Below are positions 1 through 64,000 of a stretch of DNA of 64,000 nucleotides, in pieces (position 1 is the stretch's first letter; the number at the start of each line of letters is the position of its first letter). The notes beneath the pieces are model-generated. The model worked only from the letters and a program-made list of their open reading frames with translations. It was not told where the DNA came from and did not search any database. The DNA is from Christensenellaceae bacterium (GTDB taxonomy: Bacteria; Bacillota; Clostridia; Christensenellales; Borkfalkiaceae): positions 9,249 through 73,248 of the forward strand of contig JAZTZE010000010.1 of the NCBI GenBank assembly GCA_045637285.1, given 5' to 3'. The translations under genes were made by a program, and so were the position numbers.

Positions 1-1465
1 TTGGAGCGTGGAATAAGTACAGCTCGCCGCGGTAAAGGATAAAATCTCCCCTTGATTGACAATCTTCAATTTCCACACTCGTTTCCCACTTTTTCGTTTT
101 GATATCGTATGCCGTTAAAAATCCGCAAGGGTTAGTGTCCTGCTGACGCACGAAATAATAGACCTTATCCCCAAACACATACGTTGCATTTTCCCATTTG
201 GAGTCATTAATATAATCGGGCTGGGAAACATATTCCCACGTGATAAGATCACTGCTTTTAATAATACAGGTAAAGTCGCCGCTATATAGTCCGGAATAGC
301 AATAGCGCACACCGTTTTCTACACGGTAGGACTGCTTTTGCATAATTCCAATATCGGAATACATCTTTTTGCAGGGAATGCCGTTCTCGGCAAGAGCAGA
401 TTTGATACCGCTTGCAGAAAGATCATTTACAATCTCGCTCACCTTAAATCTGTTTACACCAATCTCGCCCAAAGTCTTTGTTGTAACATAAAACGGACAA
501 TAAAAGCGATAATAGTTTTCTTCCGTACGCGCGGTCCACAGTATGTAAAGTGTATCCTCGTCCTTTTGCATGAGGATCGTATCGTAAACCATATCAATGG
601 TTTTGTCGCCGACCTTGTCACCGGTGGTCTGCAAATCAATATAGATTTTATTGTTTGTATCATTAATAGGAGCATAAACCAGTCTTGCCGTTTGATTTTT
701 AGGATCCTCGGAAGGCTCTTTTGTGTTGGCATAATACGTCATATAAACCGTATCACCGACCACGATAAAGGTGGACACATGCGCCATTTTATCTTCGGGC
801 TTTTCAAAATCAGACACAAAACATTCCGTGATTTCCGCAGAAAATTTTTCTCCTTTTTCCCGTGCCTCGGCGGATATATCCGAGTGGATGGTGCGTGCAA
901 CGTCTTTGATGGGAGCACCCTCTGTGATCTTTAGCTCTTTGACGGTGGGAAAATCTTTCTTAAAAACATTCATCTTCTTTTTTCTCCTGACAAAAAATAA
1001 TAGTATGGAAAGAATGGCAATCGACTCGTTAAAAATTCCTATATATGAGCCGACGAATATATTATATGTGAGAAATGCACCTGAAACGGGGATTGATATG
1101 CATTTCGTAAGCTTGGGATTTTTAATCCATAGTGAAACGGTAACGAACACCGATGCTGTAATCGGTAAAACGTCGTACCACACGTCAAAGGATATAATTC
1201 CCAATGTAAAATTAGTCAGAATAAAAAGGTAAGGCCAGACTACGCTACTCGCAAATTTACGTCGCCCTCGGTTGATAAAAATAATTTCCCGAAAAATTCC
1301 GACGAAGTTCGGAATCGTACCTGCCATCGCGCCAAGGCAAATATAATGAGCTGCCCAAAACACGTCTGCACATAGTTTATATATCAAAATTCCGCTTCGA
1401 CTCTTTTTTTGATGAGAAATAAAAAGCGAAAGCATTGCCCCAATTCCCAAAAGCCACACTAACAT
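1..1465 (-). CDS. Partial ORF running off the window. N-terminal YgjV-like multi-TM domain (164 aa) is continuous in frame with a >=324 aa BNR/Asp-box beta-propeller-like soluble domain
   Basis: Hand translation from ATG 1465..1463 gives MLVWLLGIGAMLSLFISH... with several hydrophobic helices, then ...LLFFVRRKKK-MNVFKKDFPTVKELKITEG.... No stop codon between 1465 and 1, which is why it is absent from the ORF track. Asp-box-like SSDLITW. Internal ATG at 973 is preceded by AGGAG. Confidence 0.6.
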   Translation of the reverse strand, partial: MLVWLLGIGAMLSLFISHQKKSRSGILIYKLCADVFWAAHYICLGAMAGTIPNFVGIFREIIFINRGRRKFASSVVWPYLFILTNFTLGIISFDVWYDVLPITASVFVTVSLWIKNPKLTKCISIPVSGAFLTYNIFVGSYIGIFNESIAILSILLFFVRRKKKMNVFKKDFPTVKELKITEGAPIKDVARTIHSDISAEAREKGEKFSAEITECFVSDFEKPEDKMAHVSTFIVVGDTVYMTYYANTKEPSEDPKNQTARLVYAPINDTNNKIYIDLQTTGDKVGDKTIDMVYDTILMQKDEDTLYILWTARTEENYYRFYCPFYVTTKTLGEIGVNRFKVSEIVNDLSASGIKSALAENGIPCKKMYSDIGIMQKQSYRVENGVRYCYSGLYSGDFTCIIKSSDLITWEYVSQPDYINDSKWENATYVFGDKVYYFVRQQDTNPCGFLTAYDIKTKKWETSVEIEDCQSRGDFILYRGELYLFHAP

Positions 1466-1479
1466 ATCAGTTGCTCCTC

Positions 1480-1508
1480 TTGACAGACTTTGATTGTTGC
1501 GATATAAT
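1480..1508 (+). promoter_or_regulatory. Consensus sigma-A type promoter TTGACA-17-TATAAT upstream of the AraC-family gene
   Basis: TTGACA at 1480-1485, 17-nt spacer, TATAAT at 1503-1508. GGGAGAAAG RBS lies before ATG 1583. Confidence 0.6.
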
Positions 1509-1582
1509 TATATTATAGATTTTTATATATTTCAATCCTTTATCTTGGGAGTTTTTAACACTATATTGGGAGAAAGTGCGAT

Positions 1583-2389
1583 ATGAATCTGCGTCATGAG
1601 GAATATACCGATGCGTCGGGACAGGCCCCTTTTATATTAAATGATAACATTAAACGAACTGCTCACTTGTGTAGTGAAAGTCAAAATTGGCATGAAAACA
1701 TTGAAATCCAATTCTGCAAGGAAGGAGAGGGTGGGGTTCTGATCGACGGAAAGTGCCATGCGTTTTCAAAGGGCAGTATTGCGTTAATCGACTCCAATGC
1801 CGTTCACTACACCTTTACTAAAACAACCATGGTTTATTCTTGTATTATCGTAAGTACCTATTTTTGTAAGCAAATGGGGATTGATTATCAGAGCCTTTCG
1901 TTTGTGCCATTGGTGCAAAATGAGAGATTGTCCAGCCTTTTTGAAGAAATTTGTGATGTATACCAAAAAGAGAGTCCCATTCGTGTTGCGCGACTTAGTA
2001 ATCTACTTCTTTCCATGCTTATTTTGATTGTGGACGATTATTCGTCGATCAAGTGTTCGGCCGGTATGGAGCAAAAAGAGTTAGCGATCGTGAAAAAAGT
2101 TCTTTTGTATATCCGCGAAAATTACCATACAAAAATCACGCTTAATTCCATTGCCGAACACATGCTGATGGACAAATATACGTTGTGTAAGATATTCAAA
2201 GCCAATACAGGACAAACAATTTTTGAAAACATCAACGCCTATCGGTGTATGAGGGCCGCGGAATATATTGCAAGCGGAAAGAATGTTTGTGAGTCGGCAA
2301 ATCTATGCGGCTTTGAGAATAATTCATTTTTTACTAAAACATTCAAACGGTATATGGGTATCTTGCCGTCAAAGCTCATTGCTAAATGA
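1583..2389 (+). CDS. AraC family transcriptional regulator
   Basis: 268 aa. Cupin-like N-terminal half and a C-terminal dual HTH typical of AraC/XylS (…YIRENYHTKITLNSIAEHMLMDKYTLCKIFK…GFENNSFFTKTFKRYMG). Confidence 0.85.
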   Translation: MNLRHEEYTDASGQAPFILNDNIKRTAHLCSESQNWHENIEIQFCKEGEGGVLIDGKCHAFSKGSIALIDSNAVHYTFTKTTMVYSCIIVSTYFCKQMGIDYQSLSFVPLVQNERLSSLFEEICDVYQKESPIRVARLSNLLLSMLILIVDDYSSIKCSAGMEQKELAIVKKVLLYIRENYHTKITLNSIAEHMLMDKYTLCKIFKANTGQTIFENINAYRCMRAAEYIASGKNVCESANLCGFENNSFFTKTFKRYMGILPSKLIAK

Positions 2390-2469
2390 TGAATAAGCCA
2401 TCAGGAAAGGATTGATTTTCTTTGGCTTTTCGCATTTGCGACAACAAATGCAGTGCTTGTCAAGAAAAT

Positions 2470-2505
2470 AGGGCAGAGAACGTAAAACATTCTCTGCCCT
2501 ATTGT
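2470..2505. terminator. Hairpin between the convergent AraC and TetR genes (bidirectional terminator candidate)
   Basis: AGGGCAGAGAA-N9-TTCTCTGCCCT perfect 11-bp stem with T/A-rich flanks. Confidence 0.6.
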
Positions 2506-2545
2506 TGTCTGTAGGTAATGTATTATTTTTTGTCTTAAATTTTGT

Positions 2546-3145
2546 TTATTTAAAAAGTTTTATTAAAACGTCGGTTACCATATCTCTCATAACGAAGTAA
2601 TCAATATAATCGTGTTTGTCGTATATATATTCGTGTGAGAACGATTGGATTATATCCATAGCAAAATGGATTTTTTCCATAGCGTTTTCAATATTTTCGC
2701 CAAGGCTTTTAAGCTTGTCGGCAATTTTAACGGTAATAGCGTCTTCCAAAGCGATAAATTGTGCTTCTACAGCTTCGTCCGTGCTACTTAAAGAGTGTAA
2801 AACTTCGTGCATCTTTGCGTTTTTCTTGTGCGTTTTTATGGTAAGGTCAATAACGTTTGGAATAAGTTCACAGTAGTTTACAGGGGCAGAAAGTTTATCA
2901 AACATCTTTAATATGGGTTCAAAAACTTTGTTAATATAAATTTCTAAAACACATATTAAAATGTCGCGTTTGTCTTGAAAATAGCCGTAAACGATGCCAG
3001 TGGAAACCCCTGCGCGCTTGGCAATTTCTGCCGTGTTCGTGCCGTAATATCCAACTTCGGAAAAAAGCTGATATCCGGCTTCGATAATTTTGTTTTTCTT
3101 TTCTATTGACCGTTCTTGTCTCGGTTCGCGAACGCTGTTTTTCAT
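2546..3145 (-). CDS. TetR/AcrR family transcriptional regulator
   Basis: 199 aa. N-terminal HTH IIEAGYQLFSEVGYYGTNTAEIAKRAGVSTGIVYGYF is typical of TetR_N. Confidence 0.9.
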   Translation of the reverse strand: MKNSVREPRQERSIEKKNKIIEAGYQLFSEVGYYGTNTAEIAKRAGVSTGIVYGYFQDKRDILICVLEIYINKVFEPILKMFDKLSAPVNYCELIPNVIDLTIKTHKKNAKMHEVLHSLSSTDEAVEAQFIALEDAITVKIADKLKSLGENIENAMEKIHFAMDIIQSFSHEYIYDKHDYIDYFVMRDMVTDVLIKLFK

Positions 3146-3151
3146 ATCTAT

Positions 3152-3180
3152 ATTATATAATAAGTCGAGAGCAGTGTCAA
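3152..3180 (-). promoter_or_regulatory. Consensus promoter TTGACA-17-TATAAT whose -10 ends 6 nt before the tetR ATG (leaderless mRNA candidate)
   Basis: Minus strand reads cccTTGACActgctctcgacttattaTATAATatagatATG. No Shine-Dalgarno is possible in that space. Confidence 0.55.
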
Positions 3181-3191
3181 GGGAAATAATA

Positions 3192-3205
3192 TGAAAAAAG
3201 TTTCA
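3192..3205. promoter_or_regulatory. Operator-like palindrome TGAAA-N4-TTTCA, copy 1
   Basis: TGAAAaaagTTTCA in the tetR-feoA divergent intergenic region. Confidence 0.45.
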
Positions 3206-3221
3206 CAATTTATAAAAAAGT

Positions 3222-3235
3222 TGAAATTTGTTTCA
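3222..3235. promoter_or_regulatory. Operator-like palindrome TGAAA-N4-TTTCA, copy 2
   Basis: TGAAATTTGTTTCA, identical to copy 3. Ends 8 nt upstream of the feoA -35. Confidence 0.5.
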
Positions 3236-3243
3236 TGTTTTAC

Positions 3244-3272
3244 TTGACAATATTTAACGCGAATGATAATAT
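3244..3272 (+). promoter_or_regulatory. Putative feoAB promoter (TTGACA-17-TAATAT)
   Basis: TTGACA at 3244-3249 and TAATAT at 3267-3272, preceded by TGA. Confidence 0.5.
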
Positions 3273-3284
3273 ATTAACGAAATC

Positions 3285-3298
3285 TGAAATTTGTTTCA
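3285..3298. promoter_or_regulatory. Operator-like palindrome TGAAA-N4-TTTCA, copy 3
   Basis: TGAAATTTGTTTCA begins 12 nt downstream of the feoA -10, a position suited to repression. Confidence 0.5.
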
Positions 3299-3312
3299 CA
3301 TTAGGAGACTTT

Positions 3313-3552
3313 ATGATAAAAACTTTAGATAAATTTTCCATAGGCGAAAGCGGAGTAGTCGTTGCCGTTTCTGGAGAAAGAAGAATAAAAAGAAGGCTTT
3401 ACGATATGGGCATAACAAACGGTGCGGAAATTTATTTAAGAAAGAAAGCACCGCTTGGCGATCCGATTGAAGTGACGGTTAGGAGTTATGAACTTTCACT
3501 TAGGAAAAGCGAAGCAAGTTGCATAACGTTGGAGGTGACGATTAATGCTTAA
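3313..3552 (+). CDS. feoA: Ferrous iron transport protein A (FeoA)
   Basis: MIKTLDKFSIGESGVVVAV...RRLYDMGITNGAEIYLRKKAPLGDPIEV is an SH3-like FeoA domain. AGGAG RBS at 3302. The ORF-track start at 3235 lies in the promoter. Confidence 0.85.
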   Translation: MIKTLDKFSIGESGVVVAVSGERRIKRRLYDMGITNGAEIYLRKKAPLGDPIEVTVRSYELSLRKSEASCITLEVTINA

Positions 3553-5791
3553 ATTTGCTTTAGCGGGAAATCCTAACAGTGGAAAAACGACGTTGTTTAA
3601 CGGGTTGACTGGGTCAACGGCGCACGTTGGCAACTGGCCGGGCGTTACCGTAGACAAAAAGGAAGGGGTGTATAAAAAAGGGGCAGAACCGATTGCTATA
3701 ATAGACTTGCCCGGAATATATTCGTTATCGCCATATACGCCAGAAGAAATTATCGCCCGTAATTACATTTTAGACGAAAAACCTGATTGCGTTATCAACA
3801 TTATAGATGCAACCAATTTAGAGCGAAACTTATACTTAACCACGCAAATAATGGAAATAGACGTTCCCGTCGTATTAGCACTTAATATGATGGATGCGGT
3901 TGAAAAGCGTGGGGATAGGATTGACGCAAACGAGCTTGAAAAAAGATTAGGCGTTCCAGTAGTAAAGATATCCGCGTTGAAGAGCGAAGGGCTTGAAAAA
4001 CTTATGGAGCGAGCTTACGAAACGAGCAAGATAAAGCGTTGTGGAAAAACGGTTATAGAAGATCAATCGCTAAAACACCTTATAGGCGATATAAAGATAG
4101 CACTCGAAGGGCAAGGCGTGTTAAATCCAACCTTTCACGCTGTTAAACTTGCCGAGCTTGACGAAGTTGAAGTGCTTATGCATAAAGACACCGTAAATAT
4201 GGTGGAAGCGTTCAAAAAAACTCATAAAGACGATATTTTTGGCGACGATTTTGAAGCGTTAGTTGCTGATGCACGGTATAAATATATAACCAAATATTTT
4301 TCGCCTGCATTAAAAAGGAAAAATAAAGATAAATTTGTTGTAACCCCATCGGATAAAGCAGACAAAATATTAACTCACAGAATTTGGGGCATTCCTATTT
4401 TCTTAGGCATATTGTTCTTAATTTTTCACTTAACTTTTTCAGAAAATTTGTTCTATTTAGGCGGGCTTTTCCCTGAGGGGTGGGTGTCGCTTGAAGGCAC
4501 TGCTTTTGAAGGCGTGTTCGGTGCAGGTGGAATAAACTCCCCAGGTGTAATGCTAATGGGTTTAGTTGAAGTGCTGACCGGATATTTAACTGAACTTGTT
4601 GCAGGCATGCTTAGCACTTCACCCGCGTGGGTTTCAGGCTTGATATGCGACGGCGTTTTAGGTGGAATATTTGCAATACTTGGATTTTTGCCACAAATAC
4701 TTGTGCTTTTCTTGTTCTTCTCAATTTTAGAAGATAGCGGTTATATGGCGCGCATCGCGTTTATATTGGATAGAGCATTAAGAAAATTCGGTCTTTCAGG
4801 CAGAGCATTTTTGCCAATGATAATGGGTTTTGGCTGTTCAGTTCCCGCAATGATAAACACTCGAACGCTTGCAGATGAAAAGGAAAAACTTGCAACTATA
4901 AGGGTGATTCCCTTTTTCAGTTGTGGGGCAAAATTGCCTATACTTACAGCGGTGTCAGGTGCAATAGTAATGCATTTTGGCGTTGGAAACGTTGACGTTA
5001 TAACTTACGGAATGTATGTTATCGGAATGATAACAGCAATAATAAGTGTTGTTATAATGAGAAACACTTCACTTAAAGGCGCAACGCCACCGTTTATAAT
5101 GGAACTTCCTGCATATCATGCTCCACAATTTAGAAATTTAATGTTGCTTTTGTGGGATAAAGCAAAACACTTTATCAAAAAAGCATTTACCATAATTCTC
5201 GCATCAACGATAGTAATTTGGGTGATAAGCCACTTCAGTTTTTCGTGGCAATATTTGCCTGACGACCAAATGGAAAACAGTATCTTAGCGGGAATAGGGC
5301 AACTTATTCAGCCATTGTTTACACCAATGGGCTTTGGTAGTCAATTAAACTCTATGGGGTGGGTTTTTGCGGTTGCTGCAATAACCGGATTAATAGCAAA
5401 AGAGAACGTGGTTTCAACACTTGGAACGCTTGCCGCTTGCGTTGTATCGGGCGCACTTGTTGACGTTGATGCTGACGGCGGTGTGGGTGCAGTTGCAATA
5501 ATGATACAGGGCACGGGCATAACGCTTCCCGCATTACTTGCGTTTATCGCATTCAATATGACAACTATTCCGTGTTTTGCGGCTGTCGCGGCAACTAAGG
5601 GTGAAATGGTTAAAAAAACCACGTTTAATTGGACGTTGGCTTTTTGGGTTGTTACGTCTTACATAGTTTCGTCTATAATCTATTTGGTCGGTTCTTGTTT
5701 GTGGACGTTGCCCATCGTAATAGCGTTGATAGTATTAGCGTTCTTTTGCGTGTCGCTATACGGTAAAAGACACTCTGTAAAGGATAATTAA
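3545..5791 (+). CDS. feoB: Ferrous iron transporter FeoB (GTPase plus permease)
   Basis: 748 aa. G1 motif GNPNSGKTTLFN, DLPGIYSL, NMMD, then a polytopic membrane domain. Start overlaps feoA. Confidence 0.95.
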   Translation: MLKFALAGNPNSGKTTLFNGLTGSTAHVGNWPGVTVDKKEGVYKKGAEPIAIIDLPGIYSLSPYTPEEIIARNYILDEKPDCVINIIDATNLERNLYLTTQIMEIDVPVVLALNMMDAVEKRGDRIDANELEKRLGVPVVKISALKSEGLEKLMERAYETSKIKRCGKTVIEDQSLKHLIGDIKIALEGQGVLNPTFHAVKLAELDEVEVLMHKDTVNMVEAFKKTHKDDIFGDDFEALVADARYKYITKYFSPALKRKNKDKFVVTPSDKADKILTHRIWGIPIFLGILFLIFHLTFSENLFYLGGLFPEGWVSLEGTAFEGVFGAGGINSPGVMLMGLVEVLTGYLTELVAGMLSTSPAWVSGLICDGVLGGIFAILGFLPQILVLFLFFSILEDSGYMARIAFILDRALRKFGLSGRAFLPMIMGFGCSVPAMINTRTLADEKEKLATIRVIPFFSCGAKLPILTAVSGAIVMHFGVGNVDVITYGMYVIGMITAIISVVIMRNTSLKGATPPFIMELPAYHAPQFRNLMLLLWDKAKHFIKKAFTIILASTIVIWVISHFSFSWQYLPDDQMENSILAGIGQLIQPLFTPMGFGSQLNSMGWVFAVAAITGLIAKENVVSTLGTLAACVVSGALVDVDADGGVGAVAIMIQGTGITLPALLAFIAFNMTTIPCFAAVAATKGEMVKKTTFNWTLAFWVVTSYIVSSIIYLVGSCLWTLPIVIALIVLAFFCVSLYGKRHSVKDN

Positions 5792-5792
5792 A

Positions 5793-5969
5793 ATGGAACC
5801 TATAGAAATAATAGTTATAATTGCCTGCGTGTTAATAGTAGGTGGAGTGATTGTTACTTCAATATTAAATAAAAAGAAAGGAAAGAATTCTTGTGGGTGT
5901 AGTTGTTCAGGTTGTTCGAGCTACGCGAATTGCAAGAATAAAACCAAAAAAGATAACACACGAGTGTAA
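5793..5969 (+). CDS. FeoB-associated Cys-rich small membrane protein (58 aa, below the ORF-track cutoff)
   Basis: Hand translation gives MEPIEIIVIIACVLIVGGVIVTSILNKKKGKNSCGCSCSGCSSYANCKNKTKKDNTRV: one TM helix plus a CGCSCSGC cluster, starting 2 nt after the feoB stop. Confidence 0.7.
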   Translation: MEPIEIIVIIACVLIVGGVIVTSILNKKKGKNSCGCSCSGCSSYANCKNKTKKDNTRV

Positions 5970-5983
5970 TAGATTTTCCTAAA

Positions 5984-6024
5984 AATATCCGTCCATACTT
6001 TTGTTGTGGGCGGATATTTATTTA
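5984..6024 (+). terminator. Intrinsic terminator after the feo operon
   Basis: AATATCCGTCCA...TGGGCGGATATT stem followed by a T-rich tract. Confidence 0.55.
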
Positions 6025-6066
6025 CAATTTTGTTTAAATTGTGATATACTTTATTCAGGTGAAAGT

Positions 6067-8475
6067 ATGATAAAAAAATTCTCTATAAGCGGTATGAGCT
6101 GTTCTATGTGCTCGTCTGGAATAGAAAAAAACGTTTCAAAGCTTGACGGAGTGAAAAGCGTTAGCGTATCACTTTTAACCAAGGAAATGTCCGTTGAGTT
6201 TAACGAAAACGTAATATCAAACGGCGCGATAATTGCCGTGGTCGAAAAGCTGGGCTACGGAATTTGTGAGCTTGGTGAAAAAAAGCAAGATAGGCTTTCC
6301 GAAGCAAAAAAAATCAAAACACGTTTTTTGATTTCGTTAGCTTTTTTGTTGCCGTTAACGTATTTGTGCTTGGGTGAGACGTTGTCGCTACCCGTGCCTA
6401 CGGATAAAAGACTTAACTTTTGCATGCAAGGTGTTCTTGCTTTAATTATTCTCGTAATAAATCGAAATTTTTTCATTAACGGTGTAAAAGCTGTGATTTA
6501 CGGGTCGCCCAATATGGATACGCTTGTATCGTTAGGTTCACTGTCCGCGTTTATTTATAGCTTAGTTATAACTTTGTCAGTTTTTTTAGCAAATACAACT
6601 CATAATCACGTTTTCTTTGATGGCTGTGCAATGGTCGTAACCTTGGTTTCATTAGGGAAATGGTTAGAAGAACTTTCAAAAGTAAAAACAGGCGATGCCG
6701 TTGAAAAACTGGGTTCTCTTATGCCAAAAACGGTAACTGTGCTGGAAGGGGCAAGCGAGCGAGTAAAATTGACCAACGAAGTTTGCGTAGGAGATCTGTT
6801 GTTAGTTAAAGCAGGCGAATACGTTGCGGTTGACGGTGTTGTAGAAAGCGGGCGCGCTAACGTAGACAAGTCTGCTATTACTGGTGAAAGCCTTCCCGTT
6901 GAAATATGCGCGGGTGAAAAAATTGTTTCAGGCATGATACTAAAAGACGGCTTTTTGGTTTTAAGGGCTGAAAAAGTTGGCGAACAAGCTTTGTTTAACC
7001 AAATCGTGCAAGCGGTTAAATTAGCGGGGGCAAGTAAAGCACCTATACAAAAGCTTGCCGATAGAATTTCGCGAATATTCGTGCCGATAGTTACGTTAAT
7101 AGCTTTGTTTACGTTTGTCACTTGGTTAATTGCCGGATACGGTGCGTATACTGCGTTTAATTACGGAATAAGCGTTCTCGTCGTGTCTTGTCCGTGCGCG
7201 CTTGGGCTTGCAACGCCAGTTGCAGTAATGGCGGCAACAGGGCGTGGTGCACAAGAAGGCGTTTTATTTAAAGATGCAGAAGCCTTGCAAAATGCTTGCA
7301 AAATAAATTGCGTGTTGCTTGATAAAACTGCAACTATAACCGTAGGTAAGCCAAAGGTAACGACATTTGAAGTTTTCGGAGAAGGCGATGAAAGCGAGAT
7401 AAAACGAATAGTTTATGCGTTAGAAAGTAAATCAAGTCATCCACTTGCAAAAAGCATAATGGATTTTTGCGAAAAAAGTGCAATGCCCGTTGAAAATTAT
7501 TCTTACGTCTTGGGCGGTGGAATAGTTGGAGAAGTGTATGGGCTGAAATATTATTTGGGCAATAAGGAGTTGATTCCTAAAGATATTTCCGTTCCGCAGT
7601 TAAGCCACCGCTTTGAAGGACAAACTGTAATATATTTTGCCAGTGAAATTGAGTTTATATGTGCGTTCGGTGTTTCAGATTGCGTAAAAGAAGATAGCAA
7701 AGAAGCGATTAAAGCGTTAAACCAAAAGCAAATAAAAACGATTATGGTTACGGGCGATAATCAAGGCGTGGCAATGAGCGTGGCAAATCAAGTGGGGATT
7801 AAAGAGTATATAGCAAACGTTTTGCCACAAGGTAAATTAACAGTTGTTAACGAATATAAAGAAAAAGGCAATTTCGTTGCGATGGTTGGCGATGGGATTA
7901 ACGATAGCCCTGCACTAAAAAGTGCGGATATAGGCGTTTCTATGGGTACTGGCACGGATATCGCTATCGACAGTTCAAACGTCGTTATAGTAAACGGCAA
8001 TCTAACGGCGTTAAATAAAGCTATAGAGTTAAGTTCAAAAAGCTTAAGAATAATAAAACAAAATCTTTTTTGGGCGTTCTTTTATAACGTGATTTGCATT
8101 CCGCTTGCGGGCGGTGCATTATCGTTTATGGGTATAACTCTTACGCCGATTATAGCTTCGGCAATGATGAGCTGTAGTTCGTTGTTCGTCGTTTGTAATG
8201 CGCTTAGAATAGCAAGGCGAACGAGTAAGAAAACAGGGCAAATTCCAGTTGTTGTAAGCGCAAGTTATGAAATTAATATCGGCGGTATGATGTGTAATCA
8301 TTGCGTGCAAAAGGTGAAAAACGCGCTTTCGTCAATAAAGGGAGTTGTCGTTATGAACGTTTCGTTAGAAAAAAATTCGGCAACGCTAAGATGTGACGAT
8401 AGCGTTACCGAGCAATTTATTATAGATGAAATTGTAAAGGCGGGGTATAGCGTTGGCGACGTTAAACGAACATAA
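6067..8475 (+). CDS. copA: Copper-translocating P1B-type ATPase (CopA-like) with N- and C-terminal HMA domains
   Basis: GMSCSMC HMA, TGES, CPC (SCPCALGLATP), SSHPLA, GDGINDSPAL, and a C-terminal GMMCNHC HMA. The phosphorylation motif reads DKTAT rather than DKTGT. Start chosen at MIKKFSISGMSC (the ORF-track TTG at 6001 is less likely). Confidence 0.9.
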   Translation: MIKKFSISGMSCSMCSSGIEKNVSKLDGVKSVSVSLLTKEMSVEFNENVISNGAIIAVVEKLGYGICELGEKKQDRLSEAKKIKTRFLISLAFLLPLTYLCLGETLSLPVPTDKRLNFCMQGVLALIILVINRNFFINGVKAVIYGSPNMDTLVSLGSLSAFIYSLVITLSVFLANTTHNHVFFDGCAMVVTLVSLGKWLEELSKVKTGDAVEKLGSLMPKTVTVLEGASERVKLTNEVCVGDLLLVKAGEYVAVDGVVESGRANVDKSAITGESLPVEICAGEKIVSGMILKDGFLVLRAEKVGEQALFNQIVQAVKLAGASKAPIQKLADRISRIFVPIVTLIALFTFVTWLIAGYGAYTAFNYGISVLVVSCPCALGLATPVAVMAATGRGAQEGVLFKDAEALQNACKINCVLLDKTATITVGKPKVTTFEVFGEGDESEIKRIVYALESKSSHPLAKSIMDFCEKSAMPVENYSYVLGGGIVGEVYGLKYYLGNKELIPKDISVPQLSHRFEGQTVIYFASEIEFICAFGVSDCVKEDSKEAIKALNQKQIKTIMVTGDNQGVAMSVANQVGIKEYIANVLPQGKLTVVNEYKEKGNFVAMVGDGINDSPALKSADIGVSMGTGTDIAIDSSNVVIVNGNLTALNKAIELSSKSLRIIKQNLFWAFFYNVICIPLAGGALSFMGITLTPIIASAMMSCSSLFVVCNALRIARRTSKKTGQIPVVVSASYEINIGGMMCNHCVQKVKNALSSIKGVVVMNVSLEKNSATLRCDDSVTEQFIIDEIVKAGYSVGDVKRT

Positions 8476-9640
8476 GCGTTATCGTCATTGATTCTCCGAA
8501 CTTTGATAATGCGGATATTTTCCATTTATTTGCGTCGGCAATACTTTTTGCTATTGCGAGCCCCAAACCGCTTCCGCCTGATTCTCTTGAACGAGAGTCG
8601 TCTGGGCGGTAAAATCTTTCAAAAACCTTAAATGAATCTTGGTCGGGAACCATGCTTCCCGTGTTGAAAACGGTAAAGACAATTTTGCCGTTTTCTTTTT
8701 TTAGTTTTACGTTAATATTACCGTTTATACTTGTGTGTTTAACTGCGTTGTCTAAAAGAATGTTTACGATATTTTTAACGCTGTGAATATCTCCATAGAA
8801 TAAAATGTCAGCTTCGATGTCCAAGTCGATAGTTTTACCTTTTTCAAAAGCAACTGCGTCAAACGAAAGTGCATCTGTTAATATTTGGTCGGAAAGGTTA
8901 AACTCAATGGCGTTTAACTGTCTGGAGCGTTCGTCCATTTTCGCAAGCGTTAACATGTCAGTCACGAGCGTGCTCATTCTTTTGGTTTGTGCTTGAATGC
9001 TTTCAACGTAAGGATTTTGTTCTATAGATTGAACAACGTCTGCATTGGCAGAGATTATTGCGAGCGGAGTTTTAAGTTCGTGGCTAGCGTTAGATATAAA
9101 TTCCTTTTGTTTGAAAAACGACTCTTTAATTGGTCTGAAAACGGCAAAGGAAAGCCACCAAGCAATAAAGAAAAGTATTAAAAAGAAGAATAGCAAGATG
9201 AGTGCACTGTTTGTAATGTTATTGGTGAACATCGTTATAGCGTCAGTTCTATCTAACGCCACTAAAACGTTGATGGTGTCGGTTGAAAAGGTTTTATAAT
9301 AAACTGTTCCTATAATCCCCGAGTTATTGCCAGCATTTACGATAGTTCTTATAAGTAAATCAGCTTGTTGTTGCGTGAACGTGTTTGAATCGTATCTAAT
9401 TTTAGTTACTACTTGTGATTGTTCTTTAGAAAAGATTACAACAACGCAGTCTTCCGGTATATGTTCTGGGGGCGCGTTTGGGCGGGTTACTTCTATGAAG
9501 ATATCGTTAATCGTACGGTCTATTGCGTTTTCAGTTGTATCTTTTATTATGAAAAAGTAAACTCCGAATATAATAGTGAAAACGCAAAAAACTATGGTCA
9601 TAATAATAATTATGAATTTAATTTGCGCTTTTCTAATCAT
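8462..9640 (-). CDS. Sensor histidine kinase (two TM helices with a ~120 aa extracytoplasmic loop)
   Basis: H-box FISNASHELKTPL and the G-box GGSGLGLAIAKSIA. Start MIRKAQIKF overlaps the RR stop (ATGA-type coupling). The 3' end overlaps the copA 3' end by 14 nt. Confidence 0.85.
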   Translation of the reverse strand: MIRKAQIKFIIIIMTIVFCVFTIIFGVYFFIIKDTTENAIDRTINDIFIEVTRPNAPPEHIPEDCVVVIFSKEQSQVVTKIRYDSNTFTQQQADLLIRTIVNAGNNSGIIGTVYYKTFSTDTINVLVALDRTDAITMFTNNITNSALILLFFFLILFFIAWWLSFAVFRPIKESFFKQKEFISNASHELKTPLAIISANADVVQSIEQNPYVESIQAQTKRMSTLVTDMLTLAKMDERSRQLNAIEFNLSDQILTDALSFDAVAFEKGKTIDLDIEADILFYGDIHSVKNIVNILLDNAVKHTSINGNINVKLKKENGKIVFTVFNTGSMVPDQDSFKVFERFYRPDDSRSRESGGSGLGLAIAKSIADANKWKISALSKFGESMTITLMFV

Positions 9641-10310
9641 TTTTTTCTCCGAGGGTATAGCCGATTCCGCGGATAGACTTAATTTCCGTTTTCGCACCGA
9701 CTGCCGTCAATTTTTTTCTTAGGAAAGAAACGTAAACTTCGATAGTGTTATATTCTGCTTCGGTGTCGAAGCCCCAAATTTTTTCTATAAATTTTTCTTT
9801 ATCAACGCTTTTTCCGCTATTTAGCATAAGCATTTCTAAAATTTGGAACTCTTTTTTGCCAAGAGTGATTTTTTTAGCACCGCAAGACAAGTTGAAAGAA
9901 TCTCTATCGAGTGAAATATCATTATAGATTAAAACGTCTCCAGTAAATTTTTCTTTCCGTCTTAAAAGAGCCTTAATTCTTGCTAAAAGTTCAGCCGTAT
10001 TAAAGGGCTTTGCAAGATAGTCGTCTGCACCGGCGTTAAGACCTTCAATTTTATCCGCAGTTTCACTTTTAGCAGAAAGCATTAAAACGGGCGTGTCAAT
10101 TTTACTAAGGCGCATTTTTTTCAACAACTCAAAACCGTTAAGCTTTGGCATCATAATGTCTAAAATAACAGCATCGTAAATACCGCTTAAAGCAAAATCT
10201 AAGCCTTCTTCGCCGTCGTAAGCGCAGTCAACTGAATAGTTATTTTGTTTTAAGATTATTGCGAGCGCGTTGGTTAATTGTCGCTCGTCGTCTACAATTA
10301 AAATTTTCAT
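9633..10310 (-). CDS. OmpR-family response regulator
   Basis: MKILIVDDE...DAVILDIMMPKLNG...AKPF receiver domain plus a winged-helix C-terminus (…IRGIGYTL). Confidence 0.92.
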   Translation of the reverse strand: MKILIVDDERQLTNALAIILKQNNYSVDCAYDGEEGLDFALSGIYDAVILDIMMPKLNGFELLKKMRLSKIDTPVLMLSAKSETADKIEGLNAGADDYLAKPFNTAELLARIKALLRRKEKFTGDVLIYNDISLDRDSFNLSCGAKKITLGKKEFQILEMLMLNSGKSVDKEKFIEKIWGFDTEAEYNTIEVYVSFLRKKLTAVGAKTEIKSIRGIGYTLGEKND

Positions 10311-10319
10311 AGTATACTT

Positions 10320-10328
10320 ATTATATCA
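10320..10328 (-). promoter_or_regulatory. Extended -10 (TGaTATAAT) 9 nt upstream of the RR ATG. Possible leaderless transcript
   Basis: Minus strand reads ctttGATATAATaagtatactATG with no SD sequence. Confidence 0.35.
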
Positions 10329-10439
10329 AAGATAAATTGAATTTGCATTAAATTTTTGCAAAAAATAAAATTTTATGAAAATTTTTAAAAACTTAAAAAA
10401 TTCAATAAATATTCAAGTTTCGCTTGTTATTATATGGGT

Positions 10440-10527
10440 GTAAAAGGCAACGACCTTTTAATAAACCAACATACACTCTCAATAAACTTTTTCCTGGGAG
10501 AAGATGTCGAGCAATCGGCATTTTTTC
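10440..10527 (+). ncRNA. Candidate small RNA (orphan promoter, 5' hairpin, CA-rich single strand, intrinsic terminator)
   Basis: Extended -10 TGtTATTAT at 10425-10433. Hairpin AAAAGG-caacga-CCTTTT. Unpaired AAUAAACCAACAUACACUCUCAAUAAACUUUUUCCU. Terminator ATGTCGA-GCAA-TCGGCAT followed by six T (10504-10527). No downstream plus-strand gene. Confidence 0.25.
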
Positions 10528-10682
10528 CTTTTAAACGACAACTTGCTTTGTGCGTTATCGTTTAATGTATAAGCAAAAAGTGTTAACGGATACAAAGCAT
10601 ATCAATCACTTTATTTTTCTTAGTAACAATAAACTCGGAGTTAGCCGTTTAACGTCTGACTCGGCAAAAAAATCGCAAAAAT

Positions 10683-10712
10683 AAAGCCCGACCAAGTCGG
10701 GCTTTTTGTTTT
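10683..10712. terminator. Bidirectional intrinsic terminator at the 3' end of the phosphoribosyltransferase gene
   Basis: AAAGCCCGAC-caa-GTCGGGCTTT with T-runs on both strands. Confidence 0.75.
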
Positions 10713-10713
10713 T

Positions 10714-11253
10714 TTATAACAAGGGGATTGAAGCAAGGAAGCTTATATCTTCGCGTTCTTCAGAATCGCCTTCTGCCAAAACGAATAATTTTTTTGTTAA
10801 AATTCCACCTGCAAGAGCAACGATGTCTTCTAACCCCTTCGAGCTTGCTCCAGTAGAGATAACGTCGTCAACGATAGCAACCTTTTTGCCTTTTATTAGT
10901 TCAACGTCGTGTTTAGATAGGTAATATTTTTGTTCTTTTCCAGTCGTAATAGAAGAGCCGTAGTCAACGCAAATGCCATCTTGCATATAAAGCTTTTTAG
11001 ATTTTCTTGCAACTGCGTAATAAGGCATATTAAGTTCTCTTGCAACAACGTGAGTGAGTTGCAAGCCTTTTGATTCAGCAGTGATTAAAACTTCGCAATC
11101 ACCAACGAGTTTAGCGAGTTCTTTACCACAGTGCTCGGTTAACGACGGGTTACCGTGTAAGTTAAAGAAAGCAATTTTAATTCCGCTGGGGAGTTGCAAA
11201 ATGGGGAGTTGGGCTTTATAGCCTTTAATGTCTACTTCAAAAAATTCACTCAT
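10714..11253 (-). CDS. Type I phosphoribosyltransferase family protein (Apt/Xpt-like)
   Basis: 179 aa. PRPP-binding loop KKVAIVDDVISTGAS. Confidence 0.7.
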   Translation of the reverse strand: MSEFFEVDIKGYKAQLPILQLPSGIKIAFFNLHGNPSLTEHCGKELAKLVGDCEVLITAESKGLQLTHVVARELNMPYYAVARKSKKLYMQDGICVDYGSSITTGKEQKYYLSKHDVELIKGKKVAIVDDVISTGASSKGLEDIVALAGGILTKKLFVLAEGDSEEREDISFLASIPLL

Positions 11254-11372
11254 AACAAACCTGTCTTTAGTTTCTATATAAATAGTTTAGCACAATTTTT
11301 TTTGTTTGTCCACCGAGAAAATCATATATTTGATTTTTAAGGCATAAATTTAATTAACTTTAAGAGGTGATT

Positions 11373-14042
11373 ATGGATTTTTACTCTAAAAGCGTGGACT
11401 ACGCGGCAAAAACCTTTAACAGTGATATTAAGCACGGATTAACGCAATCAGTTTGTAATAAAAACCGCTCGTTATACGGAACGAACGTTTTAACGAAAAG
11501 AAAAAAACGTTCGTTTGTAAACAGGTTGTTTGGAGCGTTAAAAGAACCTATGCTTATCATTTTATTGTTTGGGTTTTGTTTAGCTCTCGGCACGAATATA
11601 GGTAAATTTTTAAAGTCTGGGGAAGGCGATTTTACTGAATGTTGGGGAATTCTGTTTGCCGTTGTTTTATCGGTAACTATTACTCTCGTTATGGAAGGGA
11701 GCTCCAACAAAGCTTTTGACGCGCTAAATAGAGTTTACGACAATGTTGCCGTTAGAGTTGTTCGCGACGGAAGAATAGTTACTATAAGTCAAAAGGACGT
11801 TTGCGTGGGCGATATTTTGTTGGTGGAAAGCGGAGATAAAATCGTGGCAGACGGAAGACTGATTGATAGTAACGAATTGTTTGTAGACGAGTCTGCACTA
11901 ACAGGCGAAAGCGAGCAGGTAAAAAAGAATGCAAACGTAATCGTGGGTGAAAAGGCCATGCTTGCTGAACGAGTGAATTGCGTGTATTCAGGAACGTTCG
12001 TTACCTGTGGGTCGGCAAAGTTTATAGTAACCGCAGTTGGTGATAAAACTGAAATAGGAAACATAGCAAGCGAATTGTTAAGAGAAAAAGAAACGGCATC
12101 ACCATTAGCCAGCAAGCTTGCTAAACTGAGTAAGGTTATAACGTTAGTAGGCGTGTTGAGTGCAGTTGTCGTGTTTGCTATTTCGGTAATAAGGCTTTAT
12201 CTTGCATGTGAGTTAAGTATTGAAAGTATCCAACAGTTATTTATATCGTGCATAGTATTAATAGTAGCCGCCGTTCCCGAAGGGCTTCCCACAATAGTTG
12301 CAATATCGCTCGCACTTAACATGATAAAGTTAGCAAAAGGAAACGCGCTTATAAAAAAAATGAACGCGACGGAAACGGCAGGGGCAGTGAGTATAATTTG
12401 TTCTGATAAAACGGGAACGTTGACTCAAAATAAAATGACCGTAGTAAGCGTGTGTGCAGGGGAATTTTGCAGTTCTCCAGATAAAATTAAATCCCAACAT
12501 CTATTTCAAAACTTTGTTTTAAACAGTACGGCTGACGGGGTGTTTAAAGGAAAGGAGCAAAAGACGAGTGGAAGTGCAACCGAGTGCGCTCTATTAAGAG
12601 CGTATTATCAAAGTGTGCCTAACGCTGACCACGCAAGAATGAGAAACGAGTATGAGATTATAGGCAGAGAGCCTTTTACAAGTGATAAAAAGATTATGTC
12701 CACAACTGTTAAAATTGGTGATTTACAAAGAAAGTTGGTCAAAGGTGCTCCAGAAAAAGTGGTGGAAAAATGCAACTTGTCCACGGTGCAAAAGCTAAAA
12801 ATACTAAAAGAAATACAAAAACATCAGAAGAAGGCGCGCAGAGTATTGTGTTTTGCACACACTGATAATGATGAAGCATTGATTTATGACGGATTCGTAT
12901 CAATAACTGATCCTATCAGGAAAGATGTTGTAAAAGCTGTGAACGAGTGCGCTAAAGCAGGGATAAGAATAAAAATGTTGACTGGCGATAATCTTGAAAC
13001 TGCGTTTGCAGTGGCAAAAGAATTAAAGCTTGCCGACAACGAGAGCCAAGTTATAAACGCCGTCGATTTGGAAAATTTAAGTGATGGCGAATTTATAAAA
13101 GTTATAAACAGGGTGTCTGTAATAGCGAGAAGTACGCCAGCAATAAAACTGAGAATAGTTAGGGCGTTAAAGAGCACTGGCGAAGTTGTTGCTGTTACAG
13201 GGGACGGTATAAACGACGCTCCGGCAATAAAACAAGCAGACGTAGGCATAGCAATGGGGGTTGCGGGCAGTGAGATAACAAAGGAGGCGGCGGACGTGGT
13301 TCTTCTTGACGACAGTTTTGCTACAGTGGTAAAAACTATTGCTTTTGGAAGAAACGTTTATAAAAATTTACAACGATTTATTTTGTTTCAGTTGTCGGTG
13401 AACTTGTCAGCATTGTTGTTTATTATTGTGTGTTCAATTATTAACGTAGCAACACCATTTAACACCATGCAACTTTTATGGATAAATCTTATTATGGATG
13501 GACCACCAGCGTTAACATTAGGGTTAGAAAGTGCAAGCGTAAAAATTATGACCAATAAGCCTGTGAAACGTTCAGACGGTATCGTTGGGGTAAAAATGCT
13601 TTTAAGAATACTTTTTAACGGAATATTTATTGGCGCAATAATGCTATTGCAATATCTTTACAACCTAACAAACGTTGCGCAAGGTGAAGAAAAGAACGCA
13701 TTATTCACGTTGTTTATTTTGTTTCAGCTTTTTAACGCCTTTAATTGTAGAGAATTGGGTGCGGAAAGCATATTTAAGAGTATTGGTAGAAACAAGGTTA
13801 TGGTGCTTACTTTTACCTGTGTATTAATAGTTCACTTGGTAATAGTTCAACTTTTTCCGCTTGCGTTTGGTGTTAATCCTATGAGTTTTTACAGTTGGAT
13901 AAAGGTTGGAACGTTGGCGTTTAGTATAATAGCGGTGTCAGAACTTTATAAGATGGCGTATAGAATGATAAAGTCTCGTTTCAAAATAGGATTTGAGTTA
14001 AAAAAGCAAGTAGGCGTAAATAAAAATTCAGTCAAGGCATAA
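11373..14042 (+). CDS. Calcium-translocating P2-type ATPase (YloB/PMCA-like)
   Basis: TGES, ICSDKTGTLTQNKM, MLTGDN, TGDGINDAPAIKQADVGIAMG and 10 predicted TM segments. About 889 aa from ATG 11373. Confidence 0.9.
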   Translation: MDFYSKSVDYAAKTFNSDIKHGLTQSVCNKNRSLYGTNVLTKRKKRSFVNRLFGALKEPMLIILLFGFCLALGTNIGKFLKSGEGDFTECWGILFAVVLSVTITLVMEGSSNKAFDALNRVYDNVAVRVVRDGRIVTISQKDVCVGDILLVESGDKIVADGRLIDSNELFVDESALTGESEQVKKNANVIVGEKAMLAERVNCVYSGTFVTCGSAKFIVTAVGDKTEIGNIASELLREKETASPLASKLAKLSKVITLVGVLSAVVVFAISVIRLYLACELSIESIQQLFISCIVLIVAAVPEGLPTIVAISLALNMIKLAKGNALIKKMNATETAGAVSIICSDKTGTLTQNKMTVVSVCAGEFCSSPDKIKSQHLFQNFVLNSTADGVFKGKEQKTSGSATECALLRAYYQSVPNADHARMRNEYEIIGREPFTSDKKIMSTTVKIGDLQRKLVKGAPEKVVEKCNLSTVQKLKILKEIQKHQKKARRVLCFAHTDNDEALIYDGFVSITDPIRKDVVKAVNECAKAGIRIKMLTGDNLETAFAVAKELKLADNESQVINAVDLENLSDGEFIKVINRVSVIARSTPAIKLRIVRALKSTGEVVAVTGDGINDAPAIKQADVGIAMGVAGSEITKEAADVVLLDDSFATVVKTIAFGRNVYKNLQRFILFQLSVNLSALLFIIVCSIINVATPFNTMQLLWINLIMDGPPALTLGLESASVKIMTNKPVKRSDGIVGVKMLLRILFNGIFIGAIMLLQYLYNLTNVAQGEEKNALFTLFILFQLFNAFNCRELGAESIFKSIGRNKVMVLTFTCVLIVHLVIVQLFPLAFGVNPMSFYSWIKVGTLAFSIIAVSELYKMAYRMIKSRFKIGFELKKQVGVNKNSVKA

Positions 14043-14052
14043 ACTAAACTAT

Positions 14053-14772
14053 ATGACTTCAATAACAATAAGTGAAAGAGAGAATAACGACGCAAACTTA
14101 TTATACGTTCAGTCAAGCGCGGGAGAACTGTTTTCCCACGCTGACTGTTCGGTGCGTTCTAACCGTGTGAATAGCCGAGTGTTGTTGACTATAAATTGTC
14201 CGGAATGCTATTCGGAAATTATTCGCACGGAAGTGGCAGATAAAGTTGCAGAAATTATTGCAATCAAATATAAATATGATTTTTTCAAAAAAACGGTTAG
14301 CGTTGCGGGGTTGTCGGCAGAGCAAAAAGAAATTCTTATAGCAAGTTTAATAGCAGCGGATCTTGAAGACGACAAAAAGTATGTTTTCGACAAGATAAAA
14401 AATTGTGACGACGTGGCTATTGATGGAGTGTTCAACTTTAGACTAAAGCCATTAAAAAGAAAGTGGAACGACGTGGTTTCCTACGTTCCAGTATGCTTTT
14501 TAAGTGAGCAGTTAAAAGAGTTTGTTTCCTTTTTGCTTGAAAACAAAAGAAAAAGAGTTTATATCGAAGGTGGTAGAGTTTACGATTCGCATTATAGAAG
14601 GCTTAAACGAAGTAGTTTGTTAGATGGGGAAAAGATAAAAATAGTTAGAGAAGTGTTGTTGTCTAATTGTGGAGAGATAGAACTTTCGGGCGAAATACCA
14701 AAAGAAGATGAATATTATCTTAGAGAGTATTATAGTGATAAAATAATATTTTCGGGAAGAATAGGTCGATAA
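14053..14772 (+). CDS. ytxC: YtxC-like sporulation protein
   Basis: 239 aa with ...DGVFNFRLKPLKRKW.... Sits immediately upstream of the thrS leader, as ytxC-thrS does in Bacillus. Confidence 0.55.
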   Translation: MTSITISERENNDANLLYVQSSAGELFSHADCSVRSNRVNSRVLLTINCPECYSEIIRTEVADKVAEIIAIKYKYDFFKKTVSVAGLSAEQKEILIASLIAADLEDDKKYVFDKIKNCDDVAIDGVFNFRLKPLKRKWNDVVSYVPVCFLSEQLKEFVSFLLENKRKRVYIEGGRVYDSHYRRLKRSSLLDGEKIKIVREVLLSNCGEIELSGEIPKEDEYYLREYYSDKIIFSGRIGR

Positions 14773-14825
14773 AAGGTTGACAAAGAGAGAAATATATAGT
14801 AACATTATAATACAAAAGAAATTAG

Positions 14826-15040
14826 CCGACGATTAACGGACAAGTAGTGCCTTTTAGGTTTTTAAGAGAGCAAGGGTTAGGTGTGAGCCTTGTAAATTGA
14901 AAAGGAAAATGAAACCACCGTTTTAGGCAAAGTTACCGCACTTATAAGCGGAAAAGAGAGGCTGTTTATTGGGTAAACGGCAATTAAGGTGGAAACGCGG
15001 AAATTATTCGTCCTTAAAGCAATGCTTTAAGGATTTTTTA
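14826..15040 (+). promoter_or_regulatory. T-box riboswitch leader, threonine specifier ACC
   Basis: Stem I AACGG/CCGTT with AGUA on the 5' side and GAA-ACC-A on the 3' side (ACC at 14914-14916). AGAGA, GGTGTGA distal loop. T-box AATTAAGGTGGAAACGCGG (14982-15000). Terminator TCCTTAAAGC-aat-GCTTTAAGGA followed by T-run. Confidence 0.9.
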
Positions 15041-15059
15041 TATTTTAGGAGGATTTACA

Positions 15060-16991
15060 ATGAAAATTACGCTTAAAGACGGTTCTTTTTTAGATTTTGA
15101 AAGTGCCGTTAGCGTTGCTGACGTAGCAATGGCTATATCGGAAGGATTATTTAGAAACGCTGTTTGTGCAAAGGTTGACGGGCAACTCGTTGACTTATCT
15201 ACCCTTATAGAAAAAGACAGCGAAGTTGAAATAGTGACGCTAAAAGATAAAGAAGGGTTACAAGTATATCGTCACACGGTTGCGCACGTTTTAGCGCAAG
15301 CAGTAAAGAACGTTTTCCCGACTAGCAAGCTCGCTATTGGTCCTACCATAGAAAACGGATTTTATTACGATATCGAATTTAAAACGCCCATAACTCAACA
15401 AGATTTGGCTAAGATAGAAAGCGAAATGAAAGACATTATAAAAAGTGATTTCCCCATTGAACGCATAGTTTATTCTAAGCGTGATGCGGTTAAACTTTTC
15501 AAAGGTTTTTCAGAGCCCTATAAAGTTGAACTTATTAACGACCTTCCCGCAAACAGCGTGATATCGTGTTATAAGCAAGGTGATTTCGTTGACTTATGTC
15601 GCGGGCCACACCTTCCATCAACTGGCAAAATCAAAGCTTTCAAGCTTACGTCAATAACTGGTGCTTATTGGCGTGGGGACGAAAAGAACAAAATGCTTAC
15701 CCGTATTTACGGAACGGCATTTGCTAAAAAGTCTGAATTAGAAGAATATCTTACCGCTTTAGAAGAAGCTAAAAAGAGAGATCACAATAAACTTGGCAGA
15801 GAACTTGGAATTTTTATTACTGAAGACGTGGTTGGCCAAGGCTTACCGCTTTTGGGGCATAAAGGTGCGAAAATCATGCAAATTTTACAACGTTTTGTAG
15901 AAGACGAAGAAGAAAAGCGTGGTTTTATGCTTACCAGAACGCCTTATATGGCTAAGAATGACTTATATCGTATTTCAGGTCACTGGGATCATTATAGGGA
16001 CAAAATGTTTATTATAGGTGATGAAAACTCTCCCGAAGCGATGGCTCTTCGTCCTATGACTTGTCCTTTCCAATATCAATTGTATAGAAACGGCTTAAAG
16101 AGTTATAGGGACTTGCCATGCAGATATGCAGAAACTGCGCCTTTATTCAGAAACGAAGCGAGTGGGGAAATGCACGGGCTTATTCGTGTTCGCCAATTTA
16201 CTTTGTCAGACGGTCATATCGTTTGTACCCCCGAACAAATTGAAGGCGAATTTAGACGTTGTTTAGAGCTCACTTATTATTTCCTTGATTGCTTGGGAAT
16301 GAGAGATGACGTTACTTATCGTTTTTCTAAACGTGGAAACTCAAAGAGTGACAAATATATTGACAACGATAAGGCTTGGAATGAAACCGAAGCGTTGATG
16401 AAGGTTATTCTTGACAACATCGGTATTGACTACGTTGAAGCGGACGATGAAGCTGCTTTCTACGGACCTAAACTTGATATTCAAGCAAAGAACGTTTATG
16501 GAAAAGAAGATACTATTATCACTATTCAAATAGACTTTGCTGCAGCACACAACTTTGAAATGACCTATGTAGATGAAAACGGAACTAAGCAATATCCGTT
16601 CGTTATCCACAGAAGCTCAATTGGTTGCTATGAAAGAACTCTCGCAATGCTTATTGAAAAATATGCAGGAGCATTCCCGTTCTGGATTTGCCCCGTTCAA
16701 GTTAAGGTTATGAGCCTTACCGATAGAACGGCAGACTATGCAAAAGAAATAGTAGACAAACTCAAAATGGCTGGTTTAAGAGCAGAAGTTGACGTAAGAA
16801 ACGAAAAAATCGGCTACAAGATTAGAGAAGCTCAGCTTGAAAAAGTTCCTTACATGTTTATTGTTGGCGATAAGGAAAAGGAAGATAACGTTGTTTCCGT
16901 TCGCTCAAGAAAAGACGGGGATTTAGGCGTTATGTCTCTCGAAGAAATAACCTTAAAGCTTGTTGAAGAAGATCGTAGCAAAAAAGTTTAA
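15060..16991 (+). CDS. thrS: Threonine--tRNA ligase
   Basis: 643 aa. TGS domain, second additional domain (HTVAHVLAQA), class II core and anticodon-binding domain. AGGAGG RBS. Confidence 0.97.
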   Translation: MKITLKDGSFLDFESAVSVADVAMAISEGLFRNAVCAKVDGQLVDLSTLIEKDSEVEIVTLKDKEGLQVYRHTVAHVLAQAVKNVFPTSKLAIGPTIENGFYYDIEFKTPITQQDLAKIESEMKDIIKSDFPIERIVYSKRDAVKLFKGFSEPYKVELINDLPANSVISCYKQGDFVDLCRGPHLPSTGKIKAFKLTSITGAYWRGDEKNKMLTRIYGTAFAKKSELEEYLTALEEAKKRDHNKLGRELGIFITEDVVGQGLPLLGHKGAKIMQILQRFVEDEEEKRGFMLTRTPYMAKNDLYRISGHWDHYRDKMFIIGDENSPEAMALRPMTCPFQYQLYRNGLKSYRDLPCRYAETAPLFRNEASGEMHGLIRVRQFTLSDGHIVCTPEQIEGEFRRCLELTYYFLDCLGMRDDVTYRFSKRGNSKSDKYIDNDKAWNETEALMKVILDNIGIDYVEADDEAAFYGPKLDIQAKNVYGKEDTIITIQIDFAAAHNFEMTYVDENGTKQYPFVIHRSSIGCYERTLAMLIEKYAGAFPFWICPVQVKVMSLTDRTADYAKEIVDKLKMAGLRAEVDVRNEKIGYKIREAQLEKVPYMFIVGDKEKEDNVVSVRSRKDGDLGVMSLEEITLKLVEEDRSKKV

Positions 16992-17001
16992 AAATAAAAA
17001 A

Positions 17002-17034
17002 AGAGAGTAGCAAGTAGCTACTCTCTTTGCTTTT
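17002..17034 (+). terminator. thrS intrinsic terminator
   Basis: AGAGAGTAGC-loop-GCTACTCTCT followed by TTTGCTTTT. Confidence 0.75.
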
Positions 17035-17035
17035 A

Positions 17036-17076
17036 AAAAGTGAAAGCGGAGAGAACGAATATGTCTCTCCGCTTTC
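17036..17076 (-). terminator. Terminator of the YitT-family gene
   Basis: GAAAGCGGAGAGA...TCTCTCCGCTTTC, 13-bp stem, T-run on the minus strand. Confidence 0.7.
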
Positions 17077-17103
17077 GGTAGGAAATAATAAAAAACGTGT
17101 AGG

Positions 17104-17979
17104 CTATTTGATGCGATTAAACCCTTGTCCGTAAACTTCGTTTGCTTCGCAAACGATAACGAATGCGTGTTCATCAAGTTGTTTAATCATATTTTTCAAA
17201 GGAACTACTTGGTTATTTTTTACGCAAGTAAATAAAATTCCTTTTGGTGTTTTTGAATACATTCCTTCGCCTTGAATTAGCGTAACGCCACGCGGGCTGT
17301 GTGAAATGAGATAATCAGAAATTACTTCTGCTTTATCTGTTATTATGTAGCAGAGTTTTGCGTGGTTCAAACCCAAAACTATTAGGTCTGAAACCTTAGC
17401 ACTCACGAATATTAATATAAGGGCAAAGAGCACGTTTTCGGGCTTTGAAAGCATAGATGCACCCATAATTACCACCAACCCGTCAAACAAAGCAACGTGC
17501 GTTGCAATACTGCCGAATGGGATAACGTGATAGGTTAGTCTTCCCAATAATTCCGTTCCGCCACTGCTCGTTTCGTACTTTATAAAGAGTCCAATTCCAA
17601 TACCTTGTAACACACCGCCGTAAAGCCCAGCTAAAATGGGGTTGTCAGTAAGAGTTGTTAGCGAAGTTATCTGAGCAACGAAGCCACAAATTTCAGTAAA
17701 CAAACCTAACGTAGTCGTTGTGATGAAACATCTTAATATAAACATCCAACCCATAAGCTTAAATCCGAACAACAGAATTGGTATGTTGATTATGACTATG
17801 AATAGACCAGCGGGAAGACCGGTAAGAATTTCTATAAGTGAAGCTGCGCCACTAACTCCACCGCCAACTATTTGGTTGGGGATTAAAAAGATTGCAAGGC
17901 TTGATGCGTAGCAAATGCAACCTAAAATCATAAACGAATAACGCTTTATTTCGTTAATTATTGAATTGTTGTTTAACAT
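17104..17979 (-). CDS. YitT family membrane protein (with C-terminal DUF2179-like domain)
   Basis: Polytopic N-terminal region plus a C-terminal soluble domain (…GVTLIQGEGMYSKTPKGILFTCV…). ATG 17979 is preferred over the ORF-track TTG at 18003. Confidence 0.7.
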   Translation of the reverse strand: MLNNNSIINEIKRYSFMILGCICYASSLAIFLIPNQIVGGGVSGAASLIEILTGLPAGLFIVIINIPILLFGFKLMGWMFILRCFITTTTLGLFTEICGFVAQITSLTTLTDNPILAGLYGGVLQGIGIGLFIKYETSSGGTELLGRLTYHVIPFGSIATHVALFDGLVVIMGASMLSKPENVLFALILIFVSAKVSDLIVLGLNHAKLCYIITDKAEVISDYLISHSPRGVTLIQGEGMYSKTPKGILFTCVKNNQVVPLKNMIKQLDEHAFVIVCEANEVYGQGFNRIK

Positions 17980-18150
17980 ATTATTTCCTAAATGTATAAT
18001 CAATCATGCAATTAGCATTACTTTAATTTTATATATTATATTTGATAAAAAGAAATTTATCAAGTGTTTTTAAATAAAATTTTATTAAAAAATGTAATAT
18101 CATTATAACAATTTTATAATATTGAAAGGTAAAAGAATTTTAAAAACCAC

Positions 18151-18179
18151 TTGACTTTTAATGTTTTTATAACTATAAT
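18151..18179 (+). promoter_or_regulatory. Promoter TTGACT-17-TATAAT upstream of the MgtC-family gene
   Basis: TTGACT at 18151-18156 and TATAAT at 18174-18179. Confidence 0.5.
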
Positions 18180-18212
18180 AATAAAAATATATTTTTAGCA
18201 GGGAGAACATTA

Positions 18213-18887
18213 ATGCTTACATATTCATTTTTCGGAGAAGAATTTTTGATTTTAGACGTTGTTTTGAGAATCGTGTTGGCGTTGGCTTTAGGGTTTGCCA
18301 TCGGTTTTGAAAGAAAAATGCGCTTTAAAGAAGCAGGGGTAAGAACTCACACTATAGTTTGTATCGGTTCTTGTCTTTATATGGTAATTTCTATGTTTGC
18401 TTTTGAAGGGGCAGATACTTCGCGTGTTGCCGCTCAAATAGTAACGGGCATAGGTTTCTTGGGTGCAGGTATGATATTTTATCATAAAGAAATGGTTCAC
18501 GGATTAACTACGGCTGCCGGCATTTGGGCTACTGCTGCAATTGGTATGGCTGCAGGTGCAGGTTGGTATATAGTGTCTGTGGTTGCAACTATATTAATCA
18601 TTTTGTTGCAATGCATAATGCATACCAATTTTAAGGTTTTCCACTCGCACCACTTTGTTAAAATTAACATAGTGTTCGTGGAAACGGATGGAAAGCAAAG
18701 CGAAGAGATTAAAAATATGTTTAATATTAAGCGTTTTACTAAGGTTAACACTAAAAGGGATGGGGGAAAGCTCATTTCAAGTGTAGTAATAAGCACTGAT
18801 AAAGCGATAAATGCTAGAGAAATTTACAAATTCTTAAACGATAATCCAAACATAATAAGTATTGCGCGTCAAGACGACGATTTTTAA
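18213..18887 (+). CDS. mgtC: MgtC/SapB family membrane protein
   Basis: 224 aa. ...GFERKMRFKEAGVRTHTIVCIGS...GIGFLGAGMIF...GLTTAAGIWATAAIGMAAGAG, plus a C-terminal ACT-like domain. Confidence 0.85.
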   Translation: MLTYSFFGEEFLILDVVLRIVLALALGFAIGFERKMRFKEAGVRTHTIVCIGSCLYMVISMFAFEGADTSRVAAQIVTGIGFLGAGMIFYHKEMVHGLTTAAGIWATAAIGMAAGAGWYIVSVVATILIILLQCIMHTNFKVFHSHHFVKINIVFVETDGKQSEEIKNMFNIKRFTKVNTKRDGGKLISSVVISTDKAINAREIYKFLNDNPNIISIARQDDDF

Positions 18888-18911
18888 CGATTAATTGGTG
18901 CTGGAGAAATT

Positions 18912-19724
18912 ATGAAAAAAGATGTTTTAGGCAAAGATTTTGCTTGTGTTTCACAAAAAAAACTATTCTTGTTTGATCAAGATGGGACGATATATTTAGA
19001 TAATGAGTTGTTTGACGGCGTTTTGGAGCTAATGGATAAAATTAAAAGCGAAGGCGGAAACTATGTTTTTATAACAAACAACTCGTCCAAATCAGTGTCT
19101 GATTATGTTAAAAAATTAAACGACTTAGGGCTTAAGGAAGTTACAGAACAAAACTTTTTTACTTCTACGCAAGCCGCGGCGTTTTTGTTTAATGAAAAAT
19201 TTGGCGACAAGCTCGTTTACGTTCAAGGTACGTGCTCGTTTGTTAAAGAATTAAAAGAAATGGGCTTAAACGTTACCGAAGAATACACTGACGATGCTTG
19301 TGCTGTTTTGGTTGGCTTTGACTTGGAACTAAACATGGAAAAATTGCGCACTACGTGCAAAATGCTTACTAAGCATGATATTCCGTATTACGCTACTAAT
19401 CCCGACTGGGTTTGTCCTGTTGATTTTGGCTATATTCCTGATTGTGGGTCAATGTGTTTTGGTATAGAAAAAGCAACGGGAAAAGCTCCTATATATATTG
19501 GCAAGCCTATGCCACAAATGATTTATAGCGCAATGAAAAAATTCAACGCGACCAAAGAGCAAACGGTGGTGTTTGGCGATAGGTTATATACCGATATTGC
19601 GTCGGGGGTAAACGCAGGTGTTGACACGGTGTTTGTTCTAAGTGGTGAAGCAACCTTAAAGGATATGGAAGAAAGCGACGTTAAGCCTACTTTCGTGTTA
19701 AACAGCGTAAAAGATTTGCTGTAA
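18912..19724 (+). CDS. HAD-IIA family hydrolase (NagD-like sugar phosphatase)
   Basis: LFLFDQDGTIY (DxDGT), ITNNSS, and GDRLYTDI. Confidence 0.8.
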   Translation: MKKDVLGKDFACVSQKKLFLFDQDGTIYLDNELFDGVLELMDKIKSEGGNYVFITNNSSKSVSDYVKKLNDLGLKEVTEQNFFTSTQAAAFLFNEKFGDKLVYVQGTCSFVKELKEMGLNVTEEYTDDACAVLVGFDLELNMEKLRTTCKMLTKHDIPYYATNPDWVCPVDFGYIPDCGSMCFGIEKATGKAPIYIGKPMPQMIYSAMKKFNATKEQTVVFGDRLYTDIASGVNAGVDTVFVLSGEATLKDMEESDVKPTFVLNSVKDLL

Positions 19725-19780
19725 AGTACAAACTAAAAAGCGGCGCGAAAGGGCGTGTGCTTTAGTTGTTTGTTAAAATA

Positions 19781-19820
19781 AAAGACTAACGAAATTTTCG
19801 TTAGTCTTTTCATTTTTTTG
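19781..19820 (+). terminator. Intrinsic terminator after the HAD gene
   Basis: AAAGACTAACGAAA/TTTCGTTAGTCTTT followed by a T-run. Confidence 0.75.
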
Positions 19821-19937
19821 TTTTGTAACATGCAACTTTGTGTTGTAAAGTATAATGTGTAAACCGCCGTTTTTTTCTTTTGCTTGACACGTATTCGATA
19901 TCGTGATAAAATTGTTTTAACAATATTGGAGTTTTTT

Positions 19938-20618
19938 ATGATAAACGTTTTGATTGTTGATGATGACAAAAACATACGAAAACTTATGGGCGTGGTTTTA
20001 GAGCGCGCTGGATATAAAGCGTATACGGCGGAAAATGGCAAGGTTGCACTCGAACTGTTGGATCAGGTGAAGGTTGACATAGCGATAGTTGACGTTACCA
20101 TGCCTGAAATTGACGGCTACGAGTTTACCAAAACTCTGCGCGAAACGAAACAAGGATTGCCCGTTATAATGGTGTCAGCAAAACAACTTCCTGAAGACAG
20201 GAAAAAAGGCTTTTTGGCGGGCATTGACGATTATATGGTTAAGCCCGTGGATATGGAAGAATTGCTTTTGCATATTAAAGCACTTCTCCGTAGAGTGCAG
20301 ATCAACGACCAAAAGAAAATTATTATTGGCGACGTGGAGATTGATAGCGATAGTTTTACTGTTAGAAAAGGGAGTTCAGTTCAGGAATTGCCACAGAAAG
20401 AGTTTCAATTGCTATGGTTGCTATTGTCATATCCGAATAAGATTTTTACGCGCATTCAGATTATGGATGAAATATGGGGAATGGATTGCGATACGAGCTG
20501 GGAGACGATAACCGTTCATATTGCAAGGTTAAGAAAACGTTTTGAGAATTTAGAAGAATTTGAAATCCAGTCGGTAAGGGGATTGGGATACAAGGCGGTA
20601 AAAAATGAAAAAAAATAA
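19938..20618 (+). CDS. OmpR-family response regulator
   Basis: MINVLIVDDDKN...VDVTMPEIDG...VKPV plus winged helix. GGAG RBS. The ORF-track start at 19884 is upstream of the RBS. Confidence 0.9.
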   Translation: MINVLIVDDDKNIRKLMGVVLERAGYKAYTAENGKVALELLDQVKVDIAIVDVTMPEIDGYEFTKTLRETKQGLPVIMVSAKQLPEDRKKGFLAGIDDYMVKPVDMEELLLHIKALLRRVQINDQKKIIIGDVEIDSDSFTVRKGSSVQELPQKEFQLLWLLLSYPNKIFTRIQIMDEIWGMDCDTSWETITVHIARLRKRFENLEEFEIQSVRGLGYKAVKNEKK

Positions 20619-21669
20619 AAAAGACGAGTACAAACCGCTAAACCTTAATATGATTTTCGTTTCGGCGGTTTTTATTATATTGCTTGGAACTATCGGGCTA
20701 CTCGTTGGGGCTGTGTATATATTTAGGGCACTCAACATTATACAATTCGTTTCGCTCGAAATACCAGGGTGGTTGTTCGTTTTAATACTTACTGTGTCAA
20801 GCATGGTGTTGGGGACGGTAATATCTTACTTTATGAGTAAGTTTGTGTTGAAAGCATCTAATAGGGTGGTGGACGGCTTGGAGAAGCTTGCTTCCGGCGA
20901 CTTTAAGGAGAGATTGTATTTAGGCGAGAGCAAGGCACACGTTCAACTTTCGGATGCGTTTAATAAGCTTGCAAAAGAGCTTGAAGATACAAAAATGCTA
21001 CGCGCTGACTTTATAAACGAATTTGCACATGAGTTTAAAACTCCAATAGTGTCCATTAAAGGCTTTGCGGAATTGCTAACCGAAGAACATTTAACTAATA
21101 AGCAAAGAGAAGAGTATATAAACATTATTATAGAAGAGACTACTCGCTTGTCGGATTTGGCGCATAATTATTTGGCACTTACAAAAATTGAAAAACAAAA
21201 CATTCTTACCGATAAAACTGAGTTTAATATATCAGAGCAGATTCGTTCATCACTTTTGCTTTTTGAAAGAAAGTGGACGCAAAAAAATTTAGACTTGGCT
21301 TTATACGGTGAAGAAATTGCAGTAACCGCAAACGAAGAAATGTTGAAGCAGGTTTGGATTAACCTTATCGACAATGCAATTAAATTTTCTAACGCGAACG
21401 GGGATCTTAAAATCTCGATTGGGTTGGCAGATGGGTGTGCAAAAGTTGTGATTACAAATCAGGGTGCAGTAATAGACGAGTTAGATAAGAACAGAGTGTT
21501 TGAAAAGTTTTATCGTGCAAAAAACTCCAAAGGAACGGAGGGGTCTGGCGTGGGTTTGGCTATTGTTAAAAAGATAATAGAACTTCACGGCGGTTCGGTG
21601 GATGTTGAAAGCGTGAATGGTTGCACGAGTTTTAGTATAACGATTCCAAAAGCAAAGGGTATTAAATAA
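20605..21669 (+). CDS. Sensor histidine kinase with a very short extracellular loop (intramembrane-sensing type)
   Basis: Two closely spaced TM helices, HAMP-like segment, H-box FINEFAHEFKTPI, N-box NLIDNAIKFS and G-box GSGVGLAIVKKI. Confidence 0.88.
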   Translation: MKKNKKDEYKPLNLNMIFVSAVFIILLGTIGLLVGAVYIFRALNIIQFVSLEIPGWLFVLILTVSSMVLGTVISYFMSKFVLKASNRVVDGLEKLASGDFKERLYLGESKAHVQLSDAFNKLAKELEDTKMLRADFINEFAHEFKTPIVSIKGFAELLTEEHLTNKQREEYINIIIEETTRLSDLAHNYLALTKIEKQNILTDKTEFNISEQIRSSLLLFERKWTQKNLDLALYGEEIAVTANEEMLKQVWINLIDNAIKFSNANGDLKISIGLADGCAKVVITNQGAVIDELDKNRVFEKFYRAKNSKGTEGSGVGLAIVKKIIELHGGSVDVESVNGCTSFSITIPKAKGIK

Positions 21670-21687
21670 AACGGTAAAAAAACAAAA

Positions 21688-21713
21688 AGGCTTCGCAAGT
21701 TATGCGAAGCCTT
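21688..21713. terminator. Bidirectional terminator between the HK gene and rpsT
   Basis: AAGGCTTCGCA-agttat-GCGAAGCCTT. The T-run is strongest on the minus strand. Confidence 0.75.
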
Positions 21714-21731
21714 AAATTTTTATGTCAAAAA

Positions 21732-22025
21732 TTATTCAGCGTCTGCCTTGTCTGCACAAGCGGCAATAGCAGCGTCTACTTTCTTAGCAAGTTTAGCTTT
21801 TTTGTTAGAAGCATTGTTTGCGTGATAAATATTCTTTTGGCAAGCAGAATCAATTGCCTTGAATGCAGCTGAAAGGGCAGCCTTTGCTTCTTCTAATTTG
21901 TTTTCCTTTAAAAGAACGTCCACTTTCTTGATTTCAGTTTTAACTGCAGAACGGATAGCTTTGTTTTGTTCGGTTTTCTTTTCGTTTACTAAAACTCTCT
22001 TTTTTGCTGATTTAATATTTGGCAT
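21732..22025 (-). CDS. rpsT: 30S ribosomal protein S20
   Basis: MPNIKSAKKRVLVNEKKTEQNKAIRSAVKT.... AAGGAG RBS. The ORF-track start at 22094 is an upstream extension. Confidence 0.93.
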   Translation of the reverse strand: MPNIKSAKKRVLVNEKKTEQNKAIRSAVKTEIKKVDVLLKENKLEEAKAALSAAFKAIDSACQKNIYHANNASNKKAKLAKKVDAAIAACADKADAE

Positions 22026-22168
22026 TTTATATGCACTCCTTAGTTTACTTTTAATATCGCTAATAATTTTAACACAAATTAAAAGTAAATGCAACTACAT
22101 TTCAATGAGAATTTAACCTTTTTTATTTAATTTTTACTAAATTTTATTTTTTCAACATACAATTTAAT

Positions 22169-22912
22169 GTGTTTTTAGAGTTTATTGGTGTGCTGGATAG
22201 TGGGATTGGTGGGCTAAACGTGCTTAAAAAGCTCGAAAAAGTTATGCCTAATGAGAATTTTATATATTTTGGCGACAATGCCAACGCTCCTTATGGAAAT
22301 AAGAGTAAACGAGAATTACTTTCTTTAACGATAAGTAATATAAATTTTTTATTAATGTATCCGCTGAAGGCGATAGTGCTTGCATGTAACACGTTAAGCG
22401 CATGCTTATTAAATGAAATAAAAGATTATGTGTCACTGCCAGTATACCCAGTTTTTCCGCCGGTAGAAGTTTGTAAAATTAAAAAGGAGAAAACGCTACT
22501 TTTAGCTACCTGTGCAACTGCGAGTAATTATAAGAGTGACGAGCTGTGTGACGTGGTTGGATTAAAGAGTTTGGCGGAAGAAATTGAGCAAAAATCTTTG
22601 GACTTAAATTTGGTTGATTTTGCGACGAATATTCGTTATAAAAGTCAAGGGGTTTTTGCGGATAAAAAGGGGTATTATCACAACGTAATTTTGGGCTGTA
22701 CGCACTATGATTTAATAAAAAACAAAATTATTGACCACTTTTGCCCCCAAAAAATCATTGATGGAGCAGATTTTGCAGTGAAAAATGTATTAAAAAATAT
22801 TCAAAATCAAAAAACATTAGTAAAATGCTTGCAAAATCGCATTTTATTTATAGGTAAAAACGCACGCAAGAATTATGACGTTTATAATATATATAAAAAT
22901 TATGACCAATGA
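22169..22912 (+). CDS. murI: Glutamate racemase
   Basis: DSGIGGLNV, LACNTLSA and ILGCTHYDLI (two catalytic Cys motifs). GTG start is uncertain. Confidence 0.85.
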   Translation: MFLEFIGVLDSGIGGLNVLKKLEKVMPNENFIYFGDNANAPYGNKSKRELLSLTISNINFLLMYPLKAIVLACNTLSACLLNEIKDYVSLPVYPVFPPVEVCKIKKEKTLLLATCATASNYKSDELCDVVGLKSLAEEIEQKSLDLNLVDFATNIRYKSQGVFADKKGYYHNVILGCTHYDLIKNKIIDHFCPQKIIDGADFAVKNVLKNIQNQKTLVKCLQNRILFIGKNARKNYDVYNIYKNYDQ

Positions 22913-22957
22913 TACTAAAAAAAATTATAAAAAAACGAAAAAAAATTTTAAAAAAGG

Positions 22958-22987
22958 GTTGACAGTGGTCAAAAGTGTATGATACAA
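22958..22987 (+). promoter_or_regulatory. dcw cluster promoter TTGACA-18-TACAAT (TG-extended) overlapped by two GTG(G/T) repeats 10 nt apart (possible MraZ box)
   Basis: TTGACAGTGGTCAAAAGTGTATGATACAAT. Confidence 0.5.
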
Positions 22988-23022
22988 TAACTATGCAAAT
23001 AAAAAGGAGGGTATTATTTTAA

Positions 23023-23451
23023 ATGTCGAGCAGAAGTTACACGCATCAATTAGATGCTAAAAACAGAATGCGTATACCGGCAAAGTTTCGTGAAGAACTT
23101 GGATCGGATTATTCGATTACAGTCGGCACGGGCGGATGCTTATACGTTTATACTGCTCAACAAATGGAAAAAGTAATGTCCACCTTAAAAAATCTTAACG
23201 CTTATAGGGACAAGCAATTAAAAGCTGCTCGCTTCATTTTGTATAACACTTGGAACGCAGAAGAAGATAAACAAGGCAGAATACTTCTCCCTGAAAACTT
23301 GCGTAAGTTTGCTAAGATCGAAAAGAACGTAATCGTTTTCAAAGGTCCCACTTGCATAGAGATATGGAGTGAAGAAGTTTGGAACGAATACTACAACAAC
23401 TTCACCTTTGACGATCTTGCTGACGCAGTTGACGAGTTAACCAATGGCTGA
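23023..23451 (+). CDS. mraZ: Transcriptional regulator MraZ
   Basis: 142 aa, two SpoVT/AbrB-like repeats (LDAKNRMRIP and EDKQGRILLP). Confidence 0.95.
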   Translation: MSSRSYTHQLDAKNRMRIPAKFREELGSDYSITVGTGGCLYVYTAQQMEKVMSTLKNLNAYRDKQLKAARFILYNTWNAEEDKQGRILLPENLRKFAKIEKNVIVFKGPTCIEIWSEEVWNEYYNNFTFDDLADAVDELTNG

Positions 23452-24382
23452 GTTCGTTCATAAATCGGTAATGCTTGACCAAACCATTCAGGCGTTAAAC
23501 GTTAAAGTCGGTGGAACTTATTTCGACGGAACTCTTGGCGGGGGCGGGCACTCTTACGAAATTCTAAAAAAGAGCGGTCCTAACGGAAAACTTATTGCAA
23601 CAGACCTTGATACTTACGCAATAGGCAGAGCAACCGAAAGACTAAAAGAGTTTGACGGAAGGTTTAGTATAGTAAACGACAATTTCAAAAATTTTTTGTC
23701 GGTAAAAGAACAACTTAATATAGACGGTTTTGACGGAATACTTTTAGATTTAGGAGTTTCGAGTTTCCAGCTTGACGACAGAGAAAGAGGTTTCTCGTAT
23801 TTGGCAGAAGAAGTTGAACTCGATATGCGAATGGACAAGCAAAGCGGGTTAGATGCCAAAAAGGTCGTTAACGAATACGGTAAAGAAAAACTCGTTAGAA
23901 TCCTGTCTGAATATGGAGAAGAAAGGTTTGCCAACGCGATAGCAAACAATATAATAAAAGAAAGGCAAAATAAACCTATCCAAAAGGTAGGTGAATTAAT
24001 AAAAATAATACAATCGAGCATTCCTAAAAAGTTTCAAAATGACGGACATCCTGCAAAACGAACGTTTCAGGCGATAAGGATAGAAGTTAACGGAGAACTC
24101 GAAGGGCTATATCAAACGGTTTTGGATATGGCAAGATCGCTTAAAAAGGGAGGAAGGATAGCAATACTAACCTTTCATTCACTTGAAGACAGAATAGTCA
24201 AAAAAGCGTTTAAGGAATTAGAATGCGACTGCGTGTGTGATAAAAGCTTGCCAGTGTGTGTATGTGGAAAGAAAAAAGAGATAGAAATACTCACAAAACG
24301 CCCCATAACTGCATCGGAGGAAGAGCTCGAATATAACAGCAGAGCAAAAAGTGCAAAATTAAGAGTTGCTGAAAAACTCTAA
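23444..24382 (+). CDS. rsmH: 16S rRNA (cytosine1402-N4)-methyltransferase RsmH
   Basis: HKSVML..., DGTLGGGGHS and DLGVSSFQLD. Confidence 0.95.
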   Translation: MAEFVHKSVMLDQTIQALNVKVGGTYFDGTLGGGGHSYEILKKSGPNGKLIATDLDTYAIGRATERLKEFDGRFSIVNDNFKNFLSVKEQLNIDGFDGILLDLGVSSFQLDDRERGFSYLAEEVELDMRMDKQSGLDAKKVVNEYGKEKLVRILSEYGEERFANAIANNIIKERQNKPIQKVGELIKIIQSSIPKKFQNDGHPAKRTFQAIRIEVNGELEGLYQTVLDMARSLKKGGRIAILTFHSLEDRIVKKAFKELECDCVCDKSLPVCVCGKKKEIEILTKRPITASEEELEYNSRAKSAKLRVAEKL

Positions 24383-24418
24383 AATAAAAAATCTGGTTAA
24401 AAATAGAAGGAGAAATTT

Positions 24419-25000
24419 ATGGTTACCACAAGACGTTCAACAGAACAATCAAGCGCATATGATAACGGTTCTGCAAACGGTGGCGTTCAATTGCTTGAAA
24501 GGCCCGTTGCATACACTGCACCCCAACAAACTGAAACACACGATCAAGCAAAAGAAAGAATGCAGAAGAATCTTGATAAGTTATTAAACTATGATAGATA
24601 TTCTGAACAAGAAGTTTCTCAACAAATAGTAAGAGAAGAAAGCTCGGTTGCAGAAGAAGATATTAGACCGACTTCTACCACTATGCAATTCGGGGAAGAT
24701 ATTGACCAGATTCGTGAAGAAATGCGCTTGGCAGGAGAACAAGAAGAAGTTTACAAACTCAACGAAAAGGGTAGAGTGGTAGCAATTCTTTATTCTCTCG
24801 CTGTAACCATAATTTTGGCTTTAATTATACTTAACACTGGCGTGTTGGCATCACTTTCAAACAAAAGTGCAGAAAGAGCTGCAGAACTTGATAAAGTTGT
24901 TGCAGAATACAACACCATTCAAAGCCAAATAGACCAAGTTTCTTCTAACGATTACGTTAGCCAATGGGCTGAAGCAAACGGAATGGTAAAAGGTAATTAA
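24419..25000 (+). CDS. FtsL-position bitopic division protein with a long acidic cytoplasmic N-terminus
   Basis: 193 aa. Single TM VVAILYSLAVTIILALIILNTGVLA followed by a short coiled-coil. Call is based on gene order between rsmH and pbp. Confidence 0.5.
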   Translation: MVTTRRSTEQSSAYDNGSANGGVQLLERPVAYTAPQQTETHDQAKERMQKNLDKLLNYDRYSEQEVSQQIVREESSVAEEDIRPTSTTMQFGEDIDQIREEMRLAGEQEEVYKLNEKGRVVAILYSLAVTIILALIILNTGVLASLSNKSAERAAELDKVVAEYNTIQSQIDQVSSNDYVSQWAEANGMVKGN

Positions 25001-25122
25001 ATTCACGGCGTTTGAATACAATTTAATAAAAGTATTCAGGAAGTGGTTTTATCAAAGATTTTTCAATAACGATTTTACGAAAGAGGTTATTCGCAATAGT
25101 TCTTGCGGTAACCTTTTTATTT

Positions 25123-26772
25123 TTGTTCGTAGTTGGCAGATTGTTTTACGTTCAAGTTATTTGGGGGGAAGATTTGCAAGAAAAGGCAATCGACCAGTGG
25201 ACGAGAGAAATTCCAGTTGTTGCAAGTCGCGGAAAAATAGTAGATTGCAACGGCGTGGTTCTTGCGGACAACGACGACACTTATACCGTATTCGTAAGAA
25301 AATCCGCTATAAAAGACGTTTCGTTGCTTTCACAAAAGCTTTCAGATTGTTTGGGCGTTGACTACGATTGGGTTGTTAAACGCCTTACAACTACTCATTC
25401 AAGCGAAGTTACGGTAAAGAAGCAGGTTGAAAAGCAAAGCATATCTAAGCTATTGAATGAAAACTTATCGGGAGTGTATTATTCAAGAGATAATTCACGA
25501 GTATATCCATATAACGACTTTTTGTCTGCAATAATCGGCTTTACTTCAAGTGACGGAAACGGGCAGTCAGGATTAGAACTTTATTACGATAAATATTTAT
25601 CTGGCATAAACGGTGAAATATTATACGAAACGGATATAGTTGGCGTGGAAATAATGGGCGGAAAAGCAAGTTACATTCCCGCTACAAACGGACTCAATTT
25701 AAAGTTGACAATTGACTACGACGTGCAACAGCTATGTGAATCTGCGATGGAACAAGCAATGCAGGTGCATACGCCAAAGTCTGCGAAAATGCTCGTTATA
25801 GATCCGAGTTGTGGTGAAGTTAGAGCCATGTGCATAAAACCGTCCTTTAACTTAAACGAAGTTCCAAGAGACGATTTGGAGTTGCTTAACTCGCTAAACA
25901 GAAACGGGTTGGTGTGCGACGTTTACGAGCCAGGTTCAACGTTTAAGGTGCTAACGGCAGCCGCAAACATAGAAGAATATTTAAACGGAAATAAAAACGC
26001 ATTTTCACTTACTCATAAGTTTAACAGTTCACGATATAGATACGTTGACGGGCAAAGGGTAAAGTGTTGGAATAATCATGAAAAGGGTAAGCACGCAAGC
26101 CTTGATTTGCAAGGGGCGTTAAATAATAGTTGTAACCCAATATTCGTTGATATTGCGATGTCGTTAGGCAAACAGAAAATGTATGAATATATAGAAGCGT
26201 TTAATTATGGAAAAGTTTCGGGAATAGACTTTAACGGCGAAGCTCAGGGAATGGTTTTGCCAATGTCAGTTGTTCAAAACGTAGATCTTGCAAGAATAGC
26301 GTTTGGGCAAACCATCGCGGTAACGGGGCTACAATTAGCTTGTGCTACGGCAGCAGCTGTTAACGGCGGATATTATTACACGCCCAAGTTAGTAAGTGAA
26401 ATATACGATGATAATGGGTTAATTGCTGAAAAAATGGATAAACAGTTAAAAAGTAGGGTGATAAGTGAAAAAGCGTCACAAATATTAAATCAAATGCTTG
26501 AAAAAGTTGTTTCAGAAGGCTCTGGTAAGCAGGCTTATATTGAAGGCTACGAAGTGGCAGGAAAAACAGGCACTGCACAAAAATATCAAAATGGGATTAT
26601 AGCGAGTGGGAAATACGTATCGTCTTTCGTTGGGTATTTTCCGGCAAGTGCTCCGAAGTATTTAGCCTTGGTAATTATAGACGAGCCGGTGGGGCAGTAT
26701 TACGGGAGCACCGTAGCCGCACCGTATGCCAAGCAGGTATTTGAAGGTATAATTGACCTTAAAGGACTATAA
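25123..26772 (+). CDS. Class B penicillin-binding protein (FtsI/PBP2B-type transpeptidase). True start is probably upstream at a non-canonical codon
   Basis: SxxK GSTFKV, SxN NNSCNP and KTG AGKTGTA. The first canonical start (TTG 25123) cuts into the TM anchor, and the frame is open from 25030. Confidence 0.85.
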   Translation: MFVVGRLFYVQVIWGEDLQEKAIDQWTREIPVVASRGKIVDCNGVVLADNDDTYTVFVRKSAIKDVSLLSQKLSDCLGVDYDWVVKRLTTTHSSEVTVKKQVEKQSISKLLNENLSGVYYSRDNSRVYPYNDFLSAIIGFTSSDGNGQSGLELYYDKYLSGINGEILYETDIVGVEIMGGKASYIPATNGLNLKLTIDYDVQQLCESAMEQAMQVHTPKSAKMLVIDPSCGEVRAMCIKPSFNLNEVPRDDLELLNSLNRNGLVCDVYEPGSTFKVLTAAANIEEYLNGNKNAFSLTHKFNSSRYRYVDGQRVKCWNNHEKGKHASLDLQGALNNSCNPIFVDIAMSLGKQKMYEYIEAFNYGKVSGIDFNGEAQGMVLPMSVVQNVDLARIAFGQTIAVTGLQLACATAAAVNGGYYYTPKLVSEIYDDNGLIAEKMDKQLKSRVISEKASQILNQMLEKVVSEGSGKQAYIEGYEVAGKTGTAQKYQNGIIASGKYVSSFVGYFPASAPKYLALVIIDEPVGQYYGSTVAAPYAKQVFEGIIDLKGL

Positions 26773-26984
26773 ATATCGTTATAAATGGTATTATTGCCAA
26801 AACGACTTCGACAACTGGTGTTGTCTCTTGGCTATTTTGACGAGTAATTGTTTCTAACTTGCGTGTGCTTTTAAGGTATAAAAAAGTTAGTTTGAGTTTT
26901 ACGTTAATTGCCACAAAATGTAAAAATACTTATAGCTAAAAATAAATATGTACGCTAAGATGAAAAATATTTTGACTTTCGGAG

Positions 26985-28436
26985 ATGGAAATGAAGCTTT
27001 TAGACGTTATAAAAAATCTTGGCGTAGAAAAAGTAATCGGCGACACCGATTTGAATGTTAACGACCTTCAAATAGACAGTAATCAAGTGGGAAATAATAG
27101 CCTATTTATATGTATAAAAGGTAGGAATTACGATGGGCACGACTTTGTTAGGCAGGTTGAATCTTACGGGGCGTGCGCGCTTGTTACCGAGTGTGAATTG
27201 AATACTTCAATTACACAAATAATAGTTAAAGACTCAAGGCTCGCGCTGAGTGTTATTGCAAATAATTTTTACGGCAACGTTGATAAAAAGATGCGAATAG
27301 TTGCGGTAGTTGGAACTAACGGAAAAACTACGACAGCGCATTTAATTAGAAACGTTTTGGAAAGTTCAGGTATTAAATGTGGCGTTATCGGCACGTTAGG
27401 TGCGTTTTATGGCGACGAGTTTATAGAACTTGATTTAACCACGCCTGATCCTATACAATTAAACTCAATCTTAAAACAAATGTACGATTCGGGTGTTGCG
27501 ACCGTGGTTATGGAAGTGTCTGCACATGCAATACACTACCAAAAGGTAAAGGGAATAAAGTTTTATTCAGCCGTGTTTACTAACTTTTCACAAGACCATT
27601 TGGATTTCTTTAACGATATGGAAAGTTATAGAAAGGCTAAGGTAAAGTTTTTCGAACAAAACGATTGTGAGTTTGTGGTTGCAAACAGTGATGATGAAGT
27701 TGGTGTTCAAATTGGTTCTATATGTAAAAAAACGTTAACTTACGGTGTGGATAACCCGTCTGACGTTTTTGCTATAGATATTAAAAGTAACGAGTTTGGC
27801 TCTGAGTTTATTATAAATTTATTCGATTGTGTTTTTAACGTTAGATTGAACTTGATTGGAAAATTTAACGTCTATAACGCACTTGCTTCGGCGTGTACTT
27901 GCGCGTTACTTGGCGTTAAGCCAGTATGTATTATTAAGGCGTTAAATTGTGTGAGCGGTGTTTCTGGAAGGTTGGAAAATATTTACGACGGGGAATATAA
28001 AGTGTTCATAGATTACGCGCACACTCCCGACGGGCTGAAAAAGTTATTAGAATCATTAAAAGCTATCACTAAAAATAGGTTGATAAGCGTTTTTGGGTGT
28101 GGTGGGAATAGAGATGTGACCAAGCGAGAGCAGATGGGTAAAATCAGTGCCACTATTGCTGACCTTACCGTGGTGACTTCTGATAATCCACGTTACGAAG
28201 AACCCATGGATATAATACGACAAATTGAAAAGGGCGTGTTATCTGAAAGCAAAAGGTTTATAAGTATAGAAGATAGAAAGGAAGCAATATTTTATGCTTT
28301 ACAAGTCGCAAAAAAAGATGACGTGGTTATTATATCGGGCAAAGGGAGCGAGAAGTATCAAGAAGTTCTCGGTATAAAAAAACCCTATAATGACAAAGAT
28401 ACGATTAACGAATTTTTTAGGAGAAAAATTGATTGA
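26985..28436 (+). CDS. murE: UDP-N-acetylmuramoyl-L-alanyl-D-glutamate--2,6-diaminopimelate ligase
   Basis: GTNGKTTT, and the DNPR motif (SDNPRYEEP) suggesting meso-DAP specificity. ATG 26991 is an alternative start. Confidence 0.92.
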   Translation: MEMKLLDVIKNLGVEKVIGDTDLNVNDLQIDSNQVGNNSLFICIKGRNYDGHDFVRQVESYGACALVTECELNTSITQIIVKDSRLALSVIANNFYGNVDKKMRIVAVVGTNGKTTTAHLIRNVLESSGIKCGVIGTLGAFYGDEFIELDLTTPDPIQLNSILKQMYDSGVATVVMEVSAHAIHYQKVKGIKFYSAVFTNFSQDHLDFFNDMESYRKAKVKFFEQNDCEFVVANSDDEVGVQIGSICKKTLTYGVDNPSDVFAIDIKSNEFGSEFIINLFDCVFNVRLNLIGKFNVYNALASACTCALLGVKPVCIIKALNCVSGVSGRLENIYDGEYKVFIDYAHTPDGLKKLLESLKAITKNRLISVFGCGGNRDVTKREQMGKISATIADLTVVTSDNPRYEEPMDIIRQIEKGVLSESKRFISIEDRKEAIFYALQVAKKDDVVIISGKGSEKYQEVLGIKKPYNDKDTINEFFRRKID

Positions 28437-29416
28437 AAACGTTGATTGTATCTGTAATTTTCTCGCTTTTTCTAAGTTTAGTAACAGGCGCGTTAAGCAT
28501 ACCTTTGTTAAGAAGAATAAAAGCGGGGCAACCAATATTAAAATACGTTGAAACACATAAAGAAAAAAGCGGTACGCCGACTATGGGCGGACTGTTTTTT
28601 ATTTTTTCGGCGGTAGTGGTGTTTGCTGTGTTAGGCGGGCTAAAAAGCCGTGTTGCCAGCGTATCTGTTGCGATAGGCGGTGCTTTTTTAATAGTAGGGT
28701 TGTTAGATGATTTTATAAAAGTAAAATTTAAGAAAAACCAAGGCTTAAAAGCATATCAAAAAATTATATTTCAAATTTCTATTGCAATTATTGCAGGGGT
28801 GTTTACTTATGTGAACGGTATGACGGTGTATATCTTGCCATTTAGCAATCGAGCGGTTAACGTTGGCATTTACACGATTCCTATCGTCGCGTTAATTTTT
28901 ATTGCGATAACGAACAGCGTGAATTTGACCGACGGGTTGGACGGTCTTGCTTCGAGCGTTAGCGTAGTGTATCTGTTGGGAATTATAGCGTTGATATACG
29001 TTCAAACCAACTTGCTCAATCATTTGTATTTGTTGATTGAAGAATATCGAGCCGTTCAAACGCTTTGTGCTTGTTTAATAGGCGCATTGCTCGGCTTTTT
29101 GGTTTTTAATCAAAGCAAGGCAAAAGTGTTTATGGGGGATACTGGTTCGCTTTCTTTGGGTGGATTTATCGGTGCGGTAAGTATTTTTTCAGCCAATACG
29201 TTTTTTATTCCTATTTTAGGCATAATGTTCGTGATTTCAAGCATATCGGTAATAGTGCAAGTGTTGCACTTTAAACGCACGAAAAAACGGGTGTTTCTTA
29301 TGGCTCCCTTGCACCATCATTTTCAGTTGAAAGGATATACGGAAACACAAATAACTTATTGTTATTCACTCGTTACAATGTTTATGGTAATGTTATCGGT
29401 GTATTCATATTTATGA
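28433..29416 (+). CDS. mraY: Phospho-N-acetylmuramoyl-pentapeptide transferase
   Basis: TPTMGG, NSVNLTDGLDGLA, FMGDTGSLSLGG and APLHHHF. TTG start follows AGGAG. Confidence 0.95.
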   Translation: MKTLIVSVIFSLFLSLVTGALSIPLLRRIKAGQPILKYVETHKEKSGTPTMGGLFFIFSAVVVFAVLGGLKSRVASVSVAIGGAFLIVGLLDDFIKVKFKKNQGLKAYQKIIFQISIAIIAGVFTYVNGMTVYILPFSNRAVNVGIYTIPIVALIFIAITNSVNLTDGLDGLASSVSVVYLLGIIALIYVQTNLLNHLYLLIEEYRAVQTLCACLIGALLGFLVFNQSKAKVFMGDTGSLSLGGFIGAVSIFSANTFFIPILGIMFVISSISVIVQVLHFKRTKKRVFLMAPLHHHFQLKGYTETQITYCYSLVTMFMVMLSVYSYL

Positions 29417-29423
29417 GGTAAAA

Positions 29424-30764
29424 ATGTACGTTAAAAATCAAATTTTCTTTGTGATGGGTGTGTCTAAAAGCGGTTTTGCCGTGGCGAAGCATATTTTGCT
29501 TAACGGCGGAAAATGTTTTATATACGAACAACTTAAAAGTCAAAGAATAACTAAGTCGATAGACGAGCTTGTTAGTATGGGTGCGATAAACTTAAAAGAT
29601 GAAGACGTTGACGCAACGCTTTCTATATCAGACGTTTTGGTTATAAGCCCCGGAGTGCCGATAAATCACGAAGTTGCGGTAAAAGCTAAAAAGCTCGGCA
29701 AGCGCATTATTGGCGAACTTGAATATGCATATTTGCAATTTACTCCGCCAATAGTTGCCGTTACGGGAACGAATGGGAAAACGACTACAGTAACTATAAT
29801 AGACGAAATATTTAAACGTCAGGGGTTAGAGTCGCACTTGGTGGGTAACGTTGGCATACCCATGTCTGAAAAACTTGGCGACGTTGGTAAAAACGGTGTA
29901 ATGGTTGCTGAAGTTTCAAGTTTTCAATTAGAAAGCACGAACGCCTTTTGTCCGCACGTTTCTTGCATTACCAATATTGCGCCTGACCACTTAGAGCGAC
30001 ACTATAGTATGGAAAATTACGTCTTTTTAAAAAAGAAAATATTTAAAAACCAAAAAGAAAGCGAATATTGTGTTCTTAATTTTGACGATAGTGCTGTTAG
30101 GGGATTTTATTCAGAAATAAAAGCCAAGGTTGTTTGGGTTTCGTTGATAGAAGAAGTAGAAGGAGCGTATAGAAAGGATGGAAAACTTTATTATTACGGG
30201 CAAATGATTATAGAAGAAGAAAAACTTAAAATTCGTGGAGAACACAACGTTTACGACGTGTTGTTTGCGATTGCTTGCGCTTGCATTATGGGTGTTGAAG
30301 CAGATGTTATAAGTCAAGTGTTGCAAGAATTTAAAGGGGTAAAACATAGGATAGAGCACATTTGCGAAAAAAATGGAGTTACATATTATAACGACTCTAA
30401 AGCGACCAACACTGCTTCTACGATAAGTGCGATAGAGAGTATGGTTAAGCCCACGGTGTTGATACTGGGTGGGAGTGAAAAAGGGGAAAAATACGAGCAA
30501 CTGTTTGAAAAAATAAAAGCGAGTCCTATTCGGCACGTCGTTCTTACCGGTGCTTCAAGATATAAAATGCTTGATTGTGCTGGCAGAGTCGGATATGCTA
30601 ATTTGACTGTTACTGCAAACTTTAATCACGCGGTAAAAATTGCGGGTATGGTGGCCGAGCAAGGTGATTGCGTTTTGCTTAGTCCTGCATGCGCGAGCTT
30701 TGATAGTTTTGACGGATATGAAGAAAGGGGTAATGCATTCAAGGCTGTCGTGGAGGAGATGTGA
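29424..30764 (+). CDS. murD: UDP-N-acetylmuramoylalanine--D-glutamate ligase
   Basis: VTGTNGKTTT and DSKATN, with Mur ligase architecture. Confidence 0.93.
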   Translation: MYVKNQIFFVMGVSKSGFAVAKHILLNGGKCFIYEQLKSQRITKSIDELVSMGAINLKDEDVDATLSISDVLVISPGVPINHEVAVKAKKLGKRIIGELEYAYLQFTPPIVAVTGTNGKTTTVTIIDEIFKRQGLESHLVGNVGIPMSEKLGDVGKNGVMVAEVSSFQLESTNAFCPHVSCITNIAPDHLERHYSMENYVFLKKKIFKNQKESEYCVLNFDDSAVRGFYSEIKAKVVWVSLIEEVEGAYRKDGKLYYYGQMIIEEEKLKIRGEHNVYDVLFAIACACIMGVEADVISQVLQEFKGVKHRIEHICEKNGVTYYNDSKATNTASTISAIESMVKPTVLILGGSEKGEKYEQLFEKIKASPIRHVVLTGASRYKMLDCAGRVGYANLTVTANFNHAVKIAGMVAEQGDCVLLSPACASFDSFDGYEERGNAFKAVVEEM

Positions 30765-31891
30765 TGTTAAAGCGGTTATTGATAAAAAGTAAAAAAAATA
30801 AAACGTACGGCGACTACTTACTGTTAGTCGCCGTCGTTCTTCTTGCGATTATAGGAACTGTGTTTATTTATTCTGCGAGTAACTATACCGCTAAAAAAAC
30901 CTACGGCGACCCCTTTTATTTTGTAAAGAAGCAGATAATCGGAATCGTTTTAGGTTTGTGTGTGATGATTGTTTTATGTAATTATGATTATTTTAAATTA
31001 AAGAAGTTCACAAGAGTGGTTTCAATAGTTAGTATAGTTTTGCTTGCGCTTGTATTCGTGCCGGGGGTTGGTGTTGAAAATTATGGAGCAAAGCGGTGGA
31101 TAGGCGTGGGTGGCGCAACGCTTCAACCGTCAGAAGTGGCAAAGTTCGCATTAATTTTATTTAGCGCAAACTACGTTAGTAATCACCCCGAAAGAATTAA
31201 AAAATTTTGGGGCATTATTCCCGTTTTGCTTTTTGGTGGAAGCGTTTGTTGTTTGATAATAATCGAGCCAAATATGTCTATAACCGTTTGCGTTGCGTTA
31301 CTAATGATGACTATGTTGTTGGTTGGCGGGATGAGAATAAAGCATTTTTTTCTTTTAGCACTTCCTGCTGTTGTTTTCGGTGTGGTGCTTATATTGGTTG
31401 AACCTTATAGATTGAGCAGATTGATGGCGTTCATAAACCCATGGTCTAACCCCAAAGGCGAAGGCTATCAATTACTACAATCTTTGTATGCGCTCGGTTC
31501 AGGTGGTTGGTTTGGCGTAGGGCTTTTTAATTCTCGCCAAAAGTTTGCTTTTTTGCCGTTTGCGGAATCCGATTTTATTCTGTCGGTAATTGGTGAAGAA
31601 ATTGGCTTTGTCGGGCTATTTTTCTTTTTTGCTTTATTGTTTTTTATCGTGTATCGCGGGCTTAAAATTGCGTCGAGAGCAAAAGACGTTTTTGGGTTTA
31701 TGTTAGCGGTTGGCATAACTATGATTTTTGGGATACAAACTATAATAAACGCGCTTGTGGTTACGGGTAGTATTCCGCCGACTGGGCTTCCGCTCCCGTT
31801 GGTTTCAAGCGGTAATACGTCTATAATAATTTTTATGGCGGAAATGGGCGTGCTTCATAACGTTTCAAGACAAGGTTCTTTAACTTTTTAG
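30761..31891 (+). CDS. ftsW: SEDS-family peptidoglycan polymerase FtsW/SpoVE
   Basis: 376 aa polytopic protein. ...GAKRWIGVGGATLQPSEVAKF..., ...FAESDFILSVIGEEIG..., and PPTGLPLPLVSSGNTS. Confidence 0.9.
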   Translation: MMLKRLLIKSKKNKTYGDYLLLVAVVLLAIIGTVFIYSASNYTAKKTYGDPFYFVKKQIIGIVLGLCVMIVLCNYDYFKLKKFTRVVSIVSIVLLALVFVPGVGVENYGAKRWIGVGGATLQPSEVAKFALILFSANYVSNHPERIKKFWGIIPVLLFGGSVCCLIIIEPNMSITVCVALLMMTMLLVGGMRIKHFFLLALPAVVFGVVLILVEPYRLSRLMAFINPWSNPKGEGYQLLQSLYALGSGGWFGVGLFNSRQKFAFLPFAESDFILSVIGEEIGFVGLFFFFALLFFIVYRGLKIASRAKDVFGFMLAVGITMIFGIQTIINALVVTGSIPPTGLPLPLVSSGNTSIIIFMAEMGVLHNVSRQGSLTF

Positions 31892-31937
31892 TTGTGTTTT
31901 CCATAATATGATATATCTATACGAATAGGAGAGCATT

Positions 31938-33188
31938 ATGGAAAAATACGTTATAAACGGGGGTAAGAGATTAGACGGTTGTGTGACTATAGAAAGTGCT
32001 AAAAACTCAGTATTACCACTTTTAGCCGCGTGCGTATTAACGGACGAACAAGTAGTAATAAAAAACTGCCCCAAAATTGAAGACGTTTTAAGCATGATAA
32101 AAATACTTAATTCTATTGGTGTAAAGACTCGGTTTGAATCAAAAAATCTTATCGTTGATGCAAGTGGGATAAATTCGTTTAGCATAAACGAAGATTTGGC
32201 GAAGGAGCTTAGGTCTTCGGTTTTTATGATGGGTGCGTTGCTATCGAGAACGGGAAAGGCAAGGTTGTTTTTTCCGGGCGGGTGCGATATAGGGCTTAGA
32301 CCGATAGATTTACACTTGAGCGCGTTAAAAGAGCTCGGTGTAAGCGTGAAAGAAATGAATGGTGAAATAATATGCGAAGCGGATAAAGTTTATGGGCGAG
32401 AAGTGTATTTAGACTACCCGTCCGTTGGGGCTACTGAAAACTTAATGCTCGTTGCAGTTATGGCACAGGGCAAAACCGAAATACATAATCCAGCCAAAGA
32501 ACCCGAAATAATCGACTTGATGAAGTTTTTAAATTCCATGGGGGCAAAAATTTACGGAGCAGGGACTTCAACTATACTAATTGAAGGGGTAAAAAGACTG
32601 CATGGAACGGAGTTTTTGCCTATTTCGGATAGAATCGAAGCGGGAACTTTTTTGCTTGCCACGGCTATAACGGGCGGAGAGGTGGAATTAAGTAATTGCC
32701 AAGCAAAAAATATTTCTTCTTTATTACATAAATTATGTAATAATACTTGTAAAGTTAGTATAAAAAATGATATAATATATTTAAAAAGTGGGGTTGGGAG
32801 AAAAAGCTTCTCTTTTTCTACTGGTCCATACCCGTTTTTCCCCACCGATTTGCAAGCTCAAACGATGGCGTTGCTCGCTGTTAGCGACGGGGTTTCCGTC
32901 GTTACGGAAAACGTGTTCGAGATGCGTTTTAAGCACGTAGCTGAGTTTATAAAGATGGGGGCAGACGTTTCGGTAAAGGGAAGGTCGGCAATTATAAATG
33001 GTGTTAGCGGGTTGAACGGCGCAACAGTAACCGCGCACGATCTTAGGGGCGGAGCGGCTCTCGTGCTGGCGGGGCTTAACGCTCGCGGGCAAACTACTAT
33101 TGAAGAAGTAAAGCACATTAAGCGCGGATATTTGGATTTTGACAAAAAATTACGTGCGATAGGTGCAGACATAAAATTATTGGAATAG
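31938..33188 (+). CDS. murA: UDP-N-acetylglucosamine 1-carboxyvinyltransferase
   Basis: 416 aa. ...SAKNSVLPLLAA... and the active-site loop FPGGCDIGLRPIDLH (Cys retained). Confidence 0.93.
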   Translation: MEKYVINGGKRLDGCVTIESAKNSVLPLLAACVLTDEQVVIKNCPKIEDVLSMIKILNSIGVKTRFESKNLIVDASGINSFSINEDLAKELRSSVFMMGALLSRTGKARLFFPGGCDIGLRPIDLHLSALKELGVSVKEMNGEIICEADKVYGREVYLDYPSVGATENLMLVAVMAQGKTEIHNPAKEPEIIDLMKFLNSMGAKIYGAGTSTILIEGVKRLHGTEFLPISDRIEAGTFLLATAITGGEVELSNCQAKNISSLLHKLCNNTCKVSIKNDIIYLKSGVGRKSFSFSTGPYPFFPTDLQAQTMALLAVSDGVSVVTENVFEMRFKHVAEFIKMGADVSVKGRSAIINGVSGLNGATVTAHDLRGGAALVLAGLNARGQTTIEEVKHIKRGYLDFDKKLRAIGADIKLLE

Positions 33189-33201
33189 GTTATACGAAAA
33201 T

Positions 33202-33984
33202 ATGAACACAAAGAAAATATCGGTAATCTTAATGGCGGTGGCGTTTTTTATCGTTGCAATTGTTTCGTGCATCGGTGTTTTAACGGTTAAAGACGTTAAC
33301 GTAACTTACGCGGTTTCTGACCAAACGGATGCTCGCGCTATTCAAGTTGCGCTTGATAAAACGATTGGCAAGAACTTGTTGTTCTTATCTGAAGAAGAAG
33401 TTAAGGAAACTTTAAAGGGCAACCATTATATGGAAGTCCTTTCTGTGGACAAGCAGTTTCCTAACGTGGTTAAAGTTGAAGTAAAAGAACGTAGGGAAGT
33501 TTATTACACCGAATACGAAGGTCAAACTTACGTTACTGACGAAAAGGGCTTTGTTCTAAAGCAAGGTCTTCCGAGCGGTGAGCAAAGGGAAATAATAAAA
33601 CTCGTTCTCGGTGATGGAATCGTGCTTTCACAGGTTGCCCCCGGAAGTTATATTAAAACTGATAACGACGAGCTTTTGTCGCTCGTGTTTAATATTGCAA
33701 AAAGTGTTAATCTTACCGATTGCATAGAAAGCATTTTCGTTGAAAGAGCACTTGGATACAACGATGAATACGACGTTGTTTTTAAGGCGTATACCGGCGT
33801 TGAGTTGCGAGTATTAAAAGTGCTTCAAAACGGCAAAGAAAAAGCAAAAAATGCGTTTAAGGCTTACGATGAGAAATTAACCGACTATCAAAAGTTTTCA
33901 GGTGAAATATTGTCGTTGCTCACAGACGATGGCAAATATATGGTCAACTATAACGGTATAAACGTTATGACTATCGAACAATAG
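33202..33984 (+). CDS. ftsQ: Cell division protein FtsQ/DivIB
   Basis: 260 aa. N-terminal TM plus POTRA-like region. Sits between mur genes and ftsA. Confidence 0.7.
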   Translation: MNTKKISVILMAVAFFIVAIVSCIGVLTVKDVNVTYAVSDQTDARAIQVALDKTIGKNLLFLSEEEVKETLKGNHYMEVLSVDKQFPNVVKVEVKERREVYYTEYEGQTYVTDEKGFVLKQGLPSGEQREIIKLVLGDGIVLSQVAPGSYIKTDNDELLSLVFNIAKSVNLTDCIESIFVERALGYNDEYDVVFKAYTGVELRVLKVLQNGKEKAKNAFKAYDEKLTDYQKFSGEILSLLTDDGKYMVNYNGINVMTIEQ

Positions 33985-33998
33985 GAAGGGTGTAAACG

Positions 33999-35111
33999 AT
34001 GCAAAAGAAACAAGTTGCGGTAATAGACGTTGGCTCGTCTAAAATAACTGCGGTAATAGGCGAAAGGGGAACGAACAAAACCTTTATTATCAAGGGCAGA
34101 TACTCTTGTGAATACGAAGGTTTTGAAGATGGCGTTTTCTTTGACATAAAAAACATGCAAAGCGCACTCGGTTATGTGGCTAACGAAATAAAGAAAAATC
34201 TTCTTAACGGCGTGCAAACGGTTTATGTGGGCGTTCCAGGGGACTTTACCAAGGTGTTTATGAAGGATAGCCAAATTTCCTTTGCTAAAAAGAAGAAAAT
34301 CACCGAAGAAGACGTTGATGCGTTATTTGACGGTGCGTTTATGTTGGGTTCGACGTCGCACACTCTTATCAATCGTTCAGCGATAGTTTATGAATTAGAC
34401 GACTTCCGTCGTTTAGCAAATCCCGTTGGTTCAATTAGTGAAATTTTAAACGGCAAGCTTTCTTTCGTATTATGTTCAAACTATTTTATTGATGCGGTTA
34501 AAATGGTGCTCGAACAAGCTGGGATAAATAACGTAGAATTCGTTTCAACCGCACTTGCGCAAGCACTTTATTTGGTTGATGCCGAAGCAAGAGATAGAAT
34601 AGCGGTTCTTGCAGACGTTGGATATATTACTACCAACGTGACCATTATTCAAGGTGACGGACTTGTTTGTCAGCACACTTTCCCGTTTGGTGGCGGATAT
34701 ATAACGGCAGGAATAGTGGATAAGTTTTCAATTCCGTTTGACGTTGCGGAAAAGTTGAAGAGAAAAGTTAATTTAAGTTGTGTTTCTTCATCAACGTCAT
34801 TTGACGTATTGGACGGTGAAAACGGAGATTATTACCCAATAAGTGGTGTTAAAGATGCTGTTTTTAGCAGTCTTGATGCATTATGTGAAAGTCTTTCGGG
34901 GTTTATTGACGGTTGCGGATTTGTTCTTCCGGATTACGTTCCGCTTATGATAACAGGCGGGGGTATTACTTATATCCGTGGAGCAAAAGAGCACGTTTCT
35001 TCCAGACTGGGCATGGCTGTGACTGTTGTTGCGCCAAAAGTTCCACTAATGGACAAGCCCACTGAATCCACGTTGCTTTCGTTATTAGACTTAGCACTTG
35101 AACAAAAATAA
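33999..35111 (+). CDS. ftsA: Cell division protein FtsA (short form, 370 aa)
   Basis: Actin-like fold with VAVIDVGSSKITAVIG and ...ITGGGITYIRGA.... Immediately upstream of ftsZ. Confidence 0.85.
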   Translation: MQKKQVAVIDVGSSKITAVIGERGTNKTFIIKGRYSCEYEGFEDGVFFDIKNMQSALGYVANEIKKNLLNGVQTVYVGVPGDFTKVFMKDSQISFAKKKKITEEDVDALFDGAFMLGSTSHTLINRSAIVYELDDFRRLANPVGSISEILNGKLSFVLCSNYFIDAVKMVLEQAGINNVEFVSTALAQALYLVDAEARDRIAVLADVGYITTNVTIIQGDGLVCQHTFPFGGGYITAGIVDKFSIPFDVAEKLKRKVNLSCVSSSTSFDVLDGENGDYYPISGVKDAVFSSLDALCESLSGFIDGCGFVLPDYVPLMITGGGITYIRGAKEHVSSRLGMAVTVVAPKVPLMDKPTESTLLSLLDLALEQK

Positions 35112-35145
35112 ATAACACGTTTGTAAAGAAAAGGAGTATAGATAT

Positions 35146-36351
35146 ATGTACGGTCAAGAAATGTTTAACGCAAACTCTGCAGTAATAAAGGTAATTGGTG
35201 TTGGTGGCGGTGGTTGTAATGCCATAAACAGCATGATAGATTCTAACGTTACCAGTGCAGAATTTATCGCGGTAAATACTGATAATCAAGCACTTTTGCT
35301 TTCTAAAGCTAGCAAAACGCTTCAAATAGGTTTAAAATTAACTAAAGGCTTAGGCGCAGGCAGTGACCCTAACGTAGGTGAAGCTGCGGCTGAAGAGTCG
35401 AAAGAAGAAATTATAGAACTTTTGCAAGGAACGGACTTATTGTTTATAGCGTCTGGTATGGGCGGTGGCACAGGTACTGGTGCAGCTTCTGTAATTGCGA
35501 GAATTGCTCGCGAACTCGGCATACTTACCGTTGCCGTTGTAACCAAGCCATTTATGTTTGAAGGCAAGGTTAGAAACGAAAATGCAAACAAGGGTATTTC
35601 AAATCTTAAAAAATACGTTGATACACTCGTTGTGATTCCTAACGACAAATTGTTGCAATTTTTACCCGCGCAAACGGGTATGCTTGAAGCGTTTAAGGTT
35701 GCAGACGATATGTTAAAACAGGGTATCGTTGGTATAGTAGAACTTATTGCAACGCCATCGCTTATCAATCTTGACTTTGCAGACGTTAACACGGTTATGC
35801 GCAATCAAGGCTTAGCCCATATGGGTATCGGCAAGGCTAAGGGTGAAAACAGAATTATTGAAGCGGTTAGACAAGCTGTTTCGAGCCCGCTTTTGGAAAC
35901 TACTATTGAGGGCGCAAAATCTGTTATACTCAACGTTTCTGGCGGAAAAGATCTTATGCTTAACGAAATTAGCGAAGCTGCCGAACTCGTTCAAGGTATA
36001 ATTGACGAATCTGCAAACATTATTTTCGGTGCTTCAGTTGATGCTAATGGTATTGATGAAGTTAAAATAACCGTAATTGCAACAGGTTTTGCATCGGGAA
36101 ACGACTTCGATCAACCAAAAGATAACGTTGCCGTAAAACCTGCATCTTTTGTGACCGAAAGGCAACCTGTTATAGACGAATCAATACCACCGCTTCTCCG
36201 TGATGCGGACTTGTACTCTAAGGATGAAATCGTTGAAGAGCCTGTTCAAGAAGAAATTAAAATAGAACCTGCTCCTATATTTGAGCCTGAACAAGAACAG
36301 CCGAAGGGAAGAGAGCTTCCTGCATTTATGAGAAAATTGTTCAAAAAATAA
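35146..36351 (+). CDS. ftsZ: Cell division GTPase FtsZ
   Basis: VIGVGGGGCNA, GMGGGTGTGAA, and the conserved C-terminal peptide ELPAFMRKLF. Confidence 0.98.
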   Translation: MYGQEMFNANSAVIKVIGVGGGGCNAINSMIDSNVTSAEFIAVNTDNQALLLSKASKTLQIGLKLTKGLGAGSDPNVGEAAAEESKEEIIELLQGTDLLFIASGMGGGTGTGAASVIARIARELGILTVAVVTKPFMFEGKVRNENANKGISNLKKYVDTLVVIPNDKLLQFLPAQTGMLEAFKVADDMLKQGIVGIVELIATPSLINLDFADVNTVMRNQGLAHMGIGKAKGENRIIEAVRQAVSSPLLETTIEGAKSVILNVSGGKDLMLNEISEAAELVQGIIDESANIIFGASVDANGIDEVKITVIATGFASGNDFDQPKDNVAVKPASFVTERQPVIDESIPPLLRDADLYSKDEIVEEPVQEEIKIEPAPIFEPEQEQPKGRELPAFMRKLFKK

Positions 36352-36356
36352 AATTT

Positions 36357-36380
36357 AAGGCTTACCGATTGGTAAGCCTT
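36357..36380 (+). terminator. Hairpin after ftsZ
   Basis: AAGGCTTACC-gatt-GGTAAGCCTT. Weak T-tract. Confidence 0.55.
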
Positions 36381-36435
36381 AGTTCTATTAGAATATGTTT
36401 GTAGGGTGATAATTAAAGTGTAAAGCTTTTAAGCA

Positions 36436-36469
36436 AAGCAAAAAGGTCACCCAAAAGAGTGACCTTTTA
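36436..36469 (-). terminator. Terminator downstream of tRNA-Pro
   Basis: AAAGGTCAC-N8-GTGACCTTT with a T-run on the minus strand. Confidence 0.6.
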
Positions 36470-36472
36470 ACT

Positions 36473-36548
36473 TGGTCGGAGTAGCGAGACTTGAACTCAC
36501 GGCCTCTTGCCCCCCAGACAAGCGCGCTACCAACTGCGCCATACCCCG
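36473..36548 (-). tRNA. tRNA-Pro (anticodon GGG), CCA encoded
   Basis: Minus strand CGGGGTATGGCGCAGTTGGTAGCGCGCTTGTCTGGGGGGCAAGAGGCCGTGAGTTCAAGTCTCGCTACTCCGACCA folds as a cloverleaf. Anticodon loop CUGGGGG, T-loop TTCAAGT. Confidence 0.9.
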
Positions 36549-36559
36549 TACGCTGATAT

Positions 36560-36588
36560 ATTGTAGCATAACTTTTTTAATTTTGCAA
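36560..36588 (-). promoter_or_regulatory. Promoter TTGCAA-17-TACAAT for tRNA-Pro
   Basis: Minus strand TTGCAAaattaaaaaagttatgcTACAAT, 11 nt before the mature 5' end. Confidence 0.65.
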
Positions 36589-36664
36589 CAAAAATAAGGC
36601 AAATATTTATTATTTTTTAAAATAATTTTGTAATGCTGTTTTGCATACGAAAAAATTAAGTTTT

Positions 36665-37333
36665 ATGAGAATTAGAAGAAAAAAACATTTAGATGAAAGA
36701 TTAAAAAACGTGAGTGAATATCTTATTGTTCCTGATATGGATATCGTCAACGTTAAGCTTGCAGTAAAAGATAAGAAACCGTTTGATTTTGTTAAAATTT
36801 TTGGCAATGACAACCCTGTTGAGCTTGAAGTTGGCTGTGGCAAGGGCGGGTTCATAGTTCAAAAAGCTATTAATAACCCTAACGTAAATTTTCTTGCGGT
36901 AGAACTTCTTGAAAATATAATAGTTATGGCAGCAGAGCTGGCAAAGGAAAAAGGGCTAAAAAACGTTAAGTTTGTAAATAGTGGTGCGGAATATTTGCCA
37001 AGATATATCCCAGAGCAAACTATATCTAATGTTTATTTGAATTTTTCACCGCCTTTTCCAAAAGATGGATACGAACATAGGCGTTTAACTTGCGATAGGT
37101 TTGTGCTTGCTTATAAAGATTTTTTGGTTAGTGGCGGATGCGTTTTTCAAAAAACTGACGATAGACCTTTTTTTGAGTATTCTTTTTCAAAATTCGTTGA
37201 ACATGGCTTTTCGGTTGTTGACGTTACTGATTTGCTTGGTCAAGGAAAGATAGAGAACGTAGAAACCGAATACGAAAAGAAGTTTAAATCAATTGGAATT
37301 AAGGCGAACGCGCTGATAGCGAAAAAAGAGTAA
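36665..37333 (+). CDS. trmB: tRNA (guanine46-N7)-methyltransferase TrmB
   Basis: MRIRRKKHLDERL... and SAM motif LEVGCGKGGF, then ...NFSPPFPK. Confidence 0.85.
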   Translation: MRIRRKKHLDERLKNVSEYLIVPDMDIVNVKLAVKDKKPFDFVKIFGNDNPVELEVGCGKGGFIVQKAINNPNVNFLAVELLENIIVMAAELAKEKGLKNVKFVNSGAEYLPRYIPEQTISNVYLNFSPPFPKDGYEHRRLTCDRFVLAYKDFLVSGGCVFQKTDDRPFFEYSFSKFVEHGFSVVDVTDLLGQGKIENVETEYEKKFKSIGIKANALIAKKE

Positions 37334-37372
37334 CTATCAATAAATTATGTAAACTTTACTACGGAGAATAAT

Positions 37373-38449
37373 ATGAAATTTATTCATTGTTCTGACCTGC
37401 ATTTGGACTCGAAAATTGAAGGTTTGCCAACAGAAAAATCGAGAATTAGGCGAGAAGAAATATTGCGCACCTTTGAGCGACTTGCTAAACACGCCAAAGA
37501 AAACGACGTTTGCGCTGTGATTATCGCGGGAGACATGTTCGACACTGCTCGCGTTAGTGTGAAAACTAAAGAAAGGGTTATCTCGGTTATAAGCGAATGT
37601 GCAAACGTGGATTTTATATATTTATCAGGCAATCACGACGAAAGTAATTTTATCAATACAATAGAACAATTACCCGCAAACTTAAAGTGCGTGGGAGAAG
37701 ATTGGGAGTATTTTAATTATGGTGACGTAACCATAGCGAGTATTATGTTAACCAATGCAAATTCTAAGGCTGTTTACGACACTCTTAAATTGGATGAAAA
37801 TTCAGTTAACGTTGTTGCTTTGCATGGACAAGTTGTTGGTTACAAGGGTGACGGGCAGGCGCACGATATAAGTATTCCTAAGTTAAAAGAAAAAAATATT
37901 GATTATCTTGCATTGGGGCATATTCATAGTTATAGCGAAGGGCAAATTGATTTGCGTGGCAACTATGTATATAGCGGTTGTCTTGACGGCAGGGGCTTTG
38001 ACGAACTTGGTGATAAAGGGTTCGTTCTTATAGACGTGCAAAAAGGAAAGATAAACAAAGAGTTTATAAAATTTAGTTCGAGAACTTTGCATGAATATGA
38101 ATTTAACGTAGAAAATTATCCCAGTTGGCATTCAGCCGTTATGGCAATAGAAAGTCAACTTAAAAACGAATACGATAAAAACAGTTTGATTAAGGTAGTT
38201 TTGTCTGGCGAACACAAAACGGATTTTTATATTGACACAGAAAGCCTTGCGATGAGGCTCAACGAGTTCTTTTTCTTTGCAAAGGTTTATGATAAAACAA
38301 AGCTCAAAATAGAACAATCCGATTATGAAACGGATAAGTCCGTGCGCGGAGAATTCGTGCGTGCGGTTTTGGGTGGCGATATGGATGAAGAGCAAAAAAA
38401 GCAGGTGTTACTCTTAGGGTTAAACGCGCTTAAAGGGGAGGAGATTTAA
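37373..38449 (+). CDS. SbcD/Mre11-type metallophosphoesterase nuclease (YhaO/SbcF-like)
   Basis: CSDLHLDS, AGDMFD, SGNHD, ALHG and LGHIHS. Confidence 0.85.
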   Translation: MKFIHCSDLHLDSKIEGLPTEKSRIRREEILRTFERLAKHAKENDVCAVIIAGDMFDTARVSVKTKERVISVISECANVDFIYLSGNHDESNFINTIEQLPANLKCVGEDWEYFNYGDVTIASIMLTNANSKAVYDTLKLDENSVNVVALHGQVVGYKGDGQAHDISIPKLKEKNIDYLALGHIHSYSEGQIDLRGNYVYSGCLDGRGFDELGDKGFVLIDVQKGKINKEFIKFSSRTLHEYEFNVENYPSWHSAVMAIESQLKNEYDKNSLIKVVLSGEHKTDFYIDTESLAMRLNEFFFFAKVYDKTKLKIEQSDYETDKSVRGEFVRAVLGGDMDEEQKKQVLLLGLNALKGEEI

Positions 38450-38450
38450 C

Positions 38451-40460
38451 GTGAAACTTATTAGATGCTACGTTTACTCTTTCGGCAAGCTTTGTGATTT
38501 CAGTTATGAATTTAACGATAGTTTAAACACGATAAAACAAGATAACGGTTGGGGAAAAAGCACGCTTGCAACCTTTATTAAAGCCATGTTTTATGGGATA
38601 AGTTCGTCAAAACGAAGCGTTAGTGAAAACGAAAGAATTAAGTATAGACCTTGGAATCAAACAGGCGCGTTTGGTGGTAACGTTGAGTTTGAGTGGGGTG
38701 GAAAACTGTTCAAGATAGAACGCTTTTTTGGAACAAAGGAGTCAGAAGACACTGTTAGACTTTTCGACGGGGTTACCGGCAAAGAATTTTCTAACGTTAA
38801 AAACTTAGGTGAACGTATTTTTGAAATTGACGAAGAAGGCTTTTTGTCTACCACGTATTTTTCTCAAAAAGACTTTCAAATAAAAAGCAATACGTCGCTC
38901 ACGGCAAAGTTTAATTCGGTGTGTGAAGTTCAAGATACGAAAGCATATGATAAAGCTATGGAAAAACTGGAAGAAAAGTCTAAGTTTTACAAAATACGCG
39001 GTGATAAAGGGGCGATTTCTGACGTTAAAAGAGAAATAAATCAGGTTGAAAGCCAAATAGAAGTTGCGCTTTCATCAACTATTGCAATAAAGGCGTTAAG
39101 GCAAGAAATTTCACAGCTTGAAACAAAAACGAACAGCCTTAAACTCAAAGCGGTGGATTTAACCGTTAAAATGGAGAAGCAAAACAATCAAAAAGTTATT
39201 GCTGTTAAAAAGAGTCAATACGATGAATTAATCAATCAAAAACAGTCTATTCAAAAAGAGATTGATAATGCGGACGGTGTTCTTTTGGGACGCCTACCGA
39301 GCGAGCAGGAAGTTAATGCTGTAAAGGATTGTTATAACGACCTTATAAGCATAAACAGCTCTAAAAAAGTTGCAGAAGAAAGCATAAAAGGCATAGAAGA
39401 GCAAATCGAGTGCGCGCAAAAAGCAAAAACCAACAAAAAAGGCAAGCTTGCTTTGTCGGGGGCGGTTGTTGGCCTGTTTGCTGTACTCGCGATTGTTTTT
39501 ATGTTCTTTAACGTCACGCTTTCACTTATAACTTTATTAGGATTTGTTGTTGGTTTGGCATTTTTTGTCTATTATATATCAATTAACAAAAATACGGCAG
39601 ACAATGCGTTATTAGAAATGCTTAAAAATTACAAAAACAACAAGCAAGAGTGTGAAACGCTTGAAAAGGAATATTCTGAAAAAATATCAGAGTATCTTTC
39701 GTCGTTCGCATTGCCAACCGATTGTGAAATTCAAAATGCATTCGACGTGATAAAAGATGCCGTTTACCAAAAGAGAAACGCTATAAAAAGAATGGAGCAA
39801 ATTGACGAGCAAATAGGTGCTTTTAGCGGGCTTTTAGGTGAGTTTGATAAACTGTTTTCTAATCAACAGTTGAGCGCAGACGCACTGCGCCTTGAATTAA
39901 ACGCCGTGCAAGAAGATTATGCAAAAAATACGAGTTTGCTCGCTAATAAAAAAGCAAGTTTAAGAACGCACGAACAGGCAGAGAGTGCATTGGCTGATTT
40001 AGAGAATAAAAAGGCGGAATTAGTTGTAAAGCTTGAGCAATATAACGCAGAATATAAAACCGTGTTAAAAACCATTGAATATCTTGAAAGAGCAGACGAA
40101 AATTTAAAGGTGAAATATCGCGCACCATTGCAAGATAGTTTAAATAAGTATTTGGAATATATTTCAACAAGTGGAGAAAAGGCTAATATAGATATAGATT
40201 TAAATGTTACGGTTGAAGAGCCTTCTGGTCAAAAAAACACGGATTATTACAGTAAGGGTTATCAAAATCTGTTTGAAATATGCAAACGTTTCGCACTGAC
40301 CGACGTTTTATTTACAAGTGAAAAACCTTTTATAATTTTAGACGATCCGTTTTATAATCTTGACGACGAAAAAATAAAAAGCGCGATAGAACTCATTAAA
40401 AAACTTAGTGATGAATATCAAATTATATATCTCGTTTGCCACGAAAGTAGGGTTGCATAA
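38451..40460 (+). CDS. Rad50/SbcC-like ABC ATPase with a central TM hairpin (YhaN/SbcE-like)
   Basis: N-terminal Walker A NGWGKST. Long coiled-coil-like heptad regions. Two hydrophobic helices near aa 335-385. C-terminal Walker B FIILDDPF and H-loop CHES. GTG start 1 nt after the nuclease stop. Confidence 0.8.
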   Translation: MKLIRCYVYSFGKLCDFSYEFNDSLNTIKQDNGWGKSTLATFIKAMFYGISSSKRSVSENERIKYRPWNQTGAFGGNVEFEWGGKLFKIERFFGTKESEDTVRLFDGVTGKEFSNVKNLGERIFEIDEEGFLSTTYFSQKDFQIKSNTSLTAKFNSVCEVQDTKAYDKAMEKLEEKSKFYKIRGDKGAISDVKREINQVESQIEVALSSTIAIKALRQEISQLETKTNSLKLKAVDLTVKMEKQNNQKVIAVKKSQYDELINQKQSIQKEIDNADGVLLGRLPSEQEVNAVKDCYNDLISINSSKKVAEESIKGIEEQIECAQKAKTNKKGKLALSGAVVGLFAVLAIVFMFFNVTLSLITLLGFVVGLAFFVYYISINKNTADNALLEMLKNYKNNKQECETLEKEYSEKISEYLSSFALPTDCEIQNAFDVIKDAVYQKRNAIKRMEQIDEQIGAFSGLLGEFDKLFSNQQLSADALRLELNAVQEDYAKNTSLLANKKASLRTHEQAESALADLENKKAELVVKLEQYNAEYKTVLKTIEYLERADENLKVKYRAPLQDSLNKYLEYISTSGEKANIDIDLNVTVEEPSGQKNTDYYSKGYQNLFEICKRFALTDVLFTSEKPFIILDDPFYNLDDEKIKSAIELIKKLSDEYQIIYLVCHESRVA

Positions 40461-40900
40461 TGAAGTTGAAATTAAATTTTGAACTTGTTCCAGATGGGTG
40501 CTGGAAATCTAACCTAAGAACGTTAATTTCAAAACAAGCGTGGGATTATTTAAGAAAAGATGCAAAAGAGCGCGCGGGTGGAAAGTGTATGATATGCGGT
40601 AAAAAAACTAACCGCTTAGAAGCACACGAAAGGTGGAGTTACGACGAGATTAAGGGCGTTCAAAAGCTCGAAGATATTGTTGCTGTATGTAAAGATTGCC
40701 ATCAGGCAATTCATATTGAGCGCACGCACCTAACTGGCGATTGGCAAAGAATAGAAGACCATTTTATGAAGGTGAACGAGTGTACCTATGTTCAAATGAG
40801 AAAGTTAATGGGTGAAGCTAATGAAAGGCAAAGAAAACTTAACGAAGTTCCTGAATGGGCGATAGATTTATCGTTTTTAGAGCGATATATTAAGGACTAA
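40460..40900 (+). CDS. HNH-like (beta-beta-alpha-metal) zinc-finger protein, 146 aa
   Basis: CMIC...LEAHERW...LEDIVAVCKDCHQAIH pattern. ATG overlaps the ATPase stop (TAATG). Confidence 0.55.
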   Translation: MKLKLNFELVPDGCWKSNLRTLISKQAWDYLRKDAKERAGGKCMICGKKTNRLEAHERWSYDEIKGVQKLEDIVAVCKDCHQAIHIERTHLTGDWQRIEDHFMKVNECTYVQMRKLMGEANERQRKLNEVPEWAIDLSFLERYIKD

Positions 40901-40902
40901 AA

Positions 40903-40926
40903 GACGGCTATAAAGCCGTTTTTTTA
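40903..40926 (+). terminator. Intrinsic terminator closing the nuclease-ATPase-HNH operon
   Basis: ACGGCT-ataa-AGCCGT followed by seven T. Confidence 0.6.
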
Positions 40927-40988
40927 ATGTAAAAAAGTTGCCTAAAAATTTTAATTGTGTTAAAATCGAATTTAATGAGGTGACACGA

Positions 40989-41783
40989 ATGGAAATTATT
41001 GACGCACACGCACATATTTACCCCGAAAAGATTGCACAAAAAGCCACGGAAACGATTGGCGTTTTTTATGATATAAAAATGGAAATGCCTGCAGGCACGG
41101 CTGAAAGGCTAATTGAAGAAGGTGCGAAAGCAGGTGTTAAAAGATACGTCGTTCACTCTGTTGCAACTACCGCCCATCAGGTTCGTTCAATAAACCAATT
41201 TATAAAAAGTCAAATGGAAATTCACCCCGAATTTATTGGGTTTATGACGTTGCATCAAGACTTAACAGAAGAGCAGGTTAAATCAGAGATTGATTGGGCA
41301 ATTGAAAACGGGTTTAAGGGCATAAAATTACACCCTGATTTTCAAAAATTTAATATAGACGATCCGTTGGTGGAAAAGTTTTACGTTCACGCTGGGGGTA
41401 AACTTCCTATCCTATTTCATGTAGGCGACGATAGGTTTGATTATTCCAAGCCACAAAGACTTGTTAACGTTGCTAAAAAATTCCCGGCAGTTAACTTTAT
41501 TGCTGCCCATTTCGGTGGATACCGTTGCTGGGAAGACGCGCATATTTATAAAGGGCTAAGTAACGTTTATTTTGACACATGCTCGTCGCTCGCGTTCATA
41601 ACGCCCGAAAAAGCAAGGCAAATTATTGATATTCTTGGTGCAGATAAGTTCTTTTTTGCGACTGATTTTCCGATGTGGGATGCGGTGGGTGAACTTGAAC
41701 GTTTTAACAAAATAAATTTAAGCGAAAAAGAGCGCGAAATGATTTTTAGTCTTAACGTTAAAAAGTTGTTAAAAATCGTATAA
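40989..41783 (+). CDS. Amidohydrolase-2 / TIM-barrel metal-dependent hydrolase family protein
   Basis: MEIIDAHAHIYPEKI..., ...KLHPDFQ..., ...HFGG... and ...ATDFPMW. GAGGTGA RBS. The ORF-track TTG at 40938 is unlikely. Confidence 0.7.
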   Translation: MEIIDAHAHIYPEKIAQKATETIGVFYDIKMEMPAGTAERLIEEGAKAGVKRYVVHSVATTAHQVRSINQFIKSQMEIHPEFIGFMTLHQDLTEEQVKSEIDWAIENGFKGIKLHPDFQKFNIDDPLVEKFYVHAGGKLPILFHVGDDRFDYSKPQRLVNVAKKFPAVNFIAAHFGGYRCWEDAHIYKGLSNVYFDTCSSLAFITPEKARQIIDILGADKFFFATDFPMWDAVGELERFNKINLSEKEREMIFSLNVKKLLKIV

Positions 41784-41789
41784 AAATAC

Positions 41790-41819
41790 TTGACAAAATG
41801 CGGTTTTTGGATATATAAT
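41790..41819 (+). promoter_or_regulatory. Promoter P1, TTGACA-18-TATAAT
   Basis: TTGACA at 41790-41795 and TATAAT at 41814-41819. Confidence 0.65.
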
Positions 41820-41835
41820 ACACAAAAAAATAAAA

Positions 41836-42056
41836 CGCAATGAAGGAAACAGACGTTTTAAGTTGATTAGAGAATTGGCGGTTGGTGCAAGCCAAGGAAG
41901 CGAAAAACGTTACTCATTCCCGAGCGGAAACGGCGAACAATTTTAGTAGGCGTTTACGGAGCTTCCGTTACAAGCAAAGAGTGGCCACGAGTTTGTGGCA
42001 ATTCGGGTGGCACCGCGGTTTAATAATCGTCCCTGACAGTTTGTCAGGGCTTTTTT
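41836..42056 (+). promoter_or_regulatory. T-box leader 1 (complete Stem I). Best-geometry specifier is CUC (Leu), but the discriminator-reading base is C
   Basis: K-turn CGC-AAUGA-AGGAA / UUCC-C-GA-GCG. AGAGA at 41869-41873. Distal loop GGTTGGTGCAA. CUC-A at 41913-41916 directly 5' of the UUCC helix. F-box CCGTTA. T-box AATTCGGGTGGCACCGCGG. Terminator CCCTGACA-gtt-TGTCAGGG followed by T-run. Confidence 0.85.
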
Positions 42057-42108
42057 ATTTTTTAATCGTTTATAGTGTGCTAAAAAACCAATACACTCAA
42101 TTATTTGC

Positions 42109-42138
42109 TTGACATTCGGTGTGTTATTATTATATAAT
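42109..42138 (+). promoter_or_regulatory. Promoter P2, TTGACA-18-TATAAT, located between the two T-box leaders
   Basis: TTGACA at 42109-42114 and TATAAT at 42133-42138. Confidence 0.6.
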
Positions 42139-42164
42139 TTTATATAATAATTTAATTGTCCGAA

Positions 42165-42352
42165 ATAAAAAGGAAGGGGATACGAAGCAAGCAATTTGCT
42201 TAAAGATGGAACGTATCAATCCGATGTATACGCACAAACCAGTAACCGTTTACGGATAACTCTGTTAAAGGTTTTAAGTGGCCGTGTTTTACGGCAATTC
42301 GGGTGGTACCGCGGTTATCAATCGTCCCTGACTTTACGTCGGGGATTTTTTA
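42165..42352 (+). promoter_or_regulatory. T-box leader 2 (paralogue of leader 1 with an atypical or abbreviated Stem I). Tentative specifier AUC (Ile)
   Basis: The 3' half is nearly identical to leader 1: CGTTTACGGA, CTGTTA, GCCGT/ACGGC stem III, AATTCGGGTGGTACCGCGG, and terminator TCCCTGAC...GTCGGGGA followed by T-run. No AGAGA or distal loop recognised. AUC-A at 42215-42218 precedes AUCC. Confidence 0.7.
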
Positions 42353-42383
42353 TTTTGAACAATTCATTGTTAGGAGATAGGTT

Positions 42384-43763
42384 ATGAACAAAATTATCGT
42401 GTCAGACTCAACTTTAATATCGGTTAAAGAACAAAACTCAACGCTTACTTTCAGAGAAAGATTGGCTATTTCAAACTGCCTAAACTCTATGAAGGTTGAT
42501 GCAATCGAACTTCCCGCACTAACCGTTTCAAAAGAAGACGAAATAATCTATCGCACTATTTCAGATTCAATTACAAATGCAACCGTTAAAATATCAGTTG
42601 GTAGTGACGAAGCGTTAATAGCAAACGCAGTTGCTTGTGTCAAGAACGCAAGTGACGTTTGCTTGCAAGTAGTGATGCCCGTTTCTACGGCACAAATGGA
42701 ATATTTTTATCACCTTAAAGCTCCTGCTATGCAAGAAAAAATTTGCGCACTCGTTAAAAAGGCAAAGGAGTATTGCGACAAGGTTGAATTCGTCGCTCAA
42801 GACGCGTTCAGGGCAGAAGCAGGTTTTGTTGCTAATTGTGCTAAGTCTGCTTGTGAAACTGGCGCGACTTCAATCGTAATAAGCGATGATGCAGGCGACG
42901 CGTTTCCTGAAGACTTTGCAAAAATCGTAAAGGAAGTTAAGGGCGTTTGTGATCTTAAAGTTTTAGTTAAGCCGTCAAATAAACTTCAGTTATCAGCTTC
43001 CTGTGCGCTCGAAGCAATCAAGGCTGGAGCTGATGGTGTTGTTACTTCAGTTTGCGGTAATTATCTTTGCCCAAGCGTTATTTCCGATATCGTAAGGGCT
43101 AAAAAATTCGATCTTAACGTTGATTGCGATTTAGACGTTTGTAACGTTAAAACTATTAGCCAAATTATTAGCGGAATGGCTTGCGAACAAGTTCAAGCCG
43201 TGCAACAAGCAGGTGTTAACGGAAATATTGATACCAATGCAAGTGCATCTACCGTTTGTGCAATGATAAGTCAGCTTGGCTATGAGCTTTCTGATTCTGA
43301 TATAGGAAAAGTTTACGAAGAATTCAAAAAGTTATCGGCAAAAAAGGAATCTATCGACACAAAAGAGCTTGAAGCAATAATTGCAAGCACGGCTATGCAA
43401 GTCCCTTCAACCTATCATTTAATCAATTACGTTGTAAACAGCAGTAACATAATTTCTGCAACTGCAAACATAACGCTTGAAAAAGATGGCGAAAAATTAA
43501 CCGGTGTTTCTACGGGAGACGGACCTATTGACGCGGCATTCCATGCGATTGAACAAGTTATCGGACATCATTATGAGTTGGATGATTTCCAAGTTCACGC
43601 AGTAACAAAGGGCAGGGGCGCGGTTGGTTCTTCAATAATAAGACTTAGAGCGGACGGAAAGCTTTATCCCGGTAACGGTGTTTCTACCGATATTGTAGGA
43701 GCGTGTATCCGTGCATATATTAACGCTCTTAATAAAATCGTATACGAAGGAGAGCAAAAATGA
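42384..43763 (+). CDS. 2-isopropylmalate/citramalate synthase homologue with degenerate catalytic motifs and an intact LeuA-type C-terminal regulatory domain (probable pseudoenzyme)
   Basis: DSTLISVKEQ replaces DTTLRDGEQ. VKPSNKLQLSA replaces HxHNDxGLA. CGNYLCPS replaces GIGERAGN. C-terminus GDGPIDAAFHAIEQV...VHAVTKGRGAVG...NGVSTDIVGACIRAYINALNK is typical LeuA_dimer. Confidence 0.75.
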   Translation: MNKIIVSDSTLISVKEQNSTLTFRERLAISNCLNSMKVDAIELPALTVSKEDEIIYRTISDSITNATVKISVGSDEALIANAVACVKNASDVCLQVVMPVSTAQMEYFYHLKAPAMQEKICALVKKAKEYCDKVEFVAQDAFRAEAGFVANCAKSACETGATSIVISDDAGDAFPEDFAKIVKEVKGVCDLKVLVKPSNKLQLSASCALEAIKAGADGVVTSVCGNYLCPSVISDIVRAKKFDLNVDCDLDVCNVKTISQIISGMACEQVQAVQQAGVNGNIDTNASASTVCAMISQLGYELSDSDIGKVYEEFKKLSAKKESIDTKELEAIIASTAMQVPSTYHLINYVVNSSNIISATANITLEKDGEKLTGVSTGDGPIDAAFHAIEQVIGHHYELDDFQVHAVTKGRGAVGSSIIRLRADGKLYPGNGVSTDIVGACIRAYINALNKIVYEGEQK

Positions 43764-46210
43764 AACTCTCGTTCGTAGACAGCATGGTTCAAACGTCAAG
43801 TTTTTTGGAACTTTGTAACGTTGCAAAAAGCTATTCGTTCGACGGAATTGAAATTTTCGACGTTAAGAAAGAAAAAATCCAACACGCCGACAGTATATTC
43901 CGCTCAGCGATGACTGCAGATGCCAAAAGAAAACTTGTAAATAGACATATTGCAATTTCCGCAATATCATATCCTAATAAAATTAATTCAAAAACATCGG
44001 TTCAAGACGTCAACAAATACGTGGAATACGCTGCGCTTGCTTCAATCAAAAACGTTGTAGTAGTGCTTGATGATTTTGATTGTTTAGATAGCATCAAAGG
44101 CGTTTTATCTCCGATTATCGACTTTGCAAGCTTAAACGGCGTTAGCATTTTGATTGAAACTTGCGGTGATATGAGCAGAACTGAAAAGGTTTTGGAAGTT
44201 ATAAACTACTTTGGCTCAATCGTGTTAAAAGTTTGTTGGAATATTCGCGAAACATTTTTCAACGCAAAGGAAAGTGCAGACAACACCATTCAAACCTTAG
44301 GCGCGTACATAGCGCACGTTCGTTTAGGAGACAGAAAGGACGGAAAAGACGTTCTTCTTGGTGAAGGGGAACTTCCAGTTGTCGACTTTATTAACGCTCT
44401 TCGTTCGCTTAATTACGACGGGTACGTTTCGGTTATGAGTTCGGGCGAAATAACTTCTGCTGATATTATTCTCACTCACTATAAAAGCCGTTTATCTATA
44501 AGTTCAAGAGAAGTTAGCAACAAAGCCGTATATTACAACCGTTCAAAAACAGGCACGCATCCTTGGAAGAAATACGACGTTTTAGACGTAACTTTTTCAC
44601 AAGTGCTCGATAAGATGGTTGAATATTATCCCGACCAATACGCTTTTAAGTATACCACGCTCGATTATACAAGAACCTATTCTGAATTTAGAGACGATGT
44701 GGATAGGGTTGCGGCTGCGCTCATTTCACTTGGCGTTGAGCCGGGGCATCACGTTGCTATTTGGGCAACGAACGTTCCACAATGGTTTTTAACTTTCTGG
44801 GCAACGGTAAAAATCGGTGCTGTTTTAGTTACGGTAAACACCGCTTATAAAATTCACGAAGCAGAATATTTGTTCCGACAATCAGACACGCATACTCTCG
44901 TTATGATTGACAGTTGCAAAGATTCTAACTACAAAGAAATCGTTGAAGAACTTTGTCCCGAACTTAAGAATACGCAAGCGGGAAACCCGCTTTACTCGAA
45001 AAAGTTACCATTCTTGCGCAACGTTATAACCGTTGGCTTTAATATGGACGGATGCTTAGAGTGGAACGATTTTGTTAAACGTTCTTCACTTATTCCACAA
45101 GAAGAAGTTCGTCGCAGAGCTTCAACCGTTCAACCTGACGACGTTTGCAATATGCAATACACTTCGGGAACAACAGGCTTTCCTAAGGGTGTAATGCTCA
45201 CGCATAGAAACATTGTTAACAACGGCAAGATAATCGGCGACAGGATGGATATTTCAACTGCCGATAGAATGATGATACAAGTGCCTATGTTCCACTGCTT
45301 TGGCATGGTGCTTTCAATGACGAATATGATGACACACGGCGGAACCATTTGTCCGATGCCGTATTTCTCACCAAAATCGTCGCTTGCTTGTATTAACGAC
45401 GAAAAAATCACTTGTTTTAACGGCGTTCCTACAATGTTTATTGCAATGTTTGCACATTCTGACTTTGCAAAAACTGACTTTTCACATATCCGCACGGGAA
45501 TAATGGCTGGTGCAAATTGCCCGCCCGAATTGATGAGAAAGGCTGCTGCGGAAATGAATATGTCCGAAATTATAAGCGTTTACGGTCAAACCGAGGCTTC
45601 CCCTGGTTGTACAATGGGAGAAGTTAACGAAGATATAGATCACCGTGTTGAAACGGTTGGGAGTGCGTTCCCAGGTGTAGAGTGTAAAATTATTGACCCA
45701 GAAACTGGCGAAGAGTTGCCTGACGGTGAAAACGGTGAATTCGTTGCTCGTGGCTATAATATAATGAAAGGTTATTATAAAATGCCAAAAGCAACCGAAC
45801 AAACTATTGACGCTGACGGATGGCTTCACAGCGGAGATATTTGCTGTAGAACTCCAGACGGATATTTTAAGGTAACCGGCAGATTAAAGGATATGATTAT
45901 TCGTGGTGGCGAAAACTTGTATCCGAGAGAAATAGAAGAGTTTTACCTTACACACGAAAAGGTTAAAGACGTTCAAGTCGTTGGCGTTCCAGACAAGAGA
46001 TACGGCGAAGAAGCTTGCGCGTATATCGTTCTTAAAAAGGGTGAAAGCTCTGACGAAAACGAAATGCGCGAATACGGCAACGCGCACATGGCAAAACACA
46101 AAGTGCCAAGATATTTCGTGTTCGTGAAAGACTTCCCAATGAATGCTGCGGGCAAGATATTAAAGTATAAAATGCGTGAAGACGCTATAGAAATATTAAA
46201 TTTGAAATAA
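43760..46210 (+). CDS. Fusion protein: xylose-isomerase-like TIM-barrel domain (about aa 1-250) plus AMP-forming acyl-CoA synthetase (about aa 260-816)
   Basis: N-terminal half has FDGIEIF, SILIETCG, and HVRLGD...LGEGELPVVDFINALRSLNYDGYVSV. C-terminal half has MQYTSGTTGFPKGVMLTH, GQTE, WLHSGD, GRLKDMIIRGGENLYP and AAGKILK. Confidence 0.8.
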   Translation: MKLSFVDSMVQTSSFLELCNVAKSYSFDGIEIFDVKKEKIQHADSIFRSAMTADAKRKLVNRHIAISAISYPNKINSKTSVQDVNKYVEYAALASIKNVVVVLDDFDCLDSIKGVLSPIIDFASLNGVSILIETCGDMSRTEKVLEVINYFGSIVLKVCWNIRETFFNAKESADNTIQTLGAYIAHVRLGDRKDGKDVLLGEGELPVVDFINALRSLNYDGYVSVMSSGEITSADIILTHYKSRLSISSREVSNKAVYYNRSKTGTHPWKKYDVLDVTFSQVLDKMVEYYPDQYAFKYTTLDYTRTYSEFRDDVDRVAAALISLGVEPGHHVAIWATNVPQWFLTFWATVKIGAVLVTVNTAYKIHEAEYLFRQSDTHTLVMIDSCKDSNYKEIVEELCPELKNTQAGNPLYSKKLPFLRNVITVGFNMDGCLEWNDFVKRSSLIPQEEVRRRASTVQPDDVCNMQYTSGTTGFPKGVMLTHRNIVNNGKIIGDRMDISTADRMMIQVPMFHCFGMVLSMTNMMTHGGTICPMPYFSPKSSLACINDEKITCFNGVPTMFIAMFAHSDFAKTDFSHIRTGIMAGANCPPELMRKAAAEMNMSEIISVYGQTEASPGCTMGEVNEDIDHRVETVGSAFPGVECKIIDPETGEELPDGENGEFVARGYNIMKGYYKMPKATEQTIDADGWLHSGDICCRTPDGYFKVTGRLKDMIIRGGENLYPREIEEFYLTHEKVKDVQVVGVPDKRYGEEACAYIVLKKGESSDENEMREYGNAHMAKHKVPRYFVFVKDFPMNAAGKILKYKMREDAIEILNLK

Positions 46211-46229
46211 TTTTAGTAGGTGAGATACT

Positions 46230-47294
46230 ATGGAAATCAAAATTGAAAAAGCAAAAGTATTAAAACAAAAACCCGATTTTTCAAAACTCGGTTTTGGTAA
46301 ATATTTTACCGACCACATGTTTGTGATGGAATACACCGAAGGTGAAGGCTGGAAAAATGCGAGAATAGTCCCGTTCGATTATATTCCCATTCACCCTGCA
46401 TCTACCGTTCTTCATTACGGTGCGGAAATTTTTGAAGGCATGAAAGCTTATAGAACGGCAGACGGATATCAAATGTTCCGTCCGTTAGAAAACGTTAAAA
46501 GAATGAACGATTCAGCAGAAAGACTTTGTCTTCCCACACTTCCTGAAGAGTTTACTTTGAAAGCTTTAACAGAGCTTATTAACATTGACTACGATTGGAT
46601 TCCCGACCAAGAAGGAACGTCTCTTTATATTCGTCCTTTCATGTTTGGTAACGACGAGTCGTTGGGCGTTCACGCTGTTCACAACGCAACTTTCGTTATA
46701 ATCTTATCGCCTGTTGGCAGTTATTACGCAGAAGGTCTTAATCCTGTTAAAATCAGCATTGAAAGTGAAGACGTTCGTGCCGTTCGTGGTGGAACGGGCT
46801 ACGCTAAGTGTGGTGGTAATTACGCTGCAAGTTTAAGAGCGGGCAAACGCGCTGCTGAAAAAGGCTTTACGCAAGTATTGTGGCTTGACGGGGTTGAAAG
46901 AAAATACATCGAAGAAGTTGGCGCAATGAACGTTATGTTCAAGATTAACGGCGAAATCGTTACGCCTATGCTCACAGGTTCAGTTCTTCCCGGTATAACA
47001 AGAAAATCTTGTCTTGAAATCTTAAAAGAATGGGGCTATAAGGTAACCGAAAGACTAATTTCAGTTGACGAACTTATAGCTGCTGCACAAGACGGAACAC
47101 TTGAAGAAGCGTGGGGCACTGGCACTGCTGCGGTAATTTCACCCATCGGTCACTTGTTCTATAAGGACGTTGACTATACAGTTGCAGGCAACAAAATCGG
47201 TCCGCTCGCTCAAAAACTTTACGACGAAGTTACTGGCATTCAATGGGCTAAGAGAGAAGACACGCGTGGCTGGTGCTATAAGGTTAAAGTTTAA
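46230..47294 (+). CDS. ilvE: Branched-chain amino acid aminotransferase
   Basis: 354 aa class IV aminotransferase. ...FTDHMF..., HYGAEIFEGMKAYR, GGTGYAKCGGNYAASL and GITRKS. Confidence 0.92.
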   Translation: MEIKIEKAKVLKQKPDFSKLGFGKYFTDHMFVMEYTEGEGWKNARIVPFDYIPIHPASTVLHYGAEIFEGMKAYRTADGYQMFRPLENVKRMNDSAERLCLPTLPEEFTLKALTELINIDYDWIPDQEGTSLYIRPFMFGNDESLGVHAVHNATFVIILSPVGSYYAEGLNPVKISIESEDVRAVRGGTGYAKCGGNYAASLRAGKRAAEKGFTQVLWLDGVERKYIEEVGAMNVMFKINGEIVTPMLTGSVLPGITRKSCLEILKEWGYKVTERLISVDELIAAAQDGTLEEAWGTGTAAVISPIGHLFYKDVDYTVAGNKIGPLAQKLYDEVTGIQWAKREDTRGWCYKVKV

Positions 47295-47962
47295 TGTTTG
47301 ATAAAAGAATTACGGTGTTCATGGGGCATTACGGTAGTGGAAAGACCTTTATTTCGGTTAATTACGCACTCGCTCTTGCTAAAATGAACAAAAAGGTAAG
47401 CATCTACGATTTGGACATAGTAAATCCTTATTTCAGAACCAAAGATGCAACTAAAATGTTAGACGACAACGGTGTTGAGTTAGTTGTTTCTAAGTTTGCC
47501 CAAACCAACGTGGATATTCCTGCAATGAACGCAAAGTCTTATAAAATGCTCGACGACACTTCTCGCTATGCTGTAGTAGATATCGGTGGTGACGACAGGG
47601 GAGCTTTGGCTTTGGGAAGATTTCGTGACGGAATTATTAAAGAAAACGACTATCAAGCGTTGTTTGTTGTTAATAATCGTCGTCCTGAAACTCGCGACAT
47701 TGAAGGTGCGATGGAAATAAAAGCAGAAATAGAGCAAAGTGGCGGGCTTAAATTCACAGGGATAGTCAACAATGCTAATTTAGGCTGGGAAACTACGGAA
47801 AAAACCGTGCTTGACGGCGTTGAGTTTACCAATGAACTTTCAAAAATAACGGGTCTACCCGTAAAATTTACCGCAATCAGAAAAGATTTGATTACGGGAG
47901 AATTATTAAAAATAAAACAAATTTTGCCGATTGAGCCTATAAAATACGGCGATTGGCAGTAA
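47294..47962 (+). CDS. SIMIBI-class P-loop NTPase (MinD/CooC/Mrp-like), function unknown
   Basis: 222 aa. Walker A GHYGSGKT, and VVDIGGDD. Start overlaps the ilvE stop (TAATG). Confidence 0.65.
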   Translation: MFDKRITVFMGHYGSGKTFISVNYALALAKMNKKVSIYDLDIVNPYFRTKDATKMLDDNGVELVVSKFAQTNVDIPAMNAKSYKMLDDTSRYAVVDIGGDDRGALALGRFRDGIIKENDYQALFVVNNRRPETRDIEGAMEIKAEIEQSGGLKFTGIVNNANLGWETTEKTVLDGVEFTNELSKITGLPVKFTAIRKDLITGELLKIKQILPIEPIKYGDWQ

Positions 47963-47972
47963 AGGAGAAAAC

Positions 47973-48179
47973 ATGGCAAAAGTAACTTTTGACGAAGAGC
48001 GTTGCAAAGGTTGTGGATTGTGTGAAACCGTTTGCCCTAAGCAAATTATCGCACTTTCAAACGAAAAAATCAACGCTAAAGGCTATCATCCGGCAGTTTG
48101 TACCGACTCGGAAAAATGTATTGGTTGTGCTTTTTGTGCAACAATGTGTCCCGACACGGTTATAACGGTGGAAAAGTAG
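47973..48179 (+). CDS. 2-oxoacid:ferredoxin oxidoreductase delta subunit (2x[4Fe-4S] ferredoxin)
   Basis: 68 aa with CKGCGLCETVCP and CIGCAFCATMCP. Confidence 0.9.
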   Translation: MAKVTFDEERCKGCGLCETVCPKQIIALSNEKINAKGYHPAVCTDSEKCIGCAFCATMCPDTVITVEK

Positions 48180-48188
48180 AGGTGAATT

Positions 48189-49259
48189 ATGGCAGAAAAA
48201 GTATTAATGAAAGGTAACGAAGCTTTAGCCGAAGCGGCTATAATGGCAGGTTGCAAATATTATTTTGGTTATCCCATAACCCCGCAAACTGAAGTTGCTG
48301 CATATATGAGTAAGCGCATGCCCAAGATTGGCGGAACGTTTTTACAAGCAGAATCAGAAGTAGCGGCAATTAACATGGTAATTGGCGTTGCTGCTTGCGG
48401 TAAAAGGGTTATGACCAGTAGTTCAAGCCCAGGAATTTCATTAAAGAGCGAAGGTATATCTTATCTTGCTGGTTGTGATCTTCCTGCATTAATAGTAAAC
48501 GTTCAACGTGGCGGTCCTGGTTTAGGTGGTATTCAACCTTCTCAATCAGACTATTTCCAAGCGTTGAAAGGTGGCGGTCACGGTGACTACAAACTTATCG
48601 TTTTAGCACCTGCTTCTATTCAAGAAATGGTTGATTTAACGTTCAAGGGCTTTGACCTTGCTGATAAGTATAGAATGCAAGCAATGATTCTTGCAGACGG
48701 AACGATGGGTCAAATGATGGAACCGGTTAGCTTAGAGCTTGGCGAAGTAAAAGAATACAAAAAAGATTGGGCAACCACTGGTACGAGTACGCACGAAGGA
48801 AGAAATGTTGTTAACTCGTTGTCACTTAACGCTACTCAACTTGAACAATGGAATATCGACAGATATGAAAGATATAAAATCGTTGAACAAAACGAAGTTA
48901 TGTATGAAGAATTTATGATGGACGACGCTGATATTTGTATCGTTTCTTTCGGTATCGCTGCTCGTGTTTCAAAGAATGCGATTATGATGGCAAGAGAAAA
49001 GGGTATAAAGGTTGGTATGATTAGACCTATCACGTTATGGCCATTCCCCAAGGATGCGTTGCTTAAAGCTGCGGGCAAGGTTAAATCATTCTTATCAGTT
49101 GAACTTAATATGGGACAAATGGTTGATGACGTTAAACTCGCTATCAACTGCTCTAAGCCCGTATATTTCTACGGCAGAACTGGTGGCGTTATTATGACGC
49201 CGGACGAAGTTCTTGCTAAAATCGAACAAATCGAAAAAGGAGAAGCAAAACAATGGTAG
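48189..49259 (+). CDS. 2-oxoacid:ferredoxin oxidoreductase alpha subunit (VorA/KorA type)
   Basis: 356 aa. MKGNEALAEAAIMAGCKYYFGYPITPQTE... Confidence 0.88.
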   Translation: MAEKVLMKGNEALAEAAIMAGCKYYFGYPITPQTEVAAYMSKRMPKIGGTFLQAESEVAAINMVIGVAACGKRVMTSSSSPGISLKSEGISYLAGCDLPALIVNVQRGGPGLGGIQPSQSDYFQALKGGGHGDYKLIVLAPASIQEMVDLTFKGFDLADKYRMQAMILADGTMGQMMEPVSLELGEVKEYKKDWATTGTSTHEGRNVVNSLSLNATQLEQWNIDRYERYKIVEQNEVMYEEFMMDDADICIVSFGIAARVSKNAIMMAREKGIKVGMIRPITLWPFPKDALLKAAGKVKSFLSVELNMGQMVDDVKLAINCSKPVYFYGRTGGVIMTPDEVLAKIEQIEKGEAKQW

Positions 49260-49999
49260 TATTTGAAAAGACTAAAGGTCTTACAGACAATCCACTTCAC
49301 TATTGTCCGGGTTGCACGCACGGGATTATTCACCGTTTGGTTGCAGAATGCTTAGAAGAACTTGGCGTTACCGGCAAAACCATCGGTATAGCTTCAGTTG
49401 GCTGTTCTGTATTCTCTTATAATTATTTCAACTGTGATATGGTTCAAGCTGCACACGGCAGAGCACCTGCGGTAGCAACGGGCGTAAAGCGTGCTAACCC
49501 CGATAACATTGTATTTACTTATCAAGGCGACGGAGACCTCGCTGCAATCGGCACGGCTGAAACCGTTCATTCTGCAGCAAGAAACGAAAACATAACCATT
49601 ATTTTCGTTAACAACGCTATTTACGGTATGACTGGCGGTCAAATGGCTCCTACGACACTTCCTAACCAAGTAACGCAAACTTCACCTTACGGTAGAGACG
49701 TTACGGTTGTTGGCTATCCCGTTAGAGTTTGTGAAATGCTTTCTCAAGTTGAAGGTGCTTCATATCTCGAAAGAGTTGCAGTAAACAACGTTAAGAATAT
49801 CAAAAAAGCAAAACAAGCTATTAAGCATGCTTTCCAAAACCAAATAGAAGGCAAAGGTTTTTCTCTTATCGAAGTGTTATCAACTTGTCCGACGAACTGG
49901 GGTTTATCGCCCAAGGAATCATTAAAGTGGCTTGAAGAGAACATGGAAAAGAATTATCCTCTCGGTGTTTATAAAGACAAATATAAGGAGGAAAAATAA
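49253..49999 (+). CDS. 2-oxoacid:ferredoxin oxidoreductase beta subunit (TPP-binding)
   Basis: 248 aa with CPGCTHG, GDGD..AIG and NNAIYGMTGGQ. Confidence 0.9.
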   Translation: MVVFEKTKGLTDNPLHYCPGCTHGIIHRLVAECLEELGVTGKTIGIASVGCSVFSYNYFNCDMVQAAHGRAPAVATGVKRANPDNIVFTYQGDGDLAAIGTAETVHSAARNENITIIFVNNAIYGMTGGQMAPTTLPNQVTQTSPYGRDVTVVGYPVRVCEMLSQVEGASYLERVAVNNVKNIKKAKQAIKHAFQNQIEGKGFSLIEVLSTCPTNWGLSPKESLKWLEENMEKNYPLGVYKDKYKEEK

Positions 50000-50535
50000 T
50001 GAGTAAGACTACGAAAATACTTATTGCAGGCTTTGGTGGACAAGGTATTTTGTTTGCGGGTAAGGCTTTAGCGTTTACTGGGCTTAAATCAGGTATGGAA
50101 GTTAGTTGGCTTCCTTCTTACGGTCCTGAAATGCGCGGTGGCACGGCAAACTGTAGCGTAACGTTAAGTGATATTCCAATCGGTTCTCCGATTGTAGATA
50201 AACCTGACGTTTTGGTTGCGATGAACTTGCCTTCTTTAGAAAAGTATTTAAGCGAAACAGAAAAATCTGGCTACGTTATTTACGACAGCTCACTTATTTC
50301 TAAGGACGTTGAAAGGGCAGATGTTTCTATTTCAGGTATTCCCGCAACAAAAATGGCAAGCGATAACGGACTTAACGGACTTGCAAATATGATTATATTA
50401 GGCAAGGTAATCAAAGAAACTGGTGTTTTATCACTTGAACAAATCAAAACGAGCTTAGCACAAATGATTCCAGCTAAAAAAGCACATTTATTAGAAAGCA
50501 ATGTAAAAGCTATTGAATTAGGCTATAATTTCTAA
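49999..50535 (+). CDS. 2-oxoacid:ferredoxin oxidoreductase gamma subunit
   Basis: 178 aa. ILIAGFGGQGILFAGK...SYGPEMRGGTANC. Confidence 0.9.
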   Translation: MSKTTKILIAGFGGQGILFAGKALAFTGLKSGMEVSWLPSYGPEMRGGTANCSVTLSDIPIGSPIVDKPDVLVAMNLPSLEKYLSETEKSGYVIYDSSLISKDVERADVSISGIPATKMASDNGLNGLANMIILGKVIKETGVLSLEQIKTSLAQMIPAKKAHLLESNVKAIELGYNF

Positions 50536-50551
50536 TTATAAACGCAATTAA

Positions 50552-50582
50552 AAACGGAGTAGAAATGCTCCGTTTTTTTTGT
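50552..50582 (+). terminator. Strong intrinsic terminator ending the T-box operon
   Basis: AACGGAG-tagaaatg-CTCCGTT followed by eight T. Confidence 0.8.
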
Positions 50583-50640
50583 ATCATATTTACTTCTTTA
50601 GTGCATATATTGAAATAGAAAGCCTATAAAGGAGGAAAAA

Positions 50641-51273
50641 ATGTCGTTTTTCTGTAATTTTCAATCGGATAGATGTCCCGGGCAAATAAACGGAAATCCG
50701 TTAAACGGCTTGTGTGAAAAAGTTTGTGTGCAAGCAAAAAAGGTGTTTGACGCGTGCATGCAACAAACTCAGCTTAACAACGTAGTATTAAACGTCACTA
50801 ATTTAACGCCAGCAAATCCTACATATCCGTTAACGTTTATAAGTGCCAAAAGCACTGCTTCACAAGGAGTAATAAGCAATCTTATTATAGAACCACTTGC
50901 GGAAAGACCAAACTGTGCAAGAGTAAAAACAGACGTTATTATTCCCGTTTCGGTTGCTTATACCGACGCTAACGGCGTTGAAGGAGTTGGTACTGCTACA
51001 GTTACGGTCACTAAAGACGTTATATTAAACGTTCCGTCTGCTTCAATCATGCCATATAGTGTAGAATCAGTTGTTTCACTTGTTTCGACGTTGGGTGCAT
51101 ACAACACGGGAAATCAATTCACTATTGACGCTTGTGTTTCCATAATATTAAAAATCGTTATGGAAGTTGAATTGCTTATTCCATCTTACGGATATGCAGC
51201 AATTCCACCTTGCCAAGACTACACGCAAGAAGTATGCGCGGGATTTTTCGAGCTTCCAATGTATCCTGATTGA
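50641..51273 (+). CDS. Cys-rich hypothetical protein (monocistronic), no family recognised
   Basis: 210 aa. AAAGGAGG RBS. N-terminal CNF..C..C..C..C cluster, beta-rich middle, C-terminal PPCQDYTQEVC. Confidence 0.6.
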   Translation: MSFFCNFQSDRCPGQINGNPLNGLCEKVCVQAKKVFDACMQQTQLNNVVLNVTNLTPANPTYPLTFISAKSTASQGVISNLIIEPLAERPNCARVKTDVIIPVSVAYTDANGVEGVGTATVTVTKDVILNVPSASIMPYSVESVVSLVSTLGAYNTGNQFTIDACVSIILKIVMEVELLIPSYGYAAIPPCQDYTQEVCAGFFELPMYPD

Positions 51274-51289
51274 TAAAGTTTAATATTAA

Positions 51290-51317
51290 GAGCGTGAGCT
51301 TTCTCACGCTTTTTTTA
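51290..51317 (+). terminator. Intrinsic terminator
   Basis: AGCGTGAG-cttt-CTCACGCT followed by seven T. Confidence 0.75.
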
Positions 51318-51371
51318 TTTTGTTGTAAAAATTTGCTTGAACAAAAGTGTTAGTTGTGTTATTATAATTTT

Positions 51372-52070
51372 ATGAAAATTTATGCAATAAGCGATTTGCA
51401 CATGTCAACGAATACCGACAAGCCAATGGATGTTTTTGGTGGGAATTGGGTTGGTCACGTTGATAAAATTAAAACCGATTGGCAAAACAAGGTTACGGAT
51501 AACGATTTGGTTTTAATTGGTGGCGATATCAGCTGGGCAATGAATATTGCCGACGCAAAACTTGATATAGACAGCCTTGCTCATTTAGGTGGTAAAAAAA
51601 TCATGATAAAAGGCAACCACGACTATTGGTGGAGCGGGATTGGCAAGGTGAGGGACATTCTCCCACAAAACTTTTTCGCGCTTCAAAACGATAGTATTCG
51701 GTTTGACGGTGTGGTTGTTTGCGGTTCGCGTTGTTGGAGTGTGCCGGGAAGTCCTGACTTTACAGAGCAAGACAAAAAACTGTACTTAAGAGAGCAAGAA
51801 AGGTTAAGGCTATCGTTAAAAAGTGCAAAAAATCTTATGCAAGAAGGGGATAAATTAATTGCACTCGTGCACTTTCCGCCTTTTAACGTGCAAAGAGAAA
51901 GTTCAGCATTTACTGAAATTTTTGAACAGTTTGGGGTGCATAGCGTCGTTTACGGGCATTTGCATGGGAAGAACGTTAGGGCGGATAAGCTCGTTGTAAA
52001 AAACGGCATTAACTATTACTTAACAAGCTGTGACCAAGTTGACAATAAGTTGATTGAAATTGAAATATAA
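51372..52070 (+). CDS. Metallophosphoesterase family protein
   Basis: MKIYAISDLHMS, GGDISW, KGNHDYWW, VHFPP and GHLHG. Confidence 0.8.
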   Translation: MKIYAISDLHMSTNTDKPMDVFGGNWVGHVDKIKTDWQNKVTDNDLVLIGGDISWAMNIADAKLDIDSLAHLGGKKIMIKGNHDYWWSGIGKVRDILPQNFFALQNDSIRFDGVVVCGSRCWSVPGSPDFTEQDKKLYLREQERLRLSLKSAKNLMQEGDKLIALVHFPPFNVQRESSAFTEIFEQFGVHSVVYGHLHGKNVRADKLVVKNGINYYLTSCDQVDNKLIEIEI

Positions 52071-52098
52071 AAAAACGCAAAATATTTGCGTTTTTTTG
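52071..52098 (+). terminator. Intrinsic terminator
   Basis: AAACGCAAA-atat-TTGCGTTT followed by T-run. Confidence 0.7.
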
Positions 52099-52129
52099 TG
52101 TTTTTAGGAATAAAAAATTTAAAAAACTA

Positions 52130-52158
52130 TTGCAAACCGCGTTTGTAGATGGTATAAT
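52130..52158 (+). promoter_or_regulatory. Promoter TTGCAA-17-TATAAT (TG-extended)
   Basis: TTGCAAaccgcgtttgtagaTGgTATAAT. Confidence 0.6.
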
Positions 52159-52190
52159 AAAAATATAAAATTTAACTTAGGAGAGTTTAT

Positions 52191-52889
52191 ATGAAATTGT
52201 TTAAGAAAGCATTATCTTTATTTGTGATGACTTGCTTAATTACTGCATGCGTGGTTTCAATGACGGCATGTTTTGGCGGTAAAAGCGACTTCCAAAAGAT
52301 GTTTGATGATTTGGGCACGAACTTCTGCTTTGCAGGCGGAGAAGGTGTAGATGAAATTGACCTTATGGTTGATGAAGACGGATTGAAGTTAATCGTTGGT
52401 GGCGGAGAAGGCTGGCAACCGCTTGGCGACAATACTTATACTAATACTATGTACATTAAGAAAACTGCAAACGGTTATGCAAGATATAAGAGAATAGCAA
52501 GAGTTTACGGTAGTAGCGTTGTTCAAACCAATGAATATACTCCAGCTGAAGCCGTTAGCGAAGCTGAATATAAGCAAATAATAAAGAATGCACTTCTTGT
52601 TTATCTTATGCCTTTAGCAGATTATGAAAATAATTTTGTGTTGAAAGAAGAAATTGAAGAACACAACACTCAAATTTATTACGCAGACCAATTCTCAACC
52701 GCTAAGTTCAAAGTTGACGGTATAGAATATACTAATACTTATTCTGATATTGGACTGAACGTTGTTGATGGTAAATTAGCTCACGTTAGTTATATCTTAA
52801 CGGTTGCTGGACCTGAAAGAAGTTCTACTGGTTCGTATTATTACGATAGAAATAGTGGAAGCTTTGATTTCCCGTCACAATTAAATTAA
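52191..52889 (+). CDS. Putative lipoprotein, function unknown
   Basis: Signal peptide with lipobox-like SMTAC. 232 aa. AGGAG RBS. Confidence 0.6.
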   Translation: MKLFKKALSLFVMTCLITACVVSMTACFGGKSDFQKMFDDLGTNFCFAGGEGVDEIDLMVDEDGLKLIVGGGEGWQPLGDNTYTNTMYIKKTANGYARYKRIARVYGSSVVQTNEYTPAEAVSEAEYKQIIKNALLVYLMPLADYENNFVLKEEIEEHNTQIYYADQFSTAKFKVDGIEYTNTYSDIGLNVVDGKLAHVSYILTVAGPERSSTGSYYYDRNSGSFDFPSQLN

Positions 52890-52908
52890 TTCATTAAAAT
52901 AAGAACAA

Positions 52909-52942
52909 AAAGCCTTTGCTTATAGCAAGGGCTTTTCGTTTT
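52909..52942 (+). terminator. Intrinsic terminator
   Basis: AAAGCCTTTGCT-tata-AGCAAGGGCTTT followed by TCGTTTT. Confidence 0.7.
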
Positions 52943-53017
52943 GTATTCAAATATTATACGTTTGGTTTAAATTTTTCAAAAAGGGCATAAAATATATAAA
53001 AAACACAGGAGAATTTT

Positions 53018-53281
53018 ATGCAAAATCAAACCATATCAGAGCAACAATTAACACTTGATGCAAGAAGTAAACTCAGTATGACTGGGGTAGATGCGGTAGA
53101 CGGCTTTTCAGACAGTTATTTGCATTTAACCGTTCTTGGCGGAAAAGTGCAAATCATAGGCGAAAATATTAAAATTTCAGCTTATAATAAAGATAGTAAA
53201 AAACTGAGTGCCGAAGGTAAATTCAATCAAATTAAATATGGGAATGCTAAAACGCCACTCGTAAAAAGGCTTTTTAAATAA
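53018..53281 (+). CDS. yabP: Sporulation protein YabP
   Basis: 87 aa. ...LTLDARSKLSMTGVDAVDGFSD..LHL.T.GG.VQIIGENIKI... pattern, followed by a yabQ-like gene. Confidence 0.75.
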   Translation: MQNQTISEQQLTLDARSKLSMTGVDAVDGFSDSYLHLTVLGGKVQIIGENIKISAYNKDSKKLSAEGKFNQIKYGNAKTPLVKRLFK

Positions 53282-53736
53282 TGTTCGTAACAAAAAACCA
53301 ATTCTACGTGTTTGTTGCTTGTTTAGCGTTCGGTGTGATTTGCGGGGTGTTGTTAAGCCTATCTCGATTGGTGGTGTTTTTTATTAAAAACAGATATGTA
53401 AGCAAAATCCCTTGTCTTTTTGCATGGGTTGTTTCGGCCGTGCTTTTTTCGTTTTATTCGCACTATATGAATTTTCCCAACTTAAGAGCTTATATGATAT
53501 TTGGTGTTATGGCTTCAGTGTTTGTATATTTTAAAAGTTTTCATATAATACTTGCAAAATTTGCGAAAAAGTTATATAATAAATACGCAGAATACAAGTG
53601 CAAAAATAGGAAGACGAAAGATGACCGAAGCAAAGTTCAAAAGAGTTATAGTTGCAACGACCGTGGGGGCAGTGCTTTTAATGGCAGTGCTGATTTTAGT
53701 GATGGTTTTTCAACTCATATCCATAAAAGTTCATAA
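53281..53736 (+). CDS. yabQ: Spore cortex protein YabQ-like membrane protein
   Basis: Three or four TM helices. Start overlaps the yabP stop (TAATG). The 3' tail overlaps the next gene out of frame. Confidence 0.6.
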   Translation: MFVTKNQFYVFVACLAFGVICGVLLSLSRLVVFFIKNRYVSKIPCLFAWVVSAVLFSFYSHYMNFPNLRAYMIFGVMASVFVYFKSFHIILAKFAKKLYNKYAEYKCKNRKTKDDRSKVQKSYSCNDRGGSAFNGSADFSDGFSTHIHKSS

Positions 53737-53890
53737 TGATGAAATTGCCGTTCTTGAGCAAAAAATTGCTTACTATACCGAGCTTAACAAAACTGGGGAA
53801 AGAACGCTTGAAGAACGTCAATTAGAGCGTTGGATAAAAATTCGCGCCCAAGAAATCGGCTACGTTGATTTGCCTGAAAACCTTAAATAA
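53621..53890 (+). CDS. divIC: Septum formation initiator DivIC/FtsB-like
   Basis: MTEAKFKRVIVATTVGAVLLMAVLILVMVFQL (TM) plus a coiled-coil. AGGAAG RBS. yabP-yabQ-divIC order as in Bacillus. Confidence 0.65.
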   Translation: MTEAKFKRVIVATTVGAVLLMAVLILVMVFQLISIKVHNDEIAVLEQKIAYYTELNKTGERTLEERQLERWIKIRAQEIGYVDLPENLK

Positions 53891-53895
53891 ATCCT

Positions 53896-54756
53896 ATGAA
53901 AATCGGTGTTATAGATATTGGCTCTAACTCGGTCAGATTGATGCTGGCTGAAGATGGAAAAACTTTATATAAAAGTGTTAAGACGACGCGATTAGCGGAA
54001 GGAATGGGGAATGACTTGTCTTTAAAGTCAGACCCTATTGAGCGTACCGCTCACGCCGTCTCTTTTTTTAAGCAACAGGTTATCAGTGATGGTGCACAAG
54101 TTGTTTATGCTTTTGCAACTGCTTCGGTAAGACAAGCACGCAACGCAACCGAATTTTTGGATAGAGTGAAACAACTTTGCGGGCTTGAAATTGAAGTGAT
54201 TTCAGGTCAAGATGAAGCCACGCTTGGTGCAAGAGGTGCTCTTAACGGAAGAGACGGTGCTATTATTGACGTGGGCGGTGCGAGTACGGAAATTTCCGTT
54301 GTAAAAAACGGGCAGATGGTTTACTGTAAGAGCATCGACTTAGGTGTGGTAAAAATTAAAGATGCAGTCGGGCAAGACTACTTTGCTGTTAAAAATTTTG
54401 TAGGGCAAAAAATTTTGCAGTTTGGTGACGTGCCTATATCAAAATTTTACGGAATAGGCGGAACTGCAACAAGTATTGCCGGCATTTTGTTAGAATTAGA
54501 GCCTTACGATAGAGATAGGGTTCACGGTTTTGAAATTGGGATAGACCAAATTGAACAGCTTAATCAAAAACTTTTCAAGATGACTGAAGAACAAAAGAGA
54601 AAGTTAAAAGGCTTGCAACCTGAGCGCGCTTGCGTTATTGCGGGCGGATGTGCGGTGATTTTGGCTATACTTAAAAAAGTGGGGGCGAACTCGCTAACAA
54701 TTAGTGAGAATGATAATCTTGAAGGTTATCTATTGCGCAAATTGGAGACTAAATGA
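53896..54756 (+). CDS. Ppx/GppA-family phosphatase (N-terminal actin-like domains only)
   Basis: MKIGVIDIGSNSVRLM..., ...IDVGGASTE... and ...GIGGTATS. Confidence 0.8.
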   Translation: MKIGVIDIGSNSVRLMLAEDGKTLYKSVKTTRLAEGMGNDLSLKSDPIERTAHAVSFFKQQVISDGAQVVYAFATASVRQARNATEFLDRVKQLCGLEIEVISGQDEATLGARGALNGRDGAIIDVGGASTEISVVKNGQMVYCKSIDLGVVKIKDAVGQDYFAVKNFVGQKILQFGDVPISKFYGIGGTATSIAGILLELEPYDRDRVHGFEIGIDQIEQLNQKLFKMTEEQKRKLKGLQPERACVIAGGCAVILAILKKVGANSLTISENDNLEGYLLRKLETK

Positions 54757-55856
54757 GCAGAAAGATTAAATTTTTAAGCTTTATATTACCATTGGTTTTT
54801 ACCTTAGGTGCATTATTTTTGGTCGTGTATGCATGTTCGGTTAGATACGTTATGAACATGGGGGAAACAATGGTTAAATTCCTGACTGGAGCTATTGTTG
54901 CGGGGTTTTTACACGCGTTGTTTCACGAGTTAGGGCATTACTATTCGGGCAAGAAAAACGGGTTTGTTTTATCTGAAATGGTAATTTGGTTTTTCAGATG
55001 GAAAAAACTGGGGAAAAGGACCGTGTTTAACCTTGTTATGTTGGGCAACGAAGCTGGTTACACCCAGATGATTCCTACGGACGAAAATTTAGTTGAACAA
55101 GGATTAAAGTCAATGACTCGTGGCGGGTTGATTGCATCGGCTATTTTGATGCTTTTAGGCATTGTTCCCTTGTTTGTTTTTGGTGTTTCTTCGTGGGGTT
55201 ATTGTATTGCTGTTATGCTTTTTCCGATTGGCGTTTATTATTTTCTTGGCAATGCTATCCCAAAAGAAAGTTATGGCGTTAGAAACGATGGGGCGGTGTT
55301 GTTTGGTATAAAAAAAGTTGACGACCAAACGAAAGTGCTTTTTAGCTTGCTAAAAATTCAAGCGTTTTTATATAAAGGCAAAACTCCGTCTGAAATTGAT
55401 AAAAAATACTACTTCGAGCTTCCACAACTTGCAGAAGACAATCTAACATTTATAATGCTATTATCCGCGCGTTATTCATACTACCTTGATAAAGGCGATT
55501 ACGATAACGCCAAAAAAATTACAGAAAGATTGCTTTCGCTTGAAGATTATCTTTCTAAAGAAAACAGCTTTATGGTTAATGCGGATTTGCTTTACAAATG
55601 TTGCACGTTTGACTATAACGAAAATAAAGCAGACGAGCTTATGGAAGACCTTGAAGGTTTTTTAAACGGAGTGAATACAGCAACTAACATTCGCATCAAG
55701 TTGGCGTATTTAGTTTACGTCGTTAAAGACGGTCAGGGTGTTGAATATATTTTTGAGAAAGGTATTAAAGAAGCCAAGAAAAACCAACTTAAGGGTTTGG
55801 GGCTTATGGAGCAAAAACTTTTAACTAAAATTAAAGAAGACGGACAAAATCTCTAA
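54753..55856 (+). CDS. Membrane zinc metalloprotease, site-2-protease (M50)-like, with a C-terminal helical-repeat domain
   Basis: HELGH inside a TM helix. Second motif GNAIP...NDG in a later TM region. About 170 aa of alpha-helical tail. Confidence 0.5.
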   Translation: MSRKIKFLSFILPLVFTLGALFLVVYACSVRYVMNMGETMVKFLTGAIVAGFLHALFHELGHYYSGKKNGFVLSEMVIWFFRWKKLGKRTVFNLVMLGNEAGYTQMIPTDENLVEQGLKSMTRGGLIASAILMLLGIVPLFVFGVSSWGYCIAVMLFPIGVYYFLGNAIPKESYGVRNDGAVLFGIKKVDDQTKVLFSLLKIQAFLYKGKTPSEIDKKYYFELPQLAEDNLTFIMLLSARYSYYLDKGDYDNAKKITERLLSLEDYLSKENSFMVNADLLYKCCTFDYNENKADELMEDLEGFLNGVNTATNIRIKLAYLVYVVKDGQGVEYIFEKGIKEAKKNQLKGLGLMEQKLLTKIKEDGQNL

Positions 55857-56563
55857 TGAAAAACCCCTTTTACGCATTAAATAAAAAGGACTGGACATTA
55901 TATTTAATTTCACTATTTATAGTTGTAACTTGCAACCTTGTTGGACAAATAAAAGTAATTAATTTAGTTTCGACCACGGTTGGCGTAACTGCATTAATTT
56001 TTATTGCAAAGGGCAACGCGTGGGGGCAAGTATGTAGTGTTGCTTTTTGTTTTTTATATTCAATTCAATCTTATTTTGAACGCTATTATGGTGAAATTAT
56101 TATAAGCATGGTTATGACCTTGCCGTTGGCGTTATTTTCAATATTTACTTGGCTTAAAAACCCTTATAAAAAGGGCGAAAACGTTGTAAAAATCAGGATA
56201 TTGTCGTTAAAAGAAAAAGTATTACTTTTCTTTTTGGCAATAGCTGTTTCGATAGTGTTTTACTTTATTTTAATGGCGTTAAATACTGAAAGTTTAATCG
56301 TTAGCACGGTGTCGGTGTTTACTAGTTTTATTGCGTCTTATCTTTTGTTAAGAAGAAATTCCTTTTACGCCGTTGCTTATATGTTTAATGACGTAGTTTT
56401 GATAACTCTTTGGACGATTGCAACCGTAAAACAAATATCAAACCTTTCCATTTTATCTTGCTTTTTAACTTTTTTCTTTAACGATCTTTACGCGTTTATC
56501 AAATGGCGAATAAGAGAGAAAGAGCAAGGATTGAAAAGGACAAAACAACCTAATAAAAAATAA
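55856..56563 (+). CDS. pnuC: Nicotinamide riboside transporter PnuC family
   Basis: 235 aa, about 7 TM helices, with ...IAKGNAWGQ..., ...YYGE... and W-rich motifs ...FTWLKNPY.. and FNDLYAFIKW. Confidence 0.6.
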   Translation: MKNPFYALNKKDWTLYLISLFIVVTCNLVGQIKVINLVSTTVGVTALIFIAKGNAWGQVCSVAFCFLYSIQSYFERYYGEIIISMVMTLPLALFSIFTWLKNPYKKGENVVKIRILSLKEKVLLFFLAIAVSIVFYFILMALNTESLIVSTVSVFTSFIASYLLLRRNSFYAVAYMFNDVVLITLWTIATVKQISNLSILSCFLTFFFNDLYAFIKWRIREKEQGLKRTKQPNKK

Positions 56564-56592
56564 GAGTCGATCAAGTGATCGGCTCTTTTTTT
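56563..56592. terminator. Bidirectional terminator between pnuC and the small zinc-ribbon gene
   Basis: AGAGTCGATC-aagt-GATCGGCTCT followed by T-run. Confidence 0.7.
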
Positions 56593-56746
56593 ATAAATCG
56601 TCAGTCGGTTCTAAATCATAATAGCAAACGGGACAAATTTTTAAGGTGTTTATTGCGCAATCGGTGCAATATCTTGCCCCGCAATTTCTGCACCCAAGGG
56701 CGTAACCCAGTGCAAAATCATTCGAGCAGTTTTTACATTTTGACAT
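56591..56746 (-). CDS. Small 4xCxxC zinc-ribbon protein (51 aa, below the ORF-track cutoff)
   Basis: Hand translation gives MSKCKNCSNDFALGYALGCRNCGARYCTDCAINTLKICPVCYYDLEPTDDL. AAGGAG RBS 7 nt upstream. Confidence 0.65.
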   Translation of the reverse strand: MSKCKNCSNDFALGYALGCRNCGARYCTDCAINTLKICPVCYYDLEPTDDL

Positions 56747-56879
56747 AATTTTCTCCTTATAAATGCAAAAATAGTGTGTGTATGTTCACTAAAAATATAC
56801 GTTGAAAGCACAATAAACGAAAAAGTTGTAAATTTTGCTTTCTTAAAACTATTTATAGTTTTAATATTTACAAAAACAC

Positions 56880-56908
56880 TTGTAAAAAAAATTAAAATAT
56901 GGTATAAT
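56880..56908 (+). promoter_or_regulatory. gyrBA promoter TTGTAA-17-TATAAT (TG-extended)
   Basis: TTGTAAaaaaaattaaaataTGgTATAAT. Confidence 0.6.
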
Positions 56909-56926
56909 TTAATCATAAAAAAATAA

Positions 56927-58855
<1,929 letters not shown>

Positions 58856-58873
58856 TAAGGGGAGAAAATATTT

Positions 58874-61381
58874 ATGGCAAAGAAAGATATTAGCAGTGAA
58901 CTTTCTGCGGAATTTAGAGAAACTCTAGAAAAAACAAAACTTATAAACGTTGAAGTTAACAACGAAGTAAAAAAATCGTTCATTGCATACGCAATGGCGG
59001 TTAACGTTTCGCGTGCTATTCCTGACGTGCGCGACGGTATGAAACCCGTTCATAGACGTATTTTATACGCAATGCACGATATGGGGCTAACTAGCGAAAA
59101 ACCTTTTAAAAAGTGCGCAAAAATCGTCGGTGAAGTTTTAGGTAAATATCACCCGCATGGTGACAGTTCGGTTTACGATGCGCTCGTTCGTTTAGCGCAA
59201 AACTTCTCAATCAATTTCCCACTCGTTGACGGGCACGGAAACTTCGGTTCAGTTGACGGTGACCCCGCGGCTGCGTATAGATACACCGAAGCTCGTTTGT
59301 CAAAGCTTTCAAACGAAATGTTGAAAGAAATTGATAAAAACACCGTTGATTTCTATCCTAACTTTGACGATACTGAAATGCAACCGGTAGTTCTTCCTTC
59401 AAGAATTCCTAACATTTTGGTTAACGGTGCTGACGGCATCGCAGTAGGTATGGCAACAAATATTCCACCGCACAACCTTTCCGAATGTCTTCAGGGTTGT
59501 ATTGCATTGATGGAGAACCCCGATATTACCGTAGAAGAGCTTATGGAATACATTCCTGCGCCTGACTATCCAACTGGTGGCGTTTTAATGGGCAGAGCGG
59601 GCATTAAACAAGCTTATCGAACTGGTAAAGGCGGTTTCGTTCTTCGCGCTAAATGCGATATTGAAGAATTTAACAATGGCACTCGTGAAAGAATAGTTGT
59701 TACAGAGCTTCCTTATCAAGTAAATAAGGCAATGCTTATTAAGCATATTGCGGATTTAGTAAAAGACAAGAGAATTGAAGGTATTAGTGATATTAAGGAC
59801 GAATCTGATAGACACGGTATGCGCATGGTTATCGACCTTAAGAAAGATGCTAACGCTCAAGTTGTTCTCAATACGCTTTACAAGCACACGAACTTACAGG
59901 TTAAAGACGGAATAATTTTACTTGCGCTTGTTGATGGTGAACCTAAGGTTTTAGGCTTAAAAGAAATTTTAGAAAAATATATTGCTCACCAAGAAGAAGT
60001 TATAGTAAGACGTACGAGATACGACCTTGCTAAAACGGAAGAACGCGAACACATTGTTAAAGGCTTGGTTATCGCACTAGCGAATATTGACAAGGTTATT
60101 GAAATAATTCGTAGTTCGAGTGATAAAAATTCAGCATGTGAAGCACTTATTAGTGAGTTTGTTCTATCAGACAAGCAAGCGAATGCAATTTTGGAAATGA
60201 GATTGCAACGCTTAACTAGCATGGAAGTTGAAAAACTGAAAGAAGAACTTGTTGAGCTTGACAAGATTATTGCAGATCTAAAGGATATTCTTGCTAACGA
60301 AAGCAGAGTTAAAGCAATAATTAGAAGCGACATGGAAGAAATTAAGAAAAAATATCCTTCGCCAAGAAAAACTGAAATATCTTTCGACGTTGGAAATATC
60401 GAAGATGCTGACCTTATCCCAGTTGAAGACGTTGTGGTAAGTTTAACTCACTTTGGATACGTTAAGCGTGTTCCTGTTGCAGAGTATAGAACTCAACGCC
60501 GTGGTGGTAAGGGTGTTACCGCGCATAAGCCCAAGGAAGAAGACTTCGTTGACAATATGTTCGTTACGTCCACTCACGACGATATATTGTTCTTCACCGA
60601 TAAAGGTAAAGTTTACAGCATGAAAGGCTTCATGATTCCCGAAGGTCAAAGAACGGCAAGGGGCAGAGCGATCGTTAACTTATTGCAACTTGGTGAAAAC
60701 GAAAAAGTTCGTGCAATGATACCGCTCAAAGAAGGCACGGAAGGCTATATCGTTATGGCTACTAAAGGCGGATTAATAAAGAAGACTGCGCTTACTGAAT
60801 TTGCAAGCATTAGAAAGGTTGGTAAGATTGCTATTAACATAGTTGAAGGTGATGAACTTATTTCAGTTCAATTATCAACTGGTGAAAATGAAATCATAAT
60901 TGCTTCTAAAGAAGGTAAATGTATTAGATTTAATGAAAGCGACGTTCGTCCTATGGGTAGAGATACACAAGGCGTTAAGAGTATGACGCTTAACAAGGGT
61001 GACTACGTTGTGGATATGTCTGTAATCAAAGAAGGCTGTGAAGTTATTACTATGACTGAAAACGGCTATGGCAAACGTTCAAGCGTTGAAGATTACAGAA
61101 TGCAATCGCGTGGTGGAAAGGGTGTAAAAGCGGGCACGTTCAACGCTAAGACGGGCAAACTTGCAAGCTTAAAACTTATTTCTAATGACGAAGATATAAT
61201 GATTATAACCAGCAATGGAACGATTATTAGAGTTGCAGCATCAGACATTAGTACTATCGGCAGAGATACTCAAGGCGTAAGAATTATGAGAATTGACGAC
61301 TCAACCGTAAGTAAAATAGCAATTTCACCTAAGAGTGAAGACGATGATGGCGACGGCGAAGGTTCGGAAGTAAAAGAATAA
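58874..61381 (+). CDS. gyrA: DNA gyrase subunit A
   Basis: [46 protein letters not shown], GyrA-box beta-pinwheel repeats and an acidic tail. Confidence 0.98.
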
Positions 61382-61394
61382 TTTTGAATAAAGT

Positions 61395-61428
61395 AAAAGT
61401 GAGGCAAAAATTTGCCTCACTTTTACTT
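61395..61428 (+). terminator. gyrA intrinsic terminator
   Basis: AAAAGTGAGGCA-aaaatt-TGCCTCACTTTT. Confidence 0.8.
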
Positions 61429-61505
61429 TACATTGCTGATAAAAAGAGTTTTTTAAATAAAAACTTGTAAATTAAAAATTTTTTTCAATTAAATGCTATT
61501 TTGGT

Positions 61506-61534
61506 TTGACAAACTCATATTTATTTTATATAAT
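61506..61534 (+). promoter_or_regulatory. Consensus promoter TTGACA-17-TATAAT for tRNA-Thr
   Basis: TTGACA at 61506-61511 and TATAAT at 61529-61534. Confidence 0.65.
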
Positions 61535-61572
61535 AAATAAGCATTTTAGATAAACGCGTTAAACTGATGTGT

Positions 61573-61648
61573 GCTGATATGGCTCAGATGGTAGAGCACA
61601 TCCTTGGTAAGGATGAGGTCACCGGTTCGATTCCGGTTATCAGCTCCA
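61573..61648 (+). tRNA. tRNA-Thr (anticodon GGU), discriminator U, CCA encoded
   Basis: GCTGATATGGCTCAGATGGTAGAGCACATCCTTGGTAAGGATGAGGTCACCGGTTCGATTCCGGTTATCAGCTCCA folds as a canonical cloverleaf. Confidence 0.93.
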
Positions 61649-61651
61649 TAA

Positions 61652-61682
61652 AAACTCTTTGTGAAAGCAAAGAGTTTTTTTA
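61652..61682 (+). terminator. tRNA-Thr terminator
   Basis: ACTCTTTG-tgaaag-CAAAGAGT followed by seven T. Confidence 0.75.
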
Positions 61683-61782
61683 TTTCTAATTATAAAAAAG
61701 CAATACGGTTGCGTTTTTTTGTTACTAAGTAACAAAAAAGAAACTTTTTTATTAGTTAGTGTATATATAATTTAAAATATCG

Positions 61783-61812
61783 TTGACAAAAGTGGTGTAG
61801 CAAGAGTATAAT
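61783..61812 (+). promoter_or_regulatory. Promoter TTGACA-18-TATAAT upstream of the ECF S-component gene
   Basis: TTGACA at 61783-61788 and TATAAT at 61807-61812. The -10 lies inside the first copy of a 20-bp tandem repeat. Confidence 0.5.
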
Positions 61813-61840
61813 TTAGCAAACAAGAGTATAATTTATCAAA
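61801..61840 (+). repeat. Tandem direct repeat, 2 x 20 bp (19/20 identical)
   Basis: CAAGAGTATAATTTAGCAAA followed by CAAGAGTATAATTTATCAAA. Confidence 0.9.
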
Positions 61841-61853
61841 CGAGGTAGAGAAC

Positions 61854-62402
61854 ATGAACAATAAACATCTCAGAACGGTAACGTATTTAGCAGTATTTTC
61901 TGCATTATGTTTCGTTTGTACGTTATTTATTATTATTCCATTACCTAATGGCTATGTGAATGCTGGCGACGTTTTAGTATTGCTCAGTGCTTGGTGTTTA
62001 GGGCCTATTGGTGCAATTTCGGCATCACTCGGCAGTGCGTTGGCAGATATATTATCAGGTTACGTTTTATATGCTCCGATAACGTTGGTGGTTAAAGCTT
62101 TAGTTGCATTAGTAGGATACTTTGCCTATGCGCTTATAAAAAAATCAATTAAAAACGATAAAATTGATTTTGTTGCTCGATTGATAAGTGCTATTTTAGC
62201 TGAGACGGTTATGGTTGTTGGATACTTTCTATTTGAAAGTGTGCTATACGGCTTTGCTGGCGGTGCTTTAGCGTTGGTTGGAAACTGTTTACAAGGCGTT
62301 TTTTGTGCGTTAGGTGCTACGCTTGTTGTCAGTGGGTTGTATAACGTAAAATACATGAAAACGATATTTAATAAATTGACTATAAAACATGGAGAAAAGT
62401 AA
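61854..62402 (+). CDS. ECF-transporter substrate-specific (S) component, substrate unknown
   Basis: 182 aa, about 5-6 TM helices. ...IIIPLPNGYVNAGDVLVLLSAWCLGP.. is typical of S components. No riboswitch recognised upstream. Confidence 0.6.
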   Translation: MNNKHLRTVTYLAVFSALCFVCTLFIIIPLPNGYVNAGDVLVLLSAWCLGPIGAISASLGSALADILSGYVLYAPITLVVKALVALVGYFAYALIKKSIKNDKIDFVARLISAILAETVMVVGYFLFESVLYGFAGGALALVGNCLQGVFCALGATLVVSGLYNVKYMKTIFNKLTIKHGEK

Positions 62403-62403
62403 T

Positions 62404-63036
62404 ATGAAAGACATTAAGCTTATCGGTAAAAAAATTATAATGAATAAGTGCAAAACCTTAATTGAGTGTGCGCCTGACGTCAATTACACTGACTTGTTTG
62501 AGCAAAAAGCAGGAGAATGGAAGTTTGAGGATGGATATCTTATTGGGAAAGAAGACGGAAATAAAGGGGGCATTTTATACACGAAAGAAGTATTTAATAA
62601 ACCCGTTATGATTACGTTTACTGCAAGTAGCGTTTTGCCTGCCACGCGTGACGTTAACGCGGTTTTTTGTGCTAACTGGGATGACGATATTAACGACCTT
62701 GGTGATTCTTACGTTTGTGGCGTTGGCGGTTGGTATGACAATAAGGCTGGTTTGGAAAGAAACGTGAAGGGTAATAAACTTGCTTTCCGTTCTATTACAG
62801 GTGCGTATAAATACGTTCCGGGCAAAGAAATCACGCTAACTTGTGGCGCGATTGATGGGCATATTTTTATGGTTATTGACGATGAACTCGTTGCGGAATA
62901 CATTGAATATGAAACTCCGTTAAAGAGTGGACACATTGGGTTTTCGCCTTTCTGCACCATATTAAAAATCAAAGATATTAAAGTTCGTGAAATCTATTTT
63001 GAAGAAGTTAAAGAACATTACGATCCAGAATTTTAA
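62404..63036 (+). CDS. Concanavalin-A-like lectin/glucanase-fold protein (YesU/DUF1961-like, tentative)
   Basis: About 210 aa, beta-rich. GEWKFEDGYLIGK...GHIGF.... Start is 1 nt after the S-component stop, following GGAGAAAAG. Confidence 0.4.
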   Translation: MKDIKLIGKKIIMNKCKTLIECAPDVNYTDLFEQKAGEWKFEDGYLIGKEDGNKGGILYTKEVFNKPVMITFTASSVLPATRDVNAVFCANWDDDINDLGDSYVCGVGGWYDNKAGLERNVKGNKLAFRSITGAYKYVPGKEITLTCGAIDGHIFMVIDDELVAEYIEYETPLKSGHIGFSPFCTILKIKDIKVREIYFEEVKEHYDPEF

Positions 63037-63080
63037 TTACGTTAAACACATAGAGACATAAAATTACAAGGAGAGACATT

Positions 63081-64000
63081 ATGGAATATAAGTTTGAAGA
63101 AATTTTAAAAAATTTTGAAGTAGACGGGGTGCTTATTAGTTGTGAGCGTTACGGCGAAGGACACATAAATCAAACCTTTTTGGCTAAAATGGGCGGTGGA
63201 AAGGCAGATAAATATATAGTTCAAAAGATAAACAGCAATTTATTTACCAACGTTGAAGGTCTTATGAATAATATTCGTCTGGTTACAGAATTTAACCGCA
63301 AAAAAATCGCTGAGCGTGGCGGGGATCCGGATAGAGACAGCTTATCGCTTGTTTATACGAAAGACGGTAATTCATATTATTACGACGAGCAAAGTCAAGG
63401 CTATTTTAGAGTGTATAAATTTATCGAACAAGCCATTGCTTATCAAGTTGTTGAAAAGCCAGAACATTTCTATCAAAGCGCGGTTGCTTTTGGTGAGTTT
63501 GCAAATCTTCTTGCGGAGTTTGATGCGAGCAAATTGTTTGAAGTTTTGCCAAACTTTCATAACACTGAAAAACGCTTTAACGACTTTATTAACTCGTTGC
63601 AGGCTGATAAAGTTAATAGAGCAAATGAAATACAAGAAGAAATTAAGTTTGTTTTAGATAGAAAAGATTATTGCGGAAGAATTGTAAAACTTCTAAACAG
63701 CGGAAAAATGCCTGTAAAAGTTACTCATAACGACACGAAACTTAATAACGTTATGATAGACGAAAATTCTGGTAAGGCGCGTGCGGTAATTGATCTTGAC
63801 ACTATTATGCCGGGAAGCATTTGCTACGATTTTGGCGATAGTATTAGGTTTGGTTGCAATCCTGCTGCTGAAGATGAAAAAGATTTAAGTAAAGTTAACT
63901 TTGATATAAACCTTTTTGAGCAATATACAAAAGGATATATGTCGGCACTTAGCTCAAGCATAACTCCGATTGAAAAAGAAAATCTTGCTTTCGGCGCAAT
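63081..64000 (+). CDS. N-acetylhexosamine 1-kinase (NahK)-like APH-family phosphotransferase, partial (runs off the window)
   Basis: Hand translation gives MEYKFEEILKNFEVDG...GEGHINQTF...VTHNDTKLNNVMIDENSGKARAVIDLDTIMPGSICYDFGDSIRFG...EDEKDLSKV. AAGGAGAG RBS. Confidence 0.7.
   Translation, partial: MEYKFEEILKNFEVDGVLISCERYGEGHINQTFLAKMGGGKADKYIVQKINSNLFTNVEGLMNNIRLVTEFNRKKIAERGGDPDRDSLSLVYTKDGNSYYYDEQSQGYFRVYKFIEQAIAYQVVEKPEHFYQSAVAFGEFANLLAEFDASKLFEVLPNFHNTEKRFNDFINSLQADKVNRANEIQEEIKFVLDRKDYCGRIVKLLNSGKMPVKVTHNDTKLNNVMIDENSGKARAVIDLDTIMPGSICYDFGDSIRFGCNPAAEDEKDLSKVNFDINLFEQYTKGYMSALSSSITPIEKENLAFGA

Follow-up and report, generated by a model that had tools for sequence, protein, structure and literature searches.

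Leucine-specific T-boxes control ilv-leu and leuA operons in Firmicutes, as exemplified by the Bacillus subtilis ilv-leu leader. In these operons a T-box with a CUC specifier and an intrinsic terminator precede leucine-supplying genes. The same arrangement is found in the locus described here, which lies in a 64,000-nt stretch of DNA (the window) from a Christensenellaceae bacterium. Its first gene is likewise LeuA-derived, but with a lost active site. Where the known operons continue with LeuABCD or IlvBNCD, the window has an acyl-CoA ligase, a 2-oxoacid:ferredoxin oxidoreductase (OFOR) and a branched-chain aminotransferase (BCAT), and it adds a second T-box, devoid of Stem I and equipped with its own promoter.

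Rumen bacteria and methanogens reductively carboxylate branched short-chain acids, as described in the classical physiology of Allison and Bryant, and isovalerate is a gut fermentation acid, abundant in the rumen and hindgut. The chemistry proposed for the window is alike, running from acid to acyl-CoA, 2-oxoacid and amino acid. However, its OFOR is of the bacterial delta-alpha-beta-gamma type (VorB/KOR-like, 77 bits with the archaeal VorA model), and the classical description includes neither dedicated AMP-forming ligases nor a riboswitch. Reductive carboxylation by archaeal VOR is cited in passages of bioRxiv 10.1101/401489. Catabolic clusters of gut Firmicutes also act on branched skeletons with an aminotransferase and a ferredoxin-dependent 2-oxoacid oxidoreductase, but in the opposite physiological direction, with a phosphotransacylase and a kinase for ATP gain and no T-box gating. 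The cluster of Blautia hydrogenotrophica thus comprises an aminotransferase, a 2-keto acid oxidoreductase, PTB and BUK (PMC2903421), and porA of C. sporogenes serves branched-chain amino acid catabolism (bioRxiv 10.1101/401489). Finally, Staphylococcus aureus MbcS is an AMP-forming ligase and the nearest named family of ligases found behind Ile- and Val-specific T-boxes in relatives of the locus; the latter add N-terminal HTH and cupin domains, and their proposed function is amino acid rather than lipid synthesis. No description of an operon such as that of the window was found in the literature searched. With a probability of about three in four, this operon serves the salvage or biosynthesis of leucine from isovalerate and is induced by leucine starvation.

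Organization of the operon

Eight co-directional genes of the + strand (g1–g8, 42384–50535) are spaced by no more than 19 nt, with four start/stop overlaps (43760, 47294, 49253 and 49999) and remaining gaps of 9–19 nt. An operon terminator (50550–50577, +) with a 12-bp stem, a 4-nt loop and a T-run closes the block, inside which the terminator search found no convincing candidate. The tight packing and single end terminator reported in an earlier note on this DNA are thus borne out by the coordinates and the terminator search, and domain searches (Pfam, NCBIfam) match its description of all eight genes. Upstream are two promoters, P1 (41790–41819, +) and P2 (42109–42138, +), both with the sequence TTGACA-N18-TATAAT (12/12 match to the sigma-70 consensus) and both kept in the relative locus L006.

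T-box leaders

The first T-box leader (41831–42037, +) is complete and matches Rfam RF00230 with 116.6 bits (gathering cutoff 93, E 4e-25). Its specifier is CUC (Leu) at 41913–41915, followed by A, so that ACUCA stands in the specifier loop of the Stem I fold. The antiterminator bulge UGGC is at 42008–42011, and a terminator with an 8-bp stem and a T-run is at 42031–42049 (+). A partial element (42200–42332, +) matches the Rfam model at a relaxed threshold (55.4 bits vs a cutoff of 93), the alignment skipping the columns of Stem I. It keeps Stem II/III and an antiterminator with a UGGU bulge, lacks Stem I and any Leu specifier, and has its own terminator, located by terminator search (42324–42346, +). 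It is a Stem-I-less duplicate of the first T-box, aligning with the 3′ two-thirds of that leader, and has a promoter of its own; L006 has the same arrangement. The plural ‘T-box leaders’ of the earlier note stands insofar as Rfam finds two, but only the first is complete.

In the proposed mechanism, uncharged tRNA-Leu(GAG) would pair with the CUC specifier and with the acceptor-binding bulge of the leader. This pairing would stabilize the antiterminator, and RNA polymerase would read into g1–g8. Two features of the leader region count against leucine-starvation control of this kind. The bulge of the first T-box is UGGC vs UGGU in all 121 other T-boxes compared, and would mispair with an A73 discriminator. 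Moreover, readthrough into g1 requires passage of a second terminator, that of the Stem-I-less element.

A putative three-step route to leucine

The first step would be the conversion of isovalerate to isovaleryl-CoA by the AMP-forming ligase domain of g2 (43760–46210, +). This protein (Pfam AP_endonuc_2, AMP-binding and AMP-binding_C) joins a xylose-isomerase-like TIM barrel (aa 1–~260) to a ligase (aa ~270–816), and has >594 full-length relatives. Conservation of the ligase region is high, at ~0.9 in most 30-residue blocks. The top NCBIfam match is PRK12583 (674 bits, under the cutoff of 832), and no other named model of that collection is passed either. Isovalerate is therefore assigned to g2 by context alone, and isovalerate-CoA ligase is its proposed identity.

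In the second step, isovaleryl-CoA, CO2 and reduced ferredoxin would yield 4-methyl-2-oxopentanoate through a VorB-type OFOR (g5–g8). The delta subunit g5 (47973–48179, +; Pfam/NCBIfam) is ferredoxin-like with 2×[4Fe-4S]; the alpha subunit g6 (48189–49259, +) belongs to the VorB family (NF005507, 550 bits, cutoff 399), contains a YPITP motif and has 1yd7, 8ys5 and 6n2n as closest solved structures. The TPP-binding beta subunit g7 (49253–49999, +) displays Cys18, Cys21, Cys51 and Cys212, and the gamma subunit g8 (49999–50535, +) matches PF01558 with 134.8 bits. OGOR, POR and IOR models score the alpha subunit far under their cutoffs. A grouping with 2-oxoglutarate- or pyruvate-specific enzymes, which the earlier note had named as evidence against its pathway, is thus not seen for this subunit, which goes with VorB. 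The other three subunits (beta, gamma and delta) reach the cutoff of no specific model, and 2-oxoglutarate enzymes are among their closest solved relatives, which counts against a leucine-directed OFOR.

Transamination of 4-methyl-2-oxopentanoate to leucine by the BCAT g3 (46230–47294, +) would complete the route. This protein is of ilvE type II, well above the cutoffs of NF009897 (467.9 vs 307 bits) and TIGR01123 (379 vs 250 bits).

Ligase types and T-box specifiers in related loci

Co-occurrence of the gene set, a check suggested by the earlier note, was explored in 80 related loci, including loci of uncultured gut Clostridia. A g1 homolog lies directly upstream of the g2 homolog in all 80, with −4 to +12 nt between g1 stop and g2 start in 72/76. 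Among g1-associated T-boxes with a readable codon, 58/61 have CUC and 2/61 CUG (both Leu). Many related loci contain two extra paralogous ligases, which are HTH-cupin-ligase fusions 62% identical to each other. The first type is found behind an AUC (Ile) T-box in 29/30 cases; the deviation of the 30th is an artefact of the alignment, and its codon is AUC as well. The second type is found behind a GUA/GUC (Val) T-box in 22/25 cases; the three exceptions, which have AUC, score the same against either paralog. Alignment to the Rfam covariance model bears out both AUC and GUA as specifiers. A single BCAT/P-loop/OFOR set is common to the ligases and follows the last of them; in the window it comes directly after the Leu ligase. 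The operon of the window has matching Ile- and Val-gated first-enzyme copies in related uncultured gut Clostridia.

Since each ligase type is paired with its cognate specifier across the relatives, the operon of the window probably represents the leucine (isovalerate) branch. At the level of sequence, this correspondence argues strongly for a route from acid to acyl-CoA, 2-oxoacid and amino acid, and supports the biosynthetic direction favored in the earlier note. The same note had envisaged a common route to Leu, Ile and Val. Leucine holds, given CUC and the Leu-type ligase, but Ile and Val via the same ligase do not, and a search of the 64,000-nt window for an Ile- or Val-type ligase found none.

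The closest curated family of the HTH-cupin ligases is MbcS (437–440 bits, cutoff 850), and g2 belongs to a different branch, with only 27% identity. Purified S. aureus MbcS is selective for 2-methylbutyrate and isobutyrate and poor on isovalerate (PMC10026030), which is consistent with the Ile and Val ligases and with the need of a separate Leu ligase. As the established role of MbcS in S. aureus is branched-chain fatty acid synthesis (PMC10026030), and the Ile- and Val-type ligases are closest to it, the ligases might instead scavenge short branched acids and supply acyl-CoA primers to FabH, amino acids not being the goal. This is very unlikely: control follows aminoacylation of tRNA-Leu, tRNA-Ile and tRNA-Val and not lipid status, the ligase shares one operon with an OFOR and a BCAT that are required only to reach the amino acid, and the MbcS match is far under the family cutoff.

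Flux in the reverse sense would make the operon catabolic, with BCAT and OFOR oxidizing leucine or other branched-chain amino acids to acyl-CoA and the ligase only loosely linked. Both reactions are reversible, and an aminotransferase with an OFOR ferments branched-chain amino acids in B. hydrogenotrophica (PMC2903421) and C. sporogenes (bioRxiv 10.1101/401489). Yet a T-box turns genes on at uncharged tRNA-Leu, when leucine should be spared, and three ligases each have a cognate T-box. Further, AMP-forming ligases proceed towards acyl-CoA, and the PTB/BUK pair or ADP-forming synthetase that would conserve ATP is missing. The distinction drawn in the earlier note between an AMP-forming ligase and catabolic PTB/BUK agrees with the use of PTB/BUK by catabolic clusters of gut Firmicutes (PMC2903421). 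In addition, four T-box-less relatives have a conserved Ile/Leu-rich leader peptide and a terminator before g1–g8, a second, independent form of control predicted to respond to amino-acid starvation; replacement of the T-box by such an attenuator also speaks against catabolism, which appears highly improbable. Leucine synthesis from isovalerate accommodates both forms of control.

The LeuA-like protein and other accessory modules

The g1 protein (42384–43763, +; Pfam HMGL-like and LeuA_dimer; NCBIfam) combines a DRE-TIM barrel without metal ligands with the allosteric domain of LeuA (LeuA_dimer), which is strongly conserved. It shares with 2-isopropylmalate synthase (LeuA) the two-domain architecture, the fold (IPMS-like by AF2 model and Foldseek) and the loops of the leucine-binding domain, but has neither metal ligands nor a GERAGN motif, both of which are lost in the whole family. 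In the alignment with N. meningitidis LeuA (3rmj), DTTLRDGEQ becomes DSTLISVKE and HxH becomes KPS. All three ligands are missing across 75 homologs, so that the ‘dead LeuA’ of the earlier note proves to be a family-wide trait. The catalytic Arg is missing in the window, with K or R at this position in most relatives. The C-terminal domain is the best conserved region, with invariant hallmark loops (GDGPIDA..., GNGVSTDI...). The homologs form a separate clade of ~455–480 aa proteins, and g1 scores 229 bits with the 2-isopropylmalate synthase model (cutoff 532). Given the lost active site, the retained leucine-binding domain and the translational coupling to g2, the best guess is that g1 acts as a leucine-sensing regulatory partner of the g2 ligase. 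A point against the proposed leucine route is that the Leu T-box before a LeuA-derived gene could be, in part, a legacy of an ancestral T-box-leuA operon.

Upstream of the T-box promoter lies an Amidohydro_2 gene (PF04909, 40938–41783, +, 95.4 bits), whose product shows HxH, His and Asp motifs. A homolog adjoins the g1–g2 unit in 27 of the 73 loci that could be assessed (immediately after g2 in 20, upstream in 6 and ~400 nt further downstream in 1); this gene is part of the conserved neighborhood of the unit. The three-step scheme leaves this frequent neighbor and the conserved TIM domain of g2 without a role, which counts against it.

Alternatively, leucine could be made from a different precursor, with the LeuA-like protein, Amidohydro_2 and the TIM domain as real enzymes, neither regulatory nor degenerate, that convert another acid before or after CoA activation. 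Invariant residues of the TIM domain (E31, E133, E171 and D191), LeuA-like polar residues kept in g1 (E106, Y107, K112, D140, R143 and D168), the intact motifs of the Amidohydro_2 product with its adjacency to the unit, and the quite different N-terminal domains of the Ile and Val ligases are in line with such a conversion. It nevertheless seems unlikely. The Asp/His/His metal triad, to our knowledge a requirement of all DRE-TIM lyases and synthases, is missing in g1, the TIM metal site is retained only in part (the canonical ligand set is incomplete), Amidohydro_2 is absent from 46/73 loci, and the three-step route from isovalerate suffices for the conserved core.

The remaining gene, g4 (47294–47962, +; Pfam CbiA/ParA), encodes a small SIMIBI-class P-loop NTPase with Walker A GHYGSGKT and no cysteine. 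Its AF2 model (pLDDT 79.5) has generic Foldseek matches only (MinD/FleN, NifH and SRP; TM 0.44–0.55), and databases name it hypothetical or MinD-like. In related loci its homolog always immediately precedes the gene for the OFOR delta subunit, and as a guess g4 may be an NTPase that serves OFOR assembly or maturation.

Organization and control of the operon

Gene calling in the window places eight ORFs, all on the + strand, between 42384 and 50535. Start and stop codons overlap at 43760, 47294, 49253 and 49999, and the remaining intergenic gaps measure 9–19 nt. A 12-bp hairpin followed by a T-run (50550–50577, + strand) terminates the operon, and the terminator scan found no convincing internal terminator within the eight-gene block. 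The earlier note had described co-directional packed genes with four overlaps and one end terminator, which the gene calls and this hairpin bear out. Pfam and NCBIfam searches agree equally with the content that it gave, namely a LeuA-like protein (g1), a TIM barrel::ligase fusion (g2), a branched-chain aminotransferase (BCAT, g3), a P-loop protein (g4) and the delta, alpha, beta and gamma subunits of a 2-oxoacid:ferredoxin oxidoreductase (OFOR, g5–g8). The flanking dcw cell-wall/division cluster (25123–36351; spoVD, murE, mraY, murD, spoVE/ftsW, murA, ftsA and ftsZ) locates the operon in the core of the chromosome of a spore-forming Firmicute. A tRNA-Pro(GGG) gene follows the dcw cluster on the minus strand (36473–36548).

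Of the T-box leaders claimed in the plural, one is complete and the other partial. T-box 1 (41831–42037) scores 116.6 bits against the Rfam model RF00230 (gathering threshold 93, E 4e-25). In its Stem I, AGAGA and GGUGCAA elements accompany an A-CUC-A specifier loop, and both the antiterminator bulge and a competing terminator are present (GGGUGGCACCGCG; terminator at 42031–42049, + strand). The UGGN bulge (42008–42011) reads UGGC; it is UGGU in 121/121 other T-boxes of the related loci and the window. The usual discriminator of tRNA-Leu is A73, with which this C would be expected to mispair. T-box 2 (42200–42332) duplicates the 3′ two-thirds of T-box 1; it consists of Stem II/III, antiterminator and terminator (42324–42346, + strand) and is devoid of Stem I. 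Transcription into g1 would have to pass this second terminator as well. At relaxed threshold it reaches 55.4 bits, below the cutoff of 93, with ∼90 Stem I columns deleted; judged from its sequence, such a leader cannot decode an anticodon. Each leader has its own perfect TTGACA-N18-TATAAT promoter on the + strand, at 41790–41819 and 42109–42138, respectively. The arrangement of a promoter and a Stem-I-less T-box (42109–42346 in the window) is kept in a related species (locus L006, 8400–8590).

Four relatives with contiguous g1–g8 lack a T-box (loci L014, L017, L018 and L021). They possess instead a conserved leader ORF of 34–36 aa with Ile/Leu runs (e.g. ...ANILLLIAIIILAII...), equipped with a sigma-70 promoter and an RBS and located ∼200 nt upstream of g1. 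In L014 (8350–8580), the leader ORF is MSTALFMAYILLINAIIILLGEHGMNSAICRVCK, and a terminator hairpin then follows it, this locus being the one sequence read for that feature. This looks like a leader-peptide attenuator substituting for the T-box on the same operon, and would give these genes another means of responding to amino-acid starvation. The operon appears with a T-box in most lineages; at least four relatives place it behind a leader peptide.

This regulation bears on the direction of the pathway. If the operon were catabolic, it would degrade branched-chain compounds, a reading contradicted both by the riboswitch and leader-peptide logic and by the AMP-forming ligases. Catabolic clusters described so far use the phosphotransacylase/kinase pair PTB/BUK (PMC2903421). 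Collectively, these points support the original proposal of biosynthesis rather than fermentation and make a catabolic operon very improbable.

Ligases labelled by specifier codons

Full-length relatives of the TIM::ligase number >594 in GTDB species, and the best 80 were compared at the locus level. All are MAGs, most of them from ruminant guts, and their labels read Christensenellaceae, Acutalibacteraceae, Oscillospiraceae or just Clostridia/Eubacteriales; the closest among the matches listed come from yak gut and are labelled Christensenellaceae. The full g1–g2 pair (67% identity) is also found in L060 and L062, labelled Spirochaetales MAGs, which could reflect horizontal transfer or a binning error. 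In every one of the best 80 loci with upstream sequence, g1 directly precedes g2, and the distance from g1 stop to g2 start is −4 to +12 nt in 72/76 loci. The P-loop gene always lies immediately 5′ of delta-alpha-beta-gamma, often with BCAT alongside; 38 loci contain this set. Co-occurrence across Clostridia, proposed at the outset as a check, is therefore seen for the g1–g2 pair in the best 80 relatives and for the P-loop/OFOR set in these 38 loci.

Many loci contain two extra ligases between g2 and BCAT, of ∼755 and 797 aa, built from HTH_3, Cupin_2 and AMP-binding domains; such fusions of enzyme and regulator can be likened to BirA. They share 62% identity with each other and 27% with g2. 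In the three-ligase locus L003 they occupy 13630–15897 and 16134–18527, with T-boxes for Ile (AUC) and Val (GUA) in front. An nhmmer scan of the related loci and the window gave 122 T-boxes, one before each ligase unit. Specifiers were taken from the model alignment; for L003, alignment to the Rfam covariance model confirmed both AUC and GUA. The g1–g2 units display CUC in 58 cases, CUG in two and CCC in one. Before the first HTH-cupin ligase the specifier is AUC in 29/30 cases, and the 30th, an alignment artefact, reads AUC too. The second is preceded by GUA (21), GUC (1) or AUC (3); the three AUC cases are not real exceptions, because the proteins score equally to both paralogs. A few further T-boxes near the cluster have UUC (Phe) or AUG (Met) specifiers (L023 at 6138, L030 at 6094, L024 at 2885 and L064 at 7199).

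Among curated families, MbcS comes closest to the Ile- and Val-gated ligases, with 437–440 bits against an NF047394 cutoff of 850 that they do not reach. Purified MbcS is selective for 2-methylbutyrate and isobutyrate and acts poorly on isovalerate (PMC10026030). Given these substrates and the specifiers, each ligase seems to bear the label of the amino acid whose shortage would induce it, matching the expected acid. Among the computational lines of evidence for the pathway, comparative genomics is the decisive one. Should the ligases supply fatty-acid primers, as MbcS does, both control by tRNA charging and co-transcription with OFOR and BCAT would be left unexplained, and we regard this use as highly unlikely. 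As to the Leu/Ile/Val route first ascribed to the window, the leucine branch stands; no HTH-cupin ligase was found in the window, and the Ile and Val ligases belong to its relatives.

A LeuA pseudoenzyme next to a TIM::ligase

The g1 protein combines an HMGL-like TIM barrel with a LeuA_dimer domain, and its best LeuA model gives 228.7 bits, short of the equivalog cutoff of 532. Alignment with Neisseria meningitidis LeuA (3rmj) shows DTTLRDGEQ replaced by DSTLISVKE and HCH by KPS, with GERAGN gone. The metal triad (Asp of the RD motif and HxH) and the catalytic Arg are accordingly lost, the window residues being I-S and K-P-S. Across 75 homologs from related loci these positions hold K/R-K/E/Q and Q/K..S, with Asp and both His ligands absent everywhere, which agrees with the ‘dead LeuA’ of the earlier note. 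The C-terminal LeuA_dimer domain is present (PF08502, 103.9 bits) and is the best conserved region of the family (∼0.85 versus 0.5–0.7 per-column identity in the 75 homologs). An AF2 model gives a confident TIM barrel, matched in Foldseek by IPMS, MAM and homocitrate synthase structures. In an exhaustive representative search, relatives of g1 form a separate clade of ∼455–480 aa, and canonical LeuA appears only at ≤172 bits. NCBI annotates proteins of this type as hypothetical.

By its sequence, g1 is thus a predicted LeuA pseudoenzyme. A genuine LeuA of a leu operon was considered and rejected, given the family-wide loss of catalytic residues and the absence of leuBCD alongside in the loci examined. 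To our knowledge, the metal triad is needed by all DRE-TIM enzymes. Its loss in g1 counts against another possibility, in which the TIM, LeuA-like and amidohydrolase proteins would process a different leucine precursor; we consider this unlikely. For the pseudoenzyme, catalysis is lost, the allosteric domain is strongly conserved, and the gene always adjoins g2, to which its translation is coupled. It is therefore tempting to propose, with lower confidence, that g1 senses leucine as a partner of the g2 ligase, which would make it a clear case of a biosynthetic enzyme recycled into a probable sensor. No g1–g2 Rosetta-stone fusion exists among the 150 best representatives, all of ∼455–480 aa or fragments.

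In g2, an AP_endonuc_2 TIM barrel is fused to an AMP-binding ligase of the ANL type (PF00501, 322.7 bits; PF13193, 65.6 bits). The core motifs TSGTTGFPKG, YGQTE and GRxKD and the C-terminal Lys are intact, and invariant in 78 sequences. Conservation of the ligase region is mostly ∼0.9 per 30-residue block, and the N-terminal TIM domain (AP_endonuc_2, 57 bits) is less conserved. In the latter, only part of the canonical Glu/Asp/His/Glu metal site is apparent: E133 and D191 are invariant, and opposite the D, H and E ligands of MJ1311 the alignment places N161, R188/Y186 and A/M226. The ligase reaches no named NCBIfam family cutoff (best PRK12583, 674 bits, cutoff 832); the Leu T-box context points to isovalerate as its substrate.

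BCAT, P-loop protein and OFOR

The g3 protein passes the equivalog cutoffs for ilvE-type, class IV branched-chain aminotransferases (NF009897, 467.9 bits, cutoff 307; TIGR01123, 379.1 bits, cutoff 250). The VorB-type set of OFOR subunits is complete, with delta (g5, 2×[4Fe–4S]), alpha (g6, POR_N and PFOR_II, YPITP), beta (g7, TPP-binding, four Cys) and gamma (g8). No specific model is passed by delta, beta or gamma. The alpha subunit passes VorB (NF005507, 550 bits, cutoff 399) and stays at 257 bits for OorA (cutoff 579), 98 for archaeal PorA (cutoff 550), 77 for archaeal VorA and 71 for IOR (cutoff 651). Thus, in this profile comparison the alpha subunit does not group with 2-oxoglutarate- or pyruvate-specific enzymes, a grouping that would have spoken against the initial proposal. 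The nearest solved structures of the OFOR include OGORs (1yd7, 8ys5 and 6n2n). From its context, the enzyme is predicted to act on branched-chain 2-oxoacids and acyl-CoAs.

The g4 protein is a CbiA/ParA-like P-loop protein with weak Pfam matches only. Its AF2 model gives generic SIMIBI matches in Foldseek (FleN/MinD, NifH and SRP GTPases, TM ∼0.5), from which no specific function emerged. A role as Fe–S carrier or NifH-like protein is unlikely, since the protein has no cysteine. Its constant position next to the delta gene and its generic SIMIBI fold suggest, with lower confidence, an NTPase for OFOR assembly or maturation.

Proposed pathway and its novelty

In the proposed mechanism, uncharged tRNA-Leu would stabilize the antiterminator of leader 1. 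The g2 ligase would convert isovalerate into isovaleryl-CoA, OFOR would reductively carboxylate the latter to 4-methyl-2-oxopentanoate, and BCAT would yield leucine; we infer which way flux runs, which substrates are used and that the operon is induced. In L003, the shared OFOR/BCAT genes lie 17 nt from the Val ligase. Gene order in three-ligase loci predicts a common transcript of this ligase with the shared OFOR and BCAT, so induction by Leu shortage alone would need read-through or basal expression.

One joint reading, to which we give a probability of roughly 0.3, is that abundant uncultured gut Clostridia (Christensenellales and Oscillospirales) possess a complete ‘reverse’ pathway to branched-chain amino acids under double regulation. 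Three ligases, for isovalerate, 2-methylbutyrate and isobutyrate, would each be under a cognate T-box and their own sensor module. The Leu sensor would be the LeuA pseudoenzyme, keeping only the leucine-binding allosteric domain and feedback-inhibiting the isovalerate-CoA ligase via a complex with its TIM domain; the Ile/Val sensor would be the HTH-cupin domain. All would feed one VorB-type OFOR, matured by the dedicated P-loop NTPase, and one BCAT. Such a route may stand in for de novo ilv/leu synthesis in these lineages and account for a reliance on branched-chain volatile fatty acids.

For 60 years, rumen and gut anaerobes have been known to need isovalerate, 2-methylbutyrate and isobutyrate, and ruminants receive ‘isoacids’ in their feed. 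The reductive carboxylation of branched acids is likewise known, as is each of the enzyme classes found here. In full-text literature searches, no T-box-gated operon with this set of genes came up, in keeping with the earlier note, whose author was aware of none that includes these accessory proteins. The same searches yielded no account of T-box-labelled ligases forming a Leu/Ile/Val triad, of the LeuA pseudoenzyme, of ligases fused to a TIM barrel or to HTH-cupin domains, or of the OFOR-linked P-loop protein. As far as these searches show, the genes for branched-acid use in dominant uncultured Clostridia had never been pinned down. T-box specifiers act as built-in labels: for three uncharacterized ligase families and a widespread ‘VorB’ OFOR they indicate the amino-acid product and, indirectly, suggest the acid substrate. 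The pathway thereby becomes directly testable and searchable in metagenomes. The operon, known here from computation alone, should hold solid interest for microbiologists of the gut and rumen.

Neighbouring genes

An Amidohydro_2 gene at 40938–41783 of the window has intact HxH, His and Asp motifs. Homologs adjoin the g1–g2 unit in 27/73 loci, mostly straight after g2, and a PDB sequence search returned only uncharacterized structural-genomics entries. Downstream, a 210-aa ORF (50641–51273) belongs to no Pfam family and has its own terminator (51288–51313); homologs with 82–84% identity lie immediately 3′ of the operon in L001, L004 and L006.

Follow-up and report, generated by a model that had tools for sequence, protein, structure and literature searches.

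A putative heterotypic and partly decayed T-box tandem upstream of a branched-chain amino-acid operon in gut Clostridia

In the 64,000-nucleotide stretch of Christensenellaceae bacterium DNA that was analysed as a whole (the window), an operon with LeuA-like, acyl-CoA ligase, IlvE and VOR genes is preceded by two T-box cores, each with a promoter and an intrinsic terminator of its own (Table 1). This arrangement raises the question of which tRNA each core senses, and how a transcript could pass a second terminator whose T-box has no Stem I. We propose that the leader is a heterotypic, partly decayed tandem T-box, and put the probability of this explanation, which includes the proposed relief of the second terminator (T2), at about 0.6.

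Layout of the leader and its relatives

A preliminary description of this DNA had placed two T-box-derived leaders in series, each with its own promoter and terminator, and all of these features were found where it had placed them. The order of promoters and terminators also agrees with its statement that transcripts from P1 have two checkpoints to pass and those from P2 only one, and its in-window control holds, the ACC plus UGGA leader of thrS being in agreement with the U73 of tRNA-Thr(GGU). Its view of the two 3' halves as nearly identical stands for the generic conserved T-box blocks that they have in common, but over 138 nt the identity is only ~63%.

Table 1. Features of the tandem leader, its operon and the in-window control
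Feature	Position	Strand	Basis or remark
Promoter P1	41790..41819	+	TTGACA-18-TATAAT, 12/12; promoter regex match
Leader 1, complete T-box	41831..42037	+	Rfam RF00230
Leader 1 specifier CUC (Leu)	41913..41915	+	Rfam alignment; then A41916 and helix UUCC 41917-41920
Leader 1 T-box bulge UGGC	42008..42011	+	C42011 is the variable base, expected opposite the tRNA discriminator
Terminator T1	42031..42056	+	8-bp stem and U tract; hairpin 42031-42049; fold energies
Promoter P2	42109..42138	+	TTGACA-18-TATAAT, 12/12; regex match inside the leader, between the two T-boxes
Leader 2 Stem I remnant	42171..42240	+	Hairpin GAUACG...CGUAUC; AUC at 42215-42217 and 42219-42221
Leader 2 conserved 3' half	42241..42332	+	Rfam alignment, identity, covariation
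Leader 2 Stem III	42281-42295	+	
Leader 2 T-box bulge UGGUACC	42304-42310	+	
Terminator T2	42324..42352	+	9 pairs and U tract; hairpin 42324-42346; 94.8% of cells paired, 22 relatives
Regulated operon	42384..50535	+	Branched-chain amino-acid operon
LeuA-like gene	42384-43763	+	
TIM-barrel::acyl-CoA ligase fusion	43760-46210	+	
IlvE	46230-47294	+	
P-loop NTPase	47294-47962	+	
Small ORF	47973-48179	+	Same position as ferredoxin gene of L161/L163
VorB/A/C-like 2-oxoacid:ferredoxin oxidoreductase	48189-50535	+	
Operon-end terminator	50550-50577		
Control T-box	14820-15018		Rfam RF00230, 88.4 bits; ACC-A specifier, UGGA bulge
ThrRS gene	15060-16991		Downstream of control T-box
tRNA-Thr(GGU)	61573-61648		U73

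Promoters were tabulated in 23 tandem loci. All 23 have a P1 match upstream of leader 1 and a P2 match between the leaders, the latter also being present in L167-L169. The distance from P1 to the leader-1 T-box motif is fixed at 180-202 nt in 22 of the 23 loci; in L016 the P1 match is aberrant and sits within Stem I. Compared to the background rate of the regex, 0.077 matches per kb per strand, this layout exceeds chance. P2 is predicted to be active as a start site.

Leader 1 is a complete T-box that scores 116.6 bits against RF00230 (gathering score 93), with model positions 1-219 all matched. It comprises Stem I (K-turn, specifier loop, AG bulge and distal loop), Stem II, the IIA/B pseudoknot, Stem III and the antiterminator. 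In Stem I, the segments UGA...GAGC, CUC-A-UUCC, AGAGA and GGUUGGUGCAAGCC are aligned to the model, which puts CUC, A and UUCC at the specifier position and confirms the earlier reading of the specifier as CUC (Leu). CUC occupies this position in 18 of 18 aligned leader-1 sequences and, by eye, in the aligned single-T-box relatives, among which L010 is cut off at that point. Over Stem I and Stem II, leader 1 shares 89-98% of its bases with L161 and L163 (89-91% in Stem I); the earlier suggestion that it might be a decaying relic was the wrong way round, as it is the Stem I of leader 2 that has decayed. The antiterminator and the intrinsic terminator of leader 1 are mutually exclusive, with folds of -8.4 and -18.1 kcal/mol, respectively. 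Uncharged tRNA-Leu(GAG) would pair with CUC, and its 3' end would stabilise the antiterminator over T1.

A metagenome scan for closer relatives returned none above 67% identity; three relatives at 81%, 76% and 73% were obtained from a protein search followed by look-ups of contigs. The tandem layout is found in the window and 25 other distinct loci, representing about 26 related gut Clostridia, and more distant relatives of this operon have single T-box leaders. In about 23 of the 26 lineages the second copy lacks Stem I. Loci L165, L008 and L025 each carry two full Rfam T-boxes in series (104.7-128.5 bits), which the window does not, and their intact second copies score 114, 128.5 and 121.2 bits, respectively. 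These full second T-boxes have AUC (L165 aligns AUC-A-UUCC at the specifier), which marks leader 2 as a former Ile T-box; the AUC that the preliminary description favoured for leader 2 is upheld as an Ile ancestry. In the LeuA-like tree the three loci occupy separate branches, each beside Stem-I-less sisters, and Stem I of the second T-box has been eroded repeatedly. Two single-T-box loci (L003 and L024) are placed among the tandem ones in this tree, and the tandem repeat can probably collapse by recombination. Ancestrally, the operon of this Christensenellaceae-like clade probably had one Leu (CUC) T-box in front of it, from which two promoter-plus-T-box modules in series emerged in the order P1, Leu T-box, P2, Ile (AUC) T-box, with specifiers that differ at one base; that the second module arose by duplication of the first is a guess.

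Loss of Stem I and retention of the discriminator in leader 2

In a local RF00230 search, leader 2 scores 55.4 bits (E = 1.3e-11, 42200-42332) because the whole Stem I is absent: opposite the 92 consensus positions of the Stem I block there are only 15 inserted bases. A search scoring only one element as a T-box had been named beforehand as an outcome that would count against two leaders; at the Rfam gathering score this is the outcome, but the T-box descent of the second element is plain all the same. As the same description had noted, leader 2 is devoid of a K-turn, an AG bulge and a distal loop, since neither a UGA/GA K-turn nor AGAGA nor a distal loop was found, and the window's leader 2 contains no Stem I decoding domain. 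The remnant in this place folds no better than shuffles (z = -0.8) and is 33-43% identical to those of L161 and L163; neutral-looking spacer in the window's own group is 49-58% identical. By eye, the Stem II S-turn GAA is also lost from leader 2 in the window, L161 and L163, the window having CACAAAC instead. Judged from the alignments, the decoding arm of leader 2 is lost, including the K-turn, the specifier loop geometry, the elbow-binding platform and the Stem II S-turn GAA. A leader peptide in leader 2 (ATG 42206, 17 codons) was rejected, as it has no ribosome-binding site and is unconserved in L161 and L163 by eye.

The 3' half of leader 2 consists of the Stem II 3' strand (AGUA), the IIA/B pseudoknot, F-box, purine string, Stem III, A1 and A2. 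A T-box discriminator, defined here as a RRRxG purine string, Stem III, AA, A1, UGGNACC and A2 with U at its base, was found in full (AAGUG, Stem III, AA, GGG, UGGUACC and GCGGU/AUCGU). This half is 80-93% identical in the window's own group. Conservation was followed in 22 relatives, 19 of them without Stem I: Stem III is 99-100% paired with changes on both sides in 5/5 pairs, the antiterminator is likewise 99-100% paired, and UGGUACC, AGUG and AA are invariant in 22/22 sequences. The loop of the IIA/B pseudoknot finds, by eye, its complement just 3' of the F-box in most loci, with sequences differing among them. On this comparative evidence, the discriminator of leader 2 has been kept under purifying selection after the loss of Stem I.

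T2 is an intrinsic terminator that overlaps the 3' strand of the leader 2 antiterminator, and the terminator and antiterminator energies are equal in the window's two leaders. A leaky T2 was ruled out, as its energies match those of leader 1; among relatives, such comparison counts only cleanly parsed U tracts, several having been parsed too short. Gene conversion as the sole cause of leader 2 conservation was set aside, with no sign of recent conversion in the window's group, where the 3' halves of leaders 1 and 2 are no more identical within a genome (0.62-0.63) than across genomes. The within-genome identity is 0.80-0.82 in L004, L081 and L083, so that gene conversion from leader 1 could help to preserve leader 2 there. 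A relay by RNA pairing, in which the freed 3' arm of T1 would pair with the 5' arm of T2, was also rejected, as no within-genome covariation was seen by eye; the arms of T1 differ among loci, with changes compensated within T1 itself (CCCAAAC, CCCGAAC, CCCAGAC), and T2 is constant as CCCUGAC (both by eye).

Proposed relief of T2 and alternative readings

Every transcript, whether born at P1 or P2, would have to pass T2. We propose that T2 is relieved when leader 2 captures the 3' end of an uncharged A73 tRNA without reading a codon, and that this tRNA may come from the free deacylated pool or, where transcription began at P1, may be the tRNA-Leu that leader 1 still holds. As all transcripts cross T2, the output would be roughly (P2 + P1 x Leu starvation) x (general A73 tRNA deacylation). 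Were tRNA on leader 1 the sole means of relief, there would be no explanation for why P2 is so strictly conserved. That such a “headless” T-box, a discriminator without a decoding arm, gates the operon codon-independently via uncharged A73 3' ends is a tentative proposal, possible rather than probable. Of the three contacts that T-boxes make with tRNA, the one to the 3' end has the second-highest affinity (PMC7583486). A motif search for orphan headless T-boxes elsewhere found none in about 1.3 Mb of loci.

Stem I has been termed “obligate” for T-boxes, and disabling of the elbow platform leaves no in vivo readthrough in transcriptional T-boxes (PMC7583486), so that a leader 2 without Stem I may simply ignore tRNA. 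It would then be a fixed attenuator or a relic, with a constant fraction of transcripts stopped at T2, which would fix the dynamic range of the operon, and all regulation exerted via leader 1 and promoter strength. The score of leader 2 below the gathering score, the evolution of its Stem I remnant like neutral DNA, and a T2 that is thermodynamically as dominant as T1 are all in line with this reading. However, a plain terminator has no need of Stem III, the purine string or the UGGUACC bulge, which are invariant or covarying in 22/22 lineages, 19 of them without Stem I, and about 26 lineages have retained the tandem although recombination can probably collapse it. We consider a fixed attenuator rather unlikely.

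Alternatively, leader 2 could still be an Ile-specific T-box that uses one of the two AUC triplets of its remnant on a minimal Stem I, in analogy to the actinobacterial ileS T-boxes with their ultrashort Stem I. AUC persists in the remnants of the window, L161, L163, L169 and L005, the base of Stem II, the AGUA motif and the IIA/B pseudoknot are retained, and Ile is the ancestral specificity. However, chance alone predicts one AUC per 70 nt, ATC is missing upstream of Stem II in most Stem-I-less relatives, and the S-turn GAA is absent by eye from the window, L161 and L163. In the predicted minimum-free-energy fold, which is itself no better than shuffles, the first AUC would lie inside the GAUACG/CGUAUC helix and part of the second would be paired too, and the low identity of the remnant among close relatives (33-43%) speaks against a functional Stem I as well. 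With no conserved ATC and no K-turn, an ultrashort Stem I or cryptic specifier was rejected, and Ile-specific decoding by leader 2 is improbable.

The bulge letters given in the preliminary description are correct (UGGC 42008-42011 in leader 1 and UGGU 42304-42307 in leader 2), but its conclusion that different tRNAs are sensed is not supported. The three nearest relatives (L161, L163 and L165) have UGGU in leader 1 together with the same CUC specifier, and U is found at the bulge in 90/90 single leaders of this operon family. The UGGC of the window therefore gives no indication of a different tRNA; it is a recent private T-to-C change. C occupies the bulge in 5 of the 23 upstream tandem members tabulated, in none of the 23 downstream members and in none of the 90 single leaders, and the leader-1 bulge of three loci added later has U. 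Bacterial tRNA-Leu generally carries A73, and C42011 is predicted to give a C/A73 mismatch rather than to indicate a G73 tRNA. The A73 of this genome's own tRNA-Leu and tRNA-Ile is assumed from general knowledge and the U in relatives; ARAGORN detected neither tRNA in the window and the relatives' loci, and the hits inspected were for Pro, Thr and Arg only; searches with flanking proteins for an extension of the window's contig found none. The private U-to-C change probably weakens the contact with the tRNA 3' end. That UGGC reports a G73 tRNA other than tRNA-Leu (for example tRNA-Ser, which has G73 and a long variable arm as in tRNA-Leu), or that leader 1 is a decaying relic, is highly improbable: UGGC would pair with G73 and the +1 frame of ACUCAU reads UCA (Ser), but the base after UCA is U instead of the usual purine, UGGU stands in an identical ACUCAUUCC context in the three nearest relatives and in all of the family's single leaders, the operon codes for IlvE, VOR and a LeuA-like protein, and leader 1 is otherwise 89-98% conserved at 116.6 bits. 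The bulge base alone is thus no guide to tRNA specificity and should be compared with that of relatives.

Comparison with known systems and implications

Leader 1 resembles the single Leu (CUC) leaders of the Bacillus subtilis ilv-leu type (RF00230) in every canonical element; in the window, however, a further promoter and terminator switch lie behind it, and its bulge has UGGC rather than UGGU. Tandem T-boxes are known from thrZ of B. subtilis and the trp operons of several Firmicutes, usually with one specificity and one transcript; Vitreschak 2008 and Gutierrez-Preciado 2009 are reportedly comparative papers on T-boxes and tandem T-boxes. Similar to these systems, two T-box-derived attenuators are serial in one leader, as a full tandem in L165, L008 and L025. 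Unlike them, the present leader combined a Leu with an Ile module, both under a conserved consensus promoter of their own, and in about 23 of 26 lineages its downstream member has lost Stem I but not the discriminator. “Partially tandem” T-boxes have been named an open problem (PMC7583486), and their overlap with the present leader is possible.

According to the account given in PMC7583486, actinobacterial translational ileS T-boxes have an ultrashort Stem I (Sherwood 2015, cited therein). An ultrashort Stem I is taken here as a short, specifier-presenting Stem I with a K-turn and a Stem II S-turn (GAA/AGUA). As far as that account goes, leader 2 resembles them in its Ile ancestry, the lack of an elbow-binding platform and the retention of Stem II and the IIA/B pseudoknot; it differs in having an intrinsic terminator and in lacking a specifier-presenting Stem I, a K-turn and a full S-turn. 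The same source cites gates made of tandem riboswitches, namely T-box plus ppGpp and PRPP plus guanine pairs (Sherlock 2018, cited in PMC7583486). Within the limits of that citation, both have two serial terminator switches that are AND-like for upstream-started transcripts, whereas here the internal promoter would turn a pure AND into (P2 + P1 x A) x B, and specificity seems to have been lost from the second sensor.

Altogether, leaders of this clade form a natural series that begins with full Leu plus Ile tandems and ends with second copies devoid of Stem I, and their comparison shows that selection on the charge-sensing half of a T-box persists after the decoding half is lost. If the headless copy is still tRNA-responsive, the discriminator would be an autonomous in vivo sensor. 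The copy would then act as a general sensor of tRNA charging, or as a further checkpoint making use of the tRNA-Leu that leader 1 has anchored, and the recurrent U-to-C change in the leader 1 bulge would tune the release of the tRNA end. If true, this would bear on the evolution of T-boxes and the design of synthetic reporters of tRNA charging, and on how gut Clostridia control an apparent route from branched-chain fatty acids to amino acids.

Tandem T-box leaders ahead of a LeuA-like operon

The intergenic region of 600 bases between an amidohydrolase gene and the LeuA-like gene carries an upstream leader 1 (promoter P1, terminator T1) and a downstream leader 2 (P2, T2). By coordinates and Rfam matches, the tandem leaders, promoters, terminators and bulge letters all lie where a preliminary description had placed them. 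In the alignment of leader 2 to the Rfam T-box model (gathering score 93 bits), only 15 inserted bases take the place of the Stem I block (92 consensus positions), whereas the fit to the model is good over the 3' side of Stem II, IIA/B, Stem III and the antiterminator. The 3' halves of the two leaders had been called nearly identical; they do have the generic T-box blocks in common, but their identity is only ~63% over 138 nt. An ORF of 83 aa within the leaders, and a called gene of 65 aa within those of L161 (5243-5440), a related locus holding the orthologous operon, are probably spurious gene calls.

Features of the leaders, the operon and the neighbouring region in the window
Feature	Position	Remark
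thrS T-box	14820-15018	88.4 bits, slightly below gathering score
SbcCD-like pair	37373-40460	Metallophos protein and SMC_N-like 669-aa protein
Intergenic region	amidohydrolase gene end 41783 to LeuA-like gene start 42384	600 bases
P1	41790-41819	perfect TTGACA-18-TATAAT, sequence match
Leader 1 T-box	41831-42037	Rfam T-box model, 116.6 bits, entire model covered
Leader 1 specifier	41913-41915	CUC
83-aa ORF	41943-42194 (- strand)	
Leader 1 bulge	42008-42011	UGGC
T1	42031-42049	terminator-like hairpin and U tract
P2	42109-42138	perfect TTGACA-18-TATAAT, sequence match
Leader 2 Stem I remnant	42171-42240	
Leader 2 T-box-like part	42200-42332	55.4 bits, lax local search with Rfam model
Leader 2 bulge	42304-42307	UGGU
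T2	42324-42346	terminator-like hairpin and U tract
T2 5' arm	42326-42332	CCCUGAC
Operon	42384-50535	
LeuA-like protein, divergent	start 42384	first operon gene; 229 bits, far below NCBIfam LeuA cut-off (532 bits)
Xylose-isomerase-like TIM barrel fused to acyl-CoA ligase		816 aa
IlvE		
P-loop NTPase		
Small ORF	47973-48179	matches called ferredoxin gene of L161 and L163 by position alone
VorB/A/C-like 2-oxoacid:ferredoxin oxidoreductase subunits		
Operon terminator	50550-50577	

Relatives of the LeuA-like protein are annotated as hypothetical protein in their sources. Judged from domain content only, the operon appears to encode the conversion of branched short-chain fatty acids into branched-chain amino acids via reductive carboxylation, because acyl-CoA ligase, VOR and transaminase together make up the expected gene set. 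Upstream of the leaders lie an SbcCD-like pair, a 146-aa protein and the amidohydrolase, all of which are syntenic in L161 and L165, with the latter two also in L163; they appear to have no relation to the leaders.

Orthologous loci were gathered by a species-representative genome scan, a metagenome scan, protein search and contig look-ups; most belong to MAGs of Christensenellaceae and other Clostridia, with gut or rumen samples as a frequent source. Among the 167 tabulated sequences, window included, 90 loci have a single upstream T-box motif and 24 a pair. After a duplicate contig was dropped and three later loci (L167, L168 and L169) were added, the distinct tandem loci are the window and 25 others. 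A promoter regex with a background of 0.077 per kb per strand matched ahead of leader 1, and again between it and leader 2, in 23/23 tabulated tandem loci, although the upstream match of L016 sits at an aberrant site inside Stem I. The P1 -10 box lies 180-202 nt from the leader 1 T-box motif in 22 of the 23, and the P2 -10 box 98 to 201 nt from the leader 2 motif. Set against the background, these matches identify P2 as a conserved sequence feature rather than a chance match. The tandem layout and the two promoters, as first described, hold.

Specifier and bulge of leader 1

In the Rfam alignment, CUC, the following A and UUCC of leader 1 fall exactly on the specifier, purine and helix of the model. 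CUC occupies the specifier in 18/18 aligned leader-1 sequences and, by eye, in the aligned single-T-box relatives (the L010 sequence ends before that position). Because of this position and its retention in relatives, leader 1 is assigned as a leucine T-box, as first read from its Stem I.

The two bulges had suggested that UGGC pairs with a G73 tRNA and that the leaders sense different tRNAs, a reading which the relatives contradict. The loci closest to the window by protein identity, L161 (81%), L163 (76%) and L165 (73%), have UGGU in leader 1 beside an identical ACUCAUUCC. In the tabulated set, the variable base is U in 90/90 single leaders, 23/23 downstream leaders and 18/23 upstream leaders, the other 5/23 bearing C; the three later-added loci have U in both positions. 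The C-bearing leaders, those of the window and of a clade comprising L011, L014, L015 and L017, have two origins on the LeuA-like tree, so that the change from UGGU to UGGC in this clade is placed as independent of that in the window. The bulge C of leader 1 is accordingly read from sequence as a derived point change within an otherwise highly conserved leucine T-box. Rather than indicating a G73 tRNA, this C would be expected to form a C/A73 mismatch or A+/C wobble, and probably weakens leader 1; no tRNA-Leu gene was present in any sequence obtained (the window and the relatives' loci). C is seen solely in the upstream leaders of tandem loci; from two events only, this is no more than a hint that constraint on them has been relaxed or altered. 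Nor is leader 1 the decaying relic once suspected: its Stem I is 89-91% identical to those of L161 and L163, and it counts as a regular T-box.

The thrS leader in the window, proposed as a control, bears this role out. It has ACC-A at the specifier position and a UGGA bulge, and precedes a ThrRS gene with TGS, SAD, class II core and anticodon-binding domains; the tRNA-Thr(GGU) within the window has U73, and therefore the covariation rule of bulge and discriminator works in this genome. Its low score is due to the Stem II region missing from the Rfam alignment, and it would escape default Rfam annotation.

Ancestry and present constraint of leader 2

Three loci, L165, L008 and L025, each have two complete T-boxes at the gathering score, the second copies scoring 114, 128.5 and 121.2 bits, respectively. 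At the specifier of the second copy, L165 has AUC-A-UUCC, L008 reads GGAUCAUUCC and L025 reads AAAUCAUCUC; therefore the intact layout is Leu (CUC) followed by Ile (AUC), and the isoleucine assignment proposed for leader 2 holds as ancestry. On a poorly resolved neighbour-joining tree of LeuA-like proteins, these loci occupy separate branches, each adjoining loci with a Stem-I-less leader 2, and because of this scatter Stem I was probably lost several times. Intermediate wrecks of Stem I are seen in L005, L014, L015, L017, L168 and L169. Two loci placed among the tandem ones, L003 (about 1750-2050) and L024, have a single CUC T-box with leader-2-like spacing, and look like tandem repeats collapsed by recombination.

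Segment comparison of the window against L161 and L163 revealed identities of 33-43% for the Stem I remnant of leader 2 and 49-58% for the spacer from T1 to P2, compared to, in leader 2, 89-93% for the Stem II 3' strand, IIA/B and F-box, 80-88% for Stem III, T-box and antiterminator, and 88% for the 3' arm of the terminator together with its U tract. In folding, the remnant does not outperform shuffled sequence (z of -0.8 in the window, +0.9 in L161 and -1.2 in L163). Among 22 leader-2 sequences (19 Stem-I-less), 5/5 Stem III pairs changed on both sides with 100% of cells paired; the antiterminator helices are 99-100% and T2 94.8% paired, and pairing falls to 35-64% in slid-partner controls. 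No variation is seen in UGGUACC or in the AGUG and AA purine-string bases that flank it. By eye, a complement of the IIA loop lies directly 3' of the F-box in most loci, with pairings that vary in sequence from locus to locus (GCC/GGC, ACU/GGU, GUC/GAU). Gene conversion from leader 1 was rejected as the cause in the window's group, where within-genome identity of the 3' halves (0.62-0.63) is not above the cross-genome level. Such conversion may contribute in L004, L081 and L083, where the within-genome identity of the 3' halves, unconstrained loops included, reaches 0.80-0.82, versus about 0.63 across genomes. Because of the covarying pairs and invariant bases, the decay of the remnant and the lack of a conversion signal in the window's group, purifying selection is judged to act in its own right on the discriminator half of leader 2, but not on the decoding half. 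Leader 2 lacks the Stem I that the T-box family criterion asks for, and the most apt name for it is headless T-box discriminator; the two leaders together form a variant of tandem or partially tandem T-boxes. As a separate observation, the T2 5' arm is near-invariant over 22 lineages, and the T1 arm varied with compensation (CCCAAAC, CCCGAAC, CCCAGAC, CCUAAAC).

Possible relief of T2

By layout, every transcript must pass T2. The predicted terminator and antiterminator energies of leader 2 (-17.2 / -7.2 kcal/mol) are on a par with those of leader 1 (-18.1 / -8.4). Stem I has been termed "obligate", and readthrough in transcriptional T-boxes requires the elbow platform; of the three tRNA contacts, that of the 3' end is second in affinity (PMC7583486). 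The main rival to tRNA sensing is that leader 2 is a fixed attenuator blind to tRNA, which leaves the conservation of Stem III and the bulge unexplained. A cryptic Ile specifier still at work is unlikely: leader 2 has no K-turn and has lost the GAA of the S-turn; its predicted fold engages the AUC triplets in base pairs; and the region is unconserved, with ATC altogether absent from it in most headless relatives.

Consistent with the conserved bulge that binds the tRNA 3' end and the conserved aminoacyl-sensing parts, we propose that the antiterminator of leader 2 would be held by an uncharged NCCA end with A73, with no codon read. A possible source of this tRNA is the pool of free deacylated tRNA; on P1 transcripts, the tRNA-Leu that remains bound to Stem I of leader 1 might serve instead. 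The strictness with which P2 is conserved is an argument for the importance of its transcripts, and therefore favours autonomous sensing by leader 2 over a pure hand-off from leader 1.

Follow-up and report, generated by a model that had tools for sequence, protein, structure and literature searches.

A putative catalytically dead paralogue of 2-isopropylmalate synthase, encoded beside an acyl-CoA ligase, as a candidate leucine sensor in gut and rumen Clostridia

The window analysed here, a 64,000-nucleotide stretch of DNA from a Christensenellaceae bacterium, harbours one operon that unites genes for an acyl-CoA ligase, a VOR-type 2-oxoacid:ferredoxin oxidoreductase, a ferredoxin and a branched-chain amino acid aminotransferase (BCAT). 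It opens with a LeuA-like gene. The features of the locus, from the leader region to the terminator, are the following:

41790..41819, + strand: sigma-70 promoter 1, TTGACA-18-TATAAT (12/12 consensus match)
41831..42037, + strand: T-box leader 1 (Rfam RF00230, 116.6 bits, gathering threshold 93)
42031..42064, + strand: terminator of T-box 1 (GC-rich 8-bp stem, T tract)
42109..42138, + strand: sigma-70 promoter 2 (12/12 consensus match)
42200..42346, + strand: T-box leader 2, 3' half canonical and Stem I truncated (RF00230, 55.4 bits, E=2e-11, below gathering)
42324-42346, + strand: terminator of T-box leader 2
42384-43763, + strand: LeuA-like open reading frame, 459 aa, ATG start
42384..43187, + strand: DRE-TIM barrel of the LeuA-like protein, aa 1-268, read as dead (Pfam HMGL-like, AF2, Foldseek, dN/dS)
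43188..43268, + strand: variable linker in place of accessory subdomain I (alignments, low pLDDT, dN/dS 0.15)
43269..43763, + strand: accessory subdomain II and LeuA_dimer regulatory domain, aa 296-459 (Pfam LeuA_dimer, near-invariant in the family)
43760..44500, + strand: xylose-isomerase-like TIM barrel (XylTIM), N-terminal in an 816-aa fusion protein (Pfam AP_endonuc_2)
44582..46210, + strand: AMP-forming acyl-CoA ligase domain of the fusion protein (Pfam AMP-binding, 323 bits, and AMP-binding_C)
46230..47294, + strand: BCAT, IlvE type II (NCBIfam NF009897, 467.9 bits, cutoff 307)
47294..47962, + strand: Cys-free P-loop NTPase, CbiA/MinD-like (Pfam CbiA and ParA, at about threshold)
47973..48179, + strand: 68-aa 2x[4Fe-4S] ferredoxin, VOR delta-like (two CxxCxxCxxxCP motifs)
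48189..50535, + strand: 2-oxoacid:ferredoxin oxidoreductase alpha (VorB), beta (TPP) and gamma subunits (NF005507 VorB, 550 bits, cutoff 399)
50550..50577, + strand: operon terminator (12-bp stem, T tract)

The specifier of the first T-box is the leucine codon CUC (41913-41915), read from the GGAA/UUCC pairing of Stem I, which is conserved in alignments. Stem I of the second leader was not alignable among relatives; the proximal T-boxes of two close relatives (loci L007 and L017) read AUC, and an initial guess would place the same specifier, in a small hairpin, in the proximal T-box of the window. Upstream of the LeuA-like/ligase gene pair, a T-box with a leucine codon was found at 53 of 63 loci; no T-box was detectable at ten others of these 63, nor at the four most divergent loci.

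Domain analysis of the 459-aa protein revealed an HMGL-like domain (PF00682, residues 18-226, 86 bits) followed by LeuA_dimer (PF08502, residues 325-452, 103.9 bits against a gathering threshold of 24.9). Its scores on the NCBIfam LeuA equivalog models are all below cutoff, the best being NF002086 (228.7 bits versus 532), with TIGR00973 at 205.7 bits versus 598.7. The AF2 model of the barrel (pLDDT 80-94) was matched by Foldseek to the barrels of 2-isopropylmalate synthases (IPMS; 3eeg and 3ewb) with TM values of 0.89-0.90 and an rmsd of 2.3, the top structural match being the methylthioalkylmalate synthase (MAM) of B. juncea (6e1j, ~409 modelled residues). The regulatory domain was modelled from a shallow alignment with low confidence (pLDDT 33-58), and a sequence search with this domain alone gave no usable match in the PDB.

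Residue mapping of the protein to N. meningitidis IPMS (3rmj) and E. coli LeuA revealed that every known catalytic element has been replaced or deleted. The Arg-Asp pair of DTTLRDGEQ is gone (R13 to I12 and D14 to S13 in the E. coli LeuA mapping), E16 has become K15, and the HxH metal ligands, H202 and H204 of the E. coli enzyme, are replaced by K196 and S198. The catalytic Glu (E. coli E141) is Q139 in the window protein, the Glu-Arg-Ala of GIGERAGN is deleted, and the HSSGIHQDG motif (HxSGIHQDG) of accessory subdomain I falls within a deletion of ~36 residues relative to E. coli LeuA. All of these losses are repeated in each of the ~105 full-length family representatives, which are 50%-identity clusters reaching down to 31% identity; in particular, none of them carries HxH. 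The substituting residues differ between family members, with K, R or I followed by a variable residue at the Arg-Asp positions and a variable residue at the position of the catalytic Glu. Since the same losses recur in ~105 representatives of a gene under purifying selection, chance or a sequencing artefact is excluded, and a decaying pseudogene is likewise ruled out by the dN/dS values and by the distribution of the family. On its sequence, the 459-aa protein is best read as a paralogue of 2-isopropylmalate synthase that has lost catalysis.

Every domain of this protein is under purifying selection, with dN/dS values of 0.10 in the barrel, 0.15 in the linker and an extreme 0.014 in the regulatory domain. 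Mean identity to the window protein reaches 72% in the regulatory domain and 43% in the barrel. The regulatory domain is thus its most constrained part and the barrel its least conserved structured part. Residues at the ends of the barrel beta-strands are conserved (D8, E106, Y107, K112, D140, R143 and D168). PF08502 matched 46 of 46 diverse family members, and the G-[DN]-G-P-[IV]-D-A signature is invariant in the family regulatory domains, as are G378, G380 and G415; the last corresponds to G462 of E. coli LeuA, where the G462D change yields a feedback-dead allele (PMC6345581). An isolated PF08502 domain proved in experiments to be an autonomous amino-acid-binding module, and because that of CimA binds isoleucine (PMC13381585), the effector need not be leucine. 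In IPMS, accessory subdomain I is required for transmitting the allosteric signal (His379, Tyr410; PMC9860122); with this subdomain deleted, any signalling in the present family must take another path. Short LeuA_dimer proteins with MFS, MBOAT, TGT, lectin and other N-termini were considered as alternative fusions and discarded, their random N-termini pointing to chimeric assemblies.

These results agree with the sequence-only reading of the gene, which had proposed a LeuA/CimA homologue that lost its active-site motifs, kept a well-conserved C-terminal LeuA_dimer domain and survives as a pseudoenzyme. The two Pfam matches and the IPMS-type barrel bear out the homology, the strings it had quoted from the regulatory domain are present, and residue mapping, a check of the kind it had suggested, found the ligands substituted or deleted; family-wide loss of catalytic elements under strong purifying selection is what a pseudoenzyme entails. 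Two findings go beyond that reading: the deletion that removes the HSSGIHQDG motif, and the tie to leucine provided by the T-box leaders.

The gene encoding the XylTIM-ligase fusion lies directly downstream of the LeuA-like gene at 69 of 69 loci. The two genes are separated by a median of 1 nt, and their adjacency holds both where identity is 43-69% (65/65 loci) and where it is 31-34% (4/4). No fusion of the two proteins was found among the 150 best representatives. The XylTIM domain was modelled by AF2 with a pLDDT of 92 and retrieved generic sugar epimerases in Foldseek (TM ~0.75); its metal-ligand set is incomplete, some polar residues (E133, N161, R163, E171 and D191 among them) are invariant, and its dN/dS is 0.074. 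The ligase domain has kept its catalytic motifs intact: YTSGTTGFPKG, YGQTE and the Lys of A10 show no variation across 65 sequences. Its best NCBIfam model is a generic one (PRK12583) with a score below cutoff. Mean identity of the ligase domain is 84% and its dN/dS 0.025, whereas its neighbours fall to ~45% identity; such unusual constraint fits an interface with several partners. The ATGA overlap between the two genes, pointed out from the sequence alone, is present at 43760-43763. The same reading had offered either the ligase or the 2-oxoacid:ferredoxin oxidoreductase as partner of the LeuA-like protein: the evidence favours the ligase, given its invariable adjacency, and the oxidoreductase was rejected for inconsistent linkage, as its genes are shifted in position, on the opposite strand or missing from the 10-kb flank at other loci. 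At many loci the VOR and BCAT genes lie upstream or in divergent orientation, or are missing within 10 kb, whereas the ligase is always adjacent.

As for the remaining operon genes, the VOR subunits carry the Pfam domains POR_N, PFOR_II, TPP_enzyme_C and POR, orthologues of the 68-aa ferredoxin match Fer4, and at every locus with a detected ferredoxin/VOR block the NTPase gene is immediately 5' of the gene for ferredoxin. Taken together, the operon would encode an isovalerate-carboxylation route to leucine, with isovalerate as the putative ligase substrate and VOR predicted to run in the reductive direction; induction through a leucine T-box and the AMP-forming type of the ligase lend this indirect support. 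Isovalerate would first be activated by the ligase to its CoA thioester, and other branched-chain acids may be accepted as well. Reductive carboxylation of the thioester by the ferredoxin-dependent VOR would then give 2-ketoisocaproate, from which BCAT would yield leucine by transamination. Uncharged tRNA-Leu would switch transcription on through the CUC T-box.

A GTDB scan with a 12-sequence alignment of the family showed that at least 589 species genomes carry it; most belong to gut and rumen Clostridia, with further members in Spirochaetales. Its proteins are currently labelled 'hypothetical protein'. Branched-chain fatty acids have long been recognised as growth factors of the anaerobes that degrade fibre in rumen and gut, which is why dairy cattle receive them in their feed, and the physiology of the isovalerate-to-leucine pathway has been known since the 1960s. 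Literature searches found no earlier description of the dead IPMS, the regulon or the ligase, nor of the bacterial genes or control of this acid-to-amino-acid route.

The loss of catalysis, the retention of the domain that senses leucine in LeuA, the adjacency to the ligase and the location in an operon induced by leucine starvation make a leucine sensor the most likely function of the 459-aa protein. For the window, the chances are judged about even that it is a pseudoenzyme leucine sensor acting as a non-catalytic ligase subunit and controlling the isovalerate-to-leucine route; for the family as a whole, the view that the dead LeuA senses leucine as an allosteric subunit and that its partner is an isovalerate-CoA ligase is more tentative, at somewhat less than even. 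The LeuA_dimer domain would dimerise and bind leucine as in LeuA, the protein would form a physical complex with the ligase, and the dead barrel together with subdomain II would relay the leucine signal to it, perhaps docked on its N-terminal TIM barrel. Plentiful leucine would thereby throttle the first, ATP-consuming step, according to the regulatory logic of HisZ with HisG.

The strict gene pairing and translational coupling would also suit a subunit that the ligase requires for structure, activation or scaffolding but that does not sense amino acids. LeuA_dimer would then serve only dimerisation and docking, and the protein might, for instance, help to channel acyl-CoA to VOR. A protein-protein interface, rather than a ligand pocket, could explain why the regulatory domain is so extremely conserved, and the subdomain I needed for IPMS allostery is deleted; however, the invariant residues are signatures of the LeuA ligand loop, including the equivalent of the Gly whose mutation abolishes feedback in E. 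coli, and control by a leucine T-box links the module to leucine status. Such a subunit is considered unlikely, and it partly overlaps the leucine-sensor explanation, since activation and sensing can coexist, as in HisZ. The effector might instead be isoleucine, valine, 2-ketoisocaproate or isovaleryl-CoA, bound in the regulatory domain or in a remnant pocket of the barrel. The isoleucine-binding domain of CimA (PMC13381585), the second T-box of the window operon with its AUC-reading counterparts in close relatives, and the conserved strand-end residues of a barrel evolving at a dN/dS of 0.10 all leave some room for this. Nevertheless, the regulatory domain scores far better on LeuA models (229 bits) than on CimA (about 40 bits), the T-box tied to the gene pair reads a leucine codon at most loci, and the barrel metal site that anchors 2-oxoacids is lost, so that another effector appears rather improbable.

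Purifying selection on both TIM barrels (dN/dS 0.10 and 0.074), each with some invariant polar residues, would also suit a neofunctionalised enzyme, with the LeuA-like barrel, alone or together with the TIM domain of the ligase, forming a new metal-independent active site for a step as yet unknown. Every residue known to be needed for DRE-TIM metallolyase chemistry is lost, though, and the residues in their place vary between members, which would not be expected if they formed a new catalytic site. Of the structured parts of the protein, the barrel is the least conserved, and the predicted pathway requires no extra chemical step. This explanation is therefore regarded as very unlikely. Finally, the protein might regulate VOR or BCAT, or act elsewhere, its adjacency to the ligase being incidental. 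The window and many relatives do carry VOR, BCAT and ferredoxin genes within this operon, but the frequent displacement or absence of VOR and BCAT within 10 kb, set against the constancy of the ligase, renders such a role highly improbable.

If the leucine-sensor reading is correct, this would be the first ANL-family ligase under the control of a pseudoenzyme subunit, and the genes and two-layer control (leucine T-box and leucine allostery) would be defined for a pathway that at least 589 species of gut and rumen possess. With ligase, VOR, ferredoxin and BCAT, the gene set of the locus is complete and open to testing, and its leucine signal is explicit at the RNA level and plausible at the protein level. 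The protein would also provide a clean natural case of an enzyme stripped of catalysis whose allosteric domain was rewired onto an unrelated enzyme, a new case to stand beside HisZ. Domain-based annotation could mis-call the family as LeuA, and leucine prototrophy via the isopropylmalate pathway would then be falsely predicted in hundreds of gut MAGs.

Among known systems, LeuA (EC 2.3.3.13; TIGR00973 / PRK00915) shares with the family the DRE-TIM barrel, accessory subdomain II and the C-terminal LeuA_dimer domain, which is 40-44% identical to that of canonical LeuAs. The LeuA-like gene of the window also comes first behind a leucine T-box, the same arrangement as in leuA or ilv-leu operons of Firmicutes. 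Unlike LeuA, the family is devoid of Arg-Asp, HxH, the catalytic Glu, GERAGN and HxSGIHQDG, stays under half of the equivalog cutoffs in its scores, and has an acyl-CoA ligase, not leuBCD, as its conserved neighbour. The plant MAM enzymes likewise derive from IPMS through a change at the domain level, but they kept catalysis and lost the regulatory domain, whereas the LeuA-like family took the opposite course, having lost catalysis and kept the allosteric domain. Separable amino-acid-binding modules of branched-chain pathways are also represented by PF08502 of CimA and by IlvH/IlvN of acetohydroxyacid synthase (PMC13381585). The CimA domain, however, acts on the barrel of the same protein, IlvH belongs to the ACT type, and neither resides on a dead enzyme barrel or is paired with an ANL ligase. 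HisZ is a catalytically inactive paralogue of histidyl-tRNA synthetase. PMC9734150 describes HisZ as a regulatory protein with two roles: it activates the short-form HisG(S), the enzyme that opens an amino-acid pathway, and it mediates end-product inhibition. HisZ and the LeuA-like protein differ in fold and partner, and the role of HisZ is experimental whereas the complex and effector of the LeuA-like protein are inferred, but both would follow the same logic; the LeuA-like protein combines loss of catalysis under purifying selection with obligate genomic coupling to an intact catalytic partner.

Residue mapping and comparison of related loci revealed that the first gene of the operon encodes a homologue of 2-isopropylmalate synthase (IPMS, LeuA) that has lost its catalytic residues, belongs to a broad family and is constantly paired with an acyl-CoA ligase gene. 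The features of the window concerned are:

41790-42346: two T-box leaders in tandem, both equipped with a perfect sigma-70 promoter and a terminator of their own
42384-43763, + strand: LeuA-like open reading frame, 459 aa
43760-44500: XylTIM, the xylose-isomerase-like TIM barrel forming the N-terminal domain of the 816-aa protein
44582-46210: AMP-forming acyl-CoA ligase domain of the same protein

Pfam assigned residues 18-226 of the LeuA-like protein to HMGL-like and 325-452 to LeuA_dimer, and its best score against the NCBI LeuA equivalog models was 229 bits, versus a cutoff of 532. Catalytic positions were mapped by HMMER pairwise alignments against solved IPMS barrels and by a MAFFT alignment of E. 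coli LeuA, two canonical LeuAs and family members. In the alignments, E. coli R13, D14 and E16 are replaced by I12, S13 and K15, H202 and H204 by K196 and S198, and the catalytic E141 by Q139; the Glu-Arg-Ala of GIGERAGN is deleted, and the accessory subdomain I motif HSSGIHQDG lies within a deletion of ~36 residues. The sequence-only reading had reported the loss of active-site motifs and proposed profile alignment with ligand mapping, by which both domains were matched and the catalytic ligands found to be gone. Since the motif replacements, the quoted C-terminal motifs and the ATGA shared by this gene's stop codon and the start codon of the following gene were all verified, its observation was accurate, and the catalytic loss exceeds its list. 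Structure prediction of the protein alone, also proposed there, succeeded for the barrel, modelled confidently and nearest to IPMS barrels (TM 0.89-0.90), and was poor for the regulatory domain (pLDDT 33-58), so that part of the model was left unused.

A word-indexed search returned >120 clusters with 64-100% identity to the LeuA-like protein, all of ~456 aa and labelled "hypothetical protein" wherever the source names them. An exhaustive HMMER scan of a library of 50%-identity cluster representatives gave 230 matches below 1e-30, ~105 of them full-length (453-497 aa) and down to 31% identical, with canonical-length LeuAs surfacing only around 1e-45. The Arg-Asp pair, HxH, GERAGN and the subdomain I segment are absent from every one of the ~105 full-length representatives in a joint alignment in which two canonical LeuAs retain them all. 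With one genome scanned per GTDB species, at least 589 species carry a member; among the matches listed, most of the carriers are Clostridia from gut and rumen (Christensenellaceae, Acutalibacteraceae, Oscillospiraceae, Lachnospiraceae), together with some Spirochaetales MAGs. Five short library proteins (P0222, P0231, P0234, P0240 and P0254) join a family-type LeuA_dimer to unrelated N-termini (MFS, TGT, 7TMR-HDED, MBOAT, lectin); these were rejected as real architectures, being most likely chimeric metagenome assemblies.

Table. Conservation by domain: mean identity to the window (64 loci) and Nei-Gojobori dN/dS (36 close pairs).
LeuA-like barrel: 43%; 0.10
Linker replacing subdomain I: dN/dS 0.15
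Subdomain II: 57%; 0.055
LeuA-like regulatory domain: 72%; 0.014
XylTIM domain: 48%; 0.074
Ligase domain: 84%; 0.025

These values show a dead barrel that is kept up by selection and a regulatory domain that forms the functional core of the protein. The latter shares 40-44% identity with its counterparts in canonical LeuAs and keeps the G-[DN]-G-P-[IV]-D-A loop that is invariant there; G415, invariant across the family, aligns with E. coli G462, the site of the standard feedback-insensitive leuA allele G462D (PMC6345581).

When the operon proteins were mapped onto 83 fetched loci, the gene for the ~816-aa XylTIM-ligase fusion lay directly 3' of the LeuA-like gene in all 65 loci with room for it, at a median gap of 1 nt (≤50 nt in 64 of the 65), and it likewise follows the LeuA-like gene in the four most divergent members looked up (31-34% identity). 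In the window the pair is followed by genes for a branched-chain aminotransferase (BCAT), a Cys-free P-loop protein, a small 2x[4Fe-4S] ferredoxin and three 2-oxoacid:ferredoxin oxidoreductase (VOR) subunits, whose place in other genomes differs: upstream, on the opposite strand or beyond the 10-kb flank. Of the two partners suggested earlier, the ligase is thus upheld and the oxidoreductase is not: with the ligase always adjacent and the other pathway genes mobile, the conserved unit is the LeuA-like/ligase pair. The adenylation motifs of the ligase are intact and invariant, and its unusual conservation across the orthologues in loci L001-L088 spans different Clostridia families and Spirochaetales; the fused XylTIM and the neighbouring gene are only ~45% identical. 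XylTIM is predicted confidently (pLDDT 92) and resembles only generic sugar epimerases (TM ~0.75, 12-18% identity). Two of its four canonical metal ligands are replaced, an Asp by the conserved Asn161 and the last Glu being lost, and a search for free-standing XylTIM found none, the domain being always fused to the ligase. A possible reading is that this barrel, too, has degenerated and perhaps serves for docking.

Within the 600-nt leader, promoter, T-box and terminator occur in that order twice over, and both sigma-70 promoters are perfect. The distal T-box (116.6 bits) has CUC (Leu) at the specifier position, and a profile alignment of upstream regions gave CUC in 52 loci and CUG in one (53 of 63); no T-box was detectable in the other 10, nor in the four most divergent loci. 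In the window, Stem I of the proximal T-box is truncated; the proximal element of the close relatives L007 and L017 reads AUC (Ile), which suggests dual Leu/Ile control.

Several further genes accompany the module. In every locus with a detected ferredoxin/VOR block, the gene for the P-loop NTPase (47294-47962; CbiA/MinD-like, Walker A GHYGSGKT) immediately precedes that of the small ferredoxin. In many loci there are also two additional ligase genes whose products carry fused HTH-cupin domains; in L023 (14176-16443 and 16699-19104) these paralogues of 755-801 aa, each with an N-terminal HTH_19 and Cupin_2 module, sit between the pair and BCAT/VOR, and they may activate other branched-chain acids, each under a sensor domain of its own. 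An Amidohydro_2 (PF04909) gene (40938-41783) travels with the module: in Christensenellaceae-like loci it sits a short way 5' of the leader, and in many others it comes right behind the ligase gene. A 210-aa Cys-containing ORF (50641-51273; no Pfam match) has its own terminator (51288-51313) and a counterpart of the same size and position in L001. In L085, the locus of the most divergent member examined (31% identity; no detectable T-box), the genes immediately 5' on the same strand encode an ABC transporter (3626-7514; ATPase, two permeases, SBP_bac_1-type binding protein), and L002 has a near-threshold Gut-1 RNA match (18417-18490, − strand; 48.6 bits, gathering 50) shortly 3' of the operon.

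The biosynthetic direction is indicated both by the AMP-forming type of the ligase and by induction through uncharged tRNA-Leu; the ligase would then be the first, ATP-consuming enzyme. Because the regulatory domain is extremely constrained and its gene translationally coupled to that of this enzyme, the most economical role for the dead LeuA would be that of a leucine-sensing, non-catalytic ligase subunit in a biosynthetic route, a putative assignment to which we give about equal weight for and against. On its own, a PF08502 domain has proved able to act as an autonomous amino-acid sensor (PMC13381585); as a caveat, subdomain I, which transmits allostery in IPMS (PMC9860122), is deleted here, and a non-sensing scaffold or activator is a rival reading. 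The effector could be other than leucine, the specifier codons being those of Leu in the distal T-box and Ile in two proximal ones. A neofunctionalised enzyme would accord with a maintained barrel and has to be set beside the vanished catalytic ligands; action on a different target has to be set beside the invariable ligase neighbour.

No account of a dead IPMS, of this regulon or of a ligase so regulated turned up in the literature searched, and current annotation overlooks the family or risks labelling its members LeuA. Compared with LeuA proper, the protein has the barrel fold and the regulatory domain, and lacks every catalytic feature and the curated score. We rate it as belonging in kind with the pseudoenzyme allosteric subunits, and as widespread. 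HisZ does the equivalent job for HisG (PMC9734150); the proposed mode of working is alike, whereas ancestry and partner both differ.
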